From: Gnetum montanum
Lineage: Eukaryota; Plantae; Gnetophyta
Reading direction: 5' to 3'
Length of the DNA: 64,000 bases
NCBI GenBank assembly: GCA_015680685.1
Contig: MNCI01001077.1
Location: 762,268-826,267, forward strand
Shown here: piece after piece, positions 1 through 64,000 of the stretch
Layout of the letters: the number at the start of each line of letters is the position of its first letter
Numbering within the stretch: position 1 is the first letter of the stretch
The notes under the pieces: model-generated
The model's input: the letters and a program-made list of their open reading frames with translations, nothing else
What the model was told of the DNA's origin: nothing
The model's database searches: none
Program-made: the position numbers and the translations under genes

Positions 1-1379
1 AACGTAACAAGATGTGTGTTGCGATCACCCTATCCGTTGTATTTTGTGAAATGGGTGAGTGGCATCCTAGGGGTTAAAGTTAGTGTGAGGACTGTCGAGC
101 TAATGGGATCATCCTAGTAGAAGTTCATGACTTGTATCATATCAGATCCAATACCCTTGAGGTGTTTTATTTCCTCTGTAAGGGTCTAGATAAGCTGAAA
201 TGCTTAATCTAGACCTGGAGATGATGTGGATGATTGGGGAACTACCAGGGCAACTCCCATCTGTGGTGTGGCAGGGGCAGTGACATGACCCATAGGTGAT
301 GTCGTTGGGATGGCCCCTGTGAATGGTGCTACTTGTGCTGTCCACCACCTGGTATGTGGTGCTATTAGAGTAGCAATCGAGGGTTATGCTATGGGGTAGG
401 CCATTTGCGTAGCCAATGGGATAGACCAGAGTCCCATGCTAGGTTGTATCATTTGTGGAACTTGGTAGGTTTGTTGGCTAGCATACCAGGATATTTGTGA
501 CGGCTAAAAAATAGAAGGAGAAGTTAATGGGGTGCACCATGTGGATGAGCCTAGGCCCATCGCTAACTATGGGGCAAGTGTAAACATAGGAATGGATGCA
601 GTGACTACATGCAACTGTGAGGTAGGTATGGTATGAACGTGGGGCAAGGTAACCATGATTGGTACATGATGCAATACAGGAATGGACTGGGGAATAGTTG
701 GTAGAGGAGTAGTGGCTGAAAATGAAACAGGGGAGTAGGCACATTGATACATCGAGGGCATGGCATGGCTACTCGTTGCCGGTGCAATTTTGGGTTGCAA
801 TGGTGCAAACGTGATCCTAAAGGGAGTGATGATAGACAATAGGTTCATCCAGAATGATGGGGTAGGAGGGATGGTGGCAGGATTGGTTTGACCCCCCCGC
901 CTATTAGATTGGGAATCTAGTTCTTCCTACCCATCCTAGAAAGCCTCATCATGATGAGACACTATGTCCTGTAACTCCCTAGATCTAGTCACTTAGATTA
1001 GCTGATCTATAAGCCATTGATGCATTTATGTCAAAGGAATGGAAACTCCAGGAGTGGGAATAAATTCCTTCCCGTTGCAGTAAGCTAACTCAAAGCTACA
1101 TTTGTCTTTGAGTTCTTCCACATCTAACAGTAGATTTCCCTACACCTTAGCGCAAAGAAAGTTATATCACTCATGTTGTTGGGTCAAGCCCTCACGTTCC
1201 CAATTTTGGATCTTGAGGGATTGACATGGCGCCAACACTAGGCTAGGTAGCTTTTTAGCACCTACAATGCCTTGAACTATGAGGGGAACCTCAATGTTAG
1301 AGGTGGTAGCAATAGTGCTTGGTGAAATCATTGTTGTAAAGCTAAAAGGGTTTGCAAATGAGGAAAATAAGGAGATCAT
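1..1379 (-). pseudogene. gag: gag N-terminal region of element A (degenerate)
   Basis: Positions 1-140 are homologous to C 35270-35400 and E 63660-63800 (FYQDDPI...LTLP.G..L..FTKY.G); multiple stops. Confidence 0.7.
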
Positions 1380-1662
1380 AAGACGATCAAAGGCTTTCTA
1401 TCTTGCATAATTCTAAAGGAACCATTAGAGCGACAATCTACACCACAAAATGCGTAAAAAACCGCAAAAGGGTGTCATGTTTATGCTAGTGTGTGATGGG
1501 GTACATAACGCATGCAAAACTACCATGAAACAAGGGGGTCAAATGGTGTTCAAAGGCTTTATGTCCTATAGGATTCCAAAGGAACTGTCACACCACATGA
1601 TGTATAAACAACTACAAAAGGGTGTCACATTCACACTAGTGCGTGTTAGGGTGCAAAACACT

Positions 1663-3423
1663 TATAGCGACCAAAAACATCGATGACTGGAAACACCGAG
1701 AGGTTGTTGGTTGGACAGTCCTAACCCCGGATTCATAAGAGGGTCGTTCTAGATAAAATAGGAGTGGGGTGCCCTCAACGTTATGGTTGATCAGATAGGA
1801 ACTTAGCTAGTGTCACTAAACCTTATGTAAATGTTTAATATGGAAACAATTCTTATAGCATAAAATGACAATTATTAAATGCAAGGAAGTGAAAACGATA
1901 TAGAATGCAATGATAAGCAGCAAAATAAAGCAAACTAGAGTTAAGAAATGCACTGCTTCAAGATTACGGATTTACTTTGTCGATATGAATACAATCGGTT
2001 GCACAACACTAGCAAGTAGAGAGATTCCAAAAGTAACTAGGATGTTCAAAGCAAGCCACCTATTCACTTGAACGCAGAATTAAGAGCCAATAATGTGAAA
2101 TGCTACAAAGCCAACTTGTCGATTTTGTTAACAAATTGCTAACTATATTTTCCAACTGGGGATTTGTTTTTGCCCATCCTTTGCACAAATTTTCTAACCA
2201 AAAATTGCTAAATTTTTTCAACAAAATTGCAAAAAGCTAAAATTTTTTCCAAACACCAGAATTGCCAATTTGCCAACCCTTCGAGCATTACTTGTTAGGG
2301 TATTTATAGGGCTAGTAGGATACAATAAATGAGGCCTGGATGACATGTGTCCTGGACCCACAAGATATTGATGTGTCTGTACTACATGAACATGCAAAGC
2401 TGGTCATGAACCTATCATGCTGCAATTACACTATTGAAACTGGAGATGCTGGGATCAAGTGTGCCAATGATGCAGACAAGTGAAGCACACTGATGTAGTG
2501 CAATTGCCTACTACACTATGCTACGCTATGGAGCATAGCATGTTAGCATAGTGTAGCTGCTTTCTACGCTGTGCTACACTATGTAGCGTAGCAGAGCATA
2601 GCCACCAGTTCAAAGAAGAAATTTGCGTTGGAGTTAATTGCATGTGCTGGAAGCCTTTGAAGTATTTTGGCTAGTTCTACATGTTTACTGTGCTACATAG
2701 TGTAGCATAGCGTAGCAGCTAGCTTTAACTATGATTTTCATTTGAGTTGTAAACATTTGTTTGAAGATCATGCTGACAACATGCAACCTTTGCTCTTTGC
2801 AATGTGAAGCTTTTGAACTTGCTGGTCCTGCATTTTGAGATGCCTTTTGTCATTCTTCCATCATCGCTATGTCGTGCTATGTTATGCAGCATAGCATAGT
2901 ATAGTAGCCAACATAGCCTAATTTTTGCTTAATCCGCCACTTTTCTAGTAAGAGGAGCTTTGCTGAAGGACTTGAAGTTGAACAAGACAATAGGTTTTAA
3001 AGGCTAGAGTGCTTGCCAAGTGCAACTGGAATCACTAGGTAAGATGAGCCTTTCTATTTTTCCTTTTCTATGATGTGCTATGCTACGTAACGTTGCATAG
3101 CATAGCACTTCATCTTGCAACAGTTTGGTCACCTAAGCAACTATCTTTTGAGGCCTGCTACACTACAGAGCGTAGTGTAGCATAGCAAAATTCTTGACTA
3201 GAAAACTTGCCAAACTATTTTGTTGATCCTGAGCACCATTGACAACCCTTAGCATACTTTCTGAGTGAACTGTTAGCTGGTTAAATTGTCCAAATTGGAT
3301 AGTATAAACTTAGAGCATCCATTTCCAGCCAAATGGTCATGAGGCTACACTTGTGAAAATGTTTGCCTTAGTTCCAGGACCCTAGTGAAGCAAGAATGCC
3401 TTGAAAATTTAGGGAGGTCATCA
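1663..3423 (-). repeat. 5' LTR of element A
   Basis: Minus strand starts TGATGACC...CATTCTTGCTTCACTAG like the E LTR and ends ...GGTCGCTATA (decayed ...CTACA); TATAAATA at 2301-2308; TAGCGTAGC/TAGCATAGC arrays in U3. Confidence 0.8.
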
Positions 3424-3446
3424 ACAAGATAATTAAATAGACTTAC

Positions 3447-6400
3447 GAACTATGGGTTGCACCTTACAAACTTTGATTCACAAATTTCTCCTATTTTCCT
3501 CATTAGTGCAGGGAGGTTCTTCTGCTAGGTGAGATGTTTTGTGTTGCAACCTAGTTTTCACCATTTCTACAATGAGGCATACCCCCCTTAGCATATTGCC
3601 TCTATTAATGCAAGGTCCCTCTCCAACCCTATCTCTCATTGTTATTAAAAGACATTCCCCGATAGCTTTCAGGGGGTCTTTGGATTGGGTGGTGCAGAAA
3701 ACTTGAAAAATCCATGGCTTAGATATCTCAGTGCGATCTTGCTACACCTAGGCGCTATTCTCATGGACCATCAAGAATTCCACAAACCATCATAGGCAAG
3801 CTATGAAGAAGGAAAAGTGCATATTAAAATAGGCTTCAAGCTTCTTACGAAGCTTAACTATTTCATTCCGCAAGCCTTCAGAAAGGTACTTTATCTAGTT
3901 GTAGTGGATTCCTCCTTCCATAGCATCCCTCATGATCCAAGCTTACTCTACTCCAAGAATTTTCCTTTGGAAGAGCAGCTTGGGGAAGGCACGAGCCTGG
4001 AAGATAGGGTAAACCTTTTGGGTCACTCCTAGCCTAACCTTATGCATATAAATTCCCTTTCGGTCCTTGCTCATCCCTAGCCATTCCTCTATGTCCCTCT
4101 AGTGGTTAACATCCTTGTTGTTCTTATCTCCTATCAGTAGACCATCAAAGGGAACACCAAATTGATCTACAAAACATTTTTCATTAATCTCAAATACCAC
4201 CTACACATTTTCAATCCATGTGTGGAAGCAATTAGCCTTTTTGGAAAAGGAATCAACTAGGGAGAGCATTTCTATAGCTTGGACACTTGGATTTACTGCT
4301 AGGAATAAATCCATGAGCCTAGCCTCCTAAACATTATTAACAAGGGTGGCTAGGGCCCCATTGCATAGCCAAAGTTATGTCTCATCCACCTCCTTGTACT
4401 TCAAGAAGAGGTTAGTTTCATCATGCCTAGAGGTAATTACTGTAACCTCTTGGGATTTTCTTGCTACTGCAACAACTAACGACATAATTAACAAAAGAAA
4501 AATCAATCACTTGAACACATGAAAGAAAAATGCATAATTTAACACATCAGGTATAAATGGCATAGGAAATGATGGAATTTCCACTAGAACATCTTCTACG
4601 GTAGGAGCCCGGTGGGATGCCCATTCGTTATCCAACCAACCAAGTTCTTCACACTTCACATAGAACTTGAAGTACTTTGTTGGGTAGGTTTTGAAATTAG
4701 TCCCAAATTGTTCTATGACACCGACACACACGTTCTCAATAGAAGAGAACTCTTGCAAGGTTGTTTGGGTCAACGCCAATGTCCCCTCATTACCATGAAG
4801 ACCATCCTTATCAATCACAAACCTGGTAACATGCAAAGTACGATAAGCATTTTTTGACTAATGCAAGACAAACAATACAACATGCTTGAAACATCTTCAC
4901 AGGACTCACCTGCCGGCATAATACATGGTTCTAGGTGGATTCTGAAAACAGGTGTCCATGTGATGGGCAACGAACAATGTGTTGTATTGATGATAGCATT
5001 TGAATTAGGGCATGTCCCAAATCCAACACAAGCATTGCAAGCCTCTTGGGTGCCATTTTAAGCCTTCTACCACTTCTCTCTCAATTGACCCATTAGCCAT
5101 GAACTTCAAAATGCCCTGGTTCACCCCAAGTAATAACATTTCAATAAGTACAATAGTTGTTTCAGTCGATAAGTGTGACCACACTATCACACTGAAGTGG
5201 TGAAAGAGGAACTCTAGGAATTCCTATGCACCTTTTCAAAACCAGATAGCTTGATGACCTACCCATGCATGGGGAGGGGGGACGTTGCCCACGGGTTCAC
5301 TCAAGTAGCATAAGACTCGCACTAGCTCAAGAACGATTTGGATGGGCTTTAACATGACCTTGTGCAACACAACAAAAAAGTGTTAATACATTGTTCAAGT
5401 GATGATTACTGAGTAGTGTAGCATAACCCTTAGTTTACAAATTTTCCATTACGCATAAAATAGTAAGTCCCCAGCATGGTAAAATAGAACCACACATCAC
5501 ATGCAGCATAGTAGGGTGTTACATGTAGCATAGCGCAGCAGGTACACCCTACACAGTGTAACGGGTACATCCCACATAGCATATCGTAGTAAGGACTCCT
5601 TACATGACATACCATAGCAGGCACACCCAATAAAACGTAGTGCAATAGGTACACCCTGCACAACATAGTGGGTATGCCCTGCATAGTAGAGCATAGCAGG
5701 CACACCCAGTACAGTGTAGCATAGCAGTTACACTGTGCAAAGGATTGATGATTGCATTATGCATAGCATAGCAAGACAACCACACCCCATGTAGCGTAAC
5801 AATGTGACAAGTGCGATAGGTACAATAATATAGCAAGCATGACAACATAGTAGAGATAACACTATAAACAGTGTAGCAAAGTAGTGGTGTTAACAACATA
5901 GCAGCGTAACATGCCTACTAGCGTAACAGTGTAGCAAGCCTACCAATATAGCAACATAATAGTGTAATGGCATAGCATAGCGACCACCAAAAACATAATA
6001 ATTTGACAGTCATGCTAACAAAAACAAAAATACATACGGCCTTGCCATTGCCCCAGCCTTGCCCCACTACATGAAATGTAGCAAAATGAAATGCAAGCAA
6101 AAAGAAAGCTCCCCCCTACACATGCTACACTATGCTGGACATACATTACACTACCTAGAAACTTTGCAAGCAAAAACACCCTCTATGGGTCCTATGCTAT
6201 GTTGAATGTGCATTACTGACCAAACCCTCGCAATGGAAACAGTTGTAGTGTAATAATAGAAATGATTTTAGTAACCAAGACATAGGAACAAAAATAACAA
6301 TATAGCTTAATATGTTACATAATGAAAATGAGGGTAGCGTAGCGACTTAATAGGAAGATGGGGCCTCCTGCTAGTCCTCAATGTGCACCTTAGGAAGGTG

Positions 6401-6520
6401 TCATAGGGTGCACTCACCTTCAGCTAGATTGGCCAATCCCTGATGTCTACATTTACTCTTGCATGCCATTGTCCTACTCACAAATTGACTATATCAACTG
6501 CTACATTGTCTCTTAGCTCA
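3447..6520 (-). pseudogene. Antisense multi-exon accessory gene of element B (exon1 ends 6418; exon2 5358-4910; exon3 4822-~4548; exon4 4466-3447); FCP1/NIF-like pseudophosphatase plus accessory domain
   Basis: Translation IVLELVRVL...WF*KGA*EFLEFLFHHFSVIVWSHLS...YNTLFVAHHMDTCFQNPPRT aligns with the C gene; GTGAGT/GTAAGT donors at 6417, 4909, 3446; TATAAATA (minus) near 6590; exon1 start uncertain. Confidence 0.8.
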
Positions 6521-6789
6521 ACCGAGCTATGCTCTGAGTGTTAGATCTAACAGTGAAAGTGACAAGATTACCATGGGGTAATCCCCTATTTATATCCTAC
6601 CCAGTTAAAAGACATGTCACTTTTAGGGTGTTCTACACCCCACGCATAACATGGGACATCCTCTATAGCATAGCAAAAGTCCATTGTAGCATAGCATGGG
6701 TCTACTGCAGTGTAACATGCAGTTCCAACATAGCACATAGACACACTAACATTTTCACTTCATTCCCTTACAATGCGACACTGTTACGG

Positions 6790-7155
6790 TCTGCTAAGAC
6801 CTTAAACTAGCAATTTTGACATGCAATTTTACATTGTTATGGTCTTCTACAAACTTCAACTACTGATGTTAGCATTTTCTTTACTTTTTTAAACCTATTA
6901 ATAGTCTGGTATGACCTTAAACTGGAAATTTTAAAATATCCTTTACATTTTAAACTTGTTAATGGTCTACACCTTACACTAGCAATTTTTAGCATGAAAG
7001 TTTGCATGGTTATGGTCCGCTATGACCTTAAACTAGCAACTCTTTAACCCTCTTGACATGTAGTTTTACATTATTATAGTCCGCTACAACCTTAAATTGG
7101 CAATATTAAAATATAATTTTGCATTGTTGCAGTCCACTAAGACCTTAAACTGGTA
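6790..7155 (+). repeat. Degenerate array of GACCTTAAACT(A/G)GCA units upstream of pol (B)
   Basis: About seven copies at ~55-60 bp spacing. Confidence 0.75.
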
Positions 7156-7267
7156 ATTATGTGGCATCGCATGATTACCTTGGATACATTTCATTGCATC
7201 TTACTCTATTAAACAAGTACCACTTAACATTTTTTTGTTTTGCTAGTTTTGTAGGAGTGCTTCAAAA

Positions 7268-10200
7268 ATGGCTATGCAGGGTGATATCCACTTTCCCCTT
7301 ATCCTAACAGGACCTCATGGCAAGCTTACAAGACACTTAAGCTTAAAATAAATAGACTTGGAATCATCTACTCATGACACTGACATAGAATCCTTGGAAA
7401 CATCTCTGGACTGGCCCAAACATCTAGTCTAGGCCTTAGACCTAGAGGCTAGAAATGTAACCAACAATCCCTTATTAAAATCCCTATGATTACGTCTAGA
7501 GGTGATGCAAAACCATTAAACGTCAGTTCCCTAGTAGAGCCACATGTGTAATAGAACATTTTGAAAGTCCTCAATGACAATGTTAAAGTGTTTGTGTGAT
7601 CATATAAAGACATGCTAAGCCTAGACCTATGACTCATACAACACAATATTATCTTAGATCCACGTGTCAAGGTAGTTAAACAAAAAGCTCACAAAGTTAA
7701 GCCAAAGACTGCCTTAGCTGTACGTGATGAAATTATCAAGCTTTATCAAGCTAGTTTCATTTGGGTAGTCAATTACTTAGATTGTGTCTCAAATATTGTA
7801 GTCGTAAGCAAGAAGACTGAGATATATGGATTTGTATAGACTTCTAGGATTTAAATAGGGCAACAATTAAGGATGATTTTCCATTACCTAGTATTGATCA
7901 ACTTATCAATACTATGGCTAGTCATGCCTTATTGTCCTTCATGGATGGGCTTTCAGGTTATAATTAGATCTGTATAAACCTAGAGAATCAATTGGAAACT
8001 ACCTTTATGACCCCTTAGGAAATTTTTTATTACACAATGATGCCCTTTGGGTGCAAAACACTACAGCAATGTATCAATGAGTAATGACATAGATCTTTAG
8101 CTATTACCTCTTGGAAAGATTAAACGATTACATTGAAGACATAGTGGTTAAGTCTAAGGAAGCTACTAATCATCCCAATGATCTAAACATAGTCCTTCAA
8201 CATTGTCATAGGCATGACCTATGCCTCAACCCCAAAAATGTGTTTTTGAAGTTAAAACCAGGCACATGTTAGGCTTTGTAGTGTCAGAAATGGGGATACG
8301 AGTGGACCCCAATAAGGTTAGGGCCATTGTCAACCTAGAACCACCTACAAATATTAAAGAGTTGTGCAAGTTGCAAGTTAGAGTGCAGTTCATAAGAAGG
8401 TTTATTACAAGGTTTACAGACAAACTACACCTGATGCAACACCTGCTTAAGAAGGGAGTCAACTTCTAGTGGATAGATCAATGTCAAAATATCTTTGATA
8501 ACCTAAAGAAAGAGCTTCTGCACCTTCTCACTATTTATCCTCCATAGAGGTATAAGCCTTTCTACATCTATCTTGCCACCTTAGACACATCTATTGTTGC
8601 GCTGCTATGTCAAAAAAGAGATGATGGGTCTAAAATCCTAGTGTACTACTTAAGTCATGCATTAATATCTCTGAAAGCAAAGTACAATGAGGTAGAGAGA
8701 AATTATCTTGCCCTAGTGTTTGCACTTAAAAAGTGGAGACATTACTTGTTTCTTAGTAAAGTCAATATTATATGCAAAAGCAACATACTTTGGGCTATTA
8801 CAACCAACTTGTAAGAGAGTAGTAGAATAGCCTGATGGAAAGCCATAACTACAAAGTTCGATTTACATTATGTGGCACAATCATCCACAAAGGGCCAAGA
8901 AATAGCCACATAGGTTATGACTTTACCTATTGATAACCAAGCAATAATAGAACCCAAGTTCCCAGATGAGCATGTCAATAGCATAAGTCCTATACCATCA
9001 GATTTCGATCAAATTTACATTTTGATGGTGCTTCAACTACATGAGGTGGTAGCACCACTACTGTTCTTACATTTCCCTCCGAGCAAATTTGATCCTTTGC
9101 ATATCATTTTACATTCCTTTGTACAAATAACATAGCTGAGTATGAAGGACTCCTTAGGGGCCTTCTAGCAGCTCAAGAGTTGAGGATCCAACACTTAGCA
9201 ATCTGGGGTGACTCCCAACTAGTTATCAACCAGATCACTGAAGTTTATGCTTGTAAGGCACCACATTTGCAACCTTATTATGACTTAGCCAAAAGTCTAC
9301 TAAATCAGTTTGCAACTTTAGACATCCAACATGTGCCTCATAACAAAAACATTGTAGCTGATGCACTATCCATGTTAGCCTTAAATGTGTTATCACACAT
9401 GTTTACTACCTTTCCTGCTTCGATAATAAAATGCACCGATCCTATTACTCAAGTGGCACACATCACATCTATAAGTACAATGCATACTCAAGAATGGTAT
9501 GACAACATTAAGGCATACCTCCAACATGGTGAACCCCCACACAGCTTGACGTCCACTCAAAAGGATGCAATATGAAAATGAGCCCACCAATCTTTCCCCG
9601 TAGGAGACAAAACTTTATGAAAATGCTCTTATGATGGAATATTTCTAGCTTGCATTAGTAGGGAAGGATCACAAAAGATTGTTGATGAAGTCCATGAGGG
9701 ATTATGTGGGGAACACATAGCCCCCAGGGCTATGGTAGTAAAAATCAAATGCTTAGGTTACTACTAGCCTTGCATGGAATGTGATTGTGTTGCCAAGGTT
9801 AGGACATCTGATGTGTGTCAATGCCATGGGAAATTTATAAATGTATCACCTACTGAATTGCATACAACACAAATTACATGGCCTTTCCAATGCTAGGGAC
9901 TAGATATCATAGGTCCCATTAGACGTAAGTCTTCTGCAGGGCATAGTTTCATTATTACTACAACTGAATACTTTACAAAGTGGGTAGAAGCCATTTCCAT
10001 TAGAAAGACTACATCTCAGTAGGTTTGCCACTTCATTTTGGATCACATAGTAACATGGTTTGGCCTTCCCATGACCATTATTACTAACAACAGGCCATAA
10101 TTTAGTAGTGCATAAACCAAAACCTTTTACGAGAACCTTGGCATCAAACACTCTTTTTCATTGCCATACTACCCACATGTGAACGGTCAAGCAAAGGCAA

Positions 10201-10735
10201 CCAATAAGATCATCATCAACCTTATGAAAAAGATGCTTAGCAACAGCAAGAGGCAATTGCATGAGCAAATCCTCTATGTGTTATGGGCTTACCATACAAC
10301 ATGCAGAATAGCAACAAGTAAGATTCTAGATAGTCTTGTTTATGGATCTAAAGCGGTGTTACCTCTTGAATTTTAGGTTCCATCACTTTGAATGATCCTC
10401 TCAAACATCGTAGATGAGACTCAAAACAATGAGTCAAGGATCATTGATCCTGACTCCGTAGAGGAGGAGTGCATCCAAAACTTGATTGCATCAAATGGTA
10501 TCAAGATAAACAATAGTAAAAACATCACTACAACTTACATCAGTGATAGAATAAAAAGGGGGACCTAGTCCTCAAGGTCGTTCATGAACCAGTGAACAAA
10601 TTTTCAGCCAATTGGGAAGGCCCTTTCATAGTCATGAAAGCCTATGAAAATGGGGCATTCAATTTAGCTAATGTAAAGAGCAACGAGTTTGAAAATCCTA
10701 TCAACCACTTGTACTTGAAGTTGTACTACATTTAA
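7268..10735 (+). pseudogene. pol: pol of element B: RT - RNase H - additional RNase H (aRH) - integrase, degenerate
   Basis: DDFPLPSIDQL, MDGLSGYN, MPFG, YIEDIVVKS (RT); FYIYL (RH); FDGAS...EYEGLLRGL...GDSQLVINQ (aRH); HEGLCGEH, LDIIGP, VEA, YYPHVNGQAKA, WEGPF (INT); many stops and frameshifts. Confidence 0.93.
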
Positions 10736-10774
10736 CACAAAGGATTATGCTGAATGGAAAGCAAGGTAAGCAAA

Positions 10775-11050
10775 ATGTCCGCTATGATGCAAAACTGGCA
10801 CAGCACATCTCCTATGATGTTAAACTGGAACATCATGTCATTGGGCCATGACATAAAACTGGCATCCATAGCATGATCCACTATAACCTTAAACTAGTCA
10901 TCCACCATCCACTATGATGTTACACTAGCACAATAGTCTGCTAGGATCTTAAACTAGCATAATCGTATACTAGGACCTTGAACTAACACATCAATCTACT
11001 AGGACCTTAAACTAGCACATATGATGGTCTACCAAGATCTTCAACTGGGT
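10775..11050 (+). repeat. AAACT(A/G)GCA ~33 bp degenerate array just after the integrase stop (B)
   Basis: About eight units such as ctaggaccttaaactagcac. Confidence 0.8.
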
Positions 11051-12477
11051 TCATAGTGCAATGCCTCCTACCTCACATGTATGACCCTATGCACAACAGA
11101 GCATGCACACTTTTGAGCTTTTCAAACAACATGGGGTGGGACTTTGCAGTTCTAGAATGAAGTTGACGTCATCAAGGAAAAACCCTCTAGAACACATGTA
11201 ATGTCATCTCCCTTGGAATCTTTCTTATATTTTGAAGATGTTGATTGGCATCTTGTTGACCTTCCAAAGCTATTGATACCATAGCCAGTCATCCTGGTTG
11301 TAGCTATTATTGTCAGTGCCTACTACTAGAGTCCCAACACTATTGTGGCCCAAGCACAAGGTTTCCATCCTCCAGCACTTGCCACCATCAAAGTTCATAT
11401 AGACATTCTATTGTTAGGCTTCTCACCTTGTAGCTGGATTGCGTGATGTTTGCCTTTGGTAGGAAATCCTTATCATCATCACTCCTAGCCTCTTCAGTGC
11501 CCATTTTTGCCTTTCACTGGCCTAAATTTTTTCGACCTACCACTACCAAAACCTACACTGGCCTTCCTGCTTTGGACATTGCACATGTTAAACAATACTT
11601 GCCACTCTGTTAGTGTCCCGAGCATGCAGAACTTTGCCCTCACTTCACTTGATGGTAGTTTATTCTAGTTTCCTCTTTGTTGTGTTTGCAAGATAAAAGC
11701 CAATATGGTGTTATTTAGAGATGCATTTCACCATGAGATCATGACACTACATTGTTTTAAAGTGGCCACTCTAGTTAGCCTAGCTACTTGAGAGTGCATA
11801 CCCTATTCTCTCTTCAGCCAACTTACTCTCCATTCCTTATACCCACAATTTCCCATATCCTCTTTGCAAGCTTCCTTGATGTACATAAAGCCCTTTCACA
11901 TGCCCAACTACTAATTCCATAATGGATGTAACACAACTTTTCCCATGGGAAGCTTTTGTAGGTAAGTCAAAGCTCGACATGGATGTAACACAACTCATCC
12001 TGGGGAGGAAACACTTGTCCTATAACAATGAAAAGGTTGTCTTCAAGTGAATGTGGGTGTGTAGAAAAAATGAAAAAGGGCAAAGAAGCACAAAAAAATG
12101 AGAAAAGTGCATAAAAATGGCCAAAAGCTACTTTATAATCATTTTGGCCATAAATCAACCATCTCTAAGCACTCTAATGAGAGGTTTAGGGCTAAAGGAA
12201 AAGACACCCATGCATGCTGATTCCCTCATAAGCATTCCAACGAGGGATCACACTATGGCAATGATTTTCATGAAGTCACATTGTACCTTCATTTATTCCT
12301 TGAACCTATTTCCTTAAATTCATTCTTTACCCCTTACCTTATATTTCCCTCCAAGTACTCTCAAACATAGCAAAGCGTCATCCAAGCGAGAACTAAAGAG
12401 TGGTCTTAGCATCTTGTTCTTCATGGTGTTTTGTATTCTTTATTGATGTCTCTTAGGCAGATCCTCCAGACTTTGAC

Positions 12478-12490
12478 AAAGAGGGGCCAT
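12478..12490 (+). promoter_or_regulatory. Polypurine tract of B
   Basis: AAAGAGGGGCCAT immediately before TGAAATACC; equivalent tracts in C and E. Confidence 0.85.
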
Positions 12491-14735
12491 TGAAATACCA
12501 TAAATTTTTGGACTCTCATGCCTCAACACAGTCCCAAAATTTAGACAAGGATCTCTGTAAGCGTGGTTTCACGTTAGACCATGTAGACAACATGGCACCC
12601 TAGATGTCCTAAAGCCAGAAAAGTTGATTTCAAGCCTACGTACCACTCTCTACAACATAGTCAACGTAGCACCCAGCCATGGGGCTATTTTGCATGAAAG
12701 AGGCACTAGGGGTAGACCATACAATCTGGAAAATTTTCTATCTCCTAGGTTGATAGGATTGCTACACCCTCTAGCTTGCCCAGCTTGACACTTGGCCCAG
12801 CTAATGGTCTACCCAGGGACCATATTAGGAGTTGCTAAAAGTTTTCAAGATGGACTAAATAGTTTGGTAAGTTTTATAACTACAAAACTTGCTATGCTAC
12901 GCTATACTACACAGCGTAGCAGGCCATATGGAGACTGAACAAGCACCAAAAATGTAGTTTGACAGTGATTCCACCCTCTAGGATACCTACTCCAATTTAT
13001 CCTTCAAGCATGATCAACATGATGAAAGAGAGTGTGGCAAAGTTTGTTAAAAATCATCTTCATTTGAGTGCTATGCTATGCTATGCTACACAACGTAGCA
13101 TAGCATAGCAGGGTGCTCCTATGGAAATGCTCCCGCTCAAACCATTTTAACAAAGTAAACATGATTGCCCATGCTTCAACAATCAAACATGCTTGCTTTA
13201 CTACCATGCCAGGACATGACTAACATCCCATGATAAAAATTTTGTAAGGTGAGTCAGAATTCAAGACAAACTAAGTGCTATGCTATGGTACACTACAGAG
13301 CGTATCAGGGTTAGAACGCATAAAGGTCCTTTGCCAAGTGGTTCCTAGTAAAGGGATCACACTTGGCCACATTCAAACCTCCAAGACTGGTTGTTCCACT
13401 TCACCCCCAGGTTCCAAGCAAAGTTTCTTCACAAGACATTGCAAATCAAGCAAGGATGCATGTCACACTGGCTACTATGCTATGATATGCTACATAGTGT
13501 AGCACAGTGTAGTAAGGACACAAAGCATGAAAGTGTCCCAAGGATGAACTCTGTAGGTCCTAGGACCTTTTAGCATGGAACGTAGGGTTGTCAATTGTAG
13601 ACGTTTCTTGTCTAGCCAAGCCTCAGACGGGTATCTTTGATCTTTAGGAAAGATTTCTTTTAGGGCTAGTGGCTACGCTATGCAATGTAGCATAGCGTAG
13701 TGTGCGGATGTTTACACTATGATGATATGCTAGGTAATGTAGGTAGCATAACACTCGCATGGAAGCCCTAGGACATCTTTAGCAGCTCCATAACTCATTG
13801 ACAATGGTCATTTCTACTCTTGTATCTTTTCAATAGATAAGATCAATAGTTTTTCTTTATTTTTCATCCCCTGTTAATTCCCAAAGTTGTCCCTACATTT
13901 GACACTACTTGCAACAACAAGAAAGACGTAGTCCTAGAGCACATCAACGTAACACTGTAGCATAGCACATCAACATAATGTTGCAGCGTAGCACTATACA
14001 ATAGTGTGGCACATTCACGTTCACACCATGTGGGACCTAGAACATGTGGCATCCAAATCACATTTCTCTTCCACCCTTGGCTCTATAAATACCCTAGCAA
14101 ACAACGTTCAAGGTGTTGGATTTGAAGATTGGCATTTGACATTTTGGATTTCTGCCGATTAGCTTTGGCAAAGAGGCTAGAAAGTAGAAGGTTGAAAAGT
14201 AGCAAACCCCAATAGCAGTACCTCCTGGATCTCTCCTAGCCTAGCAAGGACCAGCTCACTAGTTCCTGTTAGGAAGTTGTTGGCAACAATCAAGGACCTA
14301 TGACCATACTCTTTCATTATAAGCTATGCCTATCCACACTGCACATCTATTGTACATCTTCTTTAGCCAAACAAAGATTAAATCTTCCAATCTTGGGCTA
14401 GTGCATCCTCTCACTCAAGCTCACTTCATTTCATTTTAGAATAGTTTGCATCATTGTCTATCAATCTGCATTTATTGCTTAAGTTATGTACTTTTCTACA
14501 TTTTTACTATTCTATGTGCCATAGTTTCTCCATCTCAATCTCCATGCTCAAAATCTTAAAATAATTTTCTATGAAAGGTTATTATACACTGACTAAGTCC
14601 CTGTCTAATTGAACAAACCATTAAGGCCACCTCATTTCCATTTTTCTTTAGCATGGCCCTCACACAGATCCGAGGTTAGGTTGTATGCCTGGTAAACTCT
14701 CAGTGTTTCAGCCACCGATTTTTTTGGCCATTACA
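12491..14735 (+). repeat. 3' LTR of element B
   Basis: TGAAATACC...GCCATTACA; follows the PPT; TATAAATA at 14084-14091; U5 end resembles the other LTRs. Confidence 0.85.
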
Positions 14736-14799
14736 TTGATCCTTATTAATTTTTCTTATACTTGTTGAAAATTTTCTTTGAGAACATTCTTTTGTTTTT

Positions 14800-16653
14800 C
14801 AATGGTGGTCAACTAAATATTTTTAGTAGCAAGGAGTTTATTTTTTTCTTATAAGGCCTTGAAGTCTTTCACATGTGCATATGTTTAGGCTTGTGCTTTT
14901 GAAGCATCCCAATTAGCCTTCTCTTTCCCCATTGTCATATTTTTATTCTTTTCTAATAATTTATTTAGTTTCTTTGTTTGAAATAGCTCTAGCTAGATGG
15001 TTGATATAAGTTGGGATGGATCTCACTATCTAGCTTGTAGGATGACAAACTTCTCTTGGAGTCTTCTCAACTCATCCTCTATATGTTCAGCCCTAACCTC
15101 CACCATGACTAGCTTTCCCTATGTGTAAATTAGGTATTATTATGCTACTATGACATCTTTAGGGATGTCAAACAAGGACATCATTACTTGTCCTATTTGC
15201 AGCAACCGATGCAAAACATCATCATGTGCCGCAGAAGTCATCGAGGGACTCGCTAAGACTGGATCATCACATGCTTTTATGAGATTTGTTAATGGAACAA
15301 TAGGGACATTGAATAATTCTTTGATGTGGTCTATGACCACTTCTACTACTCTAGCTACATCTTGGTGTTGCATGACCACTACTGTGGTGCCTTCACCAGT
15401 TTCTAATTACACTTGAAAAGATGTAGTGTTTCTAGAGATCTGTTGTTACCAATGTGATTCCCCTTCTCTTATTTGTATAGAAACCTTACCCCATGAATGA
15501 TCAATTGAGATCATGGGTTGTAAAACATCATCAATTATCTTGAAGATATTAGCTTCATCATGACTTTCCCAACTGACCATTTCTATGATCGCCCTAAGGT
15601 GGCTCATCGACGGTCGATAATCTTGTGGTGGCGATGGTGGTTGGGCTCGTTGGCCTATGGGTTACATGGTGGACCCTCCTTCCTATTGTTGACTAGGTCT
15701 CATGTCTAGAAGTTGGCTAGGCCTTGCTATTTGAGGTGTATTGGAACTAACTCTTTGCTCTTGCTCAAGCTCTAGTGTCTCACCAACATCTTCCCTTGGT
15801 TCTAGTGGCTTTAGTAATTCAGCATATGAGGTATTCTAAGCCTTTTTGGGGATGTCATTAGTGTACCTAAAAATTCCAGCATGCTGGCATAGCTTCCTAA
15901 TTAGGTAGGGGAAAGGCAATTCAAACTTCCCCATCTTGAATATTTCTATGAGATATAGATGTAAATCTTCCTTTAGCCACAGGTGAAAATCTTGTTTAGT
16001 CCTTTTGTTGGGAAGATATGATAGGTACCAATTTTGAAATAGATTCTCTCCTCAAGGGTAAGTTTCCCATATGTTTTATCTTCCTTTTCATATGCCCCTT
16101 TTAGCCATATTTTTCATGCATCGACATCAGAACAAGTGGACAAGTGAACAACCTTCGGCCCTGTATTCAGAAGGTTTAGAACTTTTGAAATGGCCTTAGC
16201 AAAGAAATCAACTGAAATCCCACCAATATCAACTATGGTTCCTTCTTCCTTATTATGCCAAAATTTGTAGGTCTCCCTCAAATACCATTCACCACTCTCT
16301 AAGAGAATAGGCCACAGTGGAGATCATTTGAGTTGATCTCTAACTTACTCAGGGCAAAATTTGCTAAAGGGTCAAAAATTGATCTCCATGATCACTGCAG
16401 CTAATGTGGACATTTCCTGAATCACCTGAACACATTTTGGAGACAATGTGAGATGTTGTCCTTATTTAAGTATCCTACCTTCTCCACCTTTGGCATGCCA
16501 AGATTTTATAGTAACAGGGAGTTTTTGATGGATGCTGAATGATTGTGCCTCTTGCTCTGCACGTTCTATGTGAGGTCCTTGGCCTCTGCCTCTCCTTGGC
16601 CATTTGGATGCATCTTGAGAGGGTCCCCCTTGTTGTGCTTTTTTATGGGCCAT
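14800..16653 (-). pseudogene. Athila-type env-like/accessory ORF of element G (degenerate)
   Basis: Starts MAHKK; contains ELPFPYLIRKLCQHAGI (~15880-15930), resembling the LPFPxLITxLC motif of Athila env-like/putative plant transposon proteins; C-terminal coiled-coil-like segment; 3' end approximate. Confidence 0.6.
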
Positions 16654-17959
16654 TTATAATCACATAGGATCAATTTTTATTAAGGTTATTTAATAAAATT
16701 TAGTTATCTTATATCTTATTTATTAACTTTAATAAATTTAATTCTTGCTTAGTGTGATTTTAGAGTTAGAAATTTTCAAGGAAATCCCCCTAAACATTTT
16801 AATGTTAGGATGAATTTGATCAACTCCAAAAGTAATTTTCATGGTTTGGGTGAAGAAATAAAATTAATTTAGCATACGTTATTATCATTTCGTAAGGTCA
16901 CTTACCCCTAAGATATCCCTTACGAGATAGTGAATTTTAAAAAAGTTATGCATAACTTGAAGTGTACCCTTCCCCCATGACTGAGTTAAAAACTTCAGGT
17001 TTAAGCAGGTTTGATTAGAAGGAGAATTAAATCATTAATGAGAAAGATATTAATGGTTAAATGATAGGTGTAGAAATTGTGAAAATTCACGGAAGAAAAT
17101 TGCAACAACTCCCCTTGCGCCAACAATTAAAAATGACATTGACATGCACGATGGGTGGGGGTGTCCATATATATAGTTTTTATGGACACAATATCACATA
17201 CGTACTAACGTGAATCTGATATCATGTCAAACTAATACTAGGTACCCAATATTGTATCCCTTCCAACACAAGGTACTAATTTTTTAGGTTTCACAACCAA
17301 AAATCAATGATTTCAGGTAAATTTGAAATATCTAGGGTAACGTTGAGTAGACCTAAAGGCACCAAAAGTGTAATGAAGTGAAATTATACAATGAAGTTCA
17401 TGAATAAGGTAAGGAAAAAGGGCATGTAGTGGTGCACAGGAATGTTTGGGTTGAAATGATGATAAAGGAAACAATAAATTTAGCAATGCAGTACTTAGAG
17501 GATATAAGATGATGTGCTGGTATGCAATAAGTGAAAATTACAAAAGTTATGCAAGTGGATCCTCCCTAAAGCAGGTTCCTACCTATCATGACCTTATATA
17601 ACCACACCTTAAAATGTTTGTAGGTGCTAGAAGGGTAAAATGCAATATGCAGTAGTGCAAAAAACACACACACATGTTGAATACCATCATGATGAGGTAT
17701 GAATTCTATGCCACAAAAGAAACAAGTTCGAAATACTCAGACAGTGGGATGAGAAAAATCCTAGAAGGGATTGTGGAGATTAGGACATGAGGTAACCTAC
17801 CCTGGGCATAATAAATCCTAATTATGGGGCCTAATTAATGTATTATTATCCTTTTACTCCAAATTCAAGATAAATTCCATACCTTTAATCAGTGACATCG
17901 CATTTTTTCATCCAATGATAGACAACCATAAGAGCATCATGATAGCAAGGTGTACAATA

Positions 17960-18293
17960 ATTTGATGTTTTTTCCAAGGGAGGAGTGTTTTAAGTTTCTC
18001 TACAGCATGTTCTTCTTTGATCATTTCTTTGCTATTTGTCTTCTTTCTTTTATTTTTCTTTTTCTAGCTACTTTGGCACTTTTTCTTTTCCAACGGTGAT
18101 CCAGAGAAGCCACCAACCTTCAAGCATGGGTGCATGTCTTTCTAGTTGGATACTCTAGAACAACATTGAGTTTCTTTATCAAGTGCCTTTATCACAACTC
18201 TTATTCTCATTTTTTGTTAGATCTACAAAGATCTTAGTACAACCAGGCTACATGATAACAACTATGGATGTTACCAAAGAGAATCCACAAGTT
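17960..18293 (-). pseudogene. Distal remnant of the element G gag-side region, contiguous with 39437 before C inserted
   Basis: The CCCTT TSD shows 18293 and 39437 were adjacent; coding status uncertain. Confidence 0.35.
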
Positions 18294-18298
18294 CCCTT

Positions 18299-20431
18299 TG
18301 TACCGTCTAAAATCGTCGGTGTCAGGCTGGAATGTTACGAGCACCGAAAGATTCATAGACAAGCACAGCAGACCCTACCTCCACTTGAGGGTAAGCTAGA
18401 AATGGACAAAGTCAGACTGCCTTGGATGGTCCGCACGTGGATCAAACAAGGACTTCCCCAATGTTTGCCGCTACAACACGTTCGGTTATACATAAACTGC
18501 AACTAAATGTGAACTAATACGAAACCTACAGAAAATGTAAACGTGCGTAAACAGAGAAAACGATGTAAACTATAACAAAAGTTTGTGAAAGGTATCAAAT
18601 GTATTAAAAAAGAGTGTGTACAAAGCACCGGTCTGTACGTAGTTTTGGATCTACACAAGGTAGACGTATAGCCTCGGTTGATAAGGATGGGTGATGACAA
18701 CTACTTGGAATTTCGGTAGGCATAGCGTGAATGCTATATGCTTAGTGTGTAGGATGTATGCACAGCATGTGAGATCTATGCTTCTATGCTCTATGTGTAA
18801 AAATGACCAACTTTTTGACCCCCCCCCCCAAACCTCGATTTAGTTAAAAATTAAGGTTTTTATATGATCTTAGAGCATGGAATTCGGATCTGGAATGGGA
18901 TAATTGGCTATGGGAGGTAAAATTTATGAATCTGGTAATAGGTGGGGCATTGACCAGTGCAAAAGAATAAAATTTTACAAGTGTACAGTGTGAAAACTGT
19001 CCAGTTCACACGTTGGGCGTGCAGATCCTCAGCGTGTGAACTTTCATGCCCATAAAAAATGAATGAATGGTAGTTGTACAACAAATTTCATGGTTCTAGC
19101 CTGTAGATATGAGCTCTGGCATCCTTTTTCTAGCTTCAACGTGTCATTCTAAGCTCTAGGGTGTACTGGAATGTCCATAGAGCTTCCAACATGTGAGTTT
19201 GAATGTTCGGCGTGTTTCTATACCCTCATACGCTAGGCGTATATGCTCCATACGCTAGATAGCAGGTAGTCAAGAGGGAAATATTTTGACCTATATTTTG
19301 ATGTCCGAAGCTAGTTTTGATCATGGATATGGATGCTTGATGTCCTAAGGATTTTTTCTATCAAATTTGGGCTCATTTAACCTTGATTTGGTAGGGTTTT
19401 GGTAGGACTGAAGTTGAGCATGCGGGCCACACGTTGGGTGTATAGGCCAGCATGTGAGCATGAAAATTGCAATTTAGGAATCATATTTGGTACGTTGGGG
19501 TGTGTACATTGATCCCTGAGTCCTTTTGGTTCTCTAGGTCATCCAAGAGTTGATTTTGACTTCATTTCGATGGATTTTTGGGCTCATCTCCAAGGTGCAT
19601 GCTAGCTGTATGCTGGACATATACACTGGGTGTATAGGCCAGCATGTGAGGCCAAAAAGAATACTTTTGATGTCCAAAATAGATGTTTTTGAAGCCTTTG
19701 ATGATGTATACTAGATGCTCATGTCCTGAGGATCAACCCCATGCCAAAAACTTGCCTGAAAGTGCCTGTTTGACCTTGTCCTTGGTGCCAAATGTTAGGC
19801 GTACACGCTAGGCGTGCAGGATGTACATGCTCAGAGTGTGAACTTTCAAGTGCATGATTTCAAGACCAAAAATTGATTTTCTTAATCCCATGATGATGCC
19901 TAATAATTTTCCTATCTTTGAGAGTTGATGCCTTCTGAGAATATTTCTCTGAAATGCCTATTTTGGGTCACCTTTAAAGTCATACGCTGGGAGTACACGC
20001 TAGGTGTGTGAGCCAGTGTGTAGGTAGGAAATGACCCATTTGGTGTTCAAAATTTAATTTTTAGGAGCCTGAGACCTACTTGGGACCTTCGGTAAGGTCA
20101 TGGGGAGTCTATACCTTTGATTATGGCCTATTTTTATGAGTTTTTAAGGCTCAAAAGTTGCTGCACGATGGGCCATACGCTGGGCATGTATAGGCCAGCG
20201 TACATGATGCATACTTAGTGAAAACCAAGTATTTTGAGCTTAAAATTTGCTAGGTTTGATGCCAGATGTCACTGTAGTCTTCTTTAGGTCCTAGGAAACC
20301 ATTTCTTGCTTATTTTGACCCCATTTGAAGCTATCTGTGAGGTCCTCAAGCTTTAGTCATGCTGGGGAGCATCATGACTTAGCTCAATTCTTGTCGAAGA
20401 AGTGTTAAGCTTAGAATTTTGTGGTGTTTCA
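18299..20431 (-). repeat. 3' LTR of element C
   Basis: Aligns end to end with 37325-39431; TATA-like TATAAAAA (minus) near 18857-18864. Confidence 0.95.
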
Positions 20432-20444
20432 TTGGTCCCTCTTT
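20432..20444 (-). promoter_or_regulatory. Polypurine tract of C
   Basis: Minus strand AAAGAGGGACCAA adjacent to the LTR TG. Confidence 0.85.
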
Positions 20445-21619
20445 GTTGGCACTTGGAGGAATCGACCCAAGAAGTGTCAAAAGGGAATTACAAAACACCA
20501 TAAGTAACTTGATAGGAATAATATCCTTTGGCACTTTGCCAGATGTCATCGCACCGTGTTCAATAGTACATGGGATTGGGGAAATAAAGTTTGTAGCTAG
20601 ATAGGGAAATGCAAATTGTGGGGATTGGAAACTGATCAAGAGATTTTGCATGGTGAAGGAGATGCTCTGGTGTGTATACAGGTCATGTTGATCCTTGTTA
20701 ATAGCCATTATCTAGTAGACTTGGAACCAAGACATGATGTGTACGTCCTTTGGCGAAACAAGACTCTTGTTTAGTGTTTAAGAGGACTTGTTGGCACAAC
20801 CAAAGCCATGCGATGATGTGTTGAATTCTTTGGAGGAACAAGGCCTCTATTTAGTATTAAAGGGAACCTACTCGAGAAGAACCAAAGCCATGCAATGAGA
20901 TGTTACTTGAGCATTTGAGACATGAGTACTTGCTTCCAAAACAACTACCTTCCTGCCTAGGGCTTGTATGGGAAGTGCCAAGGGTCTTGTGTTTCTTTGT
21001 GGCTTTTTTGCTCTTTTCTCTTTACTCTTTTATTCTTTTGTTGTTTTTTCTTTTTCTTTTTCTTTATTTTCTGTTTCTTTTTGTTTCTTTTTATTTATTT
21101 TTTATATTTTTGTTTTTTTGTTTTTTTTTTTGTAAAGATCTTTGTTTTGATCTTGTACTCATTCCCAAGTGCCATGTTGTTTGTTGCAACTTCTTAAAAG
21201 TGTTGTAGTGTGCAATGGTGTGCTCAATGTTTTGGGATGCACTAGGTGTGTCTGGGGTGTAACTAGGTAGAGTATGTTGAGGAATAGATGGGAAATGTAA
21301 CAAGAAATGTACTAGTGAATGGCTTGATTAACCTTATTACGTGTGTTAGGAACAATGTGGTACCTTGCTACTGTGATGAAGTGCATTCTCGTACGAACAC
21401 CTCTAAGTATCATCTTGAAAACACAACTCCAAGAAGACAAGAAAACCAAGAGTGAGTGAGTAAGCTTAAACTTGAACAACAACTGATGAAACAAAGGTAC
21501 CGGATGAGATTTCAGGCACTGAATATGAATGGAAGTAATGTTGATAGGATCAACTAATGATGAGTGAGGTAGCAGCTCTGATGAATTTTGAATGCAGCTA
21601 TAGATTGGGAGGCTAGAGA

Positions 21620-21970
21620 TGAAGCTGCCAATTTATTGTCATAGCAGACTGTCGTGGGTTAGTTTTTTGTCATAACCCATTGGACGTTGCCAGTTTAGCA
21701 TTGTAGCGGATGGTACATTGCTAGTTAATATTCTTGGTAGACTGTGGAGAGGCAAACCAGTTTATAGTCTTAGCAGACTCTGGTGAACAAAACTGTGACA
21801 GTTTAATGTCGTACCAGATAGGTGCTAGTTTATTATCATTGCGGATGAACTATGGTGTCAATTTATCGTCATGATGCCTGGACGAGTGGTGGTGCTAGTT
21901 TTAGGTCATGATTCCAGGACCTTGGATTAGATGTGTTAGTTGTGGTGCCAGTTTATTGTCATAACGCTAG
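21620..21970 (-). repeat. AAACT(A/G)GCA array after the integrase stop (C)
   Basis: Plus strand shows repeated tgc(c/t)agttt at ~35 bp spacing. Confidence 0.75.
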
Positions 21971-21995
21971 GACAAGTGCATACCTGAGTTTATGC

Positions 21996-24900
21996 TCAAA
22001 CATAGAACGGTTTCAAGTACAAGTGGTTGGTCGGGTGTGCAAGCTTGTTCACTTCCATGCTAGCTAGCTTAAACGCTCCATTGTCATACGCTTTGGTGAC
22101 CAAGTAAGGCCCTTCCCAGTTGGCTGAGAATTTTTCCAGGTTTTCCCGAACTGCTTTGAGTACAAGGTCACCTTCCTTGATCAGGCACTTATGAATATTG
22201 TGTCGATGGCATCGTCATTGTTTCTTCTGGTACCATTCAATCTGATCGAGCACATGTGTGTGTTCCTCCTCCACCGAGTCTAAGTCAATAATGCGTAAGT
22301 CATTGTTTTGACCCTCATTGAGGAGTCTGGAAAGTGTGATCCTTAAAGATGGTACCTGCAACTCCAAAGGTAAAATAGCTTCTGAACCATAAATAAGACT
22401 ATATGGTGTTTTACCTGTGGAAGTCCGATGCGTAGTATGATAAGCGCATAATGCGTAAACTAGCTGCTCATGCCACCATCGTTTGCTCTGTGTAAGCATC
22501 CTTTTAAGCACTGTGATGATGATCTTATTTGTAGCTTTGGCTTGTCCATTACTCTGAGGGTAGTAAGGGGATGAAAATGAATGTTTGATCCCTAGGCTTT
22601 CATAGAAATTTCTAGTTTCTGCACTACTAAACTGTGGCCCATTATCAGTGATGATGGTCATAGGAATGCCAAAACGGGTCACAATGTTTTCTAGAATGAA
22701 GTTGCATATGTGTTTGGATGTGATCTTTCTAAGAGGAATAGCTTCTACCCATTTTGTGAAATACTCTATCATGGTTATGATAAAGCTATTTCCTATAGAA
22801 GATGGGGGAGTTATTGGTCCGATAATGTCTAACCCCCACTTCTGGAAAGGCCAGGTGATTTGCACAGTATGCAACTCATTCAGTGGAACATGTATAAAAT
22901 TGCTATGTTTTTGGTAGATGTTACACGTTTTGACCTTGGAGAAACAATCGTACCCCATGTGTGGCCAATAATAGCCCAAATGTCTTATTTTTGTTTCCAT
23001 TTCTTTGGGCACTATGTGCCCTCTGCATAGTCCTTCATGTACTTGCTCCACGATGGTTTGGCCATCAATGCTACTAATGCACATCAAGAGGATACCTTCG
23101 TAGGATCTACGACATAACATGTTACCTACTAATGCATACTGTCAAGAACATTTTTGTACTGCATCCTTTTGTGCATTCGTTAGATGTTACGGTGTTTCAC
23201 CGTGTAGAAGGTACTCTTTTATGTTATCATTACATTCTACTGCATGTGTTTTACTAACAGATGTAATCGGTAATTCATCAGGAGTATCAGTTATGGGTTT
23301 AGCACAACTAATTATAGAACTAGGCAACATGTGGAACATGTTTGGCAATATGTTTAGAGCTAACGTGGCAAGTGCATCTGCAATGGTGTTATCATTTTTG
23401 GATACATGTTTCACCTCCATGTTTTCGAATCGCCTCAGCAAGTGCTTAGTCAAATCATAGTATGGTTGTAAGTGTTGCACTTTGCACACGTAAACATCTA
23501 TGACTTGATTTAGAACTAACTGTGAGTCACCTCTGACTATGAGTCAGGTGATGTCTGAAGCTAGTGCTACCATGATACCTCTAAGGAGACCTTCGTACTT
23601 TGCTACATTGTTGGTACAGTGAAAGTCGAAATGATAAGCAAAGGGTCAGATCTCCCCAGAGGGATAGGTGATGACGACGGCAGCACTTTCCCATCGAGAT
23701 GTGGATGCTCCATCAAAGTTCAAAATGGCATCATAGTCATCAAGCACTATGTCTATTGCACTCACATTTTCATTAGGGAACTCTGGCTCTATCATTGCTT
23801 GATCATGCGTTGGTGATGCAATCATTTGATTTGCTATAGCTTGACACTTAACTGATGACTGTGCTGTGTAGTGTAGGTCAAACTTAGCTATCATGGCTTT
23901 CTAGCAAGCTATCTTACTTGATTCATAAATTTTTCCTACGATAGCTCTGAGCACATTATCCTTACAGATTATATTGACTTGGTTGGGGAAGAGGTAATGT
24001 CACCATTTCTTTAAGGAAAGGATAAGGGCTAAACATGACCTCTCCACCTCATTGTACTTTTTCTCATAGGCTACTAATTCATGGCTTAGATAATAAATAG
24101 GGACTTCAATTCCGTCATCTCATTTCTAGTAAAGCATTGATGCGATGGATGAATCTAAAGTGACCAGGTAGATATAGAATGGTTTGTTGTTCTGAGGTGG
24201 ATAGACCATTGATAGTTGAAAAAGTGTTGTTTTAATGTTATCAAATTCTTCCTAGCACTGTGAATTCCATTCAAAATGGACATTCTTGCATAGCAAGTGG
24301 TTCATAGGTTTCAACTTGTTCGTCAATTTTTCTATGAAACACCTGATGAACTATAATCTACCTTGTAGACCTCGGAGTTCAGTAACGTTGCTTGGGCGTT
24401 TCAAGTTGGTGATAGCCTTAACCTTGTCCAGATCTACTTGTATTCCTATTTCTGATACTACAAAGCCTAGCATCTTGCTAGTTTTTACCCCAAAGACACA
24501 ATTTTTTGGGTTGAGCCTAAGTTCATATTTTAGACAACGTTTTAAAACCAAATCTAAGTCTTGTATGTGCTGCTCTAGTGTTTTTGACTTAACTACGATG
24601 TCATCCACATAATCATTGAGCGAATGAAGTAAATAATCACTAAAAATGAATGTCATTGCTCTCTGATATGTGGCACTGGCATTCTTTAAGCCGAATGGCA
24701 TCATTGTATAGCAAAAATTACCTCACGGTGTCATGAAGGTCATCGTGAGTTGATGTTCTGAGTTGATTTGTGCCTAGTTATATCCTGAAAAGCCATTTAT
24801 AAAAGACAATAGAGTGTGCCCCATAGTTGAGTCAACAAGTTAATCAATGCTTGGTAGTGGGAAGTCATCCCTTATGGTTGCGATGTTGAGATCCCAGAAG

Positions 24901-25475
24901 TCTATGCATAAGTGAATGCTTCCGTTCTTCTTGGGGACTATAACCATGTTAGACACCCAATCAGGATAGTCAGTAGACTGAATGAAACCAACTTGATAAA
25001 GCCTAGTGATCTCATTTCAAACTGCCAGTGATACCTCAGGTTTGACCTTGCATGCTTTCTTTTTCACTGGTCTTAACTTGGGATCAAGTATAATGTTATG
25101 TTGAACAATGCGAGGATATAGTCCAGGCATGTCATTGTAAGACCAAGCGAATGCTTTCATGTTATCTTGAAGCACATGTTCTATGTCCTTAGCAAGTTGA
25201 GGTTGTAATAGTGTGCTCAATTTTAATACCTTAATGTCATCATCAGGCATAGTTATGGGGGTTTCCGTTAAAGGGTCTTTAGTGATGCTATCAGCTTCTA
25301 TGTCTAGAGATTTTGTCATACCTTCATAGCTGTCTAATGTTTGTTACATTGAGGCTACAAATATGTCACCTTTTGATGGACCTAAGTCGATAGAATTTAT
25401 GTTGATTTCTCTTGTGATCTTTCTGTATGTTCCATCGATGGTCAATGGTGTAAATAGATGCTTCCAATCTATCAT
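21996..25475 (-). pseudogene. pol: pol of element C: RT - RH - aRH - INT, degenerate
   Basis: MPFGLKNASATYQR, YVDDIVVKS, LNPKNCVFG; FDGAS, CTNNVAKYEGL, GDSQLV; HEGLCRGH, WGLDIIGP, TDNGPQF, QSNGQAKA, WEGPY; ATG at 25475 in frame with ORF 25017-25319. Confidence 0.95.
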
Positions 25476-25574
25476 GCTTGCTCCTGCCAATAAATAGGGA
25501 GGAAAATGAGCTAGGGGGTTGTTATGCTTTCCAGGAAATGTAAATCATGTGTACGTTTAACCGTGACTAAGGTA

Positions 25575-25770
25575 TGTAGTGGTAGTTTATTGTCGTACCT
25601 GGATGCATGGTAGTTTAGGGCCATACCAGGCCTTGCCTATCAATTTATAGTCATAACGGGCTGATCATGATAGTTTAAGGCCTTACTGGGTCATCCGGTA
25701 GTTTAGGGCCATTTTGGGCCATCACGGCAGTTTAAGACCTTACCGGGCCATCATGGTAGTTTAATTGTAA
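25575..25770 (-). repeat. GGCCCTAAACTACC-type array upstream of pol (C)
   Basis: About seven copies of ggtagttta(a/g)ggcc on the plus strand. Confidence 0.75.
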
Positions 25771-27155
25771 CTTACAATTCATGGTTAGAGTACATAGGTA
25801 TGTTTAGTGTACCTCATGGGGTCACATATACGTATATATGTATGTTGTTGGTTGTTTAGAATTCTAAGTACCAAGGGGTCATTAAAGGGGGTGTGAATAA
25901 TTGGTACATGTATGGTACATATGTACAGGGTTTTTTCTTATATTTTTTATGTTTTATGTTTCTTTTTGTTCATTTATGTTTATCAAAATAAGAATGGTAC
26001 TAGAGGCTAGGACATCATAGACCATAGGGACAGCATATGGGGTCTTTATTGTTATTTTTATATTTTATTTTTAAAGGGTCTTCACACCCTACAAAAGTGG
26101 GTCAACATGTACATGAATTTAGAACATGGATGCTGAGTGTTGGTCAAGATTTGTAAACATAGGACAAATCCCTAAATAGTAGGGATAGATCCTACAAAGG
26201 TGGGTCAACGCGTACATGAATTTGAAAAATGATAGTGTGGGTATAGATCAACGTTTATGGACAAAGGGGCAATGTCCTAGATAATTGGAAATGACTCCTA
26301 CTAAATAGGAACAGCATGCCCTAAACAAGAATCAATGTGCTAGATTGTAGGAAGGGTCTATGTGATCCTTACTTTGGCTAATTCTAACGTAATTTTGACT
26401 AGGATAAGAAGGTAAAAATAATAAATGTAAAATAGTTATGCATGAAAAATTAGTGGTTTACACTAAGTAAAACTGTAAATTCTTTGGGACATATAAAAGG
26501 CAAACTATAAAACTATGTAGAACTAAACCTTTCATCCTTATTCCAGCTTAAACCAGGCATTGATAGCGTAAAACCATCAAAATTGCATCATAGAAATATC
26601 AAAACTACAACATAAAATAAAGGGAGATAGAGGGCAGTGTGAACCCAAGGACTGTAGGTCAGCGTAAACCTAAGGACTAGATCCAAAGAGCAACGTACAC
26701 CCAGAATATTGAACTGAAAGAGCTAGCGTAAACCCAAAACCCCAGCATCAAGCCAAGGAGTAGAGGCCAAGACTTCAGCGTGAATCCTAGGTCAGGGTCA
26801 GCATGCATCAAAAGCTCCAACATGAATAGGTCCATGGCAGTGTAAACCACCATTTCCATAGCATTGGGCCATCTATTTTCTAGATCTATGACAATATAGA
26901 TCAGATCCAGAGCATGCGGCACCAGATCTACGATCTACAAGCCCTGATCTGCAATATTTTAGACCAGATCTACAGTGTGCGTGGGTGGATCTACATTGAT
27001 CTGGGTGTCAACATTTAGATCTGCTTGGAACCCTCAGATTTCGGCTACAACATGCAAGATTCGTCGATAACCAGAGTCGCCAACATTCGGGCAAGATGGG
27101 CAAGGGAAAACAAGTAAAGGGCAACGAGAAGAAGGAGGGATCCCTAACCTTCGCT

Positions 27156-30100
27156 ATGGAGAGTGATGAAACACTTCGAAACCTTTTCCAACCTATGATC
27201 CCTTCATGGCCTGGATCCCTGCACCAGTTAGCATCTGATCCGTATATCTAGATCTATTTTCTTTGCTGTTTTTATCAATTATTGTCCAGTTTTCTGCTAT
27301 TAGCGTATATGTTTTTCCTGGTAAATTTAGTCAACGTATGGGATCTTTGGCCAAGGTAGAGGTTGTGAAGCCAGTGTGCAGGCCATGATCCCAGTGTGTA
27401 AACTGTAAAAATGTTAAGTTCATATAGCGTATATGTACTTTTTTTGGTAAATTTTTGCTTAAGTTTTGGTGTCAGCGTGAAAGGTTTGGCTGGTATGCTC
27501 AGCGTGAACCTAACATGCCTAGCGTATAGAGGGCTATACGCCCAGCATGTGGTCTTCACATGCCCAGTGTGTGAGAAGGTCACATGCTCAAAGTATAGCC
27601 AAAAACCCTAAAAAAATTCTAAGTGTGAGAAGGTCACACGCTCAGCGTGTGGACCAAAAACCCAAAAATTTTCCAAGTGTTGCCACAGTGTAAACCTTGA
27701 ATTTTTTGAAATTTTTCATATATTTCCTAGGTGTTAAACTAATGTCCAAAACTGAAATTTTCTAAGTGTTATGTGTGTAATGAGAATGAACCCTTTGCTG
27801 AGTGTTGAATATGAATTGTAAGTGTTAAATAATGTAAACTAAAATGTCGTATGTATCCACTGGGGTATGCAAATAGAATGTTCTTGTTAACAAATGTTGG
27901 TAGTTTAAGGCCATATCGAGCCATTTTTTATGTGTATGATGTACTTACTTTGATCTTTGACTTCATGCAGGGGTCTTAAACCTTTTTTGTTGGTCTTGGA
28001 GCTTGTTGGAGTGTTAGCGTGGTTTGGGGCCATTGATCCAGATGTACCTGCACCTGATATGATGAGTGGTCGAGACGGGTGGTGGTTTAGACCAGGTGCT
28101 AATGAATTCCTTACCTTCATCTTACAAGGGTTCAGTGTGGTTATATGGTCTCATTTAAGTGAGTAACTCACCCGAAGTGTACTTGAGACCATACTGCCAG
28201 GATCAGCTAGTGGCATTTTAGCCTTTGTGACTGATATAGATGAGGGATTTTTTAATGTTGGAGATGGTCCCGTTGAAGGGCCTAGGTCCACTCGTCCATT
28301 GACACGTGTGTGGAACATATCCACATGTAGCCATTACAACGTTAATAGCACTTTGTTCCTTGTTTCCCATGCACACACCTTGTTCAAAAATCCTCCTGGA
28401 ACAGTTTACAGGGCGGCAAGATAAGGGTGTTCAATATATATTTATTTTTTTCGTAGTGCTATATATTTTCTCATGTTTGAACCTTATGTTTTTGTAGACC
28501 TCAGCTCAATGAAGAGGGAGTATATCAAAGTGATGATGAACTTGCACTTGCTCGTACAGCCTTGGAGGCTTTCATGGCAGGTCCCACTTTACGGGGTGCT
28601 GTGTTGGCTCAAACCAAGGGGGTGATCATCCATTACCACAAGCAATACTCAAAGGCCTTTGCACATTGTGAGGCTCAAGGATGGCTACATGCATATTGGT
28701 CTCAAAATGTGCTAGTTTTTCCACGCGATGTTGATCTAGCTCCAAGTTTATCTAATCCATCGGCCAACAATAAGTGATGATGTTTTTATGCCTTTCATTT
28801 GTTTTATTACCTCATCGATTGTTGTGAGATTAATTTCCTATTTTCTTGTATACACAGTGGATGTTACTCCTAGTGGAGTTACAATCGCCACAGGCCGTAC
28901 CGAGGGTACTTTGGCTATGAAGTTTGGAGAAATCAAAGGTGCACAACAATGGTTGAATGATGAGGCATCGCCACATGTCATTGGTTTCTTGCGTGATGTT
29001 GGACTTATGGATTTGTTTACCACTCTAAACCCTAACATCCCTGTGACCGAGATGGTTGCTATTGTTGATTCATTTAATGCAACTATTACTTATTATAGCA
29101 CTCATACTCACGGGATATAAGTAGTTTTCCATCTGATGATAGCATTCTTTTCAGACCTCTTTGGTGTGCCGGTAGATGGGACAAGAGTAACATTTGATAG
29201 GGCTCAGGAAGAAAGTCATGTTGTTTGAGACCTGGAGGAATGGTTGGGTGTTATGAAGGGCTCTAAAGGATTCCCTATGTAGGAAAGATCCAAAGTGGTG
29301 CAAGTGAATGAATTGTACCCTTTCTTCAGAGCACGGGTTTTTCCCAAGTCTCTATCACGAGTTAAGACTCTTGGCCTAGAGCCTGTACGTATCATGCACA
29401 CGATTCTAGAGACTGGGATGCGCTACAACTGGGCACAGTTCTTGCTTTCAAGTTTCCACAGGGAGATAGTGCGATTATGTACAAAAATAAAGGCAAAATC
29501 CTATTTCAATTTCGCATTTTTTGTTTGTTATCTATGCTGACTAGCTGAATTTCTAGTTTTTCATGTAGATAACGAGTACATGTTGAGGGATCGTGGCCAG
29601 TTGTCTTGCCCATGGATATGCCACTTGTTTGAAATTACGAGGTCTTAGGATGTTCCTGAAGGTGTAGATGAATCAACTTCCATTATGACAGCGGACACAC
29701 TTGGTTATTCCATCTATACGCATGACAGCATAGGGTTGGAGCCAAGTAGTGTACCCTACACTGCTAGGAGAGTTGATCGGGTTATCAAGGAGGCAATCGG
29801 GAAGGGTAAGTCTAAGATTGAGAGACCTAAGCGCCCTAATGAAAGTGCTCCAGCAGCTGAACCACCAATGCTAAAGCGTATCAGGTTTAAGCTTTCGGAA
29901 TGTTGTAAGCACATTTGAGTCATTTTTTTTTATTTTGTTTTGTTATTATTTATATTTCACTAGCGTTATACTATGTGTGTTATCAGAACCAACTCCCGAA
30001 GTGAGGGAAAAGCTAGCTCCGATTGTAGAAGAGGAAGAAGAAATCACCACCAATCAAGGTGAGGAGGAAGCGCAAGTAGAGGAGCATATGGAGGATCTCG

Positions 30101-31538
30101 TAGGAGATCAAGATGAAGAAGATGCCATGATGGGAGAATTTTTCGAAGGAAATGTAGATGACCAAGAGGTGTTCGGTATGTTTTTCTATTCTTTTCTATT
30201 AGGCTTGCTTTGTTCTTATGAATTTTTGTTTAGGAGTTTGATTTTTTTTCTCATTTTTTGTTGTTGCAAGATCCTAATGTTGAAGCAAGGGCAACCTCTA
30301 GTGTTCAAAGTAGGGTACCGATGATGACAATACCTACAGAAGAGTCAACCCATGTTGAGGAAGAGTCTACGGATGAGCCCATCAGTTGGATCAAAATGCC
30401 AAGTAAGAAAGACTTCATTATGGGCATTGTCAACAAGGTGATTCATCGCATCCAAATGGCTCATCCTGAACTAGGTATGTACATTTTAGCATGTTGATTT
30501 CATGTTCTACATCTATTTCTATTGTCCATGTTTAATATATATTACTCTTGTATTGATAGGTGATCAGCTAAGGTGGAAACCGTCTGAAGCAACCCACATT
30601 GATGCTTTTCCTCAACTCCCTTCAGAGATTGAGCAAGTACCAAGAAAGATCTACGATGAGGTGGTAGGATGTGTTGTACATAATGCCAAATCTCTTTGGT
30701 CTTGCAAATGCTCCATAGAATAGTTGTGGTTGAGAGTTCAGGCGGCCGAAAAGGAAATTGCAAAACTAGCGGTGGAAAGAAATGACTATAAGTCACGTTA
30801 TGACTTCACGACTACTAGATTGTCAAGAGATGGTACATGGCGAACTTCCAAAGTTACCTACACAAGATATTGGAATCTATTGAATCGTCAGGTAACTATG
30901 ACTCAGGAGTTAGGTGAGCGAAAAGCAGAAATTGACTTGCTCAATATCAAGTGTTAAGATTGGAAAGCTTTCGTTTTTAAAGTATGAAAATGGGATCAAG
31001 ATTAGAAGAACCACAAGCATCAATATAATTCGTTGTTAAAAGATGCATCTGTAGGACAGCATCGGATGGAAATTTTCATAGAGGGATTAGGCCTACGATC
31101 CTCTCTTGATACGTTTGTTAAACATACTGTTGTGGAGATGGAATCTCCTAAGAGATTGATCACAATAGCTTCATGGGAGGTTTCCATAGGTGAATTTCCT
31201 CTTAAGTGTCCTATGTGGACTACTGTGTACAATGGTAAGGTCATACCCGATGTTGACTTAGGCCTTGATGAAATGGATTGGTCTAGTATGCCAGAAGAAG
31301 AGATCCTACGTTGACTAGAGTTTGGCTTAAGAGCTTCCTCTTTCGTGAGTGTTCAATCTTGTAACATTTTTTTGTTCTTTTCTTCGAAATGTTATCCTTT
31401 GACTTGGTGACTGATTTTTTCCTATTATTGTTACAGGGTCATGGTGGCAATGATGGTGATGAAGGTGGCCCTAGTGGAGTGGGGCAAGATGATGCGAAGG
31501 AGCCTAACGATCAAGCTCATCCTAGATTTGATGCCTAG
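27156..31538 (+). pseudogene. Antisense 8-exon accessory gene of element C (exons 27156-27241, 27971-28420, 28498-28769, 28858-29904, 29987-30175, 30271-30474, 30560-31344, 31437-31538; 3135 nt = 1045 codons): FCP1/NIF-like pseudophosphatase + accessory domain + NLS-like + acidic + coiled coil
   Basis: Phase-compatible junctions, T-rich introns ending in AG, five GT donors and two decayed to AT; total length divisible by 3; in-frame stops mostly TAA/TAG/TGA as expected from CAA/CAG/CGA decay; homologs in B and E. Confidence 0.85.
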
Positions 31539-31969
31539 TTTTGATTTGATGTTTTTTTGTTAAAGTGATTATGTATACGAACTATGTATTGTGTGGAGAC
31601 ATTGTGCTAAGTTGTAATTTGACTTTGATACATTTATATAATTTTTCGGTTGATTTTTCTGTTATTCATTTTTTTTGTTTGAATTTTGAGTTTGTTTGAA
31701 CATTGATAAGCATAGACTTGAAGTGAAAATCTTTTTGTTCTTTTGGTTGTTTAAATGTAAACACGATGCAGTAGTGTAAAATGTGTTTGTTCATTTTGTT
31801 GTGTAAGTGTAATGCATGAAGTAAGGATACAAGTAGGAATGTAATTGTAATTGAAGCATAAGCATGTAAAAGGGGAATGTGAAGGAAAACTGTAACTAAT
31901 AACACAACAATGTAAGCATAAATTCAAATAGTGAACTTGAATTGAGAGAAAACATATATAAGAAAATGC

Positions 31970-32250
31970 TCTAGTTTGAGGCCATTTCTGACCATGTGCA
32001 CATGTGTATCAGTTTAAAGTCATGATAGACTGTAGTCTTGATGTTCTAGTTTAAGGCCATTTTGGGCCCCATGCACTAGTTTAAGGTCATTTTGGGCCAT
32101 GTGTAAACAAGAGAAGTTTCAAGTGATACTGGTGGGTTTCTTGGTAAGCCGACCATTTCTAGCCATGGCTAGTTTTATGTCATTGTGGACATGTGATAGT
32201 TTAACATCATTTCAGATGATGAATGTACTTTAACATCATTTTGGACGATG
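31970..32250 (-). repeat. AAACTAG array just downstream of the gag-PR stop (C)
   Basis: Repeated ctagtttaagg(c/t)catttt on the plus strand. Confidence 0.75.
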
Positions 32251-32287
32251 AATGTGTGTCAACTGTTTAGTAATTTTTTGATTTTTC

Positions 32288-35200
32288 TTAATTTAATGTT
32301 AGGAGTGGAATAGGTATCATTCTATACTCAGCGTCCCCTTCACTGATCACGTTGAATGGTAATTCAGCCCAAGGGACATCTAGTGGAACAGGCTCTATGT
32401 TGGTATCTTCTAGTGTTTCCGTATGTATAGTAGTTTCTATGTTTGCTGTAATTTATATGTTAGGTGGTGTATGTACAGTTTCAGGTTTGGGTGTTTCTAT
32501 GCTAGGTAAAGTTTCTTTTACGTTTGATGGATCACTGTTTACTGATTGCATGTACCTTTGTTTTTCCTTTGTGTTATCCTTTTGTTTTGGTTGTTTGGTA
32601 GTTGGTTTCAGTTTGTCAAGAATGTTGTCATCTTGTTTAAGCTCTTCAAACTTAACCTCCGAGCCTTGGTTTATATCTGTATGTAACGAGATGGTAGATG
32701 TAGCAGCATCCCCATGTATGATGATTTTAGCACCTTCATAAGGCAGGTGAATCTCTTGGTGTATTGGGGAAGAGACTACTTTCACTTGAGTCAGCTAGGA
32801 TCTTCCTAATATTAAATTGAACCCTGGCATCTCATCGATGACAACGAAGTTAGTTGATGTGGGGAATCGATCCATTGCTATAAATTCCAAAGTTATGGTG
32901 CCATTTACTACTAGGTGTGATCCACTAAATGATTTTAAACATGTGGTGGAGGTTGTTCTAATTAGTTCTGTAAGCCCTAATTGTTCAATGATGGGATAAG
33001 GTACTACGTTTGTGGTAACTCCATCATCTACATGCACTCTATGTATTTTGAATTGATTTACTTGTATCGTTATGAACATAGGTGCTATTGTTACTTCTCC
33101 TATTTTCTCATCAATTTTGATGTTGTCAGTGTGGAAGCCTAGTGATTTAGAAGTTGATCCTTGAGGCGAATACATTACCACATGAATAGAAGGTTCATTT
33201 GGAGGTAAGTCTTTGCTTACGGGGATTGATGTCAACATGCGTACTAGGGCTTCGCAATGAGTTTGATAAGTTAACATCAGGTCGTATAGGATTAATGAAG
33301 TATTTTTTTGTTTAAGTGCCTACGTAACCTGTGTTAGGGCTATTAATAAATCTTTACCATTAGGTGTATGCTTGTTAGTGGTTACCTGGTCCATCGGGCC
33401 CAACAGTTTTATCTCATGTGTAGCTGGTTTGACGTTTTCTTCTACAACCATTGATTTGGATGTATCATGTATTCCTAATGATTCTCCCTTATAGCTTGTG
33501 TTCGGTTCATTAGTAGGTGATTTCATGGGTACTGCACTTAATGGAGTAAGTTGTTGATGTTCCTTCTCCAAGCGTTCCCATGTGAGCCTGTTTGCTAGGC
33601 GTTCCCGCGTGCAGCGTGGGGGAACAGTTGATTTCTGAACATTGGGTTGCTTTGGAACCCGTATGACCTATGGAGTAGGATGGAGTTGCGGTTGGATGGT
33701 TGAAGGCGGTTGAGTGTCAGGCTACCTACGCACCCTGACAACATATGGGGTTGGCCTAGTAGACGGTTGAGGTGCAGAGGGTTGGTTATCAGGATGCTTA
33801 GGCACCCTAACAACATACGGGATTGGTCTATTTTGTGTTTGTAGAGTGGAAGATTAATGGTTATCAAGATGTTTGGGTATCCTAACAACATATGGAGTTG
33901 GTCTAGTTGGGGGTTATACCTTCGTAGTTGCAACCGCAGGTGTCACCCGGAGTACAAAGGGAGTGGGTCGAGTAGGTGGTTGTGTGTTTGTGGTAGTAGT
34001 AGTAGGAGGTACATGCACTACGTATGGTTTAGCTTGCGGTGGTATGGTAGAGGTTGCCACTGTAGGAGGTACTTGGATGACATAGGGTCTTTGCGGGGTA
34101 GGCGGGTTATATGGAGGGTATGATGATTGAGATGCAGGTGTTTGTGTAGTAGGAGCAGTACGAACTACAAAGGTTCTCCTAGGTGTTTGTTGTTCATTAT
34201 CTAAATAAATGGTGTTAATCCTAGGTGCTTCTTGTTTTCTATCTAAGTAGATAGTGTTAATTACGTATGGTGCTTCCTTAGTATTTAGTGGGTATTTATA
34301 TACACCCATGGATTGGTTTTGCGGTTCAACTGGGTTGGACTCATCAAAATTTATTTTTCCCCTATCTATCATTCATTGAATGTCTTATTTCAGGGTGAAA
34401 CAAAAATCAGTACCATGTCCATTACACTGATGGTACTCACAAAACCTATCTAGCCTGAAGCTTTTTGGGATAGGAGGCTTGTTAGGTGTATCCAAGCTTG
34501 GATTCTTGACCAATTCACAGAATCGATCATGTTTTTGAATGGCTGTTGGAGACATCTGCTTGTGTTTCATCATTCCAGCCTTCAAAACTTGGTCAAACAA
34601 TTGAGAAGGCTTCATAGGTAGTGGTGTGTATTGAGAGGAATCTTTCCTCTCAAAGTTTCGGGCATGACCTATTGTAGCAGTTTGTGATGTAGACGGTTTG
34701 GGTGCAGTAGTGGGAGCAAATCTAGCATAGTTAGTAGGGCCAATAGGCAGTTTGCCTTATTGTCCCATACTTGTTTGTTGTGTTTTTGCTATTGCTACTA
34801 CAGTTGCCTAAGCCTTTTCTTTATCTTTTTTGCTATGTTGGTTTTTAAAGGCTGAATGGCTGGGGTCATGACTATTTTGTGCAGCTTCTTCAATATTCTT
34901 TATTTGTACAAATTCTTGGATAAGAGTGTGTGCATTAAGATAGTATAATTCAGACTTTACAAAATCATTAATGGCCCCCTTTAGAATAGTGAGGAGATAA
35001 GTCTCCGGGATTGGCTCATGGAGCTCATTGAGGGCAGCACTCCACCGTTGGATAAATTTTTGAACAGGTTCAAGCAGTGCTTGCTTGACCTGTATGAGGC
35101 TATCAAGCGTTGCTTTAGGCTTCAAGTNAGAGTTTTGGGGCAAATCCCAATACCGGTAAAGTGCTCTCCCTATGAGAGACATGGGGAACACTCGCAAGAT

Positions 35201-36583
35201 GGCATGTGGCCATGCCTGAAGCAACACACACTCTAGTCTAAATGTTACAAGATGGGCATTGGGGTCTATTTTCCCATTGTATTTAGTTAACGTGGGTAAG
35301 GAAACACCCTTAGGTAATGTTAGAGGTGGAACTAAAGAGCTGATAGGGTCATCCTGATAGAAATCTACTATCTTAAGCTCTTCATCGGTAGCTATTTTGA
35401 GGCGCTTGACCTCATCAATTAGCTCTTGCATCAATTTTTTGGTTTTAGCCCAGTCTTGGGCACTCGATAAAGGGGTAGGTTGGTCATGTTGTGTAGTGTG
35501 CAAGTTAGATTGTTGTACAGTGGGCAGGAAAGAAGAAAGTTGAGTGGTTAGAAGTTGCATTTGTGGAATACCTATGGTGGGTGCCACTAAGGGCAGCATA
35601 CCATAAGAATTAGGTTATTGTTGTTGTTGTTGTTGCTACTATTGAGGTTGAGGTATGTTCATAGGTGGAATTGTAGGAGGTGGTATATTGCAATGAGGGA
35701 GTTGATGTGCTTGCATGTTAGTCACAACCCACTATCCCATTATGATTTGTGAGGGAACACCCTGAACTTGTTGAGTTGAAGTGGTGAAGGATGTCCCTTG
35801 GTCTTGTATTTGTGGTATATAGTGAGTGGATGTAGAAGTAGGTATCACAGACGGCATCCCGATCACTCAGGATGGGAAGGTCAATCCTACATTAGTTTGA
35901 GGGGGGTGTTGTTGTGGTTGTATTTGTAAGAGAGGGGATAACGTGGTGACTGGAGGAATAGTGTTGATGGGTAAACTGAATTGAGTATCGGTCACGGGAA
36001 AAGTGGGAATAAGAGTGGATGGTTCCTGTTGAGGCACATGTGCTTGAGTGGTTTTAAATGAATGGAGGGACATGGTCTCCCCTGTGAAAGGATGAAACAA
36101 TGGGTTTGTGTAAGTATGTGAACTGAGAGTATGGTACGAATCCTCATGTTCGGATTAAGCTGCAAAGTCATCCTCCTCTTCTGATTGAGGATTTACCATG
36201 GACTAGTCCAGAGACTGACTCCTTACTAGAAGGAGCTGTGAGATGAGCTCAGAGTAGTGCTCTAGAAGATGCTGATGTCACATGAGGAGGGGATGAACTC
36301 ATGTCCTCCCTTATGAATTAGTTCATATCATTTCTTAGCCTCCAATTCAATTTGATCTACTACCAAACTGTCTTGGATCTTTACACATATAAAATTATAC
36401 TATTCCTGTGTTATGACATTAAATGATGGATTCTTCCCTTGTAGTCTGAGATCAGTGAGGTCCCCCCCAAGGCTTGACCTCACCGTGGGCCCCAATGGGT
36501 GAAGTGGTGATGACTGGGTATGATGTGGAGGGACTGATATGTGAAATGGGCATGTTAGAATTGTTCATGTTGGTTGGATCCAT
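32288..36583 (-). pseudogene. gag: gag-protease ORF of element C, ending in TAA
   Basis: KYNGKIDPNAHL (retrotransposon gag), FCEYHQCNGHGTDFC (CHHC knuckle), VHVDDG...FNLILGRS...SPIHQ (protease); ends ...PWAELPF...PLLTLN*. Confidence 0.9.
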
Positions 36584-37302
36584 GTCTGGAATGATCTATG
36601 TGTCAAGGTAAGTATGAGATAATGTTAAGTAAAAAATGATAAAAATTTGGCTAAGTATGAAATTATGAACAATGTACTCAGCATATAACCCTGTATGCTC
36701 AGCGTGTGAGGGTTATACATAGCATGTGAACACTAGTCACAGTGTACAGACCACTCTCACAGCATACAGGCACTGTTGTTAGTGTATAGGAACTTGTCAC
36801 AGTGTGTGAACTAGGTTCACAGTGTATAGATAGAAAAATTCAGCGTACAGACAGAGTGGTCAGCATGCTGAAAATGGTGGCAGCGTGTAGCTAGGATCTA
36901 CAACATGTAAGAAAACTAGATAGCGTGTAGACAGGGTCTACAGTGTGCAAAGTAAGTGGTTAGCATATACCAAGGGTGCAGTATAGCGTGCAACCTTATA
37001 GGTAAGAAAAACTAAGTGTTTTAAGATAAAAATGAAAGAATAAGGCAACGTATATCCCAAAAAAATGAAAATTTTGCAAAGGAAAAGGCTAGGTCACAGT
37101 GTGTACCTGGTACAGCGTGCAGATCTGGCTGAAGAGGGTGTAGATCTAGATGAGGAAAACTTAGATCTAGAGCTGATGAAGGAAGATCTGATGGAACTGA
37201 GAGTAGATCAGGAACTATGAGAAGTAGATCTACAAGGTGGTGTAGCAAATCTAAAGAGATCGGGCTTGGATCAAAGTAGATCTAAGAAATGATGAAGAAG
37301 GG

Positions 37303-37319
37303 CCCTCCTTCTAGAGCCA
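37303..37319 (-). promoter_or_regulatory. Primer-binding site of C, tRNA-Asn(GUU) type
   Basis: Minus TGGCTCTAGAAGGAGGG, one mismatch to the complement of the plant tRNA-Asn 3' end (CCCTCCTTCTAGCG-CCA, from recall), 5 nt from the LTR. Confidence 0.85.
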
Positions 37320-37324
37320 AAAAC

Positions 37325-37845
37325 TGTAGCATATGAAATCGTCGATGCTGGGCCGGAACGTTACGGGCACCAAAAGATTCATAGAAAAGCATAGCAGACC
37401 CTACCTCCGCTTGAGGGAAAGCTGAAAATGGATGAAGGCAGAGTGCCTTGGATGGTCCACATGCAGATCAAACAAGGACTCCCCCAACATTTGCCACTAC
37501 AACACATTGGGTTATACGTAAACTGCAACTAAATGTGAACTAGTACGAAACGTATAGAAAATGTAAACATGCGTAAATAGAGAAAATGATGTAAACTATA
37601 ATGAAATTTGGCCAAATGTATCAAATGTATTGAAAGAGAGTGTGTACAAAGGACCGGTCTGTATGCAGTTGTGGATCTACACAAGGTAGATGTATAGCCC
37701 TAGTTGATGAGGATGGGTGATGACAACTACTGGGAATTTCTACAGGCACAGCATGAATGCTATACGCTTAGTGTGTAGGATGTATGCCCAGCATGTGAGA
37801 TCTATGCTTCCATGCTCTATGTGTGAAAATTACCAACTTTTCGAC

Positions 37846-37878
<33 letters not shown>

Positions 37879-39431
37879 ACCCCCCCNGCATGGAATTCAG
37901 ATCTGGAATTGGATGATTCGCTATGGAAGGTAAAATTTATAGATCTAGTGACAGGTGGGGCATTGACTAGTGTGAAAGAATAAAATTTTACAAGTGTATA
38001 GTGTGAACACTGTCCAGTTCACATGCTGGACGTGCAAATCCTCAACATGTGAACTTTCATGCCCATAAAAAATGAATGAATGGTAGTTGTACGATAGATT
38101 TCATGGTTCTAGCCTATAGATCTAAGCTTTTGCATCCTGTTTCTAGCTTTATCATGTCATTCTAAGCTTCAGGATGTCTTGGCATGTCCATAGAGCTTCC
38201 AGTGTGTGAGTTTGGGTGTCTGGCATTTTTCTGTACCCTCATACGCTGGGCATATATTCTCCATATGCTAGATAGAAGGTGGTCAAGAGGGAAATATTTT
38301 GACCAATATTTTGATGTCTAAATCTATTTTTGACCATGGATCTAAATTCTTGATGTCTTGAGGATGCTTCCTGTCGAATTTGAACTTATTTGGCCTTAAT
38401 TTGATAGGGTTTTGGGAGGCCTGAAGTTGAGCATGCTAGCCACACGTTGGGGGTATAGACCAGCATGTGAGCATGAAAACTAAACTTTAGGAAACATATT
38501 TGGTATGCTAGGATGTGTACATTTATCCTTGAGTCTTGGTGGTCCTCTAGGTCATCTGGGAGCTTATTTTGACTTCGTTTCGATGGAGTTTTGGGCTCAT
38601 CTCTGAGGTGCATGCTTATTGTATGCTGGGCGTATAGGCCAGCGTGTGAGGCCAAAAATGATACTTTTGATGTTCAAAATGGAAATTTTTGAATCCTATG
38701 ATGATGTATACTAGATACCCATGTCTTGAGGATCAACCCCATGCCAAAACATTTCCTAAAAGTGCCTATTTGACCTTGTCTTTGGTGCCACATGTTGGGC
38801 ATACACGCTAGGCGTGCAGGATGTACATGCTCAGCGTGTGAACTTTCAAGTGCATGATTTCAAGGTCAAAACTTGATTTTCTTAAGCCCATGATGATGCC
38901 TAATAATTTCCCTATCTCTGAGAGTTGATTCCTTGTAACAATCTTTTTCTAAAGTGCCTATTTTGGATCACCTCTGAAATCATACGTTGGGCGTACACGC
39001 TAGGCGTGTGAGCCAGCATGTAGGCAGGAAATGATCCATTTGGTGTCCAAAATTTGATTTTTAGGAGTCTGAGACCTGCCTGGGACCTTAGGGAAGGTCA
39101 TGGTGAGTCTAGACCTTCAATTCTGGCCTATTTTGATGACTTTTTGAAGCCCAAACATTTCTGCACGCTAGTCCATACGTTGGGCATGTATAGGCCAGTG
39201 TATAGGATGCATACTTAGTGAAAACCAAGTATTTTGAGCTCAAAATTTGCTAGGTTTGATGCCAGATGTCACTGTAGTCTTCTATGGGTCCCAAGGAACC
39301 ATTTCTTACTCATTTCAACCTTGTTTGAAGCTGTCTATGAGGTCCTCAAACTTCAGTCATGCTGGGGAGCATCATGACTTAACTCTATTCTTGTCAGAGA
39401 AGTGCTAAGCTCAAAATTTTATGGTGTTTCA
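37325..39431 (-). repeat. 5' LTR of element C
   Basis: Aligns to 18299-20431; poly-C run with N at 37887; followed by the TSD. Confidence 0.95.
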
Positions 39432-39436
39432 CCCTT

Positions 39437-42125
39437 GATGTCACACCTTGGCTATTCCCTCTTAGTCCATCTCTCTTCATTCTAGGCATAATGAGTACAA
39501 ATTTACTTTAAGTTTTAATGACAAGAATATCATTGTACCTAGAGTAGAACCTCTTATTAATGGAATGGGTGGATGGATGTTGTGGGCTCACTATCCAAAT
39601 AATTAGTCACCTATAACTTGGTAGCATAGAACAACACCTAAACCAACAAGTCACATGGGTATTTTATTCATAGATGAGATTACCTATAAAAAGATAAAAC
39701 AACAAATTGAAAAAAAAAATTATAAAATCAAAGAAAAGGAAAACATTTACTAATTCTACTTATTAGAATGGGGGATATCCCCCATGACTAAACCTTGAAT
39801 CATGGCAAGAATTAATAAATGGAAATTTTGGATCCACGCATGTTTGAAACATTGGAATCTAGTCATATTCAAACCACTGGGTGTCTTTTGGTGTGGTGGA
39901 AAGAATGTACCCAAATTGGGGTTCACACACTTGATTAAAGTAGGCATAGTGGGGTAGGTTATAAGATATTGTCATGTGATAATGAGCTAACCTACTATGG
40001 CACTTGTGACCATAAGATGGCATGCAAGGATTGATATGTCTCCCTATGTGGCTATATCCATTAGTTCGTATGGTTTTGGAGCATTAATTGATAGCTTGGA
40101 CAAGGTGATAGAAGGCATTGAATTTGAAGAGGAAGGTGCATCATAGTGTTGGCCTTGCGCTGTGTTGGAGGATGCAGTGCTTTCAAAACTATGTTATACC
40201 TTTCTACAGTCATGCCTAAAGAAAGGACACTTTCGATCTTATGGAGAACTTTTATTGCTATTGATAGTAGTAGCAAAAGTAATATTCATGGGTTACTGTT
40301 GTGGTGAAAAATCTTCTGGTACAATTGGAGGTAATGTAGAAAAAATAAAGAATGAGAATATTGAGGGTGAGGAGTGTAAGGAACATGAGGTGGTGATCCC
40401 ATGGGAGAGGGCATGGGATAATAGTACTCAAGAGAATGATAATGATGAGGTGTAGTAGTGGATGTTGATCCAGTTGAAGAAACAGGGTGTTGAACATAAT
40501 AAGCACTTGGTTTTGGATGGTATGAAGGGTGTGGCCAATTTGATGGTGGCCTCCCCCATGACTAGGGGTTTTACCACTATGGTTGAACATGGTACTTCTA
40601 TACAAAATATTGATGTAGCATTCCTCCCCAATGCTCATGTAAATCTGACAAGATTGGGCATTAGCCTTTGGAGTGATCATATAGGCAAACATCGCATTGA
40701 TACTTATGATTTATAGTTGAGCTCATATCCTTATTTTCTTCAACCCTTCTTTTCGCTTGTTGAATGGTGTTCTATCTTTTTTCTAAGTTTTGTATCTTCT
40801 ATTTTTTCTAGTTACCAAAGTGATATTGCATGGTTCTACCTCTAATAATATTTGCATATTCTCCACATTTTTCATATACCCATTCCATCATCTTATTGAT
40901 CTTTACCTCAATTTCATCTAGTGATTGTAGTATTGGAAAATATGGAGATGATTCCACCTCCTTGTGGTGAGTTGATTTCTCTTCTTCATGATTATGGACC
41001 TTTGCTATTTTGGGATTTTTTTCCTATTGTGATCTTTCAACATTCTCTCATTTGGTTATTTCTCCTTCTTCTTTTGCTACCTACTTAATAAGCTCTTGGA
41101 ATTGATGGGTCCTTAGTTCATATATTTGACCTAGGGCATACATCCCTAGGATCTCCCTTGTTTCATTACAGAACCCATCCATGATGTGATACATTAGCCT
41201 TTCCTCAGAGAACCCATAGCCTAGGCATTGTTAGTAATGAATAATATCTTTCTAAGGCCATTTCTAAGGGTTCATGTTACCCTTGTTTCCATTCTTGGAT
41301 TTGTCTCCTTAAGGTTGACACTCTTACATAGGTTTGATATTTTTCATTGAAGAGTTCTACCATAGTTTGCCAACAACAAATTATTTTCAACTTTAAATAC
41401 CTATACCAAACTTTGGCTTGGCCAACACGTGTCATCAAAAAGAGCTCAAGTCCTTATCACACATTATCAATGTTTTTCCATGCATAGGCGTTATATAAGG
41501 ATTTTATATGATGTTGTAAATCTAAAGCATAGCCTACTAAAAACTTGGGAAAGTTGTTTAAGCCAAGCTTGGGTAGACAACTTTCCTTATGATGCCTACG
41601 GGGTATTTGAACAACCTATGTTATATGCATCAGGATCTTAGTTGCTAGTATGGGTTCATCATCATTAAGTAGGTTGTGAATTTGTGGGTTGGAATGAGGT
41701 TGTCTCTGTTCATGTTGGCATTCTTGACTTTGCTCGTGAGTTCAATTTTTATTCCTACACTAACCCCTTGAGAAATAGTCATTCATGTCTTGACTTGACA
41801 TTGAAGGAGTAGAAGAAGAGAGAGAATTTGGGGACTCTTCATGACTTTTGTAGGTCTCCCAATCATCCCCTGATATACTCTTGCTAATCATTGAGAAGGT
41901 TTTAAGCCTTACGGACCCCTAGTTCTAGGGGCTATCCCATCCTCACTAAAGGTATCTGAGTTGGATGACAAGAGTCCTTGAGTATTGTTGGGGTATCCAT
42001 GAACATATGAAACTCTTACATAAGGTTGAGTACTCAAAAATTCTTCTTCATCATAAATTGTGTTGGTTCTCCATTAAATTACCTTGCTAATTGTTGCATT
42101 AACATTGTCTTGTGAGAGATACATT
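39437..42125 (-). pseudogene. Degenerate gag-like ORF of element G (different lineage, probably Athila-like)
   Basis: Coding-like minus-strand sequence with a Cys/His cluster (CDVCLYDH) near 40640-40700; lies upstream of the env-like ORF once C is removed; no RT/INT seen. Confidence 0.45.
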
Positions 42126-42190
42126 GTTGTGAATTATGTGTGACTTAATTGAAATTAATCTTTTTTTTAAAAGATATATCATTAATACTT

Positions 42191-43110
42191 TGTTACAATG
42201 ATCTTCTATGATATAACAAACCTAGATAATTAGCATCATCTCCTACAATGGTGCAAATAATGAGTAGCAAGATACCCCTACACTCAACCATACAAATACA
42301 AGCATGAACACACAATCTAGTCGAGCTCCACAGATGAACTAGCTATGGTACCTAGATAGTTACACGTTGATCTTCGTTCATTGTCTTCCCACCTAGACTA
42401 GTAATTGCCTTATTATGTATGGTTTAGTCCAGCGTGAGGTGTATGATGTTAATTTCTAATTACTATGCTACTCCTAAAGTCAATGGGAATTAACTTGAGT
42501 GAACTAATAGATGATGGAAAATAAAGTCTAAGCTAGCCTAAGTGCAATGAGCATCTGTCCTTAATCATCCGTACACATCTTAGACCTTATGTACTACTTC
42601 TAGGATTACCAAGCACAAACTACTTGAGCACTACTAGAAACGCTACTGGGTTACCAATTAGTTACACTTAAATGTTCATGATTAAGATGTACTCATTCCA
42701 CATTAATAATAGGAGTAGTAAATGGTGATAAAGAAATATAAATGAAGAAAATAATAATTAATAATTAATAATTAAATAATTAAAAAGCTAAGTGAATGTT
42801 GCAATGATGGAGAAATCTCAATCTTTATTGCTAATTATGTGCATGTCCAAGTATGTCACACTCTAACATAGGTTCTGTACAAGTACAAGCATCACACTAC
42901 AAGCATGCACATGGGACAAGAACTAAAAATTCACAAAATGACTCTACCCTAAAACTTACCAAGAGACTCCTTTCCTATGTGCCTAAGTGTTATATTTATA
43001 GGCCAACACAAGAATCATGATATCATGTATTCAATATCATTATCTAGGCTATGATAACACATACTCAATATTGAGTATCCAATATTGGGGCCTAGCAAAC
43101 TATAATTTAG
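42191..43110 (-). repeat. Probable partial 5' LTR of element G
   Basis: Minus strand ends ...TGTAACA; TATAAATA near 42993-43000 and AATAAA near 42824-42829; no second copy in the window. Confidence 0.35.
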
Positions 43111-43139
43111 CACAATGACAATGCAACTAGGTCATTGTA

Positions 43140-43400
43140 AGTTCCATGCTAGTTTAGGGCCATAGTGGGAGGGGCTATGCTAGTTTAAGGTCATTTTGTG
43201 CTGCAATGATATTTTTAGGCCATTTCAAATTACAAATTACCACTTTAAGGCCATGGAAGTCCCTATTGGTAGAATTATAGGTGGTAGTTTTAGGTCATTT
43301 GGGCCATGGAGTGTTAGTTTAAGGCCATGGTAGGTCATGTGTTGCTAGTTTAAGGCCATGGAAAGCTGTGCAGTGCTAGTTTAAGGACATGGTAATCCAT
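43140..43400 (-). repeat. AAACTAGCA array downstream of gag-PR (D)
   Basis: Repeated tgctagtttaaggccatgg. Confidence 0.8.
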
Positions 43401-43719
43401 ACGTGCTATTTCTCTTTTTGTGATTTTAGATTTCTCTGATTTTTATGCATTTTTATGTTTTTAATGTGTAAGCTAATAACTGCTAAAGGGTAAAACTAAA
43501 CAAGTAACTATGTAAGCTAAGAAAAATGCATAAACAAAGAAAATAAATCTGCAAATGAAGTAGGAAATGCATAATATAAGTAATAAGGCTAATTATAAAT
43601 GTCTAGACTAATGCAATACAAGAAAAAAAATGAAATGCAAATGTACAAGCAAAGGATAGATAGGCATCTAGCATTTATTAGACTAAGGAGATGCCTCAGT
43701 TGCATAGTTTTTTCCTAAC

Positions 43720-46700
43720 CTAGTGTGGATAAGGGGGGGCATAGGGCCTAGATGGAATGATATAATACTCCCCTTAACCTTCATCAACTATGTCAAAGAG
43801 CTATTCTACTCACAAAGCATCCTCCAAGAGATCATTGGCTTCTTTTGCTTGCTCAAGTGGACTACCCTCATGAATTTCACTATTGTCTTTCACTATGTCC
43901 ATGTCATCAAGGAACTCCACCTCTAACCCTTGCTCCATGTTAATGTTGTTAATGGCCAAAGGGGATGCATTTTCACCATGTATAATAACCTCACTACCTT
44001 CATATGGAAGGTGGATTTCTATATGAATTGGAGAGGAAACAACTCGGAATTGGGCTAGCTAGAGCATACCCAAGATTAGGTTGAAGCTTGGCATTTCCTT
44101 AATAACGATGAACTCAGCAGTAGTGGGTAATTCTTCCCCTACCATGAAATCCATGATAATGCATTTCCCTAATATAAGTCTTCCATAATATAAGTTCCCC
44201 TAATGATAATGCATGACTCATTGAAGGATTTTAAGCAAATTAGTTTTGTTGGCTTGATCTACTCAGAGAGGCCTAGTTTATCAACAACAATGTATGGGAT
44301 GACATTTGTCATTACCCTGTCATCAACATGCAACCTATAGATCTTACATTACCCAACATGTATCATGATGAACATGGAACCTGTAATGAACTAACCCTTC
44401 TCATAGTCAACCTTGATTGCCTCATCATGAAATCCTAGCATTTTTTAGCTTGATTACTGTGGTGCAAGTGGCAACATCATAGCATAGACGGAGTGTTTAT
44501 TTGTTGGGATGTCCTCTATAATAGGAATGGAGGTCAACATGCAAACTAACACTTCATGATGAGTATATAAGGTCATAATGAGATCATACAGGCTCAACAT
44601 AGTATTTTTTTACTTTAAGGCTTACTTCACCTAGGATAATGCATCTAAGAAGTGCTTTCCAGAGTCTACTATTTTGTTGGCCTTGACCTCCTCCATTAGT
44701 CCTAGGAGATGGATTCCTCATGGAGGAGATTTGGGCTTGGTTTTCGTATCCTACTTAGGAGCCTCAGTGCTTAGATGTTTCTTGTTAATGCTAGCCATTT
44801 TGGTTGATTTGGCCATGGGGATTGTAGACAAGGGGACTAGTTTTGGGGAACCTATCACCTTTTAGTCTTGATGGTACCTAAAAATCTTATTAGCTGGATG
44901 TTCATCATGCCTCCTGGGATGCCACTTGGATGGATTGTTGATGTTTCTTGTAGGATTCCGGGCAAGAAGGAACTAACACATTGCCCACCACTAGACTGCA
45001 AGTACGGGAAGAACTAGCATGATGTAGCATCCTAACAACAAAGGGTAACTAGGTTTTTGTTGCTGCAATGTGCTATGGGACCCTAACCATAAAAGGTGGC
45101 ACTCTAATGATAAAAGGGGACCTTGAACTCGTGGAGGTTGAGGGGGTCCCTATGTTACCAAAGGGCACATAGACCATAAATGGCTACTACACCTAGTGTT
45201 AATTATCATCAACACTAGTGGCATTGATGATGTACTCTACATCATTTTCATTTAGAGGATCTTTGTACACCCTCATGGATTGATTCTATGGTTGAACTAG
45301 GTTAGTAGCATCAAGCACAAACTCGCCCCTATCAATCATGCATTGTAAATCATCTTGCAAGGCCATGCAAAAGCCCATGTTATGACCTGATAACTAGTGA
45401 TAGTGGCAAAACCAGTCTAGCCTAAAGTGCTTAGGAACTGCATGCTCATTTAGGACTACAACCAAAGGATTCTTGACGAGCTCATAGTATCTATCATGTT
45501 TCTTGTGAGTATCCTTAGACATCTGCTTATATTGGATTCATCTAGCCTTAAGAAGCTAGTCTAGGAGCTCTGATGGTTTTAAGGGCAACTAGGTGTACTT
45601 TGAGTGGTCCTTACACTTAAATTTAAGCCTCAAAGCCACTTACATTATGGTTGCTGATGATGTAGGTTGGTTCATGGTTGTGATGCTAGGGTCAATAGTC
45701 TTGCTGTGGGTCAAGGCTTTGGGCAGCCTGGCCATTGGCTTTGGGTTAGTGGCTTTGGCCTCATTGGCCATAATTGCCACAATTGTGATCTATTTTCCAT
45801 TGTCCTTGTCTTTCTTTATGTTTAAGCTCTTGTAGGCCATGTAAGCTAGGTCCTTACCAACTTCCACCATGTCCTATATGTGTTTTGTCTAGGAAAATGC
45901 CTAACTCAAAGACTATGGGGCTAGATAGTATAGCTTTGACTAAATAAACTCAAAAGGTGTATTTCTGCTATGGGCTCATGGATTTCATTGAGTAATTCAC
46001 TCCATCATTGAATAAACTTTTACACAGGCTTTAGGTGGTCCTACTTAATCTACATCAACTGGTCAAGAGTAGTTTTAGGCTTCAAGTTATACTTAGAGCA
46101 TGTGACAAATTGGTTGAGTAGGTCCTCCAAAGGCGAGATTGAGATCCTAGGTAATGCCTAGTATGAATCTAGTGCCTTGCCAGTTAATGACATGGAAAAA
46201 ACATGTATGATGGTGTGTGGCCATTCCTACAGTAAAAGGAACTCAAACTAAAAGGTCACGAGGTGGGCATTAGGGTCTTCTTCACCATTGTACTTGGTGA
46301 AGTGGGGTAATGGAATCCTAGTTGGGAGAGTGATTGGTGAAATAGTAGGACTAATTGGATCATCCTAGTAAAATTCCACCATGTGGACTATTTCAAATGA
46401 GGTGGCATTGAGCTACTACCTCTTCAGTTAATGTTTGGATTAGCTAGAATGTCTAATCCAAGCTTGGAGATGTAGCAGTAGGCTATGTCGATTGCATCAT
46501 CCGCTATGCTACTTGAATGATCCATAACCTGGTTGTGGGTTGTGGAACCACATAGGATGCTTGCTATGTAGGTTGAGCTACGAGTAAAATGACCAAGGTA
46601 GACCACGAATGCATGGTTTGGGCCACTGTTGATGGTACAGATGAGACAAGAACGATGTAAGATGCATGAGTCATCTAAGGTTCAAGGATATGCACAATGT

Positions 46701-47376
46701 GCACATAGGCCTGTGTAGGCATGATGGTTGCTAGTATGGAAGATTGAACAAGCTACAACTATACAATAAAGTGTACATTAAAGGTAGGCACTACATCTTG
46801 ATGCATGTAGTACATTTAATGGGTTGCCACCACAAGTATTAACCTAGAGGTTAATGTCAAGCTTGTAACTATCTCTAGGAAGATAGATGGATGGGACTAT
46901 GAGGGAACAAAAGTAGGATTTTTCCACTAAAAATGGGTATGAAAAGAGTTTTCATGCTCAGATGAAGCTTCAAACTCATCTTGCTCTTCTTGTAGGGGCT
47001 CCTCCTAATCTGCCCATACATCATGCTCACTAGCTTGGATGAGCTAGATGATCATCCATCAATAAGGTTCCATGAACTAGATGATGTCAATAGGAGAAGG
47101 GATGTACTCTCGTTAGTTTCAATGTATGAGTTTGCAACTTCTCTTTTCCTTCATGTCCAGGTATTCTATGAATAGACCCACTTGGAGCTTTCCACAAATG
47201 AATTTATATTGCTCATCATTAAGCATTGTGTACTTAGGCTCTTAGCGACATAGCCTAAGGGACTACCCTTACTCTGCCAATGGAGGATTGGCAAAGTGGT
47301 TGATTTTATCCTCTTTTTGCATAGGTAAGACTACAAGCATGTTCAGAACTGATGCCAAAGGTTGCTTAGAGTTCAT
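43720..47376 (-). pseudogene. gag: gag-protease of element D (degenerate)
   Basis: FY*DDPI, KYNGEEDPNAHL, FCHYH*LSGHNMGFC, LHVDDRV, MPSFNLILG, SPIH. Confidence 0.85.
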
Positions 47377-47840
47377 GGTGATAGGAAAATTTTGTAGGAA
47401 AAATGGCTAACTCTAAAAATTACTAAAAATGGCTAAGTTTAGAAACTAAAAAAATGGCTAAGTATGAAAACTATAAACATTTGACTAACTCTAGAAGAAA
47501 TGACTAAGTTTGGAAATCATAAAAAAATGGCTAAGTCTTGAGACTATGCTCTCTACTCTAAGAGCCAACTATGCTCTCCACTAAGAGCACCTAGAATTAG
47601 CTTAAGTATTGGAATGTATGTTTTGGGATTTCTACATGGGGTTCTAGGGGAATCGATGACAAGGTCCAGTCTACACAGACTGATTTGTAGATAATGCTTG
47701 TGCTAGCCTAAGACTTAGCTACTTCATGAGGCAGGTCCATATGGGTGTTAGATCTACACTAGCCTAAAGCTAGAAATGATGATGTAGAGAGCACATCAAG
47801 CAACAACCAATAGATTTCTAGATAAGAAAATAGATCTAGT

Positions 47841-47856
47841 CCTCCTTCTAGAACTA
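47841..47856 (-). promoter_or_regulatory. Degenerate tRNA-Asn PBS of D
   Basis: Minus TAGTTCTAGAAGGAGG next to the LTR end. Confidence 0.65.
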
Positions 47857-47862
47857 GAAAAA

Positions 47863-49664
47863 TATAGAGATTGAAAACATCAACGGCTAGAGTGGAACAC
47901 TAAGAGGTTTACAAGTACACAACTTTGACCTCACATCCACATGAGGGCCTATTGGAGGTAGAGATAGGAAGCCAAAAATGGTCTTGTTAATTGAATGGGG
48001 ACTTATGGAATGCAATGCCAAAATAGTGCTAAGTGTTTGCATGGTGTTTCATGGTGTCAAATGTGGTGATCATAGTTATGGGTTTCCACCAAAAACAAAA
48101 CATGTAAATGTCTAGTTATGTGAAAAAATAGCAAATAGTACAAATAAAATGGTAGAATGTGAATAAAAATGCCAAAAAATGCATATGAGAAGAGTGAGAG
48201 AGAAAGCGGCACCACCCCAAATGGGGTTGAGCATAGATAACCTCAAATGTGGTAAGAAAGGTACATAGTGTACAATAAGCATAGTAGATAGCATAGTCAT
48301 AATCTCAAGGTATTTGGCCACAAAGATGGACATTCTGCCATGGTGTTTGTGCCTATCAGTTTGAATGCTATGGGGTGCAGTGGACTACGGTGGTCTATGG
48401 TGGACTACGGAAGTGAGTGAATGCCTTGCCTTGCTAAGATGCCAAATGTGCTTCAAGAATGCCAAATGCCAAAATTCCTAGAATGAAAATTTTTCCAACC
48501 TCTAAAACATCAAGGATTGGGGTATTTATAGGCCTAGGATTAGCACAAAATGTAGATTGGTTTCCACTTGGTATTATGATAGTTGGGACTATGCTGCACC
48601 CAAGTACACTCTCCATTGAAGCAAATGGTGTTATGCTCTAGTGTGCTTCAATGGACTCTACAAGACTACCAAACTATGGCTACACTACCAAACTACATGT
48701 TCATGTGCCAAAAATACCACAGTGTATCTGAAAACAATGTGAAAAATGCAAGTTTGAAGACTATGCTCCAAGACTACACTATCCATTATATGAAGTGGTG
48801 TCAAGCATAGTTATAATTTTTTGGAGAAAGGGAAATGCAAAAAAGATGTAAATGCTCGCTGAAGGTGTGTTGGAGCTGATGTGAATGCCAATTCTATGCT
48901 ATGGAGGCCTCTGGAGGTTATTCTAGATGACTACACTTGACTATGCTCTACACTAGGGAAGAGCATAGCCCCAGACTTAGAAATATTTTGGGCCATGTGC
49001 TAACTACGCTTCAAGGGAGGCTAACTACACTTCCAACTAGGGTCAAGCCTAGTCCTAGCACTTAGTAAAGTTTTGTAAAAATCTAGCTTCCAATTGACTA
49101 TGCTTGACTACATTCTATGGAATTAGAGAGTGTAGTTTTATTAATTAGAAAAAACTACAAAAAATTGAGCCTTCAATGCTGACTATGCTTGATTATGCTC
49201 ACAAGTAGTGGAGAGCATAGTCTCAGTACTTAAAAAATCTACCAAACTATTTCTTCCATCCCAACTATGCTTAACTACATTTCAATCTAGTGGAGAGTGT
49301 AGTCTCTACCAAACTGTTTCTTCCATGTCAACCTAGCTTTGCAGCTACTGGCTTGACACTTAGGAAAATTTGAAAAAATAACCTTTGGTGTTGACTATGC
49401 TCTTTACTAAGCTGACTACACTCTAGTGTAATGGAGAGTGTAGTCCCAACACTTAAAAAAATTCATAGCTTCTTGTTTCATGCTGACACTTAGTAAAAAC
49501 TTGCAGAAAACTAGTCTTTGGAGCTGACTACACTATTCACTGGGCTAACTACACTCTGGTGTAGTGGAGAGCATAGTCCTAGCACTTAGAAAAAAATTAC
49601 CTCATATTGACACTTAGACAAATTTATCGTTGAGATGAACTAGCCCAAAGTTGGTGGTGTTTCA
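47863..49664 (-). repeat. 5' LTR of element D
   Basis: Minus starts TGAAACACCACC as in C; TATAAATA at 48523-48530; GACTA(TG/CA/CG)CT arrays in U3. Confidence 0.8.
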
Positions 49665-50486
49665 CCCTCTATCCATCTCGTCTATATCCAATAAGCTTTT
49701 GTTGCTCAAGATTCCTTCCTTATGACTTTTGAATGCTAAAGTTTTGAATTTCAAGAATAATCTATGATCCAAAATCCTTTACAAAACCTTCATATTTTTT
49801 GAACATTCTAGTTCACTCAATTTTTCCATGAAAATTCATCAAGAATTCAAAAGTTTTCAAGGTGACATCATAACTATGATATCATATGCTCTATGACATC
49901 ATAGCTAGGATGTCGTATTTATGATGTCACATCCATAAAAATAGTATATATAGAGGTGAGAGTTAAAAAAATTTTATTTTCTCAATTTCACACAAGGGAA
50001 GTTTTTTCAATTTTTCTAAGCTCTAACAACCACACCTTTTTATGCTATAACTTCCTCACTGTAACTCTAATTTTCATGATTTTCAAATCTTGTTGATCAT
50101 GAGGTGTTCAACTTAGTCGTGGGACAATGCATTGTGTGAATAGTTGGAAAAGTAAGTTAAAATTTCCTAACACTTGAAAAATAATATAAGGGTAAGTATA
50201 AGATATTAATAAGAATATTCTAACTAACTAACAAAATTTAGGCCAAAGGACATAACTAATCCTTCTAACTAACCATATCATAAGGGCATAATAAAGAGAA
50301 AATCATAACTCTAGAAAGTCATAATAATTAGAAATACAACACTTAGGTTTTTCCTTTTGAAAATTTTGCTAGGTCTACAATCTTGATAAAATTAGAACTT
50401 TATCAAACTAATAGTATGAGAATGATCATGAACCATTAAGAAGTAATTTGAACACTTTGGTAATCCTAGCATCTTGATGATTTCAA

Positions 50487-51050
50487 ATGGCCCCAAAGAG
50501 ACTAGTAGTTGAAGGACCTTCATAGCCAGGTAGCCAAAGTTCAAGTGGCTATGGAATTGGCCAAGGTGGAGAACATTCCCTGCAAGCTAAACATACTAAG
50601 TAGGAGGCTCAATCATTTAGCATTCATCAAAAAACTCCCACCATTGAACAATTAATACAAGTAGAAGTAAAATCATTGCTAGCACTAGAACAAGGACAAG
50701 GTCTTATTGATTACCTATAGGCCATCCAAGAAAATATTATCATGTCCACAATTATTGTTGATTTAAACTTTAGTGCATTCATAGAGTTTGCTATAGAAGT
50801 TGTAAGAACATAACTCTAGGCATCTCTCCTATGTTCCATACTATCTAGCAATGCAGAATGGTACCTAGAAGAGGTATCTAAGTATTGATAGAACAAATAG
50901 GATGATGAAATAATGAAGAGAGAAGGAGTCTTCATTCCACACTCTATTGAGGCAATCGCTAATGCCTTGAATATTCCAAATGAAGAGGCTAGTGTTACAT
51001 AGATTTCCATAAGATAAGTATGACATCCCATCCCCAGATGTCATGGAAAA
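50487..51050 (+). pseudogene. Fragment H: second copy of the env-like ORF N-terminal half
   Basis: MAPKR...GPS...EAQSFSIHQKLP matches G (MAHKK...GPS...EAQSFSIHQKLP); EWYL and AI..L..P also shared. Confidence 0.7.
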
Positions 51051-51398
51051 TGTCAAATATATGATGTATTAGACATTATATGTAAGAAGAAAGTATACCA
51101 AATATGAAATATATATGATATTCAACATTATTTATAAAGGAAATAATAGGAAAAACATAGAAATAGAAATAAAAATATGCTTTATTAATATAGAATATCA
51201 TATTTGGACCATGCTCTAAGTGTGTTACTTATAGTTTTCTACCTTTGGAATCTATCCCTTAGGGGAAATCCAACACTACCACCATGGGTAGGACTATAAC
51301 GTTGCTAGAAGAGATGGCTAGTTGGTTTCCTATCCTACTTCACCTACCTTCCTATCACTTGCCATACCAAATTTACCACTTCATGCTAGTATGACCTT

Positions 51399-53150
51399 AG
51401 AAACACCACTAATTTCAGCCTAATAATTTGAAATGAGAAGAACTTAGACCCTTTCAAGCTTTCTGGAGGCAAACATTTAACTAAGGCATGTAACTCAAGC
51501 TCACCTTGTCACGCTGGCTTGCCCTTAGCATGAGAAACTCAAATGAATTAAAAATAAAGTTAAATATGCTCCAATCTGAGGCTGCAAGTCATCTTCATAG
51601 GGCTACTATTGTCCACTTTAAGTATCAGCATTCAGGAGTTCAAATTTCAAGAAAAATTATACACAGTTTCTCACTCACACTAATGGTCACGCTGAGGTCA
51701 TGTTGGCAGCATGAGTACAACGTGAGAAACTATGAGAGCCTCAAAGCCAAGTCAAAATGACTTGATTTCAAGGGTGCAATTCATCCTCAGGGTTCATTAT
51801 TGAGAACTTCAAGTCCCAGCCTCCAAAATCCTAGATTTTAGGTCCAAAATTACAAGTTTTTGTAGCTCACACTGAGGTCATGCTAAACTCACACTGGCAA
51901 CGTGAGTCCAACCTAAGCTACCAGAAGTGGTTTAAAACAAGACACATCCAAGATTAAGTTTTGACTTCCAGATCACTCTCAAGGTCAATCATAGCTAGAA
52001 AATTGTTGCACTCAAAGAATAGGCTTCAAGGATCAAAAATTGGTGTGAAATGCATCATTTTTAGCTCACTTATGCTTAGGTCATGTTGAGGTCACATTGG
52101 CAGCGTAAGTACAGCGTGAGTGCAGCGTGAGTCTAGCATGAGTACTGTTCATGCCTGGTCAAAAGCACACCAAACACATGCTGAGTATACGCCAAGACAA
52201 AATCAACTCTTGCTAGAAGCTCTAGTGAAACAGAGATGCCTCCAACATCCAGAAAACCACTCAAATCAACATCCTACAATAGTCAATTTAGGGACTGAGA
52301 GGTTTCAAGTGAGCTGGAGTCAATCTCTCTTTTTATACATTATCATTTTCATTGTAACTTTTTATCATCTATGAGCTTGTCAAGCTCTTATGCTCCAAAT
52401 TGTATCTGCTTCTGTGGGCATAAGCTAGCTTACATAAGCCAATACACATTGTAAGATACAGTGCATCTAGTCAAGAATGTAGCCCTCCTACACATGTCCA
52501 ATTGACATGTAGTTGGCCATCTAACACTTGTTACATGATTTATTTTCCTCTCATTTCTCAACCACTGATTCATCTATGAGTTTTGTGCCCAAACCTAGCC
52601 AAACCTTATAAATAACCCATCCATTTACATAAATCAGGTTGGCAAGTTTGAAGGTTGACAGCTTAGAAGACACTGACTAGCAACTTTTGAACGCTCAGGC
52701 ACACCTAACTCCTAGCATCCAAGCACCTACAAGCATATCACCCTGGGGCTTAGCGCTTGACTTACGATTCACATGCATAGCTACGCTTTGACCAGTGCAC
52801 ATTCATTCTAAGCAATACAATATATTTTATTTTTCCTTCCATTATATTAATTACTCTATTTTAAATTCAATTTATGCTTTGTTTAATATACATTTCTGTA
52901 TACGCTCTATTTTCATTTTGTGTGCCACTGTTCACATTTCGCACATCAGTTACGATAACCCCAGTGCAAGCCATAGCTTACATTTGGGGAAGTCCTTGGT
53001 TGATTTGTGTGTAGACCATCCAAGGCACTCTACCTTTGTTTTCTTTTCTAACTTTCCCTCATGTGAAGGTAGGGTCAGCTGTACCTATCTGGTGATCTCT
53101 CAATGTTTTTTTTCCCTTCTAGGCTTACACCGATGATTTCGGTTAGTATA
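51399..53150 (+). repeat. 5' LTR of element F
   Basis: (A)GAAACACCAC start like C/D; TATAAATA 52607-52614; ends CCGATGATTTCGGTTAGTATA before the PBS; CACGCTG/CAGCGTGAG arrays. Confidence 0.75.
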
Positions 53151-53156
53151 GTAAAT

Positions 53157-53173
53157 TGGAGCTAAAAGGAGGG
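53157..53173 (+). promoter_or_regulatory. tRNA-Asn PBS of F
   Basis: TGGAGCTAAAAGGAGGG. Confidence 0.75.
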
Positions 53174-53394
53174 CAAGTATTTTATTTTATTTTGATATAT
53201 TTATTATTTTTTATTGTGTTTTGATTTATGTGTTTATTAAGCGTACATATATACTATGTCATACTAACACTAGGATTCTGGTGTTATTAGAGGAAAGTCC
53301 TAAGAGGGAGAGAGAAGCTTTGGCCCTGATGGTTTAACCAGAAGTGGTTGTCATAGGGCCAGAGGAAGAAGGAAAAGAGGTGAAAGAAGAAATC

Positions 53395-55374
53395 GAGGAC
53401 ATAAAGCAAGAGTTGGCTCAACTGCTGACTGTTTATCCCCCACAGAGTTATAAGCCCTTCTACATCTACCTTACAATGTCTGATTCTTCCATTGCATCAA
53501 TGCTTTGTCAAAAACATAAAGATAGAATCGTGATCCCCGTCTATTACCTAAGCCATGTTCTAAATGCCTATGAAAAATGATACAATGATATAATGATACA
53601 ACAATGTTAATAGTATAGACACCATACCTGATAACTACGAGGCAATCCCTTAGTTCGATGGATCTTCAACTTCTTGAGGAGGAAGTTCCACAGTCATTTT
53701 AACATACCCCTCTAGATAAATCGAACCCTTCACCTACCGATTGACCTTCCCTTGTACCAATAATGTGGTAGAATGCAAAGGTCTTCTTAGAGGTCTTTAG
53801 GCAGCATTGACTTTGAGAATCGCACATCTTGTAGTTTGAGATGATTCACAACTAGTCATTAATCAAATCACAAAATTTTACGCATGTAAGGCTCTCCATT
53901 TGCAACCATATTGTGATTTGAGCAAACATCTACTGAAGCAATTAGTAGACGTGGATATATAGTATGTACCTAAAAGTGAAAAAACCATTGCCAATGCACT
54001 TGCTACATTAGCCCTAAACATGACACTCAAAATGTTCCATGCATTGCCTAGCTCTATAATAAATTGTGCCAAACCTTTAACCGACACCCTTGATGAAATT
54101 CCCATAGCATCCATTAGCATAACACATGTGATAGAATGGTACGATGACATAAAAGAATACCTTCTACGAGGAAAACCTCCACAACATTTGACAAACTCTC
54201 AAAAAGACACCATGCAAAAATGCTCTTGGCAATATGTGTTAATAGGAGACACCTTATGTTGCAAATCCTATGAAAGAATTTTGTTCATGTGCGTTAGTAG
54301 CGTCGATGATCAAACGATTCTAGAACAAGTCCATGAAGGACTTTGTGGAGGGCACATAGCACCAAAAGCTATGGCAACAAAGATTAGGCGCTTGGGCTAC
54401 TACCAGCCACACATGGAGTACGATTGTTTCTCCAAGGTTAAGACATGTGACATTTGCAAAAGGCATAGTAACCTAATACATGTGCCACCTAAAGAATTGC
54501 ACAAACACAAATCACATGGCCATTCCAAAGATGGGGATTAGACTTAATTGGACCAATAATTCCACTATCTTTCATTGGACATAGCTTCATTATCAACACA
54601 ATTGAACACTTCACAAAATGGGTAGAAGCTATTCCCCTTAGGAAGACCACCTCTAAGCATGTTTGTACTTTCAGAATCGAAAACATTGTGACATGTTTTG
54701 GTATTTCGATGATCATCGTCACTGAAAATGGACCACAATTTAGTAGTGCACATACTAAAAGCTTCTGTGAAATCCTGGGTATTAAACATGCATTCTCGTC
54801 ACCTTACTACCCATAGAGTAATGGTCAAGTGGAGGCTACAAACAAAACTATCATCATAGTGCTCAAAACGATGTTAAATCAGAGCAAGAGATGATGGCAC
54901 GAACAACTAGTCTATGCATTGTGGGCATACAGAATGACACATCAAACATCTACAGGTAAAACTCCATATAGTCTTGTATACGGATTTGAAGTTGTTTTAT
55001 CTTTAGAGTTATAGGTTCCCTCAATGTGGATAGCTCTCTCAGGCCTCCTCAATGAAATCCAAAGTAATGAACTATGCATTGTAGACCTTGACTCGGTGGA
55101 GGAGGAATGTGTATGAACACTTGATTAGATCGAGTGGTACCAAAAACAACAACAACAACAACACAAACATGATTTGCATAAGCTCCCGATTAAGGAAGGA
55201 GACCTAGTCCTTAAGGTCGTCCATGAACATCCAAATAAATTCTCAACTAAGTGGGAAGTACATTACTTAGTCACCAAGGTGTAAAATAACGGAACATTCA
55301 AACTTGCTAACATGGATGGGAATGAGTTTGCTAATCCCAAAAATCACTTGTACCTAAAATGGTACTATGTCTGA
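53395..55374 (+). pseudogene. pol: pol remnant of F (partial RH, aRH, integrase)
   Basis: KPFYIYLT, FDGSS, CTNNVVE, DSQLVINQ, HEGLCGGH, C..C, LDLIGP, TENGPQF, SNGQVEA; most of RH deleted near 53590-53650. Confidence 0.9.
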
Positions 55375-55394
55375 TCAACCTAAGGTACATAACG

Positions 55395-55740
55395 GTTCTG
55401 GCATCACAACCTAAAACTGATACCATAGAACGGTCCTGGAGCTATGACTTGAAAATAGCACCACAGAATGTCCTGGAGTCATGATAGTAAACTAACACCA
55501 TAGAGATCCATCTGGCATGACACTAAACTACCACATTTTTCCACCATGACATAAAACTAGCATGTAGATTCCACTAAGACTATAAACTATTTTTCCTCTT
55601 CACAGTCTGCTACAACTATAACCTAGTAATGCACCATCCACTACGATGCTAAACTAGCACCGTCCAAAGGGTTATGATGTGAAACTAACCTACAATAGTC
55701 TGTTATTACTATAAACTTGTGACATCATTGATAACTAGGT
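55395..55740 (+). repeat. AAACTA array after the integrase stop (F)
   Basis: About ten units such as atgac..aaacta(g/a)cac. Confidence 0.75.
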
Positions 55741-56570
55741 AATACTTGAAAAGATCTGTTGCTGCAATTGGTTGTACATGTTCCACAAAGACTTTCTACA
55801 TAATTTATCTCATGGACCCTGATGAAGTTAATGTTGTTCGTGATTCTTTCTGCTTCGAAGTTACACATGGTGGCTCCATCTCCTTGGTTGTTTTCAATTT
55901 TAAAAGTACTTAGTTAACCAAAATAATTTATGACTTTTCTTATGTTCTTGGATTTGTGTTTGCAGGATGACATGCCTGAGGTGTTCATGCATAGATGCAC
56001 TTCATCATGATGACAAGGTATCACATTCCTCCTAACGCATGCAACTGGGTTAATCAATTTATTCTTAAGTAAATTCTTGAATCCTGATACATTACCTATT
56101 CCCCATCATGTTCCCCTTATCCTATCCAGTTACACCCATTTGATACATTCTACTCAACCCAAACCTCTTGATACATTGTTGCACATTGTGATTCTCTAAG
56201 CATTTGCAACACAAAACACAATACACGGTACATGATACAAATACAAGCACATGAGCACGAGCACAACACTGAAAGCAAGCTCTTCCAAAACAAAAAAGAA
56301 AAATAAAAAAAATGAAAAAAGGAACAAAAAGATCAAAGAGAAAAATGCACAAAAAAGGTCTTCATGACCTTGTTAACATCACAAGACCATTGGCTCTTCT
56401 CATATAAGCCCTAGACGGGAAGGCATTGTCCTGGAAAAATAGCTACACTTGTGTCTCAAATGATCATGTCGCACATCATTGCATGGCTTTGGCTATTTAC
56501 AACAAGCTCTAGTAAACACTCTATAGGAGTCCCATTTCTCCAAAGAACACACCTCCTATGTCTTGGTTTC

Positions 56571-58269
56571 TGTAGCGACTGAAAACGTCGGCAGTTGGAA
56601 GACCATCGGGGGTCAGCAGGCGCAATAGATCCAACCCTGTATCTACGGGAGGGCCATGCTGGATGTGTGTGGACATGGGGTGCCCTGAATGGTCTGGTCG
56701 ATCAGACAGGGACTTACATCGATGTCAATATAGCCTTTTGAAACATAAATAATGTGAAATGCGAGATAATTCTTAAGGGTAAATCAAGTAGGGGAGAAAC
56801 TGTAAAAATATTATAGTAATACGAAGTAATGCTTAAAGGTGAATAAGACAGAAAATAATGCAAAAATGAGAAAACAAATGAGAGCTAAAATAACGTGTAG
56901 TTAGGGACATGAACCACTTCGAAGTTACAAACTCGCCTGGTCGGGGTGGATACAATTGGCTGCACAGCGTGACAGAGTGCAGAAATCCCGAGAGTAACCT
57001 AGGCATGTCGAGAAAAAAGAGCTATGTGCTTGGGCATGGACATTGGTACAAACAATCTATGGTTCCACTAAGGTGGTAGAATAGAGATGGGACCTCATGC
57101 TAGCTGAGAGAGACTCACTATTTATAGTGTTAAATAGATGACTTTTATGTTATAATGCTGGAGAAAGGAGAAGTCTTTGTTTCAGAATTTCAAAGTCCCC
57201 ACCACTTGGAAGTTGTTTTCTTCAAGAAGGATGTGAACTCTTTTGAAATTGCCAATCTTTTTTTACAATTTCCTATGGCTCCCTTGCATGTTATTTTCCA
57301 GGGTATTTATAGGACCGAGGGTGTGTGAAAGGGGTTTTTTAAATACTACATGCCTTGAGCCTTTGTTGTCTTGCTAGCGCCACTCGTGTCATTTGTAACA
57401 GTTGGACCTTCAAGACCATTGTGATGTGAACTTGTATGCTATAACTACAATTCTACTACGCCATAACTACACCGTCAGTGTCTGGAGACATGTGCCAATG
57501 GTCTAATTAGGTGGAGTGCATTGATGTCGCTCAACCACCTACATGTCTTGCTGTACCTTGTGACGTAGCATGCTTGGTGTAGCATAGCACTTTGTCGCAC
57601 GTTCTGCTATATGTCACATGCTTGCTACACTATGTAGCATAGTGTAGCATAGCACCTGGCATTAGTCAAGAAAGCCTTACTAATTTGCAAACCTTGTCTT
57701 CTACGATCCAAGTCTTGTGAACTCCGTTCACTCCGCCTTTCGAACTACCTTCTGTCCCTACCATAGGATTGCTATGCCTTGCTGTGCCATGTAGCTCAGC
57801 ATAGTGTAGTAGTAGACATGGTCCACCACTTGCTGACAGAAAGGGACATCACTGCAGAACTTGAAATTAGGCGAGGGGAGTGGGTAGTGAAGTCATTTCC
57901 ATGCTGCGCTATGTGACGTCGCATAGCGTAGCACTTCATTTCGCCATCGTCTTCTAATGCTTGCTATGCTACATAGTGTAGCATAGAGTAGTAGGCTCTG
58001 TGACTTAGAAAAATTGTTGAACTATTTCTTCTGCATCAAGAATGCTACTGTCGATTCCGCACGCTATTTCTAAGTAGGCTATCGGCTGTTTAGGCTACTT
58101 TGGTGGGTGGGTAGGATGGTACAGAACTTGTCCATGCTCAAAGTAGAAAATTTGCTAAACTGGTCAGCCTAGACTCAGAACGTTCTCCTCTTGATGAACT
58201 TCCATAGTGTTGCGTGAACTACAAGAGCCTAGTGAAGCAAGGATGACCCCACATTTTTAGAGTTTTTCA
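56571..58269 (-). repeat. 3' LTR of element E
   Basis: Minus TGAAAAACTC...GTCGCTACA; TATAAATA 57304-57311; TAGCGTAGC-type arrays; termini similar to the A LTR. Confidence 0.85.
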
Positions 58270-58282
58270 TTGGCCCCTCTTT
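58270..58282 (-). promoter_or_regulatory. Polypurine tract of E
   Basis: Minus AAAGAGGGGCCAA. Confidence 0.85.
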
Positions 58283-59254
58283 GTTGACATCTGGAGAACA
58301 GACTCGATGGACGTCAACAAAGAATATGAAACACCTCAGCAAGTGAAATGCTAAGGTTATCGCTTGGTGAGTGCTGAGATGTCTCTTGGTCATGCTTGAG
58401 AGTGTTGCATTGGTTTTGTAGAGGTTAAGGTAGAGAGAAAAGATAATGTTTAGCTAAGTCCCTCGTTAGAATGCTCTGAGGGGCTCATTTGCATTTTCAT
58501 CTTTGGCTGGTGCTATTCTTCAACCTCTTGTAGGATAGGTGCTCCCTTCATTGGATGAGTTTCATTACATTTGTGAAGGTCTTTGACCTGCCTATGGACA
58601 CCTTAAATACTACGAGCTGTGTTGCACACATGCTGGAGTCTGCACTCTCAAAATAGCCATGTTAGTCAAGGCACTCTCTTCGCGATGCTGTAACGTTCAC
58701 TGCTGTAGTGAGATGCGTTTGCAGGGACAAGGTCTTACTAGCTACTAGCATTGTTATTACTCTTGGGCACCATTGCTAGTGTGAGATGTCCAAAGAAGGA
58801 AGGCCAGTAATGGCCCTGAAGATGTCATTGCAGAGGAGCTGGGTGCAAATGCCCTGGAATCCCTGCAAGGGGTTTGCATTCCTAGTTCAGCCATGGGATT
58901 AGTTTCCACATAGCTAACATCGTGCAAGCCCAAGCATTGGCAGGGAGCTGGAGCAACAATATTGTGGCTGGGCCACAATACTACTAGCACTCCAGATGCG
59001 AGAGCTAACCCAAGAACTACCGTCAAGGCGGTGGGCCATGACGACGGTAGGTTCTGAGGGTTAGCGTGAAGCCATACGGCATTTTCGGAGAGTTAGCATG
59101 ATGCCAAGGGTGGTAGCATCGCATATGTTCTGGACCGCATTCTCAATGTGTCGTGAACAGCGTTCCAGAGCTACGACGTCCCACCCACTTGTTAGCATTG
59201 TGCCCACTCGTTTAGTGTGTATCTAGTGCTAGTGCATGTTGGGGATGCAATGCG

Positions 59255-59655
59255 AATCTAGTTTAAGGTCTTGGTAGATGGTGTGCTGGTTTAAAGTCCC
59301 AGCGGACTGCTATGCTAGTTTAAGATCCCAATGGACCGTACATGCCAATTTTACATCATAGCAAATGTGCAATGCTAGTTTATAGTCATAGTGGACTAAT
59401 AGTGCTAGTTTTATGTCGTAGCAGATGGTTGCTGCTAGTTTAACATCGTGGCAAATGCTGCTCGATGCTGGTATTTTATCATCATTACCTACGCTGCCTG
59501 GTGTGACTGCTAGTTTATCATCATAGCATATGGTTGCCGCTAGTTTAATGTCATGGCAGACACTGCTCGATGCTACTAGTTTATCGTCATTGCAGACGAT
59601 GCCTGGTGTGACTACTAGTTTATCATCATAGCAGATGATGCTTGTTGTTTTCATT
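59255..59655 (-). repeat. AAACTAGCA ~33-36 bp array in the 3' UTR of E
   Basis: About twelve units tgctagttta..gtcat/atcat, with a higher-order duplication. Confidence 0.85.
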
Positions 59656-59730
59656 GCACTTCTGATGAAGCTTTTGAGTTTGTTGATTATGCTATGCTAA
59701 TGTGGTCACTATGCTCTATGTGTTAAATAG

Positions 59731-60770
59731 CCTCTCGGCTTAAGTGGGATCCAAAACGACCTATGAAGGTTGGTGTGGTGCCCACACTCTCACCTAACAT
59801 GACTGCAATGTCTCGTCACATGTTTGATGAGGCTTATAAGTGTGTTTTGCACTCAGCACACTCTCTATGGGAATGTAGGCATGCCAATGAGGACCTGTGG
59901 AAATGAGTCCAAAGGGTTGAGTAGAGAGAGGCTAACCTGGCTACCGAGGTGGAGAATCTTAGGTCAAGGAACGCTTTTCTTATAAACTGCAACCTTGACC
60001 TAGTTGATTGGCAGAGGGCTATTGACGACTATGCCAGGTTTTGGACTGTCATTCATCAAAATGTTAAATCCACCCATGAGATAGTTGAACAGCAAAGGTA
60101 GATGGATTTGCTGGTCCAAGAGTGCCAAGACATGAAAGACATCAATGCTAAGGTTTTTGAATGGGGGAAAACCTAGAGAGACCATAAACATATGTATAAG
60201 CTAGAGAATGAGACCCACCGAAAACTGTATAGAAATGTTGTTGTGGAGGCATTCACGTATGAAGCGTTTGTGAAGGCCATCAGCGCTTCTGAGGTCTATT
60301 GAAATTTTAAAAAGTAAGTGGAGGTCACAGAATCTCCTGACTTGAGGGTGAGCCTTCCTACAGGAGAGACTACAACCACTTCCCTTTCACTGAAACCTCT
60401 AACATGGACAACCGTAGAAAGGGAAAAGGCTACAGCAGCTAATGCTAAACCCAACAATGGGTGTTGGATGGATATTTCGGTAGAGGAGATTTGGCATCGC
60501 CTCAGGCTTGGTCTAGAATAGATACCCCTTGAGACCAGCGCAAGCTCCTCTTAGGTTAGTCACTTTCATCTTATGTTGTAGCTTGCATTTACCGCATTTG
60601 TTGCCCTAGCTAACTACTTCATTCATGTGGTGCAGGCTCTAGATGAGGGTGCGAGACCTATGAGGAGGGGGAATGTAGGATCGGTAGAAGACAATGCAGA
60701 AGTAGGTGATGCACAAGTAGATGAAGCAGAGGCAAACGGTGAAGGCATTGGAAACAACCCATGACAGCAT
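59731..60770 (+). pseudogene. Last two exons of the antisense accessory gene in E (59731-60554; 60636-~60770)
   Basis: RLKWDP...FDEAYKCVLHSAHSLWEC...LWK*VQ aligns with C exon 7 QLRWKP...YDEVVGCVVHNAKSLWSC...LWLRVQ; same phase-1 acceptor; final intron in the equivalent place. Confidence 0.8.
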
Positions 60771-61089
60771 GGGATTTTTCATCTTCTTTTTTTTTTCTTG
60801 AAAATTTTGCAACATTTCCAATAGGCAAAAATTTTGAATGAAATGAAAAACATTAGAAAGGAAATCAATTTTATGTTAACTTATGTACTATGTAAAGTTT
60901 TCATGCTTTCATATGCTAGTCTTAAGTCATCTCAGGCCATTGTTAGTTTTGGGCCATTTTGGGCCATTGCATGATGAATTAAGGTGACAAGCAATAATGT
61001 TGATTTTAGTTCATTAACAAAGTGATAAGGCAGCGATGCTAGTTTTAGGCCATTTTGGGGCATAGCATTGCATGCTGAATGGTCAGCAT

Positions 61090-64000
61090 ACTAACAAGGA
61101 AAGGAAACAGTGAATGTACAAGGATAGTGATCGGGCGGGAAATCGTAGAGCCGCTACACTTTGCATAACTACTTCTTGACCCATCGCAGGTTAATCGGAA
61201 CATAAGGTCAAGGTGTTTCACCAGGGCCCCCATTCATGTCATTGTCCTTTACTTGGAAGGGTAACTCAACCCATGCATTTTTGATTTGAGGGTCGATTTG
61301 CTAGACCGATCCTTCTGTTACATGATTAATGCATGCATGAACAGGTGCTTCATCCTTAGAGGTTCTAACTTCTAAACCCTGTTCCATGCCTATGTTGCTG
61401 ATTACTTGCATTGCCACTTCATCACCATGGATTACCACCTCTCTACCTACATATGGTAAGTGAATTTCCTAGTGTATAGGTGAGGAGATAGCCCTTAGTT
61501 CCGCTAACCATGATCTCCCCAAGATCAGGTTAAACCCGGGCATTTCTTTGACTATGATGAACATTGCGTCTGTGGGGAACTGGTCTCCTACTATGAAGTT
61601 TACGTGGACCGTGCCCTTCACCAGGACACATGCCCCATTGAATGACCTTAGACACGATGTCGTTGTTGGTTTGATCTGGTTGACCAATCCCAACTTGTCC
61701 ACAATAGGGAAAGGAATGATGTTCATGGAAGCCCAATCGTCAACATGTACCCTTCGAATCCGGTGTTGGTTGACCCAAATTGTGATAAAAAGAAGTGTCA
61801 TAGTCACTTGACCCCTTTCAGGATCTTCCCTAATGGTGTTGCTACTAAAAATTAATTGAGGTTTTGTAGACTCCGTGGGTATAGAGGGAAGCATTACCGA
61901 GTGGATCACTCCCTCTTCCGCTGGAATGTTTCCATCGACCGGGATCACCATTAATATGCAAACTAGAGCCTCTCGGTGAGGTACAGATGCCATAACTAGG
62001 TCATACAAGCTCAATGTAGCATTTTTCTACTTTATGGCTTGCCCGACCTAGGTAAGGGCATCCAAAAAATCTTGGCCACCTGCCTATTTGATTCTTTCCT
62101 CCTCTTCGATTCATCCTAGAAGACGAATCTCTCGAGGAGAGACGACCTCGAACCTAGGTTTAGATCCTTGTTGACAAGGTAATGCAGGCTTTGTAATCGT
62201 GTCGAACTTCATCTTTGGTGAAGAAGGTGTAAATACGAGGGACGAAGGCATAGGCTTGGAGATACCCTCGACAGTACTTCCCTTCGATGTCTCACCTGCC
62301 AAGTGGGCTTCTCACCTTGTGGGCCGAGGAGGCTGTTTAATGTTGTTGCACGGGATGGGGATTGTTGATGATGTTGGCCCCCTGATGATGAATGGAGCTA
62401 GAGGTGTTAACTTACAGGGTCGCATAACCTTGCCAATAGGCGGTGTAGAGGTAGATGCCTGTGGCAGGACTTTCAAGACAAAGGGTGGCTGTGAGCTTGG
62501 ACCAACCACTGGTGGTATTGGTGCACTACGCTGAGGCAAATGAATCACAAACAACTAGAAGCGTGGACTGGGATCATTGTCAATATCGATGGCATTGATT
62601 ATGTAACTGACATTATTAGTGTTGAGGGGATCTTTGTAGACATGCATAGATTGATTTTCAGGGTGTACTGGGTTGCTTTCATCCAACACCAACTTTCCCA
62701 GGTAGATTAATCTTTGGATGTCATCCTGCAACGATAGACAATAATCCATGGTGTGACCACATAGTTGGTGGTAATCACAAAACCTATCTAGCCTAAAACC
62801 CCTAGGAATTGGAGACTCATTGGGTAGGGCCAAAGAGGGGTTCCTAAGGAGCTTGCAGTAGTGTTGATGTCTCATGTTTGCTTCCTTTCACATCTACTTG
62901 TATTGGAGGTATCCCACTGCCAACAGTTGCTTCTAGTGTTCTAAAGGTTTGAGAGGCAGTGGAGTGTATTTCGAATGATCTTTGCACTCGAAGTTGGGTT
63001 TAGTATATGCAAATTTCTCGAATGCAGGTGTGGCAAGTTACGGTGCTTGGCCCAAATTGGGCACAGATTTAGCCACAGGCATGGCTGGTTTCTTATTATT
63101 CTTGCTTTCGCTATTGCTGGGTTTGGGTTTAACCTTGGTTTCCATAGTGGCCAATGTGGTTGTTGGGGCCTTACCCTTGTCCTTTTCCGCAAAGTTGTTC
63201 TTGTAAACGGTGTAGGCCAGGTCTTTGCTTACCTCAGCCACATCTTGTATGCCTTTATTCTAAGTGAAATCTCGTCTAAGAGAGCGTGGAGCAAGATAAT
63301 ACAGTTTGGACTTGATGAAGTCATTCAATACACCCTTAAAGATAGCTAACAAGTGAGCCTCCATGATGGGCTCATGGATTTTGTTAAAGGTCGTGCTCCA
63401 ATGTTGAATGAATTTTTAGACTAGTTTTAATGGGTCTTGTTTCACGCTCATCAGCTGATCCAGCATGGTTTCTAGCTTCAAGTTGTATTTGAAGCATGTC
63501 ACAAACTAGGTCAAGAGTTTTTCCAATGTTGAAATGGATGAACGCAGTAACGTGTGATACCAATCTAGGGCTTTCCCAGCTAGGGACATGGCGAAGATGT
63601 GAATGATCGTATGTAGCCATTATTTCAATAGCAAAGACTCTAACTGGAAAGTGAAGAGATGTGTCTTGGGATCTCCCTCCCCGTCATACTTCGTGAAGTG
63701 TAGGAGAGACATCCCAGTTGGTAATACCAAAGCAGGGATTGTAGGGTTAATGGGGTCATCCTGATAAAAGTCCATGACTTGTACCGTGTCAGACCCAATA
63801 GCTTTGAGGCATTTTATTTCCTCAATTAAGGTCTANATCTCGCTGGTAACCCAAATGGCCTATCCGATGACTCAACCCACTATTACAGCTCCAACAATGC
63901 CACCCACTAGGTGGTGGACAATGCAAGCAGCACCTTTAGTGGGGGCGGCCCCAATGGCACTACTGATAGGTCAACCCACCACTGTCACCATGCTGCATGT
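61090..64000 (-). pseudogene. gag: gag-protease of element E (degenerate, 5' end beyond the window)
   Basis: DFYQDDPI, KYDGEGDPKTHL, FCDYHQLCGHTMDYC, VHVDDWAS...FNLILGRSWL...SSPIH, WVELPF. Confidence 0.9.

Follow-up and report, generated by a model that had tools for sequence, protein, structure and literature searches.

ACGCT-core motif arrays in nested Tat retrotransposons of Gnetum montanum as candidate protein docking sites

The closest architectural precedent for the arrays described here is the set of RM boxes of Sireviruses (PMC2829016), and the VANDAL/VANC system is the mechanistic model. RM boxes lie upstream of the TATA box, are symmetric, contain CpG and differ from element to element; their binding factor is not identified in the available text of the source (PMC2829016). 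For the linker boxes, 77/79 copies lie upstream of the ENV-like gene, and four Sireviruses without the extra gene keep their LTR boxes (PMC2829016); Sirevirus palindromes are siRNA hotspots (PMC4728375). In VANDAL, tandem repeats in non-coding DNA carry arrays of motifs to which the VANC protein binds (PMC5735166). The structure of VANC is similar to that of MAIN (PMC13547354), and the PMD structurally resembles the DUF1985 domain of VANC (10.1101/2024.09.27.615353). Extra ORFs of Tat elements encode a PMD and a coiled coil (PMC4408406); Tat elements often contain tandem-repeat arrays, and the antisense proteins of Retand have been suggested to act as DNA-binding regulators, with no target motif named in the available text (PMC11963269).

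We analyzed a 64,000-nucleotide stretch of contig MNCI01001077.1 of Gnetum montanum (the window). Its arrays share with RM boxes high-copy symmetric CpG motifs at discrete loci upstream of the LTR TATA box, extra copies 5' of an additional gene, and a common core with variable flanks (PMC2829016, PMC4728375). They differ in carrier (Ty1/copia in Sireviruses, Ty3/gypsy Tat here, with integrase last in the domain order), in core (CGG-CCG versus ACGCT) and in the extra gene (sense, ENV-like and after pol versus antisense, spliced and in the protease-RT interval). The leader array, helical phasing and 190-bp spacing found here are not reported for RM boxes in the available text of PMC2829016 and PMC4728375.

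VANDAL resembles this locus in its short family-specific motifs, built up by tandem repetition in introns, intergenic and terminal non-coding DNA, in the lack of the motif from the coding probes tested, and in a fast-evolving accessory gene aboard (PMC5735166). However, VANDAL is a Mutator DNA transposon and the carrier here is an LTR retrotransposon; binding and demethylation were shown for VANDAL (PMC5735166), whereas binding in the present system is predicted. The quoted VANC21 and VANC6 motifs contain no CpG (PMC5735166), unlike the CpG-core motifs here. DUF1985, the VANC domain, has no sequence match here in Pfam or PDB, and our fold model (see below) is too poor for a structural comparison. 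We found arrays in non-coding DNA only and a motif that differs between relatives, though only at clade level, and by analogy the system appears to work like the DNA side of VANDAL/VANC, yet it is not a member.

Ogre/Retand elements (Tat lineages IV-VI) share with this locus a protease-gag fusion and an additional RNase H (aRH) between RH and integrase (PMC4408406, PMC6317226), a gag-protease apart from pol and a 5-bp TSD (PMC4408406, PMC6317226, PMC11963269), and a coiled-coil extra ORF, for which in their case a DNA-binding regulatory role was proposed (PMC4408406, PMC11963269). Their extra ORFs carry a PMD or TRP28 and are found 5' of gag in Ogre and, as antisense ORFs, 3' of pol in Retand. 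In contrast, the extra gene here is antisense, has several exons and a NIF-like domain and occupies the protease-RT interval, in which Ogre has an intron with a mean length of 274 bp. MAIN/MAIL PMD proteins with their M1M/M2M motifs are also transposon-related, have promoter motifs (one palindromic) and oppose silencing, but they are host genes, and the antisense protein here has no PMD match (10.1101/2024.09.27.615353, PMC5418596). A word-based search of titles and abstract starts, which missed most subscription journals, returned neither such arrays in Tat elements nor a NIF-like extra ORF; the extra-ORF domain table of PMC6317226 may contain a NIF entry.

Elements of the window and their U3 arrays

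A nest of old Ty3/gypsy LTR retrotransposons, elements A-F, fills the window. Element C is a complete copy on the minus strand, and A, B, D, E and F are partial relatives. The order in C is 5' LTR (39431-37325), PBS (37319), gag-protease, a 6-kb insert, RT-RH-aRH-integrase, PPT (20444) and 3' LTR (20431-18299), with the 5-bp TSD CCCTT on both sides. The two U3s of C differ at 205 of 1489 aligned columns.

18299..20431, minus strand: element C 3' LTR (TG...CA), 84% identical to 37325-39431; PPT 20444-20430; TATA-like box 18929-18919
37325..39431, minus strand: element C 5' LTR; U3 37945-39431 with the same 8 cassettes; TATA 37942; PBS 37319-37304
22081..25487, minus strand: C pol (RT-RH-aRH-integrase), broken; integrase Pfam rve E=1.8e-17; homologous to B pol
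32331..36450, minus strand: C gag-protease, broken, nearly motif-free; weak Asp_protease_2 match (E=0.016)
7252..10735, plus strand: B pol, with an extra RNase H at 9093-9575 ahead of integrase (Pfam RVT_3, E=7.8e-17)

At 37847-37887 the 5' LTR of C has a 40-bp poly-C run with N where the 3' LTR has 11 C and further sequence, a possible assembly gap. The aRH block of B has a homologous block in the pol of C and F, and an additional RNase H in pol is a mark of the Tat clade, to which these elements probably belong. Protease at the end of gag gave weak matches in C (E=0.016) and E (E=0.01), below the Pfam cut-off, and the pol domain order, with aRH between RH and integrase, was read off the sequence; in both features the elements match the Ogre/Retand layout. 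Elements C and F are kin (R/U5 79%, pol 58-70% in the best blocks), as are A, B and E (B and E are similar in the 3' UTR, and A and E have gag in common).

All 7 Tat-type LTRs in the window carry cassettes of a YACGCT-core motif upstream of the TATA box:

18930..20431, minus strand: C 3' LTR U3, 8 YACGCTRG cassettes centred at ~19009, 19222, 19456, 19617, 19804, 19997, 20185 and 20358
12491..14735, plus strand: B 3' LTR, GCTACGCTA-type inverted cassettes at ~12892, 13071, 13278, 13475, 13673 and 13958; TATA 14083
1663..3420, minus strand: LTR A, A/B/E-class cassettes at 2511-3186, found with the B-trained matrix; TATA 2309
56571..58270, minus strand: E 3' LTR, A/B/E-class cassettes at ~57440-57990; TATA 57312; PPT 58282
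47863..49665, minus strand: D 5' LTR, RACTACGCT-type cassettes at 48587-49580; TATA 48531; PBS-like 47856
51301..53150, plus strand: LTR F (start uncertain), TCACGCTG-type cassettes at ~51510, 51675, 51867 and 52070-52146; TATA 52606; PBS 53157

The window has 85 copies of plain ACGCT, whereas 100 shuffles gave a mean of 30 and at most 41. In a first pass, a deamination-tolerant 8-mer count against shuffles, the U3s of A, B, D and E had top 8-mers with 12-20 copies (shuffle maxima 4-7), and those of C and F were marginal under this crude count (7-8 vs 6-7). Matrices were trained on single U3s and 17 region sets were scanned at a threshold of 1 match per 4000 background positions. The matrix of the own clade, trained on that U3 or on that of a clade-mate, gave 13-27 matches/kb in each of the 7 U3s, as compared to a background of 0.3-0.7 per kb (23.9 kb coding plus 8.9 kb unrelated DNA). 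The preliminary description had placed motif clusters upstream of the TATA box in every Tat LTR, and clusters were indeed present at every position it gave. Since array matches overlap and are not independent, and since the internal test regions were chosen by that description's coordinates and by gene structure, the P values overstate the case; the contrast is nonetheless large.

The B-trained matrix matched the A U3 30 times (0.56 expected) and the E U3 22 times (0.48 expected); on element C it gave 0 and 2 matches in the U3s, 1 in the leader and 0 in the antisense 5' region. The C-trained matrix matched its training U3 22 times (0.75 expected) and the second C U3 20 times (0.74 expected), with 7 matches in the F U3 and 4 in the B U3. 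Coding DNA stayed at the background rate (14 matches vs 12 expected with the B matrix, 9 with the C matrix), in agreement with the earlier remark that no such clusters were noticed in coding exons. The motifs are clade-specific and fall into about three classes (A/B/E, D and C/F), because the C and F matrices cross-hit (7-9 matches) and D cross-hits A/B/E (4-12 matches; 4-10 in the A/B/E regions with the D matrix). These classes follow element kinship. Specificity, which had been claimed for each family, was recovered at the level of clades and not of families, and two words that had been quoted for the arrays, GACTACGCT and CACGCTGGGCGTA, have zero literal occurrences and were back-inferred.

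The core dinucleotide is CG, TG or CA in 123/137 sites and TA in 4 more. Among 22 aligned cores of the C LTR pair, 5 have CG against TG/CA and 2 have TG against CA, as deamination predicts, and the proposal that the variants are CpG-deamination products thus agrees with the paired LTRs. In some C cores the next C is also changed to T (ACGTTG), which is consistent with CHG deamination at this second C. Mere CpG survival was ruled out as the source of the enrichment, as the matrices accept deaminated cores. The A/B/E motif is itself a 5-bp periodic repeat. Downstream of TATA, in R/U5, 5-9 sites were found vs 2.2 expected, and one further cassette of C was located there by site scan and sequence:

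18715..18790, minus strand: extra C cassette downstream of TATA (R/U5)

Cassettes with sites in two orientations (n=32) read ACGCT...AGCGT in 23 cases, the reverse in 2 and mixed in 7, an orientation common across clades. In C the cassettes recur with a period of ~190 bp (best 191; p=0.0025 and 0.015 in two non-independent LTRs) and in B with a period of 208 bp (p=0.046); for A, D, E and F a ~190-bp period did not reach significance. The distances between neighbouring sites follow a 10.5-bp phase in C, D and F, both pooled (n=35, p=5e-5) and singly (p=0.007 in C and 1e-4 in D, each with n=13, and p=0.002 in F with n=9), where, owing to unit duplication, the distances are partly non-independent. 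This phasing was not significant in A, B and E, whose motif has the 5-bp internal repeat.

The U3 spacers are mutually weakly homologous in C (z up to 8.2), D (up to 6.6) and F (up to 12.2) and barely so in A, B and E, and this weak homology makes growth of the U3 by old tandem duplication likely. Spacer lengths are mostly 130-165 bp in B, C and F. Alignment of the A, B and E U3s recovers mostly the 35-61-bp cassettes, plus one 129-bp A-B block. An AA/TT periodicity in the 10-11-bp band occurs in the U3s of C (p=0.01) and F (p=0.03) and was not significant in those of A, B, D and E. At the end of the D U3 (49354-49595) a 133-bp tandem duplication (78% matches) leaves the multiplication of cassettes still recognisable.

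Echoes of the motif in leader and antisense-gene 5' region

Copies of the motif recur inside the elements at the following places:

36679..36990, no strand assigned: C leader array, 16 YAGCGTR copies in one orientation at steps of 20 bp (12 times), 21 bp (2 times) and 23 bp (once); 3 more copies to 37119
26564..26844, no strand assigned: 10 copies of the C motif, all in one orientation, clustered upstream of antisense exon 1
27301..27692, no strand assigned: C motif cluster in antisense intron 1, 13 copies in one orientation
5386..6780, minus strand: B antisense-gene 5' region with A/B/E-class motifs; TATA-like box at ~6590 read from sequence; exon 1 and intron 1 inferred
47541..47588, no strand assigned: weak echo in the D leader, where a 25-bp tandem duplication contains two copies of the motif

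The C matrix gave 9 matches in the C leader (0.43 expected) and 13 in the C antisense 5' region (0.7 expected), and the C internal regions have 0-2 matches of the A/B/E class. Conversely, the antisense 5' region of B has 27 matches to the B-U3 matrix (0.70 expected) and 0 to the C matrix. The echo reported earlier around antisense exon 1 and intron 1 was thus confirmed in both elements, with the motif of the other clade absent there (the B matrix gives 0 in C). For the leader the same proposal stood in C and was weak in D, where the D matrix gave 3 matches vs 0.28 expected, 2 of the 3 within the one 25-bp duplication; in the presumed leader of A no echo was found (0 matches in 461 bp). The 13-bp spacers of the C leader array are 34% alike vs 26% expected. 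Similarity between internal regions and LTRs spans 15-40 bp only, and we rejected LTR fragments as the source of the echoes on this ground. The internal arrays are single-orientation and read, in element sense, AGCGT in B and ACGCT in C; this opposite orientation argues for recognition of DNA and not of RNA.

Two other repeats lie near these regions. After LTR A (1455-1662) there is no clear PBS, and two unit copies ~155 bp apart carry a palindromic ACRCTAGYGT-like word that is nearer to the C class than to A's own motif. The D leader at 47399-47493 and the C leader at 36610-36660 have in common a short AAAAATGGCTAAGT-type repeat beside the motif copies.

The antisense gene, its protein and its transcripts

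The 6-kb insert of C holds a multi-exon antisense gene in the protease-RT interval, and remnants in B and E fit the same place:

27091..31664, plus strand: C antisense multi-exon gene, broken by stops, between gag-protease and RT; delimited by translations, Pfam and RNA of relatives
27972-28409, 28496-28774 and 28857-29540, plus strand: NIF-like exon, a further exon and central domain of C; exon 1 is short
30562 and ~31437 onwards, plus strand: 3' part in C, with an acidic region, a likely coiled coil from 30562 (read from sequence) and the last exon from ~31437
3427..5385, minus strand: B antisense gene, NIF-like exon and central domain by similarity to the C exons, cut off beside LTR A
59640..60760, plus strand: E antisense gene, 3' exons only; 28% identity to C over 289 aa (C-terminal block)

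An antisense gene with a NIF-like domain between protease and RT is not described in the available literature on Tat extra ORFs. The B and C exons match in three blocks at 40%, 26% and 34% identity, and the antisense protein diverges faster than pol (26-40% vs ~55-60% identity in the best pol blocks). The NIF-like block approaches the Pfam PF03031 cut-off in C (E=3.4e-4, 20.8 bits vs 21.8) and is weaker in B (E=0.16); a B+C profile against PDB found UBLCP1 (3shq_A, E=0.034 over ~100 positions). The catalytic motif of NIF/FCP1-like (HAD) phosphatases is DxDx(T/V). At the inferred catalytic position C has LELVGV and B has LELVRV, and the catalytic aspartates are absent. A database search among longer proteins found no homologue of the NIF-like domain.

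The central 228-aa domain had zero relatives in Pfam, PDB and two word-based database searches, and HMMER, run in full against 1.84 billion representatives, gave 0 matches at E<=0.001. We take a resemblance to PMD/Transposase_32-type domains as a lead only. No DNA-binding, PMD, DUF1985 or TRP28 (Transposase_28) domain was detected in the antisense protein (Pfam; PDB), and a fold model of the central domain, predicted from an alignment of two sequences, was too poor for use (pLDDT 30.4, pTM 0.18). A language-model look-up of the 93-aa antisense exon returned only bacterial and phage leads scoring <0.9, and scans of metagenome and viral contigs gave no related locus. Two broken ORFs that belong to another type of element and are related to each other lie at 14900-16656 (minus strand) and ~50600-51000 (plus strand); they are 33.6% identical over 143 aa and have no Pfam match. 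Profile comparison gave no similarity between the C central domain and the ORF at 15985-16380 (probability 0.1%).

RNA reads came from 6 runs of 2 studies and are mostly <95% alike, and so derive from relatives of C. These relatives produce spliced antisense-strand transcripts, with poly(A) near 31664 in one run; the gene's promoter is therefore active in some copies. RNA joints place the splice donor at the GT after 27226, which confirms 27301-27692 as intron 1. The main joint connects exon 1 directly with the last exon, leaving out the NIF-like and central exons (81, 49, 30 and 14 reads; 4/4 runs); it also appears in runs X14 and X15 (7 and 19 reads). A joint into 28858 has just 4 and 3 reads, an exon 1 to exon 2 joint was not among the 11 joints listed, and no full-length antisense message was seen in reads of the relatives. 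Joints 27226 to 31277 and 27226 to 31438 mark short polyadenylated antisense transcripts of the relatives that skip most coding exons. These reflect either alternative splicing or internally deleted source copies.

Acceptor-like pyrimidine-rich AG sites precede the RT frame at ~7251 (plus strand) in B and ~25488 (minus strand) in C. The sequence suggests that the whole antisense gene may lie inside an Ogre-like intron of ~6 kb; no gag-protease-to-RT joint occurs among the 15 of 189 joints shown. DNA contigs of run X1 join 25632-25722 to 27898-32073, both at TAAACTAG-type repeats, and may represent copies without the antisense gene or mis-placed repeat matches. A second motif, TAAACT(A/G), is common to B, C, D, E and F (30 pattern matches in the window) and clusters after gag-protease, before RT and after integrase in element-sense orientation. 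Unlike the ACGCT motif it is not clade-specific, and it may have a role in RNA.

6801-7144, 10854-11006, 21766-21903, 25619-25736, 27909, 32055-32177, 43158-43385, 55552, 59267-59413 and 61047: TAAACT(A/G) sites

Candidate binders of the arrays

Confinement to non-coding DNA, occurrence in both orientations, helical phasing, a motif kept although its spacers have decayed, and its concerted switch at places without homology jointly suggest that the arrays probably act as docking sites for a protein on duplex DNA, whether that protein is the element's or the host's. In favour of the arrays being instead a neutral, unbound residue of tandem duplication or slippage in non-coding DNA are the weak homology of U3 spacers in C, D and F, the leader array with its old tandem repeat of 20-bp units (spacer identity 0.34 vs 0.26 expected), the 5-bp periodicity of the A/B/E motif and the general frequency of tandem-repeat arrays in Tat elements (PMC11963269). 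Such a residue leaves unexplained, however, why the motif is the sole survivor across A, B and E, why the same word occurs in size-unrelated units at three non-homologous places and why cassette orientation is common to the clades, and we disfavour it as quite improbable. A structural role, either as RNA hairpins that enter small-RNA pathways or as marks on the linkers of an array that positions nucleosomes, would fit the inverted U3 cassettes, which recall the Sirevirus palindromes that are siRNA hotspots (PMC4728375), the 130-165-bp spacers of B, C and F and the AA/TT periodicity of the C (p=0.01) and F (p=0.03) U3s. But no such hairpin can form in the single-orientation leader and intron arrays, A, B, D and E show no significant periodicity, and neither model needs a clade-specific word, so this role too is improbable, if slightly less so.

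The arrays could be enhancer boxes for a host transcription factor, with flanks tuned per clade and copied to both promoters by local tandem duplication, which we regard as possible although somewhat doubtful. All DNA-side results fit these boxes equally, the core is common across clades, and E and F retain arrays with part or all of the antisense gene missing. U3 repeat arrays have been described as host-factor recognition sites, and subfamily variation has been proposed to change regulation (PMC2829016, PMC4728375). Set against host boxes is the combination of 20-30 sites per U3 with a motif replaced in step in leader and intron, as has been reported for VANC targets (PMC5735166). The likeness of the cassettes to the NAC core CGT[GA] is only partial, which also counts against host boxes. 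That the docking protein is the element's own, antisense-encoded one is the reading that we tentatively prefer, at a little less than even confidence. In its favour, the echo switches with the U3 motif, an array surrounds the gene's own exon 1, and the antisense protein diverges fast, with precedents in VANC and the PMD. Against it count the ACGCT core common to all clades although the proteins are ~30% identical, the echo missing from the A leader and weak in D, the non-significant 190-bp period in A, D, E and F and phasing in A, B and E, and the Sireviruses that keep LTR boxes without an extra gene (PMC2829016); the lack of a detected DNA-binding domain and the exon-skipping RNA likewise speak for a host factor. 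Covariation of motif and protein is based on two near-complete proteins (B and C) and one fragment (E) in a single window.

Under self-recognition by the antisense-encoded protein, tandem duplication of units of ~190 bp (U3) or 20 bp (leader) would have multiplied the sites, with selection retaining the motif as the spacers between sites decayed. On one face of the helix, sites 10-11 or ~20 bp apart would be bound by an oligomeric protein, probably in linkers between nucleosome-sized spacers; this protein would keep both promoters active, its own included, giving a positive feedback. Perhaps, more speculatively, the NIF-like domain without catalytic aspartates is a phospho-protein docking module and not an enzyme. 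The self-recognition loop put forward in the preliminary description fits the DNA side, where phasing and the switching of echoes with the U3 motif agree with docking sites at both promoters, but its protein side is unsupported, the central 228-aa domain being without a Pfam, PDB or database relative. The loop is plausible as a reasonable, testable hypothesis and is not a result.

In its fullest form, a Tat lineage would possess its own sequence-specific transactivator or anti-silencer, encoded by a spliced antisense gene that fuses a captured, catalytically dead CTD-phosphatase-like domain with a DNA-binding domain and a coiled coil and that co-evolves with phased, nucleosome-spaced cassettes in U3, leader, own promoter and intron. 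Such a retrotransposon counterpart of VANC is, on present evidence, unlikely though conceivable. In the available text of PMC4408406 and PMC11963269, the extra ORFs of Tat/Ogre/Retand elements are stated to have no known function. With a divergent protein matched to a clade-specific array, a swap experiment can test whether an LTR retrotransposon recognises its own DNA.

Follow-up and report, generated by a model that had tools for sequence, protein, structure and literature searches.

Between the protease (PR) and RT domains of a large, decayed LTR retrotransposon of Gnetum montanum, we find an intron-containing gene that runs antisense to the element, an arrangement without a description in the article texts we searched. 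This nested and spliced antisense gene is our stronger finding; the idea that pol, on its far side, is made by splicing is plausible but unproven. The window, that is, the whole 64-kb stretch of DNA analyzed, is a nest of decayed Ty3/gypsy elements, here called A to E, in which the element in question, C, adjoins D. C shows the Tat-clade features of an LTR pair (K2P distance between the LTRs, 0.166), TG...CA ends, a 5-bp target-site duplication (TSD), large size, and RT-RH-INT order with an additional RNase H (aRH). Its main parts are as follows.

18299 to 39431, minus strand: element C, a full-length, decayed Tat-clade Ty3/gypsy LTR retrotransposon of 21,133 bp, delimited by its LTR pair
18294 to 18298 and 39432 to 39436: target duplication, 5 bp, both copies identical
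37325 to 39431, minus strand: 5' LTR, with TG...CA ends
37303 to 37319, minus strand: PBS-like TGG motif, 5 nt past the 5' LTR
32288 to 36583, minus strand: gag-protease ORF, decayed, frameshifted near its start, stop at 32290-32288
31960 to 32220: short-unit repeat array past gag-PR
25560 to 25790: repeat array of short (29-nt) units, 5' of the acceptor of pol, with minus-strand donor-like GTAAGG motifs
21996 to 25475, minus strand: pol, with a leader of ~70 aa, RT, RH, aRH and INT in a single frame with 16 stops
18299 to 20431, minus strand: 3' LTR

In Pfam, the pol of C matches RVT_1 (180-339), RT_RNaseH (403-530), RVT_3, the aRH (586-705), and rve (876-973). Matches upstream are weaker: E 0.003 for gag and, for PR, Asp_protease_2 at E 0.016, supported by a BLASTP value of 3e-10 to the PR of a Tat match. 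The best protein match to the RT is from Cryptomeria japonica (51%). In an unlabelled RT tree of C and 37 of 120 matches, C pairs with this protein (support 98/96) and falls outside the angiosperm matches, a placement to be read with its long branch (1.53) in mind. From pol to the 3' LTR there is only ~1.6 kb, and the two scanned ORFs of at least 90 aa there are without a Pfam match. We compared copies of the C family inside the 64-kb window and through read-depth tables of DNA and RNA runs. None of 5 viral contigs and 1 of 79 metagenome contigs (L001) proved related to the locus; the match in the latter, L001:9834-10677, is an integrase relative at 38% on a 12.5-kb contig and is too distant to inform on the gap between PR and RT. 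Three repeats of 72-75 nt at 33694-33915 encode a proline-rich stretch between a gag zinc-knuckle-like motif and PR.

The gap holds an antisense gene model of 8 exons (27156-31538; 3120 nt; predicted product, 1039 aa) in which the frame is kept at all 7 junctions. Parts of the same gene lie in elements B and E.

27156 to 27226, plus strand: exon 1, ATG at 27156, donor GT at 27227 used in RNA of X13, X16 and X17
27971 to 28420, plus strand: exon 2, FCP1/SCP (NIF)-like, borders predicted, 40% identical to B
28498 to 28769, plus strand: predicted exon 3, 0 stops in the running frame, 26% identical to B
28858 to 29904, plus strand: predicted exon 4, a conserved domain, 35% identical to B
29987 to 30175, plus strand: predicted exon 5, acidic
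30271 to 30474, plus strand: predicted exon 6
30560 to 31344, plus strand: exon 7, donor at 31345 used in RNA, 30% identical to E
31437 to 31538, plus strand: exon 8, with an acidic tail and the stop, its acceptor used in RNA
3500 to 5355, minus strand: antisense exons 2-4 of element B (itself on the plus strand), upstream of its pol, with an intron 2 donor GTGAGT at 4909 and acceptors at 4823 and 4467
59731 to 60764, plus strand: antisense exons 7-8 of element E (itself on the minus strand), directly past gag-PR, with introns placed as in C

In C, 5 of the donors read GT and 2 read AT, and every acceptor is AG. The running frame has the fewest, or tied-fewest, stops in exons 1-7, and the spacers between the blocks are T-rich, low in GC, and 77-95 nt long. 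In tblastx comparisons, plus-strand sequence of C (27975-31026) matches B on the strand that does not encode pol (3622-5352) and E on the strand that does not encode gag-PR (59727-60197), so that parts of the gene occupy the same slot in the same orientation in three diverged families, with proteins 26-40% identical. Splice signals lie at matching places for the 4 introns that were compared (2 and 3 in B, 6 and 7 in E). Nucleotide identity at the first, second, and third codon positions of four exon pairs is 0.51/0.66/0.31, 0.49/0.57/0.32, 0.55/0.61/0.34, and 0.50/0.56/0.35, a pattern which indicates that the gene has been kept under selection. An ancient lineage of several families appears to keep a multi-intron gene inside its polyprotein region, presumably shielded from loss by its backward orientation.

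The antisense gene is spliced, at intron 7 and at the exon 1 donor, in relatives of the family. In three RNA runs from two studies (X13, X16, and X17), whose reads come from relatives mostly 80-95% alike, and among the 15 of 183 joints listed, exon 1 is joined to exon 8 (27226 to 31438) by 81, 7, and 19 reads, respectively, 27226 is joined to 31277 by 24, 1, and 8 reads, and intron 7 is removed (31344 to 31438) in 45, 2, and 6 reads; the depth of each joint is 0 in DNA run X1. For the joints that lead into exon 8, the read-joint method sets the 3' side one base inside that exon. In the predominant RNA form, exons 2-7 are left out; RNA depth over them is low (mostly below 1.5 per direction, not counting poly-T pile-ups), and the modelled introns 1-6 are absent among the same 15 listed joints. 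DNA depth over the antisense gene is 326-1697, several-fold below that over gag (3140-17935) and pol (11066-67440); many relatives may therefore lack the gene or have diverged in it.

Exon 2 of the predicted protein resembles an FCP1/SCP-type domain, on three weak but concordant signals: a Pfam NIF match at E 4e-4 (20.6 bits, just under the cut-off of 21.8), a UBLCP1 match at E 0.033, and a predicted model (pLDDT 45) whose fold search (VIA Z 6.9, rmsd 3.3, 96 aligned) returned SCP, CTDNEP1, Fcp1, or Tim50 for all of its top 16 matches. The place of DxDx(T/V), which we take to be the catalytic motif of FCP1/SCP phosphatases, reads E-L-V in both B and C; the domain is therefore probably not an active phosphatase. 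A pseudo-phosphatase that binds the Pol II CTD would be a candidate function for the long-unexplained antisense ORFs of Tat elements. With decayed queries, no homolog of exon 4 was found among 6769 near-length and 6997 longer candidates, among 1.84 billion representatives at E<=0.001, or among 226 pattern matches in metagenome contigs, and its predicted model is unusable (pLDDT 30). A guess that exon 4 is a PMD or Transposase_32 domain found no support in Pfam, where the decayed exons 2, 4, and 7 gave no PMD match at E<=1.

The antisense gene separates two sense ORFs. The protease of C sits in the gag frame and not on pol, and gag-PR similarity ends shortly past it, as a first-pass annotation of this DNA had said: tblastx stops at 32648 in C, 43903 in D, and 61352 in E. 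Over the following 6.8 kb, each sense frame has 111-141 stops in 2271 codons vs 16 in 1159 for pol, so that no continuous gag-pol frame exists in C. The same annotation spoke of an intron of ~7 kb; the gap is not empty, the antisense gene having been overlooked. Neither a transposase nor a second LTR pair was seen inside it. Related short repeat units occur at 4 places in C that flank the antisense gene (21750-21900, 25560-25790, 27890-27925, and 31960-32220), and the DNA joints between these arrays, whose shorter side measures 21-27 nt, may represent either deletions or mis-joins. At the end of gag-PR (32000-32211 and 32688-32727), a diverged relative contributes local peaks of up to 146 reads in runs X16 and X17. 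A loose end at 32068 that resembles the pol acceptor region was rejected, since, read by eye, it is a diverged version of 32069-32152.

With this layout, pol must come either across a 6.8-kb intron that contains a gene or from a separate mRNA. The features that bear on this lie at the borders of the two ORFs (a slash marks the splice site).

32287 to 32298, minus strand: candidate 5' splice site directly ahead of the stop of gag-PR in C, AA/ATTAAG, not GT, phase 1, from the C/D/E alignment
25483 to 25512, minus strand: 3' splice-site-like block of C, with branch-point-like CTCAT at 25510-25506, a pyrimidine tract, AG at 25485-25484 and exon G at 25483
25470 to 25475, minus strand: ATG named at first (25475-25473, the minority state) and, directly after it, codon 25472-25470, which is ATG in 99.8% of family depth
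7223 to 10735, plus strand: acceptor block of element B (AGs ending 7246 and 7254), ATG at 7268, and pol with 6 frame switches

The acceptor block before pol is conserved. The sequences on which the splice idea was built are correct, both on the minus strand of C (AG 25485-25484, exon G 25483, ATG 25475-25473) and on the plus strand of B (AG ending 7254, ATG 7268), and CTCAT is a motif that we take to be branch-point-like. The leaders of B and C do align without gaps, over 63 codons at 33% identity, and their nucleotide identity by codon position (0.44/0.73/0.40) has the pattern expected of coding divergence. Both acceptors are among the 15 of 8200 AGs in the window with at least 16 pyrimidines in 20 and YAG/G (72 of 8200 at 14 in 20), by thresholds set after the sites were seen. 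For copies of the family we used reads of DNA run X1 on 25330-25580, as summed contig depth with a variant table complete at 10%. At this level there is no variant at 25476-25491, in line with the expectation that AG/G would be conserved across copies. A 21-nt stretch in the coding leader (25431-51) is likewise free of 10% variants, so invariance alone is not special. Upstream of the acceptor, DNA depth drops from 13704 (25483-91) to 3954 (25501-09) and 435 (25519-27), family similarity ending ~27 nt before the acceptor, at the branch-point-like motif.

Splicing of an RNA to yield RT-RH-aRH-INT, as was first suggested, is in our view the most likely reading: the split ORFs and the conserved acceptor stand behind it, while no junction was seen and all 10 sense reads of X13 at the site are unspliced. 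Within it, we regard as an even proposition, judged from sequence and by analogy, that the gap is an Ogre-like PR-RT intron, enlarged by the nested antisense gene and spliced out to fuse gag-PR to pol. We set it at this level because of the Ogre precedent and because Pol must be packaged. The whole 6.8-kb region would be spliced from a minority of sense transcripts, joining gag-PR in frame to pol at AG 25484, and unspliced sense RNA would serve as the genome and as the gag-PR message. This unspliced RNA would retain the introns of the antisense gene because they face the other way. The antisense gene would be transcribed and spliced on its own strand, as it is in family relatives, and its predicted 1039-aa product would likely act as an accessory protein in regulation, its FCP1/SCP-like domain being catalytically dead.

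The motif just before the gag-PR stop may be the donor of such a splice. At the homologous place, D has AG/GTTAGG (43719) and E has GG/GTCAAG (61180), both of them GT. C matches D at 15 of 21 nt, a score reached by 2 of 500 shuffles, in windows picked after the alignment was seen. The site in C has no GT; 2 of the 7 antisense-gene donors of C read AT where intron 2 of B has GT, and such decay makes a like decay of the candidate donor plausible. The motif can also be read as a conserved peptide end, W-V-(K/R)-K, and this coding-only alternative stands beside the first. Since the candidate donor and the pol acceptor of C are both in phase 1, and since the frame from AG to the conserved ATG is open with no indel at 10% of DNA depth, the splice would fuse the two ORFs of C. 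Counting against fusion, as judged from these sequences, the candidate donors of D and E are in phase 0 and the homologous AG of B is in another phase, the pol of B shifting frame only ~6 times in 3.5 kb. B does have a second AG (7246), in frame at phase 0.

Less probable than fusion, though a serious contender, is that pol is made without Gag-PR, in the manner of foamy viruses, from its own spliced mRNA that starts at a conserved ATG. The donor would then lie in the 5' LTR or leader, or at the end of a short leader exon driven by a promoter in the 1.6 kb that separate pol head to head from the antisense gene. The first-pass annotation gave pol its own in-frame ATG at 25475; this was off by one codon, as 9408 of 10303 DNA depth and all RNA reads (20/20 and 4/4) differ there. 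One codon further on, at 25472-25470, ATG accounts for 8494 of 8510 depth (99.8%) and for the same 20/20 and 4/4 RNA reads. In the B family, a Met is found no more than one codon away from this place, and the distance from AG/G to ATG, 13 nt in B vs 8 or 11 in C, differs by a number not divisible by 3, with a change of phase. Pol and the antisense gene also start back to back (25475 and 27156), and the 1.6-kb head-to-head gap between them holds donor-like motifs (25598, 25743, and 25775) as well as TATA-like words, the latter on both strands. Sense reads of X13 rise over 24505-25706, to a depth of 4-5 vs ~1 elsewhere in pol. Such an ATG is weak evidence by itself: one is found no more than 18 nt away at 12 of the 15 top AG sites, and an in-frame one within 5 codons at 13% of random positions. 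In 91% of depth, the conserved ATG has a pyrimidine at -3, which makes for a weak start context. Against a separate mRNA there is also the lack of a conserved donor in the 5' leaders of A, C, and D, and free Pol would need an RNA-based packaging route, for which we found none described in plant LTR elements. The precedent for such an mRNA is viral: in the available part of PMC6669543, foamy virus Pol comes from a separate spliced message with its own AUG.

A bolder form of the separate mRNA can be imagined, which we consider improbable: in a gymnosperm Tat lineage, the gap would be a bidirectional promoter, giving on one side a free, foamy-like RT-IN from its own spliced mRNA and, back to back with it, the spliced 1039-aa protein, whose dead CTD-phosphatase domain would bind RNA polymerase II and aid the transcription or splicing of a 20-kb element.

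It is also unlikely that the AG block goes unused, with pol translated either by internal initiation or from an internal transcript that is not spliced, the conserved 27 nt serving as a start-site element or a short coding extension. RNA speaks for this reading, since every read seen crosses the AG unspliced: 10 of 10 sense and ~12 antisense reads in X13 and 4 antisense reads in X14. The junction ending at 25483 that the first-pass annotation had anticipated did not appear among these few X13 and X14 reads, which come from diverged copies; X15 contributed no reads at the site, and 32 rows of loose ends fell outside the listing. Read direction in X13 was inferred from GT-AG junction reads (81 vs 0). 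The frame of pol in C is moreover open for 24 codons upstream of 25475, and the coding leader, as noted above, has invariant stretches about as long. Yet B and C, at 65% nucleotide identity in pol, both keep a tract and YAG/G although the tract sequence differs. The 4 sites within 25492-25504 that vary in at least 10% of DNA depth fall on codon positions 2, 2, 1, and 2, and the amino-acid sequences of B and C upstream of the AG are not similar. Over pol and gag (21500-24500, 33500-36500), the reads of stranded run X13 are for the most part antisense to the element, and 17 sense molecules share an end at 24929; the antisense excess and the shared end may reflect intronic read-through and internal priming.

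We disfavour, as very improbable, the reading that the gap is an accident, in which ordinary elements were disrupted by nested insertions or by debris of host genes and the antisense gene does not belong to their design, for although the window does hold nested insertions (A in B, C adjoining D), DNA depth over the gap is low, joints run from array to array (25722 to 32046/7, at depth ~24 with a short side of only 21-22 nt), and gymnosperm transposable elements capture many gene fragments (available part of PMC13477047), the same slot and orientation in B, C, and E, the 26-40% identical proteins with third-position divergence and common introns, the intact LTRs and TSD of C, and the lack of any transposase or second LTR pair seen inside the gap all stand against it.

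Fusion by removal of the gap, the reading that we prefer, is modelled on Ogre. In the available parts of the sources, the PR-RT gap of Ogre is an intron with a mean length of 274 bp that is removed from some of the transcripts (Neumann 2019, PMC6317226), and Ustyantsev 2015 (PMC4408406) agrees. Ogre (Tat IV/V, angiosperm) is like C in that PR is fused to gag, RT-RH-aRH-INT is a second ORF, a noncoding gap carries an acceptor, and element and LTRs are very large. C works like Ogre in this split but fails its short-gap feature: the available text describes no gene in the 274-bp gap, whereas that of C is 6.8 kb with an 8-exon antisense gene. In Neumann 2019, as far as available, extra ORFs are classed as 5' or 3', and 57% of Ogre members have one with a plant mobile domain. 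Tat elements of "retroviral" RH-aRH order occur in gymnosperms as clusters Tat J/K (PMC10508981, PMC13468544); these share the RT-RH-aRH-INT order of C, a likeness by description, as they are classed there by aRH position only, and the available texts of both papers contain neither the word antisense nor the word intron. Plant LTR elements are generally without introns, according to the accessible part of PMC12786077.

Antisense ORFs as such are known in Tat elements, where they lie 3' of pol, ahead of the 3' LTR (Vicient and Casacuberta 2020, PMC7264820; PMC11963269; both in part). Those of Grande (gene23), RIRE2, and Retand (TRP28) are, in these accounts, like the gene of C in being kept across copies and transcribed on their own, with tandem arrays beside them. 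They differ in place, since the gene of C lies between PR and RT, upstream of pol, and the two ORFs scanned between pol and the 3' LTR of C yielded no antisense TRP28 ORF of the Retand kind; the gene of C has in addition 7 introns and is FCP1/SCP-like rather than TRP28. Foamy viruses (PMC6669543, as available) make a separate spliced pol mRNA with its own AUG, as C may do, and differ in that their Pol includes PR, which in C stays with gag. An orchid Tat element with an AlkB demethylase ORF (PMC9289625, as available) also keeps a host-like enzyme domain as an extra gene; its gag-pol is a single ORF and its enzyme is active, whereas the domain of C is without the catalytic motif and its gene splits the polyprotein. 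Annotation of giant genomes is prone to mistake elements built like C for nested insertions and to list their spliced antisense genes among those of the host.

The other elements of the window add some observations. Element A (gag on the minus strand, 1-3400) lies in opposite orientation within the antisense gene of B and appears to have been inserted there, which would put the gag-PR of B outside the window. E lacks pol and antisense exons 1-6 (59300-59730), and its exon 7 acceptor abuts a repeat array also present 3' of two pol regions, that of B and that on the plus strand at 53377-55377; E looks like an internally deleted, non-autonomous derivative. In D, gag-PR is followed by an array and then by sequence that does not match the antisense gene (39431-43900). 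A second, unrelated pair of decayed ORFs, at 14900-16670 (minus strand) and 50500-51300 (plus strand), is without a Pfam family above the cut-off; its two members are 35% identical over 95 codons and are perhaps another extra gene.

Follow-up and report, generated by a model that had tools for sequence, protein, structure and literature searches.

Within the 64,000 nucleotides of Gnetum montanum DNA analysed here (contig MNCI01001077.1; hereafter the window), two antisense reading frames resemble a phosphatase domain without its catalytic residues, and the question arises where this domain comes from, whether its protein was ever maintained and what a retrotransposon could gain from it. A sequence-only reading had quoted peptides from both frames, which we recovered in the window (copy A, frame 27972-28421 on the plus strand; copy B, 5355-4900 on the minus strand), and had assigned the region 27971..28769 to a captured FCP1/NIF domain of the HAD fold. 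The features on which the following argument is built are collected in the table.

Table. Positions of the features in the 64,000-nucleotide window
Feature	Position	Strand	Remarks
Element A, Ty3/gypsy Tat-type LTR retrotransposon, complete, 21.1 kb	18299..39431	-	LTR pair, TSD, domain order
Element A, 5' LTR, followed by a PBS-like sequence beginning TGG	37325..39431	-	
Element A, gag region and aspartic protease, broken by stops	32453..35614	-	protease ORF 32795-33319
Element A, pol block	22215..25400	-	Pfam RVT_1, RT_RNaseH_2, RVT_3, rve, Integrase_H2C2
Element A, RT	24351-25400	-	
Element A, RNase H	23781-24350	-	
Element A, second, archaeal-type RNase H (aRH)	23187-23780	-	
Element A, integrase	22215-23141	-	
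Element A, 3' LTR, polypurine tract just before	18299..20431	-	
Exon 1, coding part, from the ATG to a phase-2 donor that keeps the frame into exon 2	27096..27226	+	
Exon 2, degenerate NIF/FCP1-homology HAD domain	27971..28420	+	
Motif I Glu for Asp, copy A	27999	+	GAG codon in both A and B
Motif II Ser-His, copy A	28149-28154	+	
In-frame stop, exon 2 copy A, codon 65	28164-28166	+	
Motif III Lys to Arg, copy A	28293	+	
Motif IV Asp-Asp to Val-Ser, copy A	28362-28367	+	
Exon 3, end uncertain	28498..28777	+	26% identity to copy B
Conserved central domain, exons 4-5 (approximate boundaries)	28858..29906	+	35-37% identity to copy B
Exons 6-7 (predicted), acidic, low-complexity	29989..30476	+	boundaries inferred
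Exon 8, charged, helical-looking (coiled coil by inspection)	30562..31344	+	five stops
Last coding exon, Gly/acid-rich tail	31437..31538	+	RNA joints land at 31438
Copy B, antisense gene exons 2-5	3622..5355	-	NIF exon 5355-4910, three stops
Copy C, last two exons only	59733..60765	+	antisense, just downstream of protease 61511-62038 (-)

Copy A lies within a complete LTR retrotransposon (element A), which has TG...CA termini, is flanked by a 5 bp target-site duplication (18294-18298 and 39432-39436) and carries LTRs with 84% identity over 2133 nt (K2P distance 0.166). Its genes follow the order gag, protease, a spacer of 7 kb, RT, RNase H, archaeal-type RNase H and integrase. The Tat clade of Ty3/gypsy elements is defined by an additional RNase H, which in Ogre and Retand is located between RH and INT (according to PMC6317226), and element A combines the LTRs, the 5 bp duplication and the GAG-PR-RT-RH-INT order with an aRH in exactly this place (RT_RNaseH_2, then RVT_3, then rve). 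The gag/protease region gave weak Pfam matches (Asp_protease_2, E=0.02; Gag_p24_C, E=0.16), and two further protease copies are 48-50% identical to its protease. The window is densely filled with Ty3/gypsy remnants.

In the protease-RT spacer of element A, on the opposite strand, resides a gene of about nine exons (27096-31538, +). A basic cluster closes its exon 5, Asp and Glu make up 38% of exon 6, and exon 8 is 29% identical to copy C. The antisense placement between protease and RT is common to copies A, B and C; copy B precedes an RT-RH-aRH-INT block at about 7350-10720 (+) and runs antisense to it. A and B agree in the position and phase of the intron that follows exon 2, as do A and C for the last intron. 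All copies in the window are dead fossils broken by stops; in copy A the exon 2 donor has decayed as well, and for the exon 3-4 junction no confident in-frame join was found, so that the product with the NIF domain may have been a shorter one. For exons 4-5, no family match was obtained in Pfam, PDB or Atlas, their stop-ridden translations gave no Pfam match to PMD or Transposase_28 at E<=1 or 10, and a word-based search with the exon 4 alignment found no homologue among 3924 candidates. From our point of view, these exons presumably resemble the spacing of the plant-mobile-domain type.

Parts of this gene structure are also seen in RNA. The RNA runs X12, X15 and X16 carry the same species label as the DNA run X1, and their reads, mostly 85-95% alike, stem from relatives. 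They contain a transcript antisense to gag-pol, its direction being given by the strand bias of X12. The joint 27226>31438 was found in 80 reads of X12, 19 of X16 and 7 of X15, and neither this joint nor 27226>31277 or 31344>31438 occurs among the joints of X1. The RNA joints of relatives hence confirm the first donor (27226) and the last intron (31344>31438). The exon 1 joints listed bypass the NIF exon, where X12 depth is ~0-3 vs ~100 on exon 1, and the 15 joints listed of 96 include none between exons 1 and 2 or between exons 2 and 3. High X12 depth at 29879-30119 was discarded as a poly-T artefact with loose ends. X1 was the one aligned of ten DNA runs, labelled as five organisms, that share 8-34% of the words of the stretch, for which no RNA run was listed. 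In X1, 10,202 contigs fall on 7.2 kb, a figure that is not a copy count, and the NIF exon is deeply covered, which suggests many related copies.

Copies A and B of exon 2 share 39% identity over 151 aa (tblastn, E=5e-26). The Pfam NIF family (PF03031) matched copy A at E=3.5e-4 (20.7 bits, residues 36-77 only) and copy B at E=0.18 (11.9 bits), in both cases below the gathering cut-off of 21.8. A search of 1.84 billion proteins with a profile made from A and B, in contrast, yielded 79 at E<=1e-3, the matches covering profile positions 3-148 and the best E-value being 1e-12; the five at E<=1e-10 are each two-domain proteins, and the best single-domain match has an E-value of 2.2e-9. All 25 of the 79 matches that were scanned with Pfam are NIF proteins, and among 20 matches looked up, those with a named organism are plant and red-algal FCP1-homology proteins. 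The reverse profile, made from the 79 host-type matches, picked out of the window only A (69 bits) and B (63 bits), each along the entire domain, a result that is partly circular as these sequences had been found using A and B. A structure model from A and B alone was poor, with a pLDDT of 44; its top Foldseek matches were NIF-family chains (E>=0.22), and a wide structure search with this two-sequence model placed mostly HAD enzymes on top (Z<=4.2). The model on a 56-row host alignment was confident (pLDDT 89) and matched CTDNEP1, SCP1 and Tim50 with E-values of roughly 1e-5 to 1e-6, as is expected from its input alignment.

Judged by these profile comparisons, exon 2 encodes a NIF/FCP1-homology HAD domain, as the sequence-only reading had held. 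The check by PF03031 and Foldseek which that reading had suggested, with the lack of any significant profile or structural match as the outcome that would speak against it, thus returned a profile match. The assignment applies to exon 2 of the proposed region, whereas exon 3 did not match the C-terminal part of the host NIF domain significantly (E 0.14 and 0.21). Word-based searches found no homologue of exon 2 among 530 candidates from longer proteins and none of the A+B alignment among 188 candidates, and in metagenome and viral contigs none of 244 and 85 pattern matches was confirmed as a related locus. Within the element family, the comparison of the NIF domain is one between two copies, A and B, with no further member found.

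What distinguishes these two copies from their host relatives is the state of the active site. Motif I reads ExVxV in both, meaning that the nucleophilic Asp is replaced by Glu, the second motif I position is changed too and DxDx(T/V) is absent. The motif III Lys, besides being Arg in A, is Gln in B, and the Asp pair of motif IV, Val-Ser in A, is Ala-His in B. Among host-type rows, in contrast, the motif I Asp is present in 73/73, the motif III Lys in 78/78 and the two motif IV Asp residues in 76/77 and 71/77. Motif I of human TIMM50 contains Glu. The replacement of the nucleophile and the absence of the DD motif had been recognised from the sequence at the outset; the in-frame stops of exon 2 (one in A and three in B, read through as X in our translations), the second motif I position and the changes of the motif III Lys had gone unmentioned.

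None of the five catalytic columns is kept in A or B, as against 21/29 (A) and 19/28 (B) of the other conserved columns, and this selective loss is significant in both (Fisher p 0.005 and 0.008), for a catalytic set that was named after the alignment had been viewed. The motif II Ser, which is also part of catalysis and is kept in both copies, was scored as non-catalytic; counted as catalytic, it would bring the number kept to 1/6. The residues that are kept in A and B are core hydrophobic and structural ones. The motif I Glu and Val as well as two His by motifs II and IV are common to A and B and occur in 0 host-type rows. Since the changed residues are common to both copies and absent from host-type rows, the catalytic loss would predate the A/B split. 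On these two copies, it is thus ancestral to A and B rather than the product of decay after insertion, in line with the original proposal.

The divergence between the copies further indicates that the protein mattered after this loss. Over 142 codons of exon 2, A and B are identical at 0.54/0.65/0.29 of the first, second and third codon positions (p=4e-10), whereas 300 simulations of neutral decay to equal protein identity gave 0.66 per position and a third-position minimum of 0.55. The codon-position pattern of exon 2 is repeated in exons 3, 4 and 8, and dN between A and B is 0.62 for exon 2 and 0.61 for exon 4. This shows purifying selection on the predicted exon 2 protein after the A/B split. 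Synonymous sites are saturated among the copies, and the third-position identity of exon 2 lies near the 0.32-0.36 seen for RT, RH and aRH of the two elements. Because of this resemblance, the antisense gene is taken to be as old as the A/B split itself. The codon-position pattern and the pol-like third-position identity, taken together, argue that the gene was inherited with pol and its protein maintained after the active site had been lost.

As to the origin of the domain, the nearest proteins carry DxN at motif I in 66/73 rows and DxD in 6/73. Scored with the host-type profile, UBLCP1 (73.7 bits) is the closest solved relative of this nearest family, rather than SCP1 (at most 48.8) or FCP1 (at most 25.1), with Tim50 at 31.1. 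We infer that exon 2 was captured from a eukaryotic NIF gene of the DxN type. These DxN-type NIF/FCP1-homology proteins match over the whole domain, with named matches from Asteraceae, Sphagnum, Selaginella and red algae; they keep the Asp of motif I, the Lys of motif III and the Asp of motif IV, of which A and B, sitting inside a retrotransposon, keep none. A fungal DXNXT NIF group, which may correspond to the DxN family described here, is classed as pseudophosphatase in the text of PMC13216928. The comparison with host NIF proteins by phylogeny, which had been suggested at the outset, united A and B in one long-branched clade (SH-aLRT 100; quick tree of 79/81 rows, two short rows dropped) and did not resolve where among the host rows this clade belongs. 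A grouping with 19 land-plant-like rows, only some of them named, is not rejected (p-AU 0.65), and by this measure neither is a land-plant donor. The donor may also have been a giant virus or another eukaryote. Pithovirus and marseillevirus CTD-like phosphatases are matched in structure with a TM of 0.80, as expected for a model on the host alignment. None of 594 matches was confirmed as the genomic copy of the Sphagnum host gene that was sought for its intron positions.

From our point of view, the locus is best read, with a probability of roughly 0.6, as an antisense accessory gene whose product combined the dead HAD domain as a binding module with the central domain, the acidic stretch and a coiled-coil-like end, and which would have been expressed from an antisense promoter and acted in the nucleus in favour of the element. 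As such, an element of the Tat lineage would have captured a NIF gene of the DxN type, and the antisense gene would have been expressed from a promoter of its own. According to PMC12786077, plant elements are generally free of introns except for Ogre and EVADE; here, introns could have persisted because the gene and the packaged genomic RNA lie on opposite strands. The catalytically dead domain would then serve as the non-enzymatic binding module of the accessory protein, and an action in the nucleus that favours the element is conceivable by analogy with other antisense extra ORFs, for which nuclear regulatory roles have been proposed (described in PMC7264820, PMC4408406 and PMC11963269). As the partner, a protein bound by DxN-family members or a chromatin factor is more likely than the CTD of Pol II.

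It had originally been proposed that the dead domain may act as a decoy or recruiter by binding the phosphorylated CTD of Pol II, and thereby aid transcription of the element. The fold is the same as that of SCP1 and FCP1, the two Asp are described as dispensable for substrate binding (PMC7281111), the motif II Ser is retained and in A the Lys of motif III is replaced by Arg. However, B has Gln at this Lys, the nearest family is of the DxN rather than the DxD type, and UBLCP1 outscores SCP1 and FCP1. The pocket of SCP1 for the CTD proline is formed by Phe106, Val118, Leu155, Tyr158 and Arg178 (as given in PMC7281111), and 0/5 of these residues are kept when they are mapped manually through the profile alignment: in A/B, Phe106 is Ala/Glu, Leu155 Ser/Ser, Tyr158 Leu/Thr and Arg178 Ile/Gly; the profile lacks the insertion that holds Val118. 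Among the Arabidopsis SSP genes, moreover, CTD activity has been demonstrated for SSP4, SSP4B and SSP5 alone (PMC8774115). We hence regard phospho-CTD binding as doubtful. A re-tooled domain, in which the Glu and the two His form a new metal or ligand site for a different chemistry, strikes us as no easier to accept. At ~40% overall identity, A and B have in common Glu (column 16), His (72) and His (143), three residues that are absent from all host-type rows and adjoin the old active-site motifs, and human TIMM50 is reported to be active at acid pH despite degenerate HAD motifs (PMC13216928); against this, there are two sequences only, in which ten positions are common to A and B and rare in hosts, so that these three may carry no particular meaning.

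Even less credit can be given to two readings in which the domain has no partner at all. If exon 2 were a passenger, that is, a decayed host fragment or nested foreign element of which antisense RNA or nothing matters, this would fit with plant TEs capturing gene fragments very commonly (PMC13477047, as far as its text goes), with the present-day RNA of relatives mostly bypassing the coding exons and with every copy in the window being broken. The codon-position pattern, however, lies far beyond neutral decay, position and orientation are equal in three copies with saturated synonymous sites, and the position and phase of the intron are conserved between A and B; for the past, this reading is already largely refuted, and we consider it improbable altogether. 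Equally improbable, to our mind, is a NIF domain kept just to help the central domain fold or to space it. The structural nature of the kept residues and the equal divergence of exons 2 and 4 would agree with this, but ~40% identity of a 150-residue domain across saturated synonymous divergence would more often reflect a binding role, for which Tim50 provides a precedent in the NIF family (described in PMC13216928). One could further speculate that the gene, assembled by an ancient Tat lineage and nested antisense within its gag-pol intron, is a selfish counterpart of the host MAIN/MAIL1-PP7L system, in which pseudophosphatase and PMD-like part act as a decoy against host silencing and alternative splicing yields either the complete protein or a short antisense RNA. 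In the host, MAIN/MAIL1-PP7L and MAIL3 likewise join a TE-derived with a phosphatase-like domain in the control of TE silencing (according to PMC7156037), although their phosphatase-like part is host-encoded and of the PPP fold, whereas the NIF domain is of the HAD fold and encoded by the element. This extension, which requires a PMD in exons 4-5, where no PMD match was found, is unlikely.

Returning to the accessory gene with a binding module, known proteins resemble it in part. With the FCP1/SCP CTD phosphatases (SCP1, FCP1, plant CPL, SSP4/5), exon 2 has the HAD/NIF fold in common, yet it is without DxDx(T/V), the catalytic Lys, the Asp pair and the SCP1 pocket, and the DxN family and UBLCP1 are closer. 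Tim50/TIMM50 likewise combines a NIF domain with a degenerate motif and a non-catalytic role (PMC13216928, in its text) and is matched in structure at E about 1e-5, but it scores 31 bits only and is a mitochondrial host protein; its loss was probably independent. A 150-residue domain of known fold could offer a handle on what accessory proteins bind, and the DxN NIF family, so far uncharacterised, becomes a possible player in the conflict between host and transposon.

Extra ORFs and captured enzyme domains are already known in Tat elements. The extra ORFs of Ogre, Retand and gymnosperm TatIII (PMD and coiled coil, Transposase_28) are likewise antisense accessory ORFs with an own transcript in an aRH-bearing element, and they also have a charged, coiled-coil-like C-terminal part (described in PMC4408406, PMC7264820, PMC6317226 and PMC11963269). 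In the text of these sources, they precede gag or follow pol ahead of the 3' LTR (5' of gag in Ogre, antisense 3' of pol in Retand), whereas in A, B and C the antisense gene described here occupies the protease-RT interval, the site of an intron in Ogre (PMC4408406). It also differs from them by its approximately eight introns and the host-derived pseudoenzyme at its start. Antisense extra ORFs are common in plant Ty3/gypsy elements; genes similar to them are, in the text of PMC7264820, not found outside elements. The present gene has a traceable donor family, and it presents a defined catalytic knock-out followed by very long conservation. In the literature, with the supplements of PMC6317226 covered in part, we found no earlier account of a retrotransposon that carries a NIF domain, nor of an antisense gene with several introns in the protease-RT interval, and NIF is not named in the text, figures and supplementary chart aside, of a screen of 121 angiosperm genomes (PMC9289625). 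The same text describes orchid Ogre-related elements with an AlkB m6A demethylase, in which a host enzyme domain likewise became fixed in a Tat-family element; this AlkB domain is recent and keeps its cofactor residues, whereas the NIF domain of the present element is catalytically gutted, ancient, antisense and spliced.

Immediately upstream of the reverse transcriptase (RT), the gag-pol strand carries a pyrimidine-rich tract with a terminal AG, followed by GAG, and this arrangement is present both in A, a Tat-type Ty3/gypsy LTR retrotransposon, and in B, where a copy of the antisense gene precedes another RT block. No donor matching this AG was identified. Judged by these sequence features, the entire spacer between the protease (PR) and RT may represent an Ogre-like intron of gag-pol, in which case the antisense gene, whose roughly nine exons lie within this spacer in A, would be a gene nested inside an intron.

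In related sequences, seen through RNA reads that are mostly 85-95% alike, exon 1 of the antisense gene is spliced straight to the last exons (joints 27226>31438 and 27226>31277), yielding a short antisense RNA that leaves out the central coding exons and forms the dominant signal in the read mapping. This RNA could arise either by exon skipping or as the product of internally deleted copies. At the end of exon 3, A and B reach an identical Lys codon and stop that also form a donor-like site, mismatched in phase with the exon 4 acceptor: either this is the conserved terminus of a shorter product containing the NIF (FCP1-homology) domain, or a donor further upstream was lost to decay.

Several elements carry clusters of a short repeated TAGTTTAAGG-like motif, which lie at either end of the PR-RT spacer and again past the integrase; a protein of the element or of the host might bind there. 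The same kind of cluster lies downstream of a fourth protease copy (at 43150-43346); no antisense exons are detectable after this copy, and the region beyond it (about 39500-43000) is occupied by other sequence.

Features in the window and their coordinates
Feature	Position	Strand	Location
Fourth protease copy	44068-44621	-	
Pyrimidine-rich tract, AG, GAG	25484	-	A
Pyrimidine-rich tract, AG, GAG	7254	+	B
TAGTTTAAGG-like motif	25611-25699, 27901, 32047-32077, 43150-43346, 60944-61040, 21896, 59259		
TAGTTTAAGG-like motif	6809, 7035, 11014	-	
Exon 3 Lys codon and stop	28775-28780	+	copy A
Exon 3 Lys codon and stop	about 4507-4512	-	copy B
GCTATGCTA-type repeat families	2560-3190, 12880-13515, 57615-57995		
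Pro/Thr-rich tandem repeats	33595-34372	-	A

The 3' end of the antisense gene in B is replaced by an LTR-like segment and then the gag start of another element (1-2500, minus strand), apparently through a nested insertion or a deletion. Three regions hold families of short GCTATGCTA-type repeats, direct as well as inverted, which probably belong to another repeat family. In A, the interval between gag and protease contains Pro/Thr-rich tandem repeats with a unit of about 24-25 codons.
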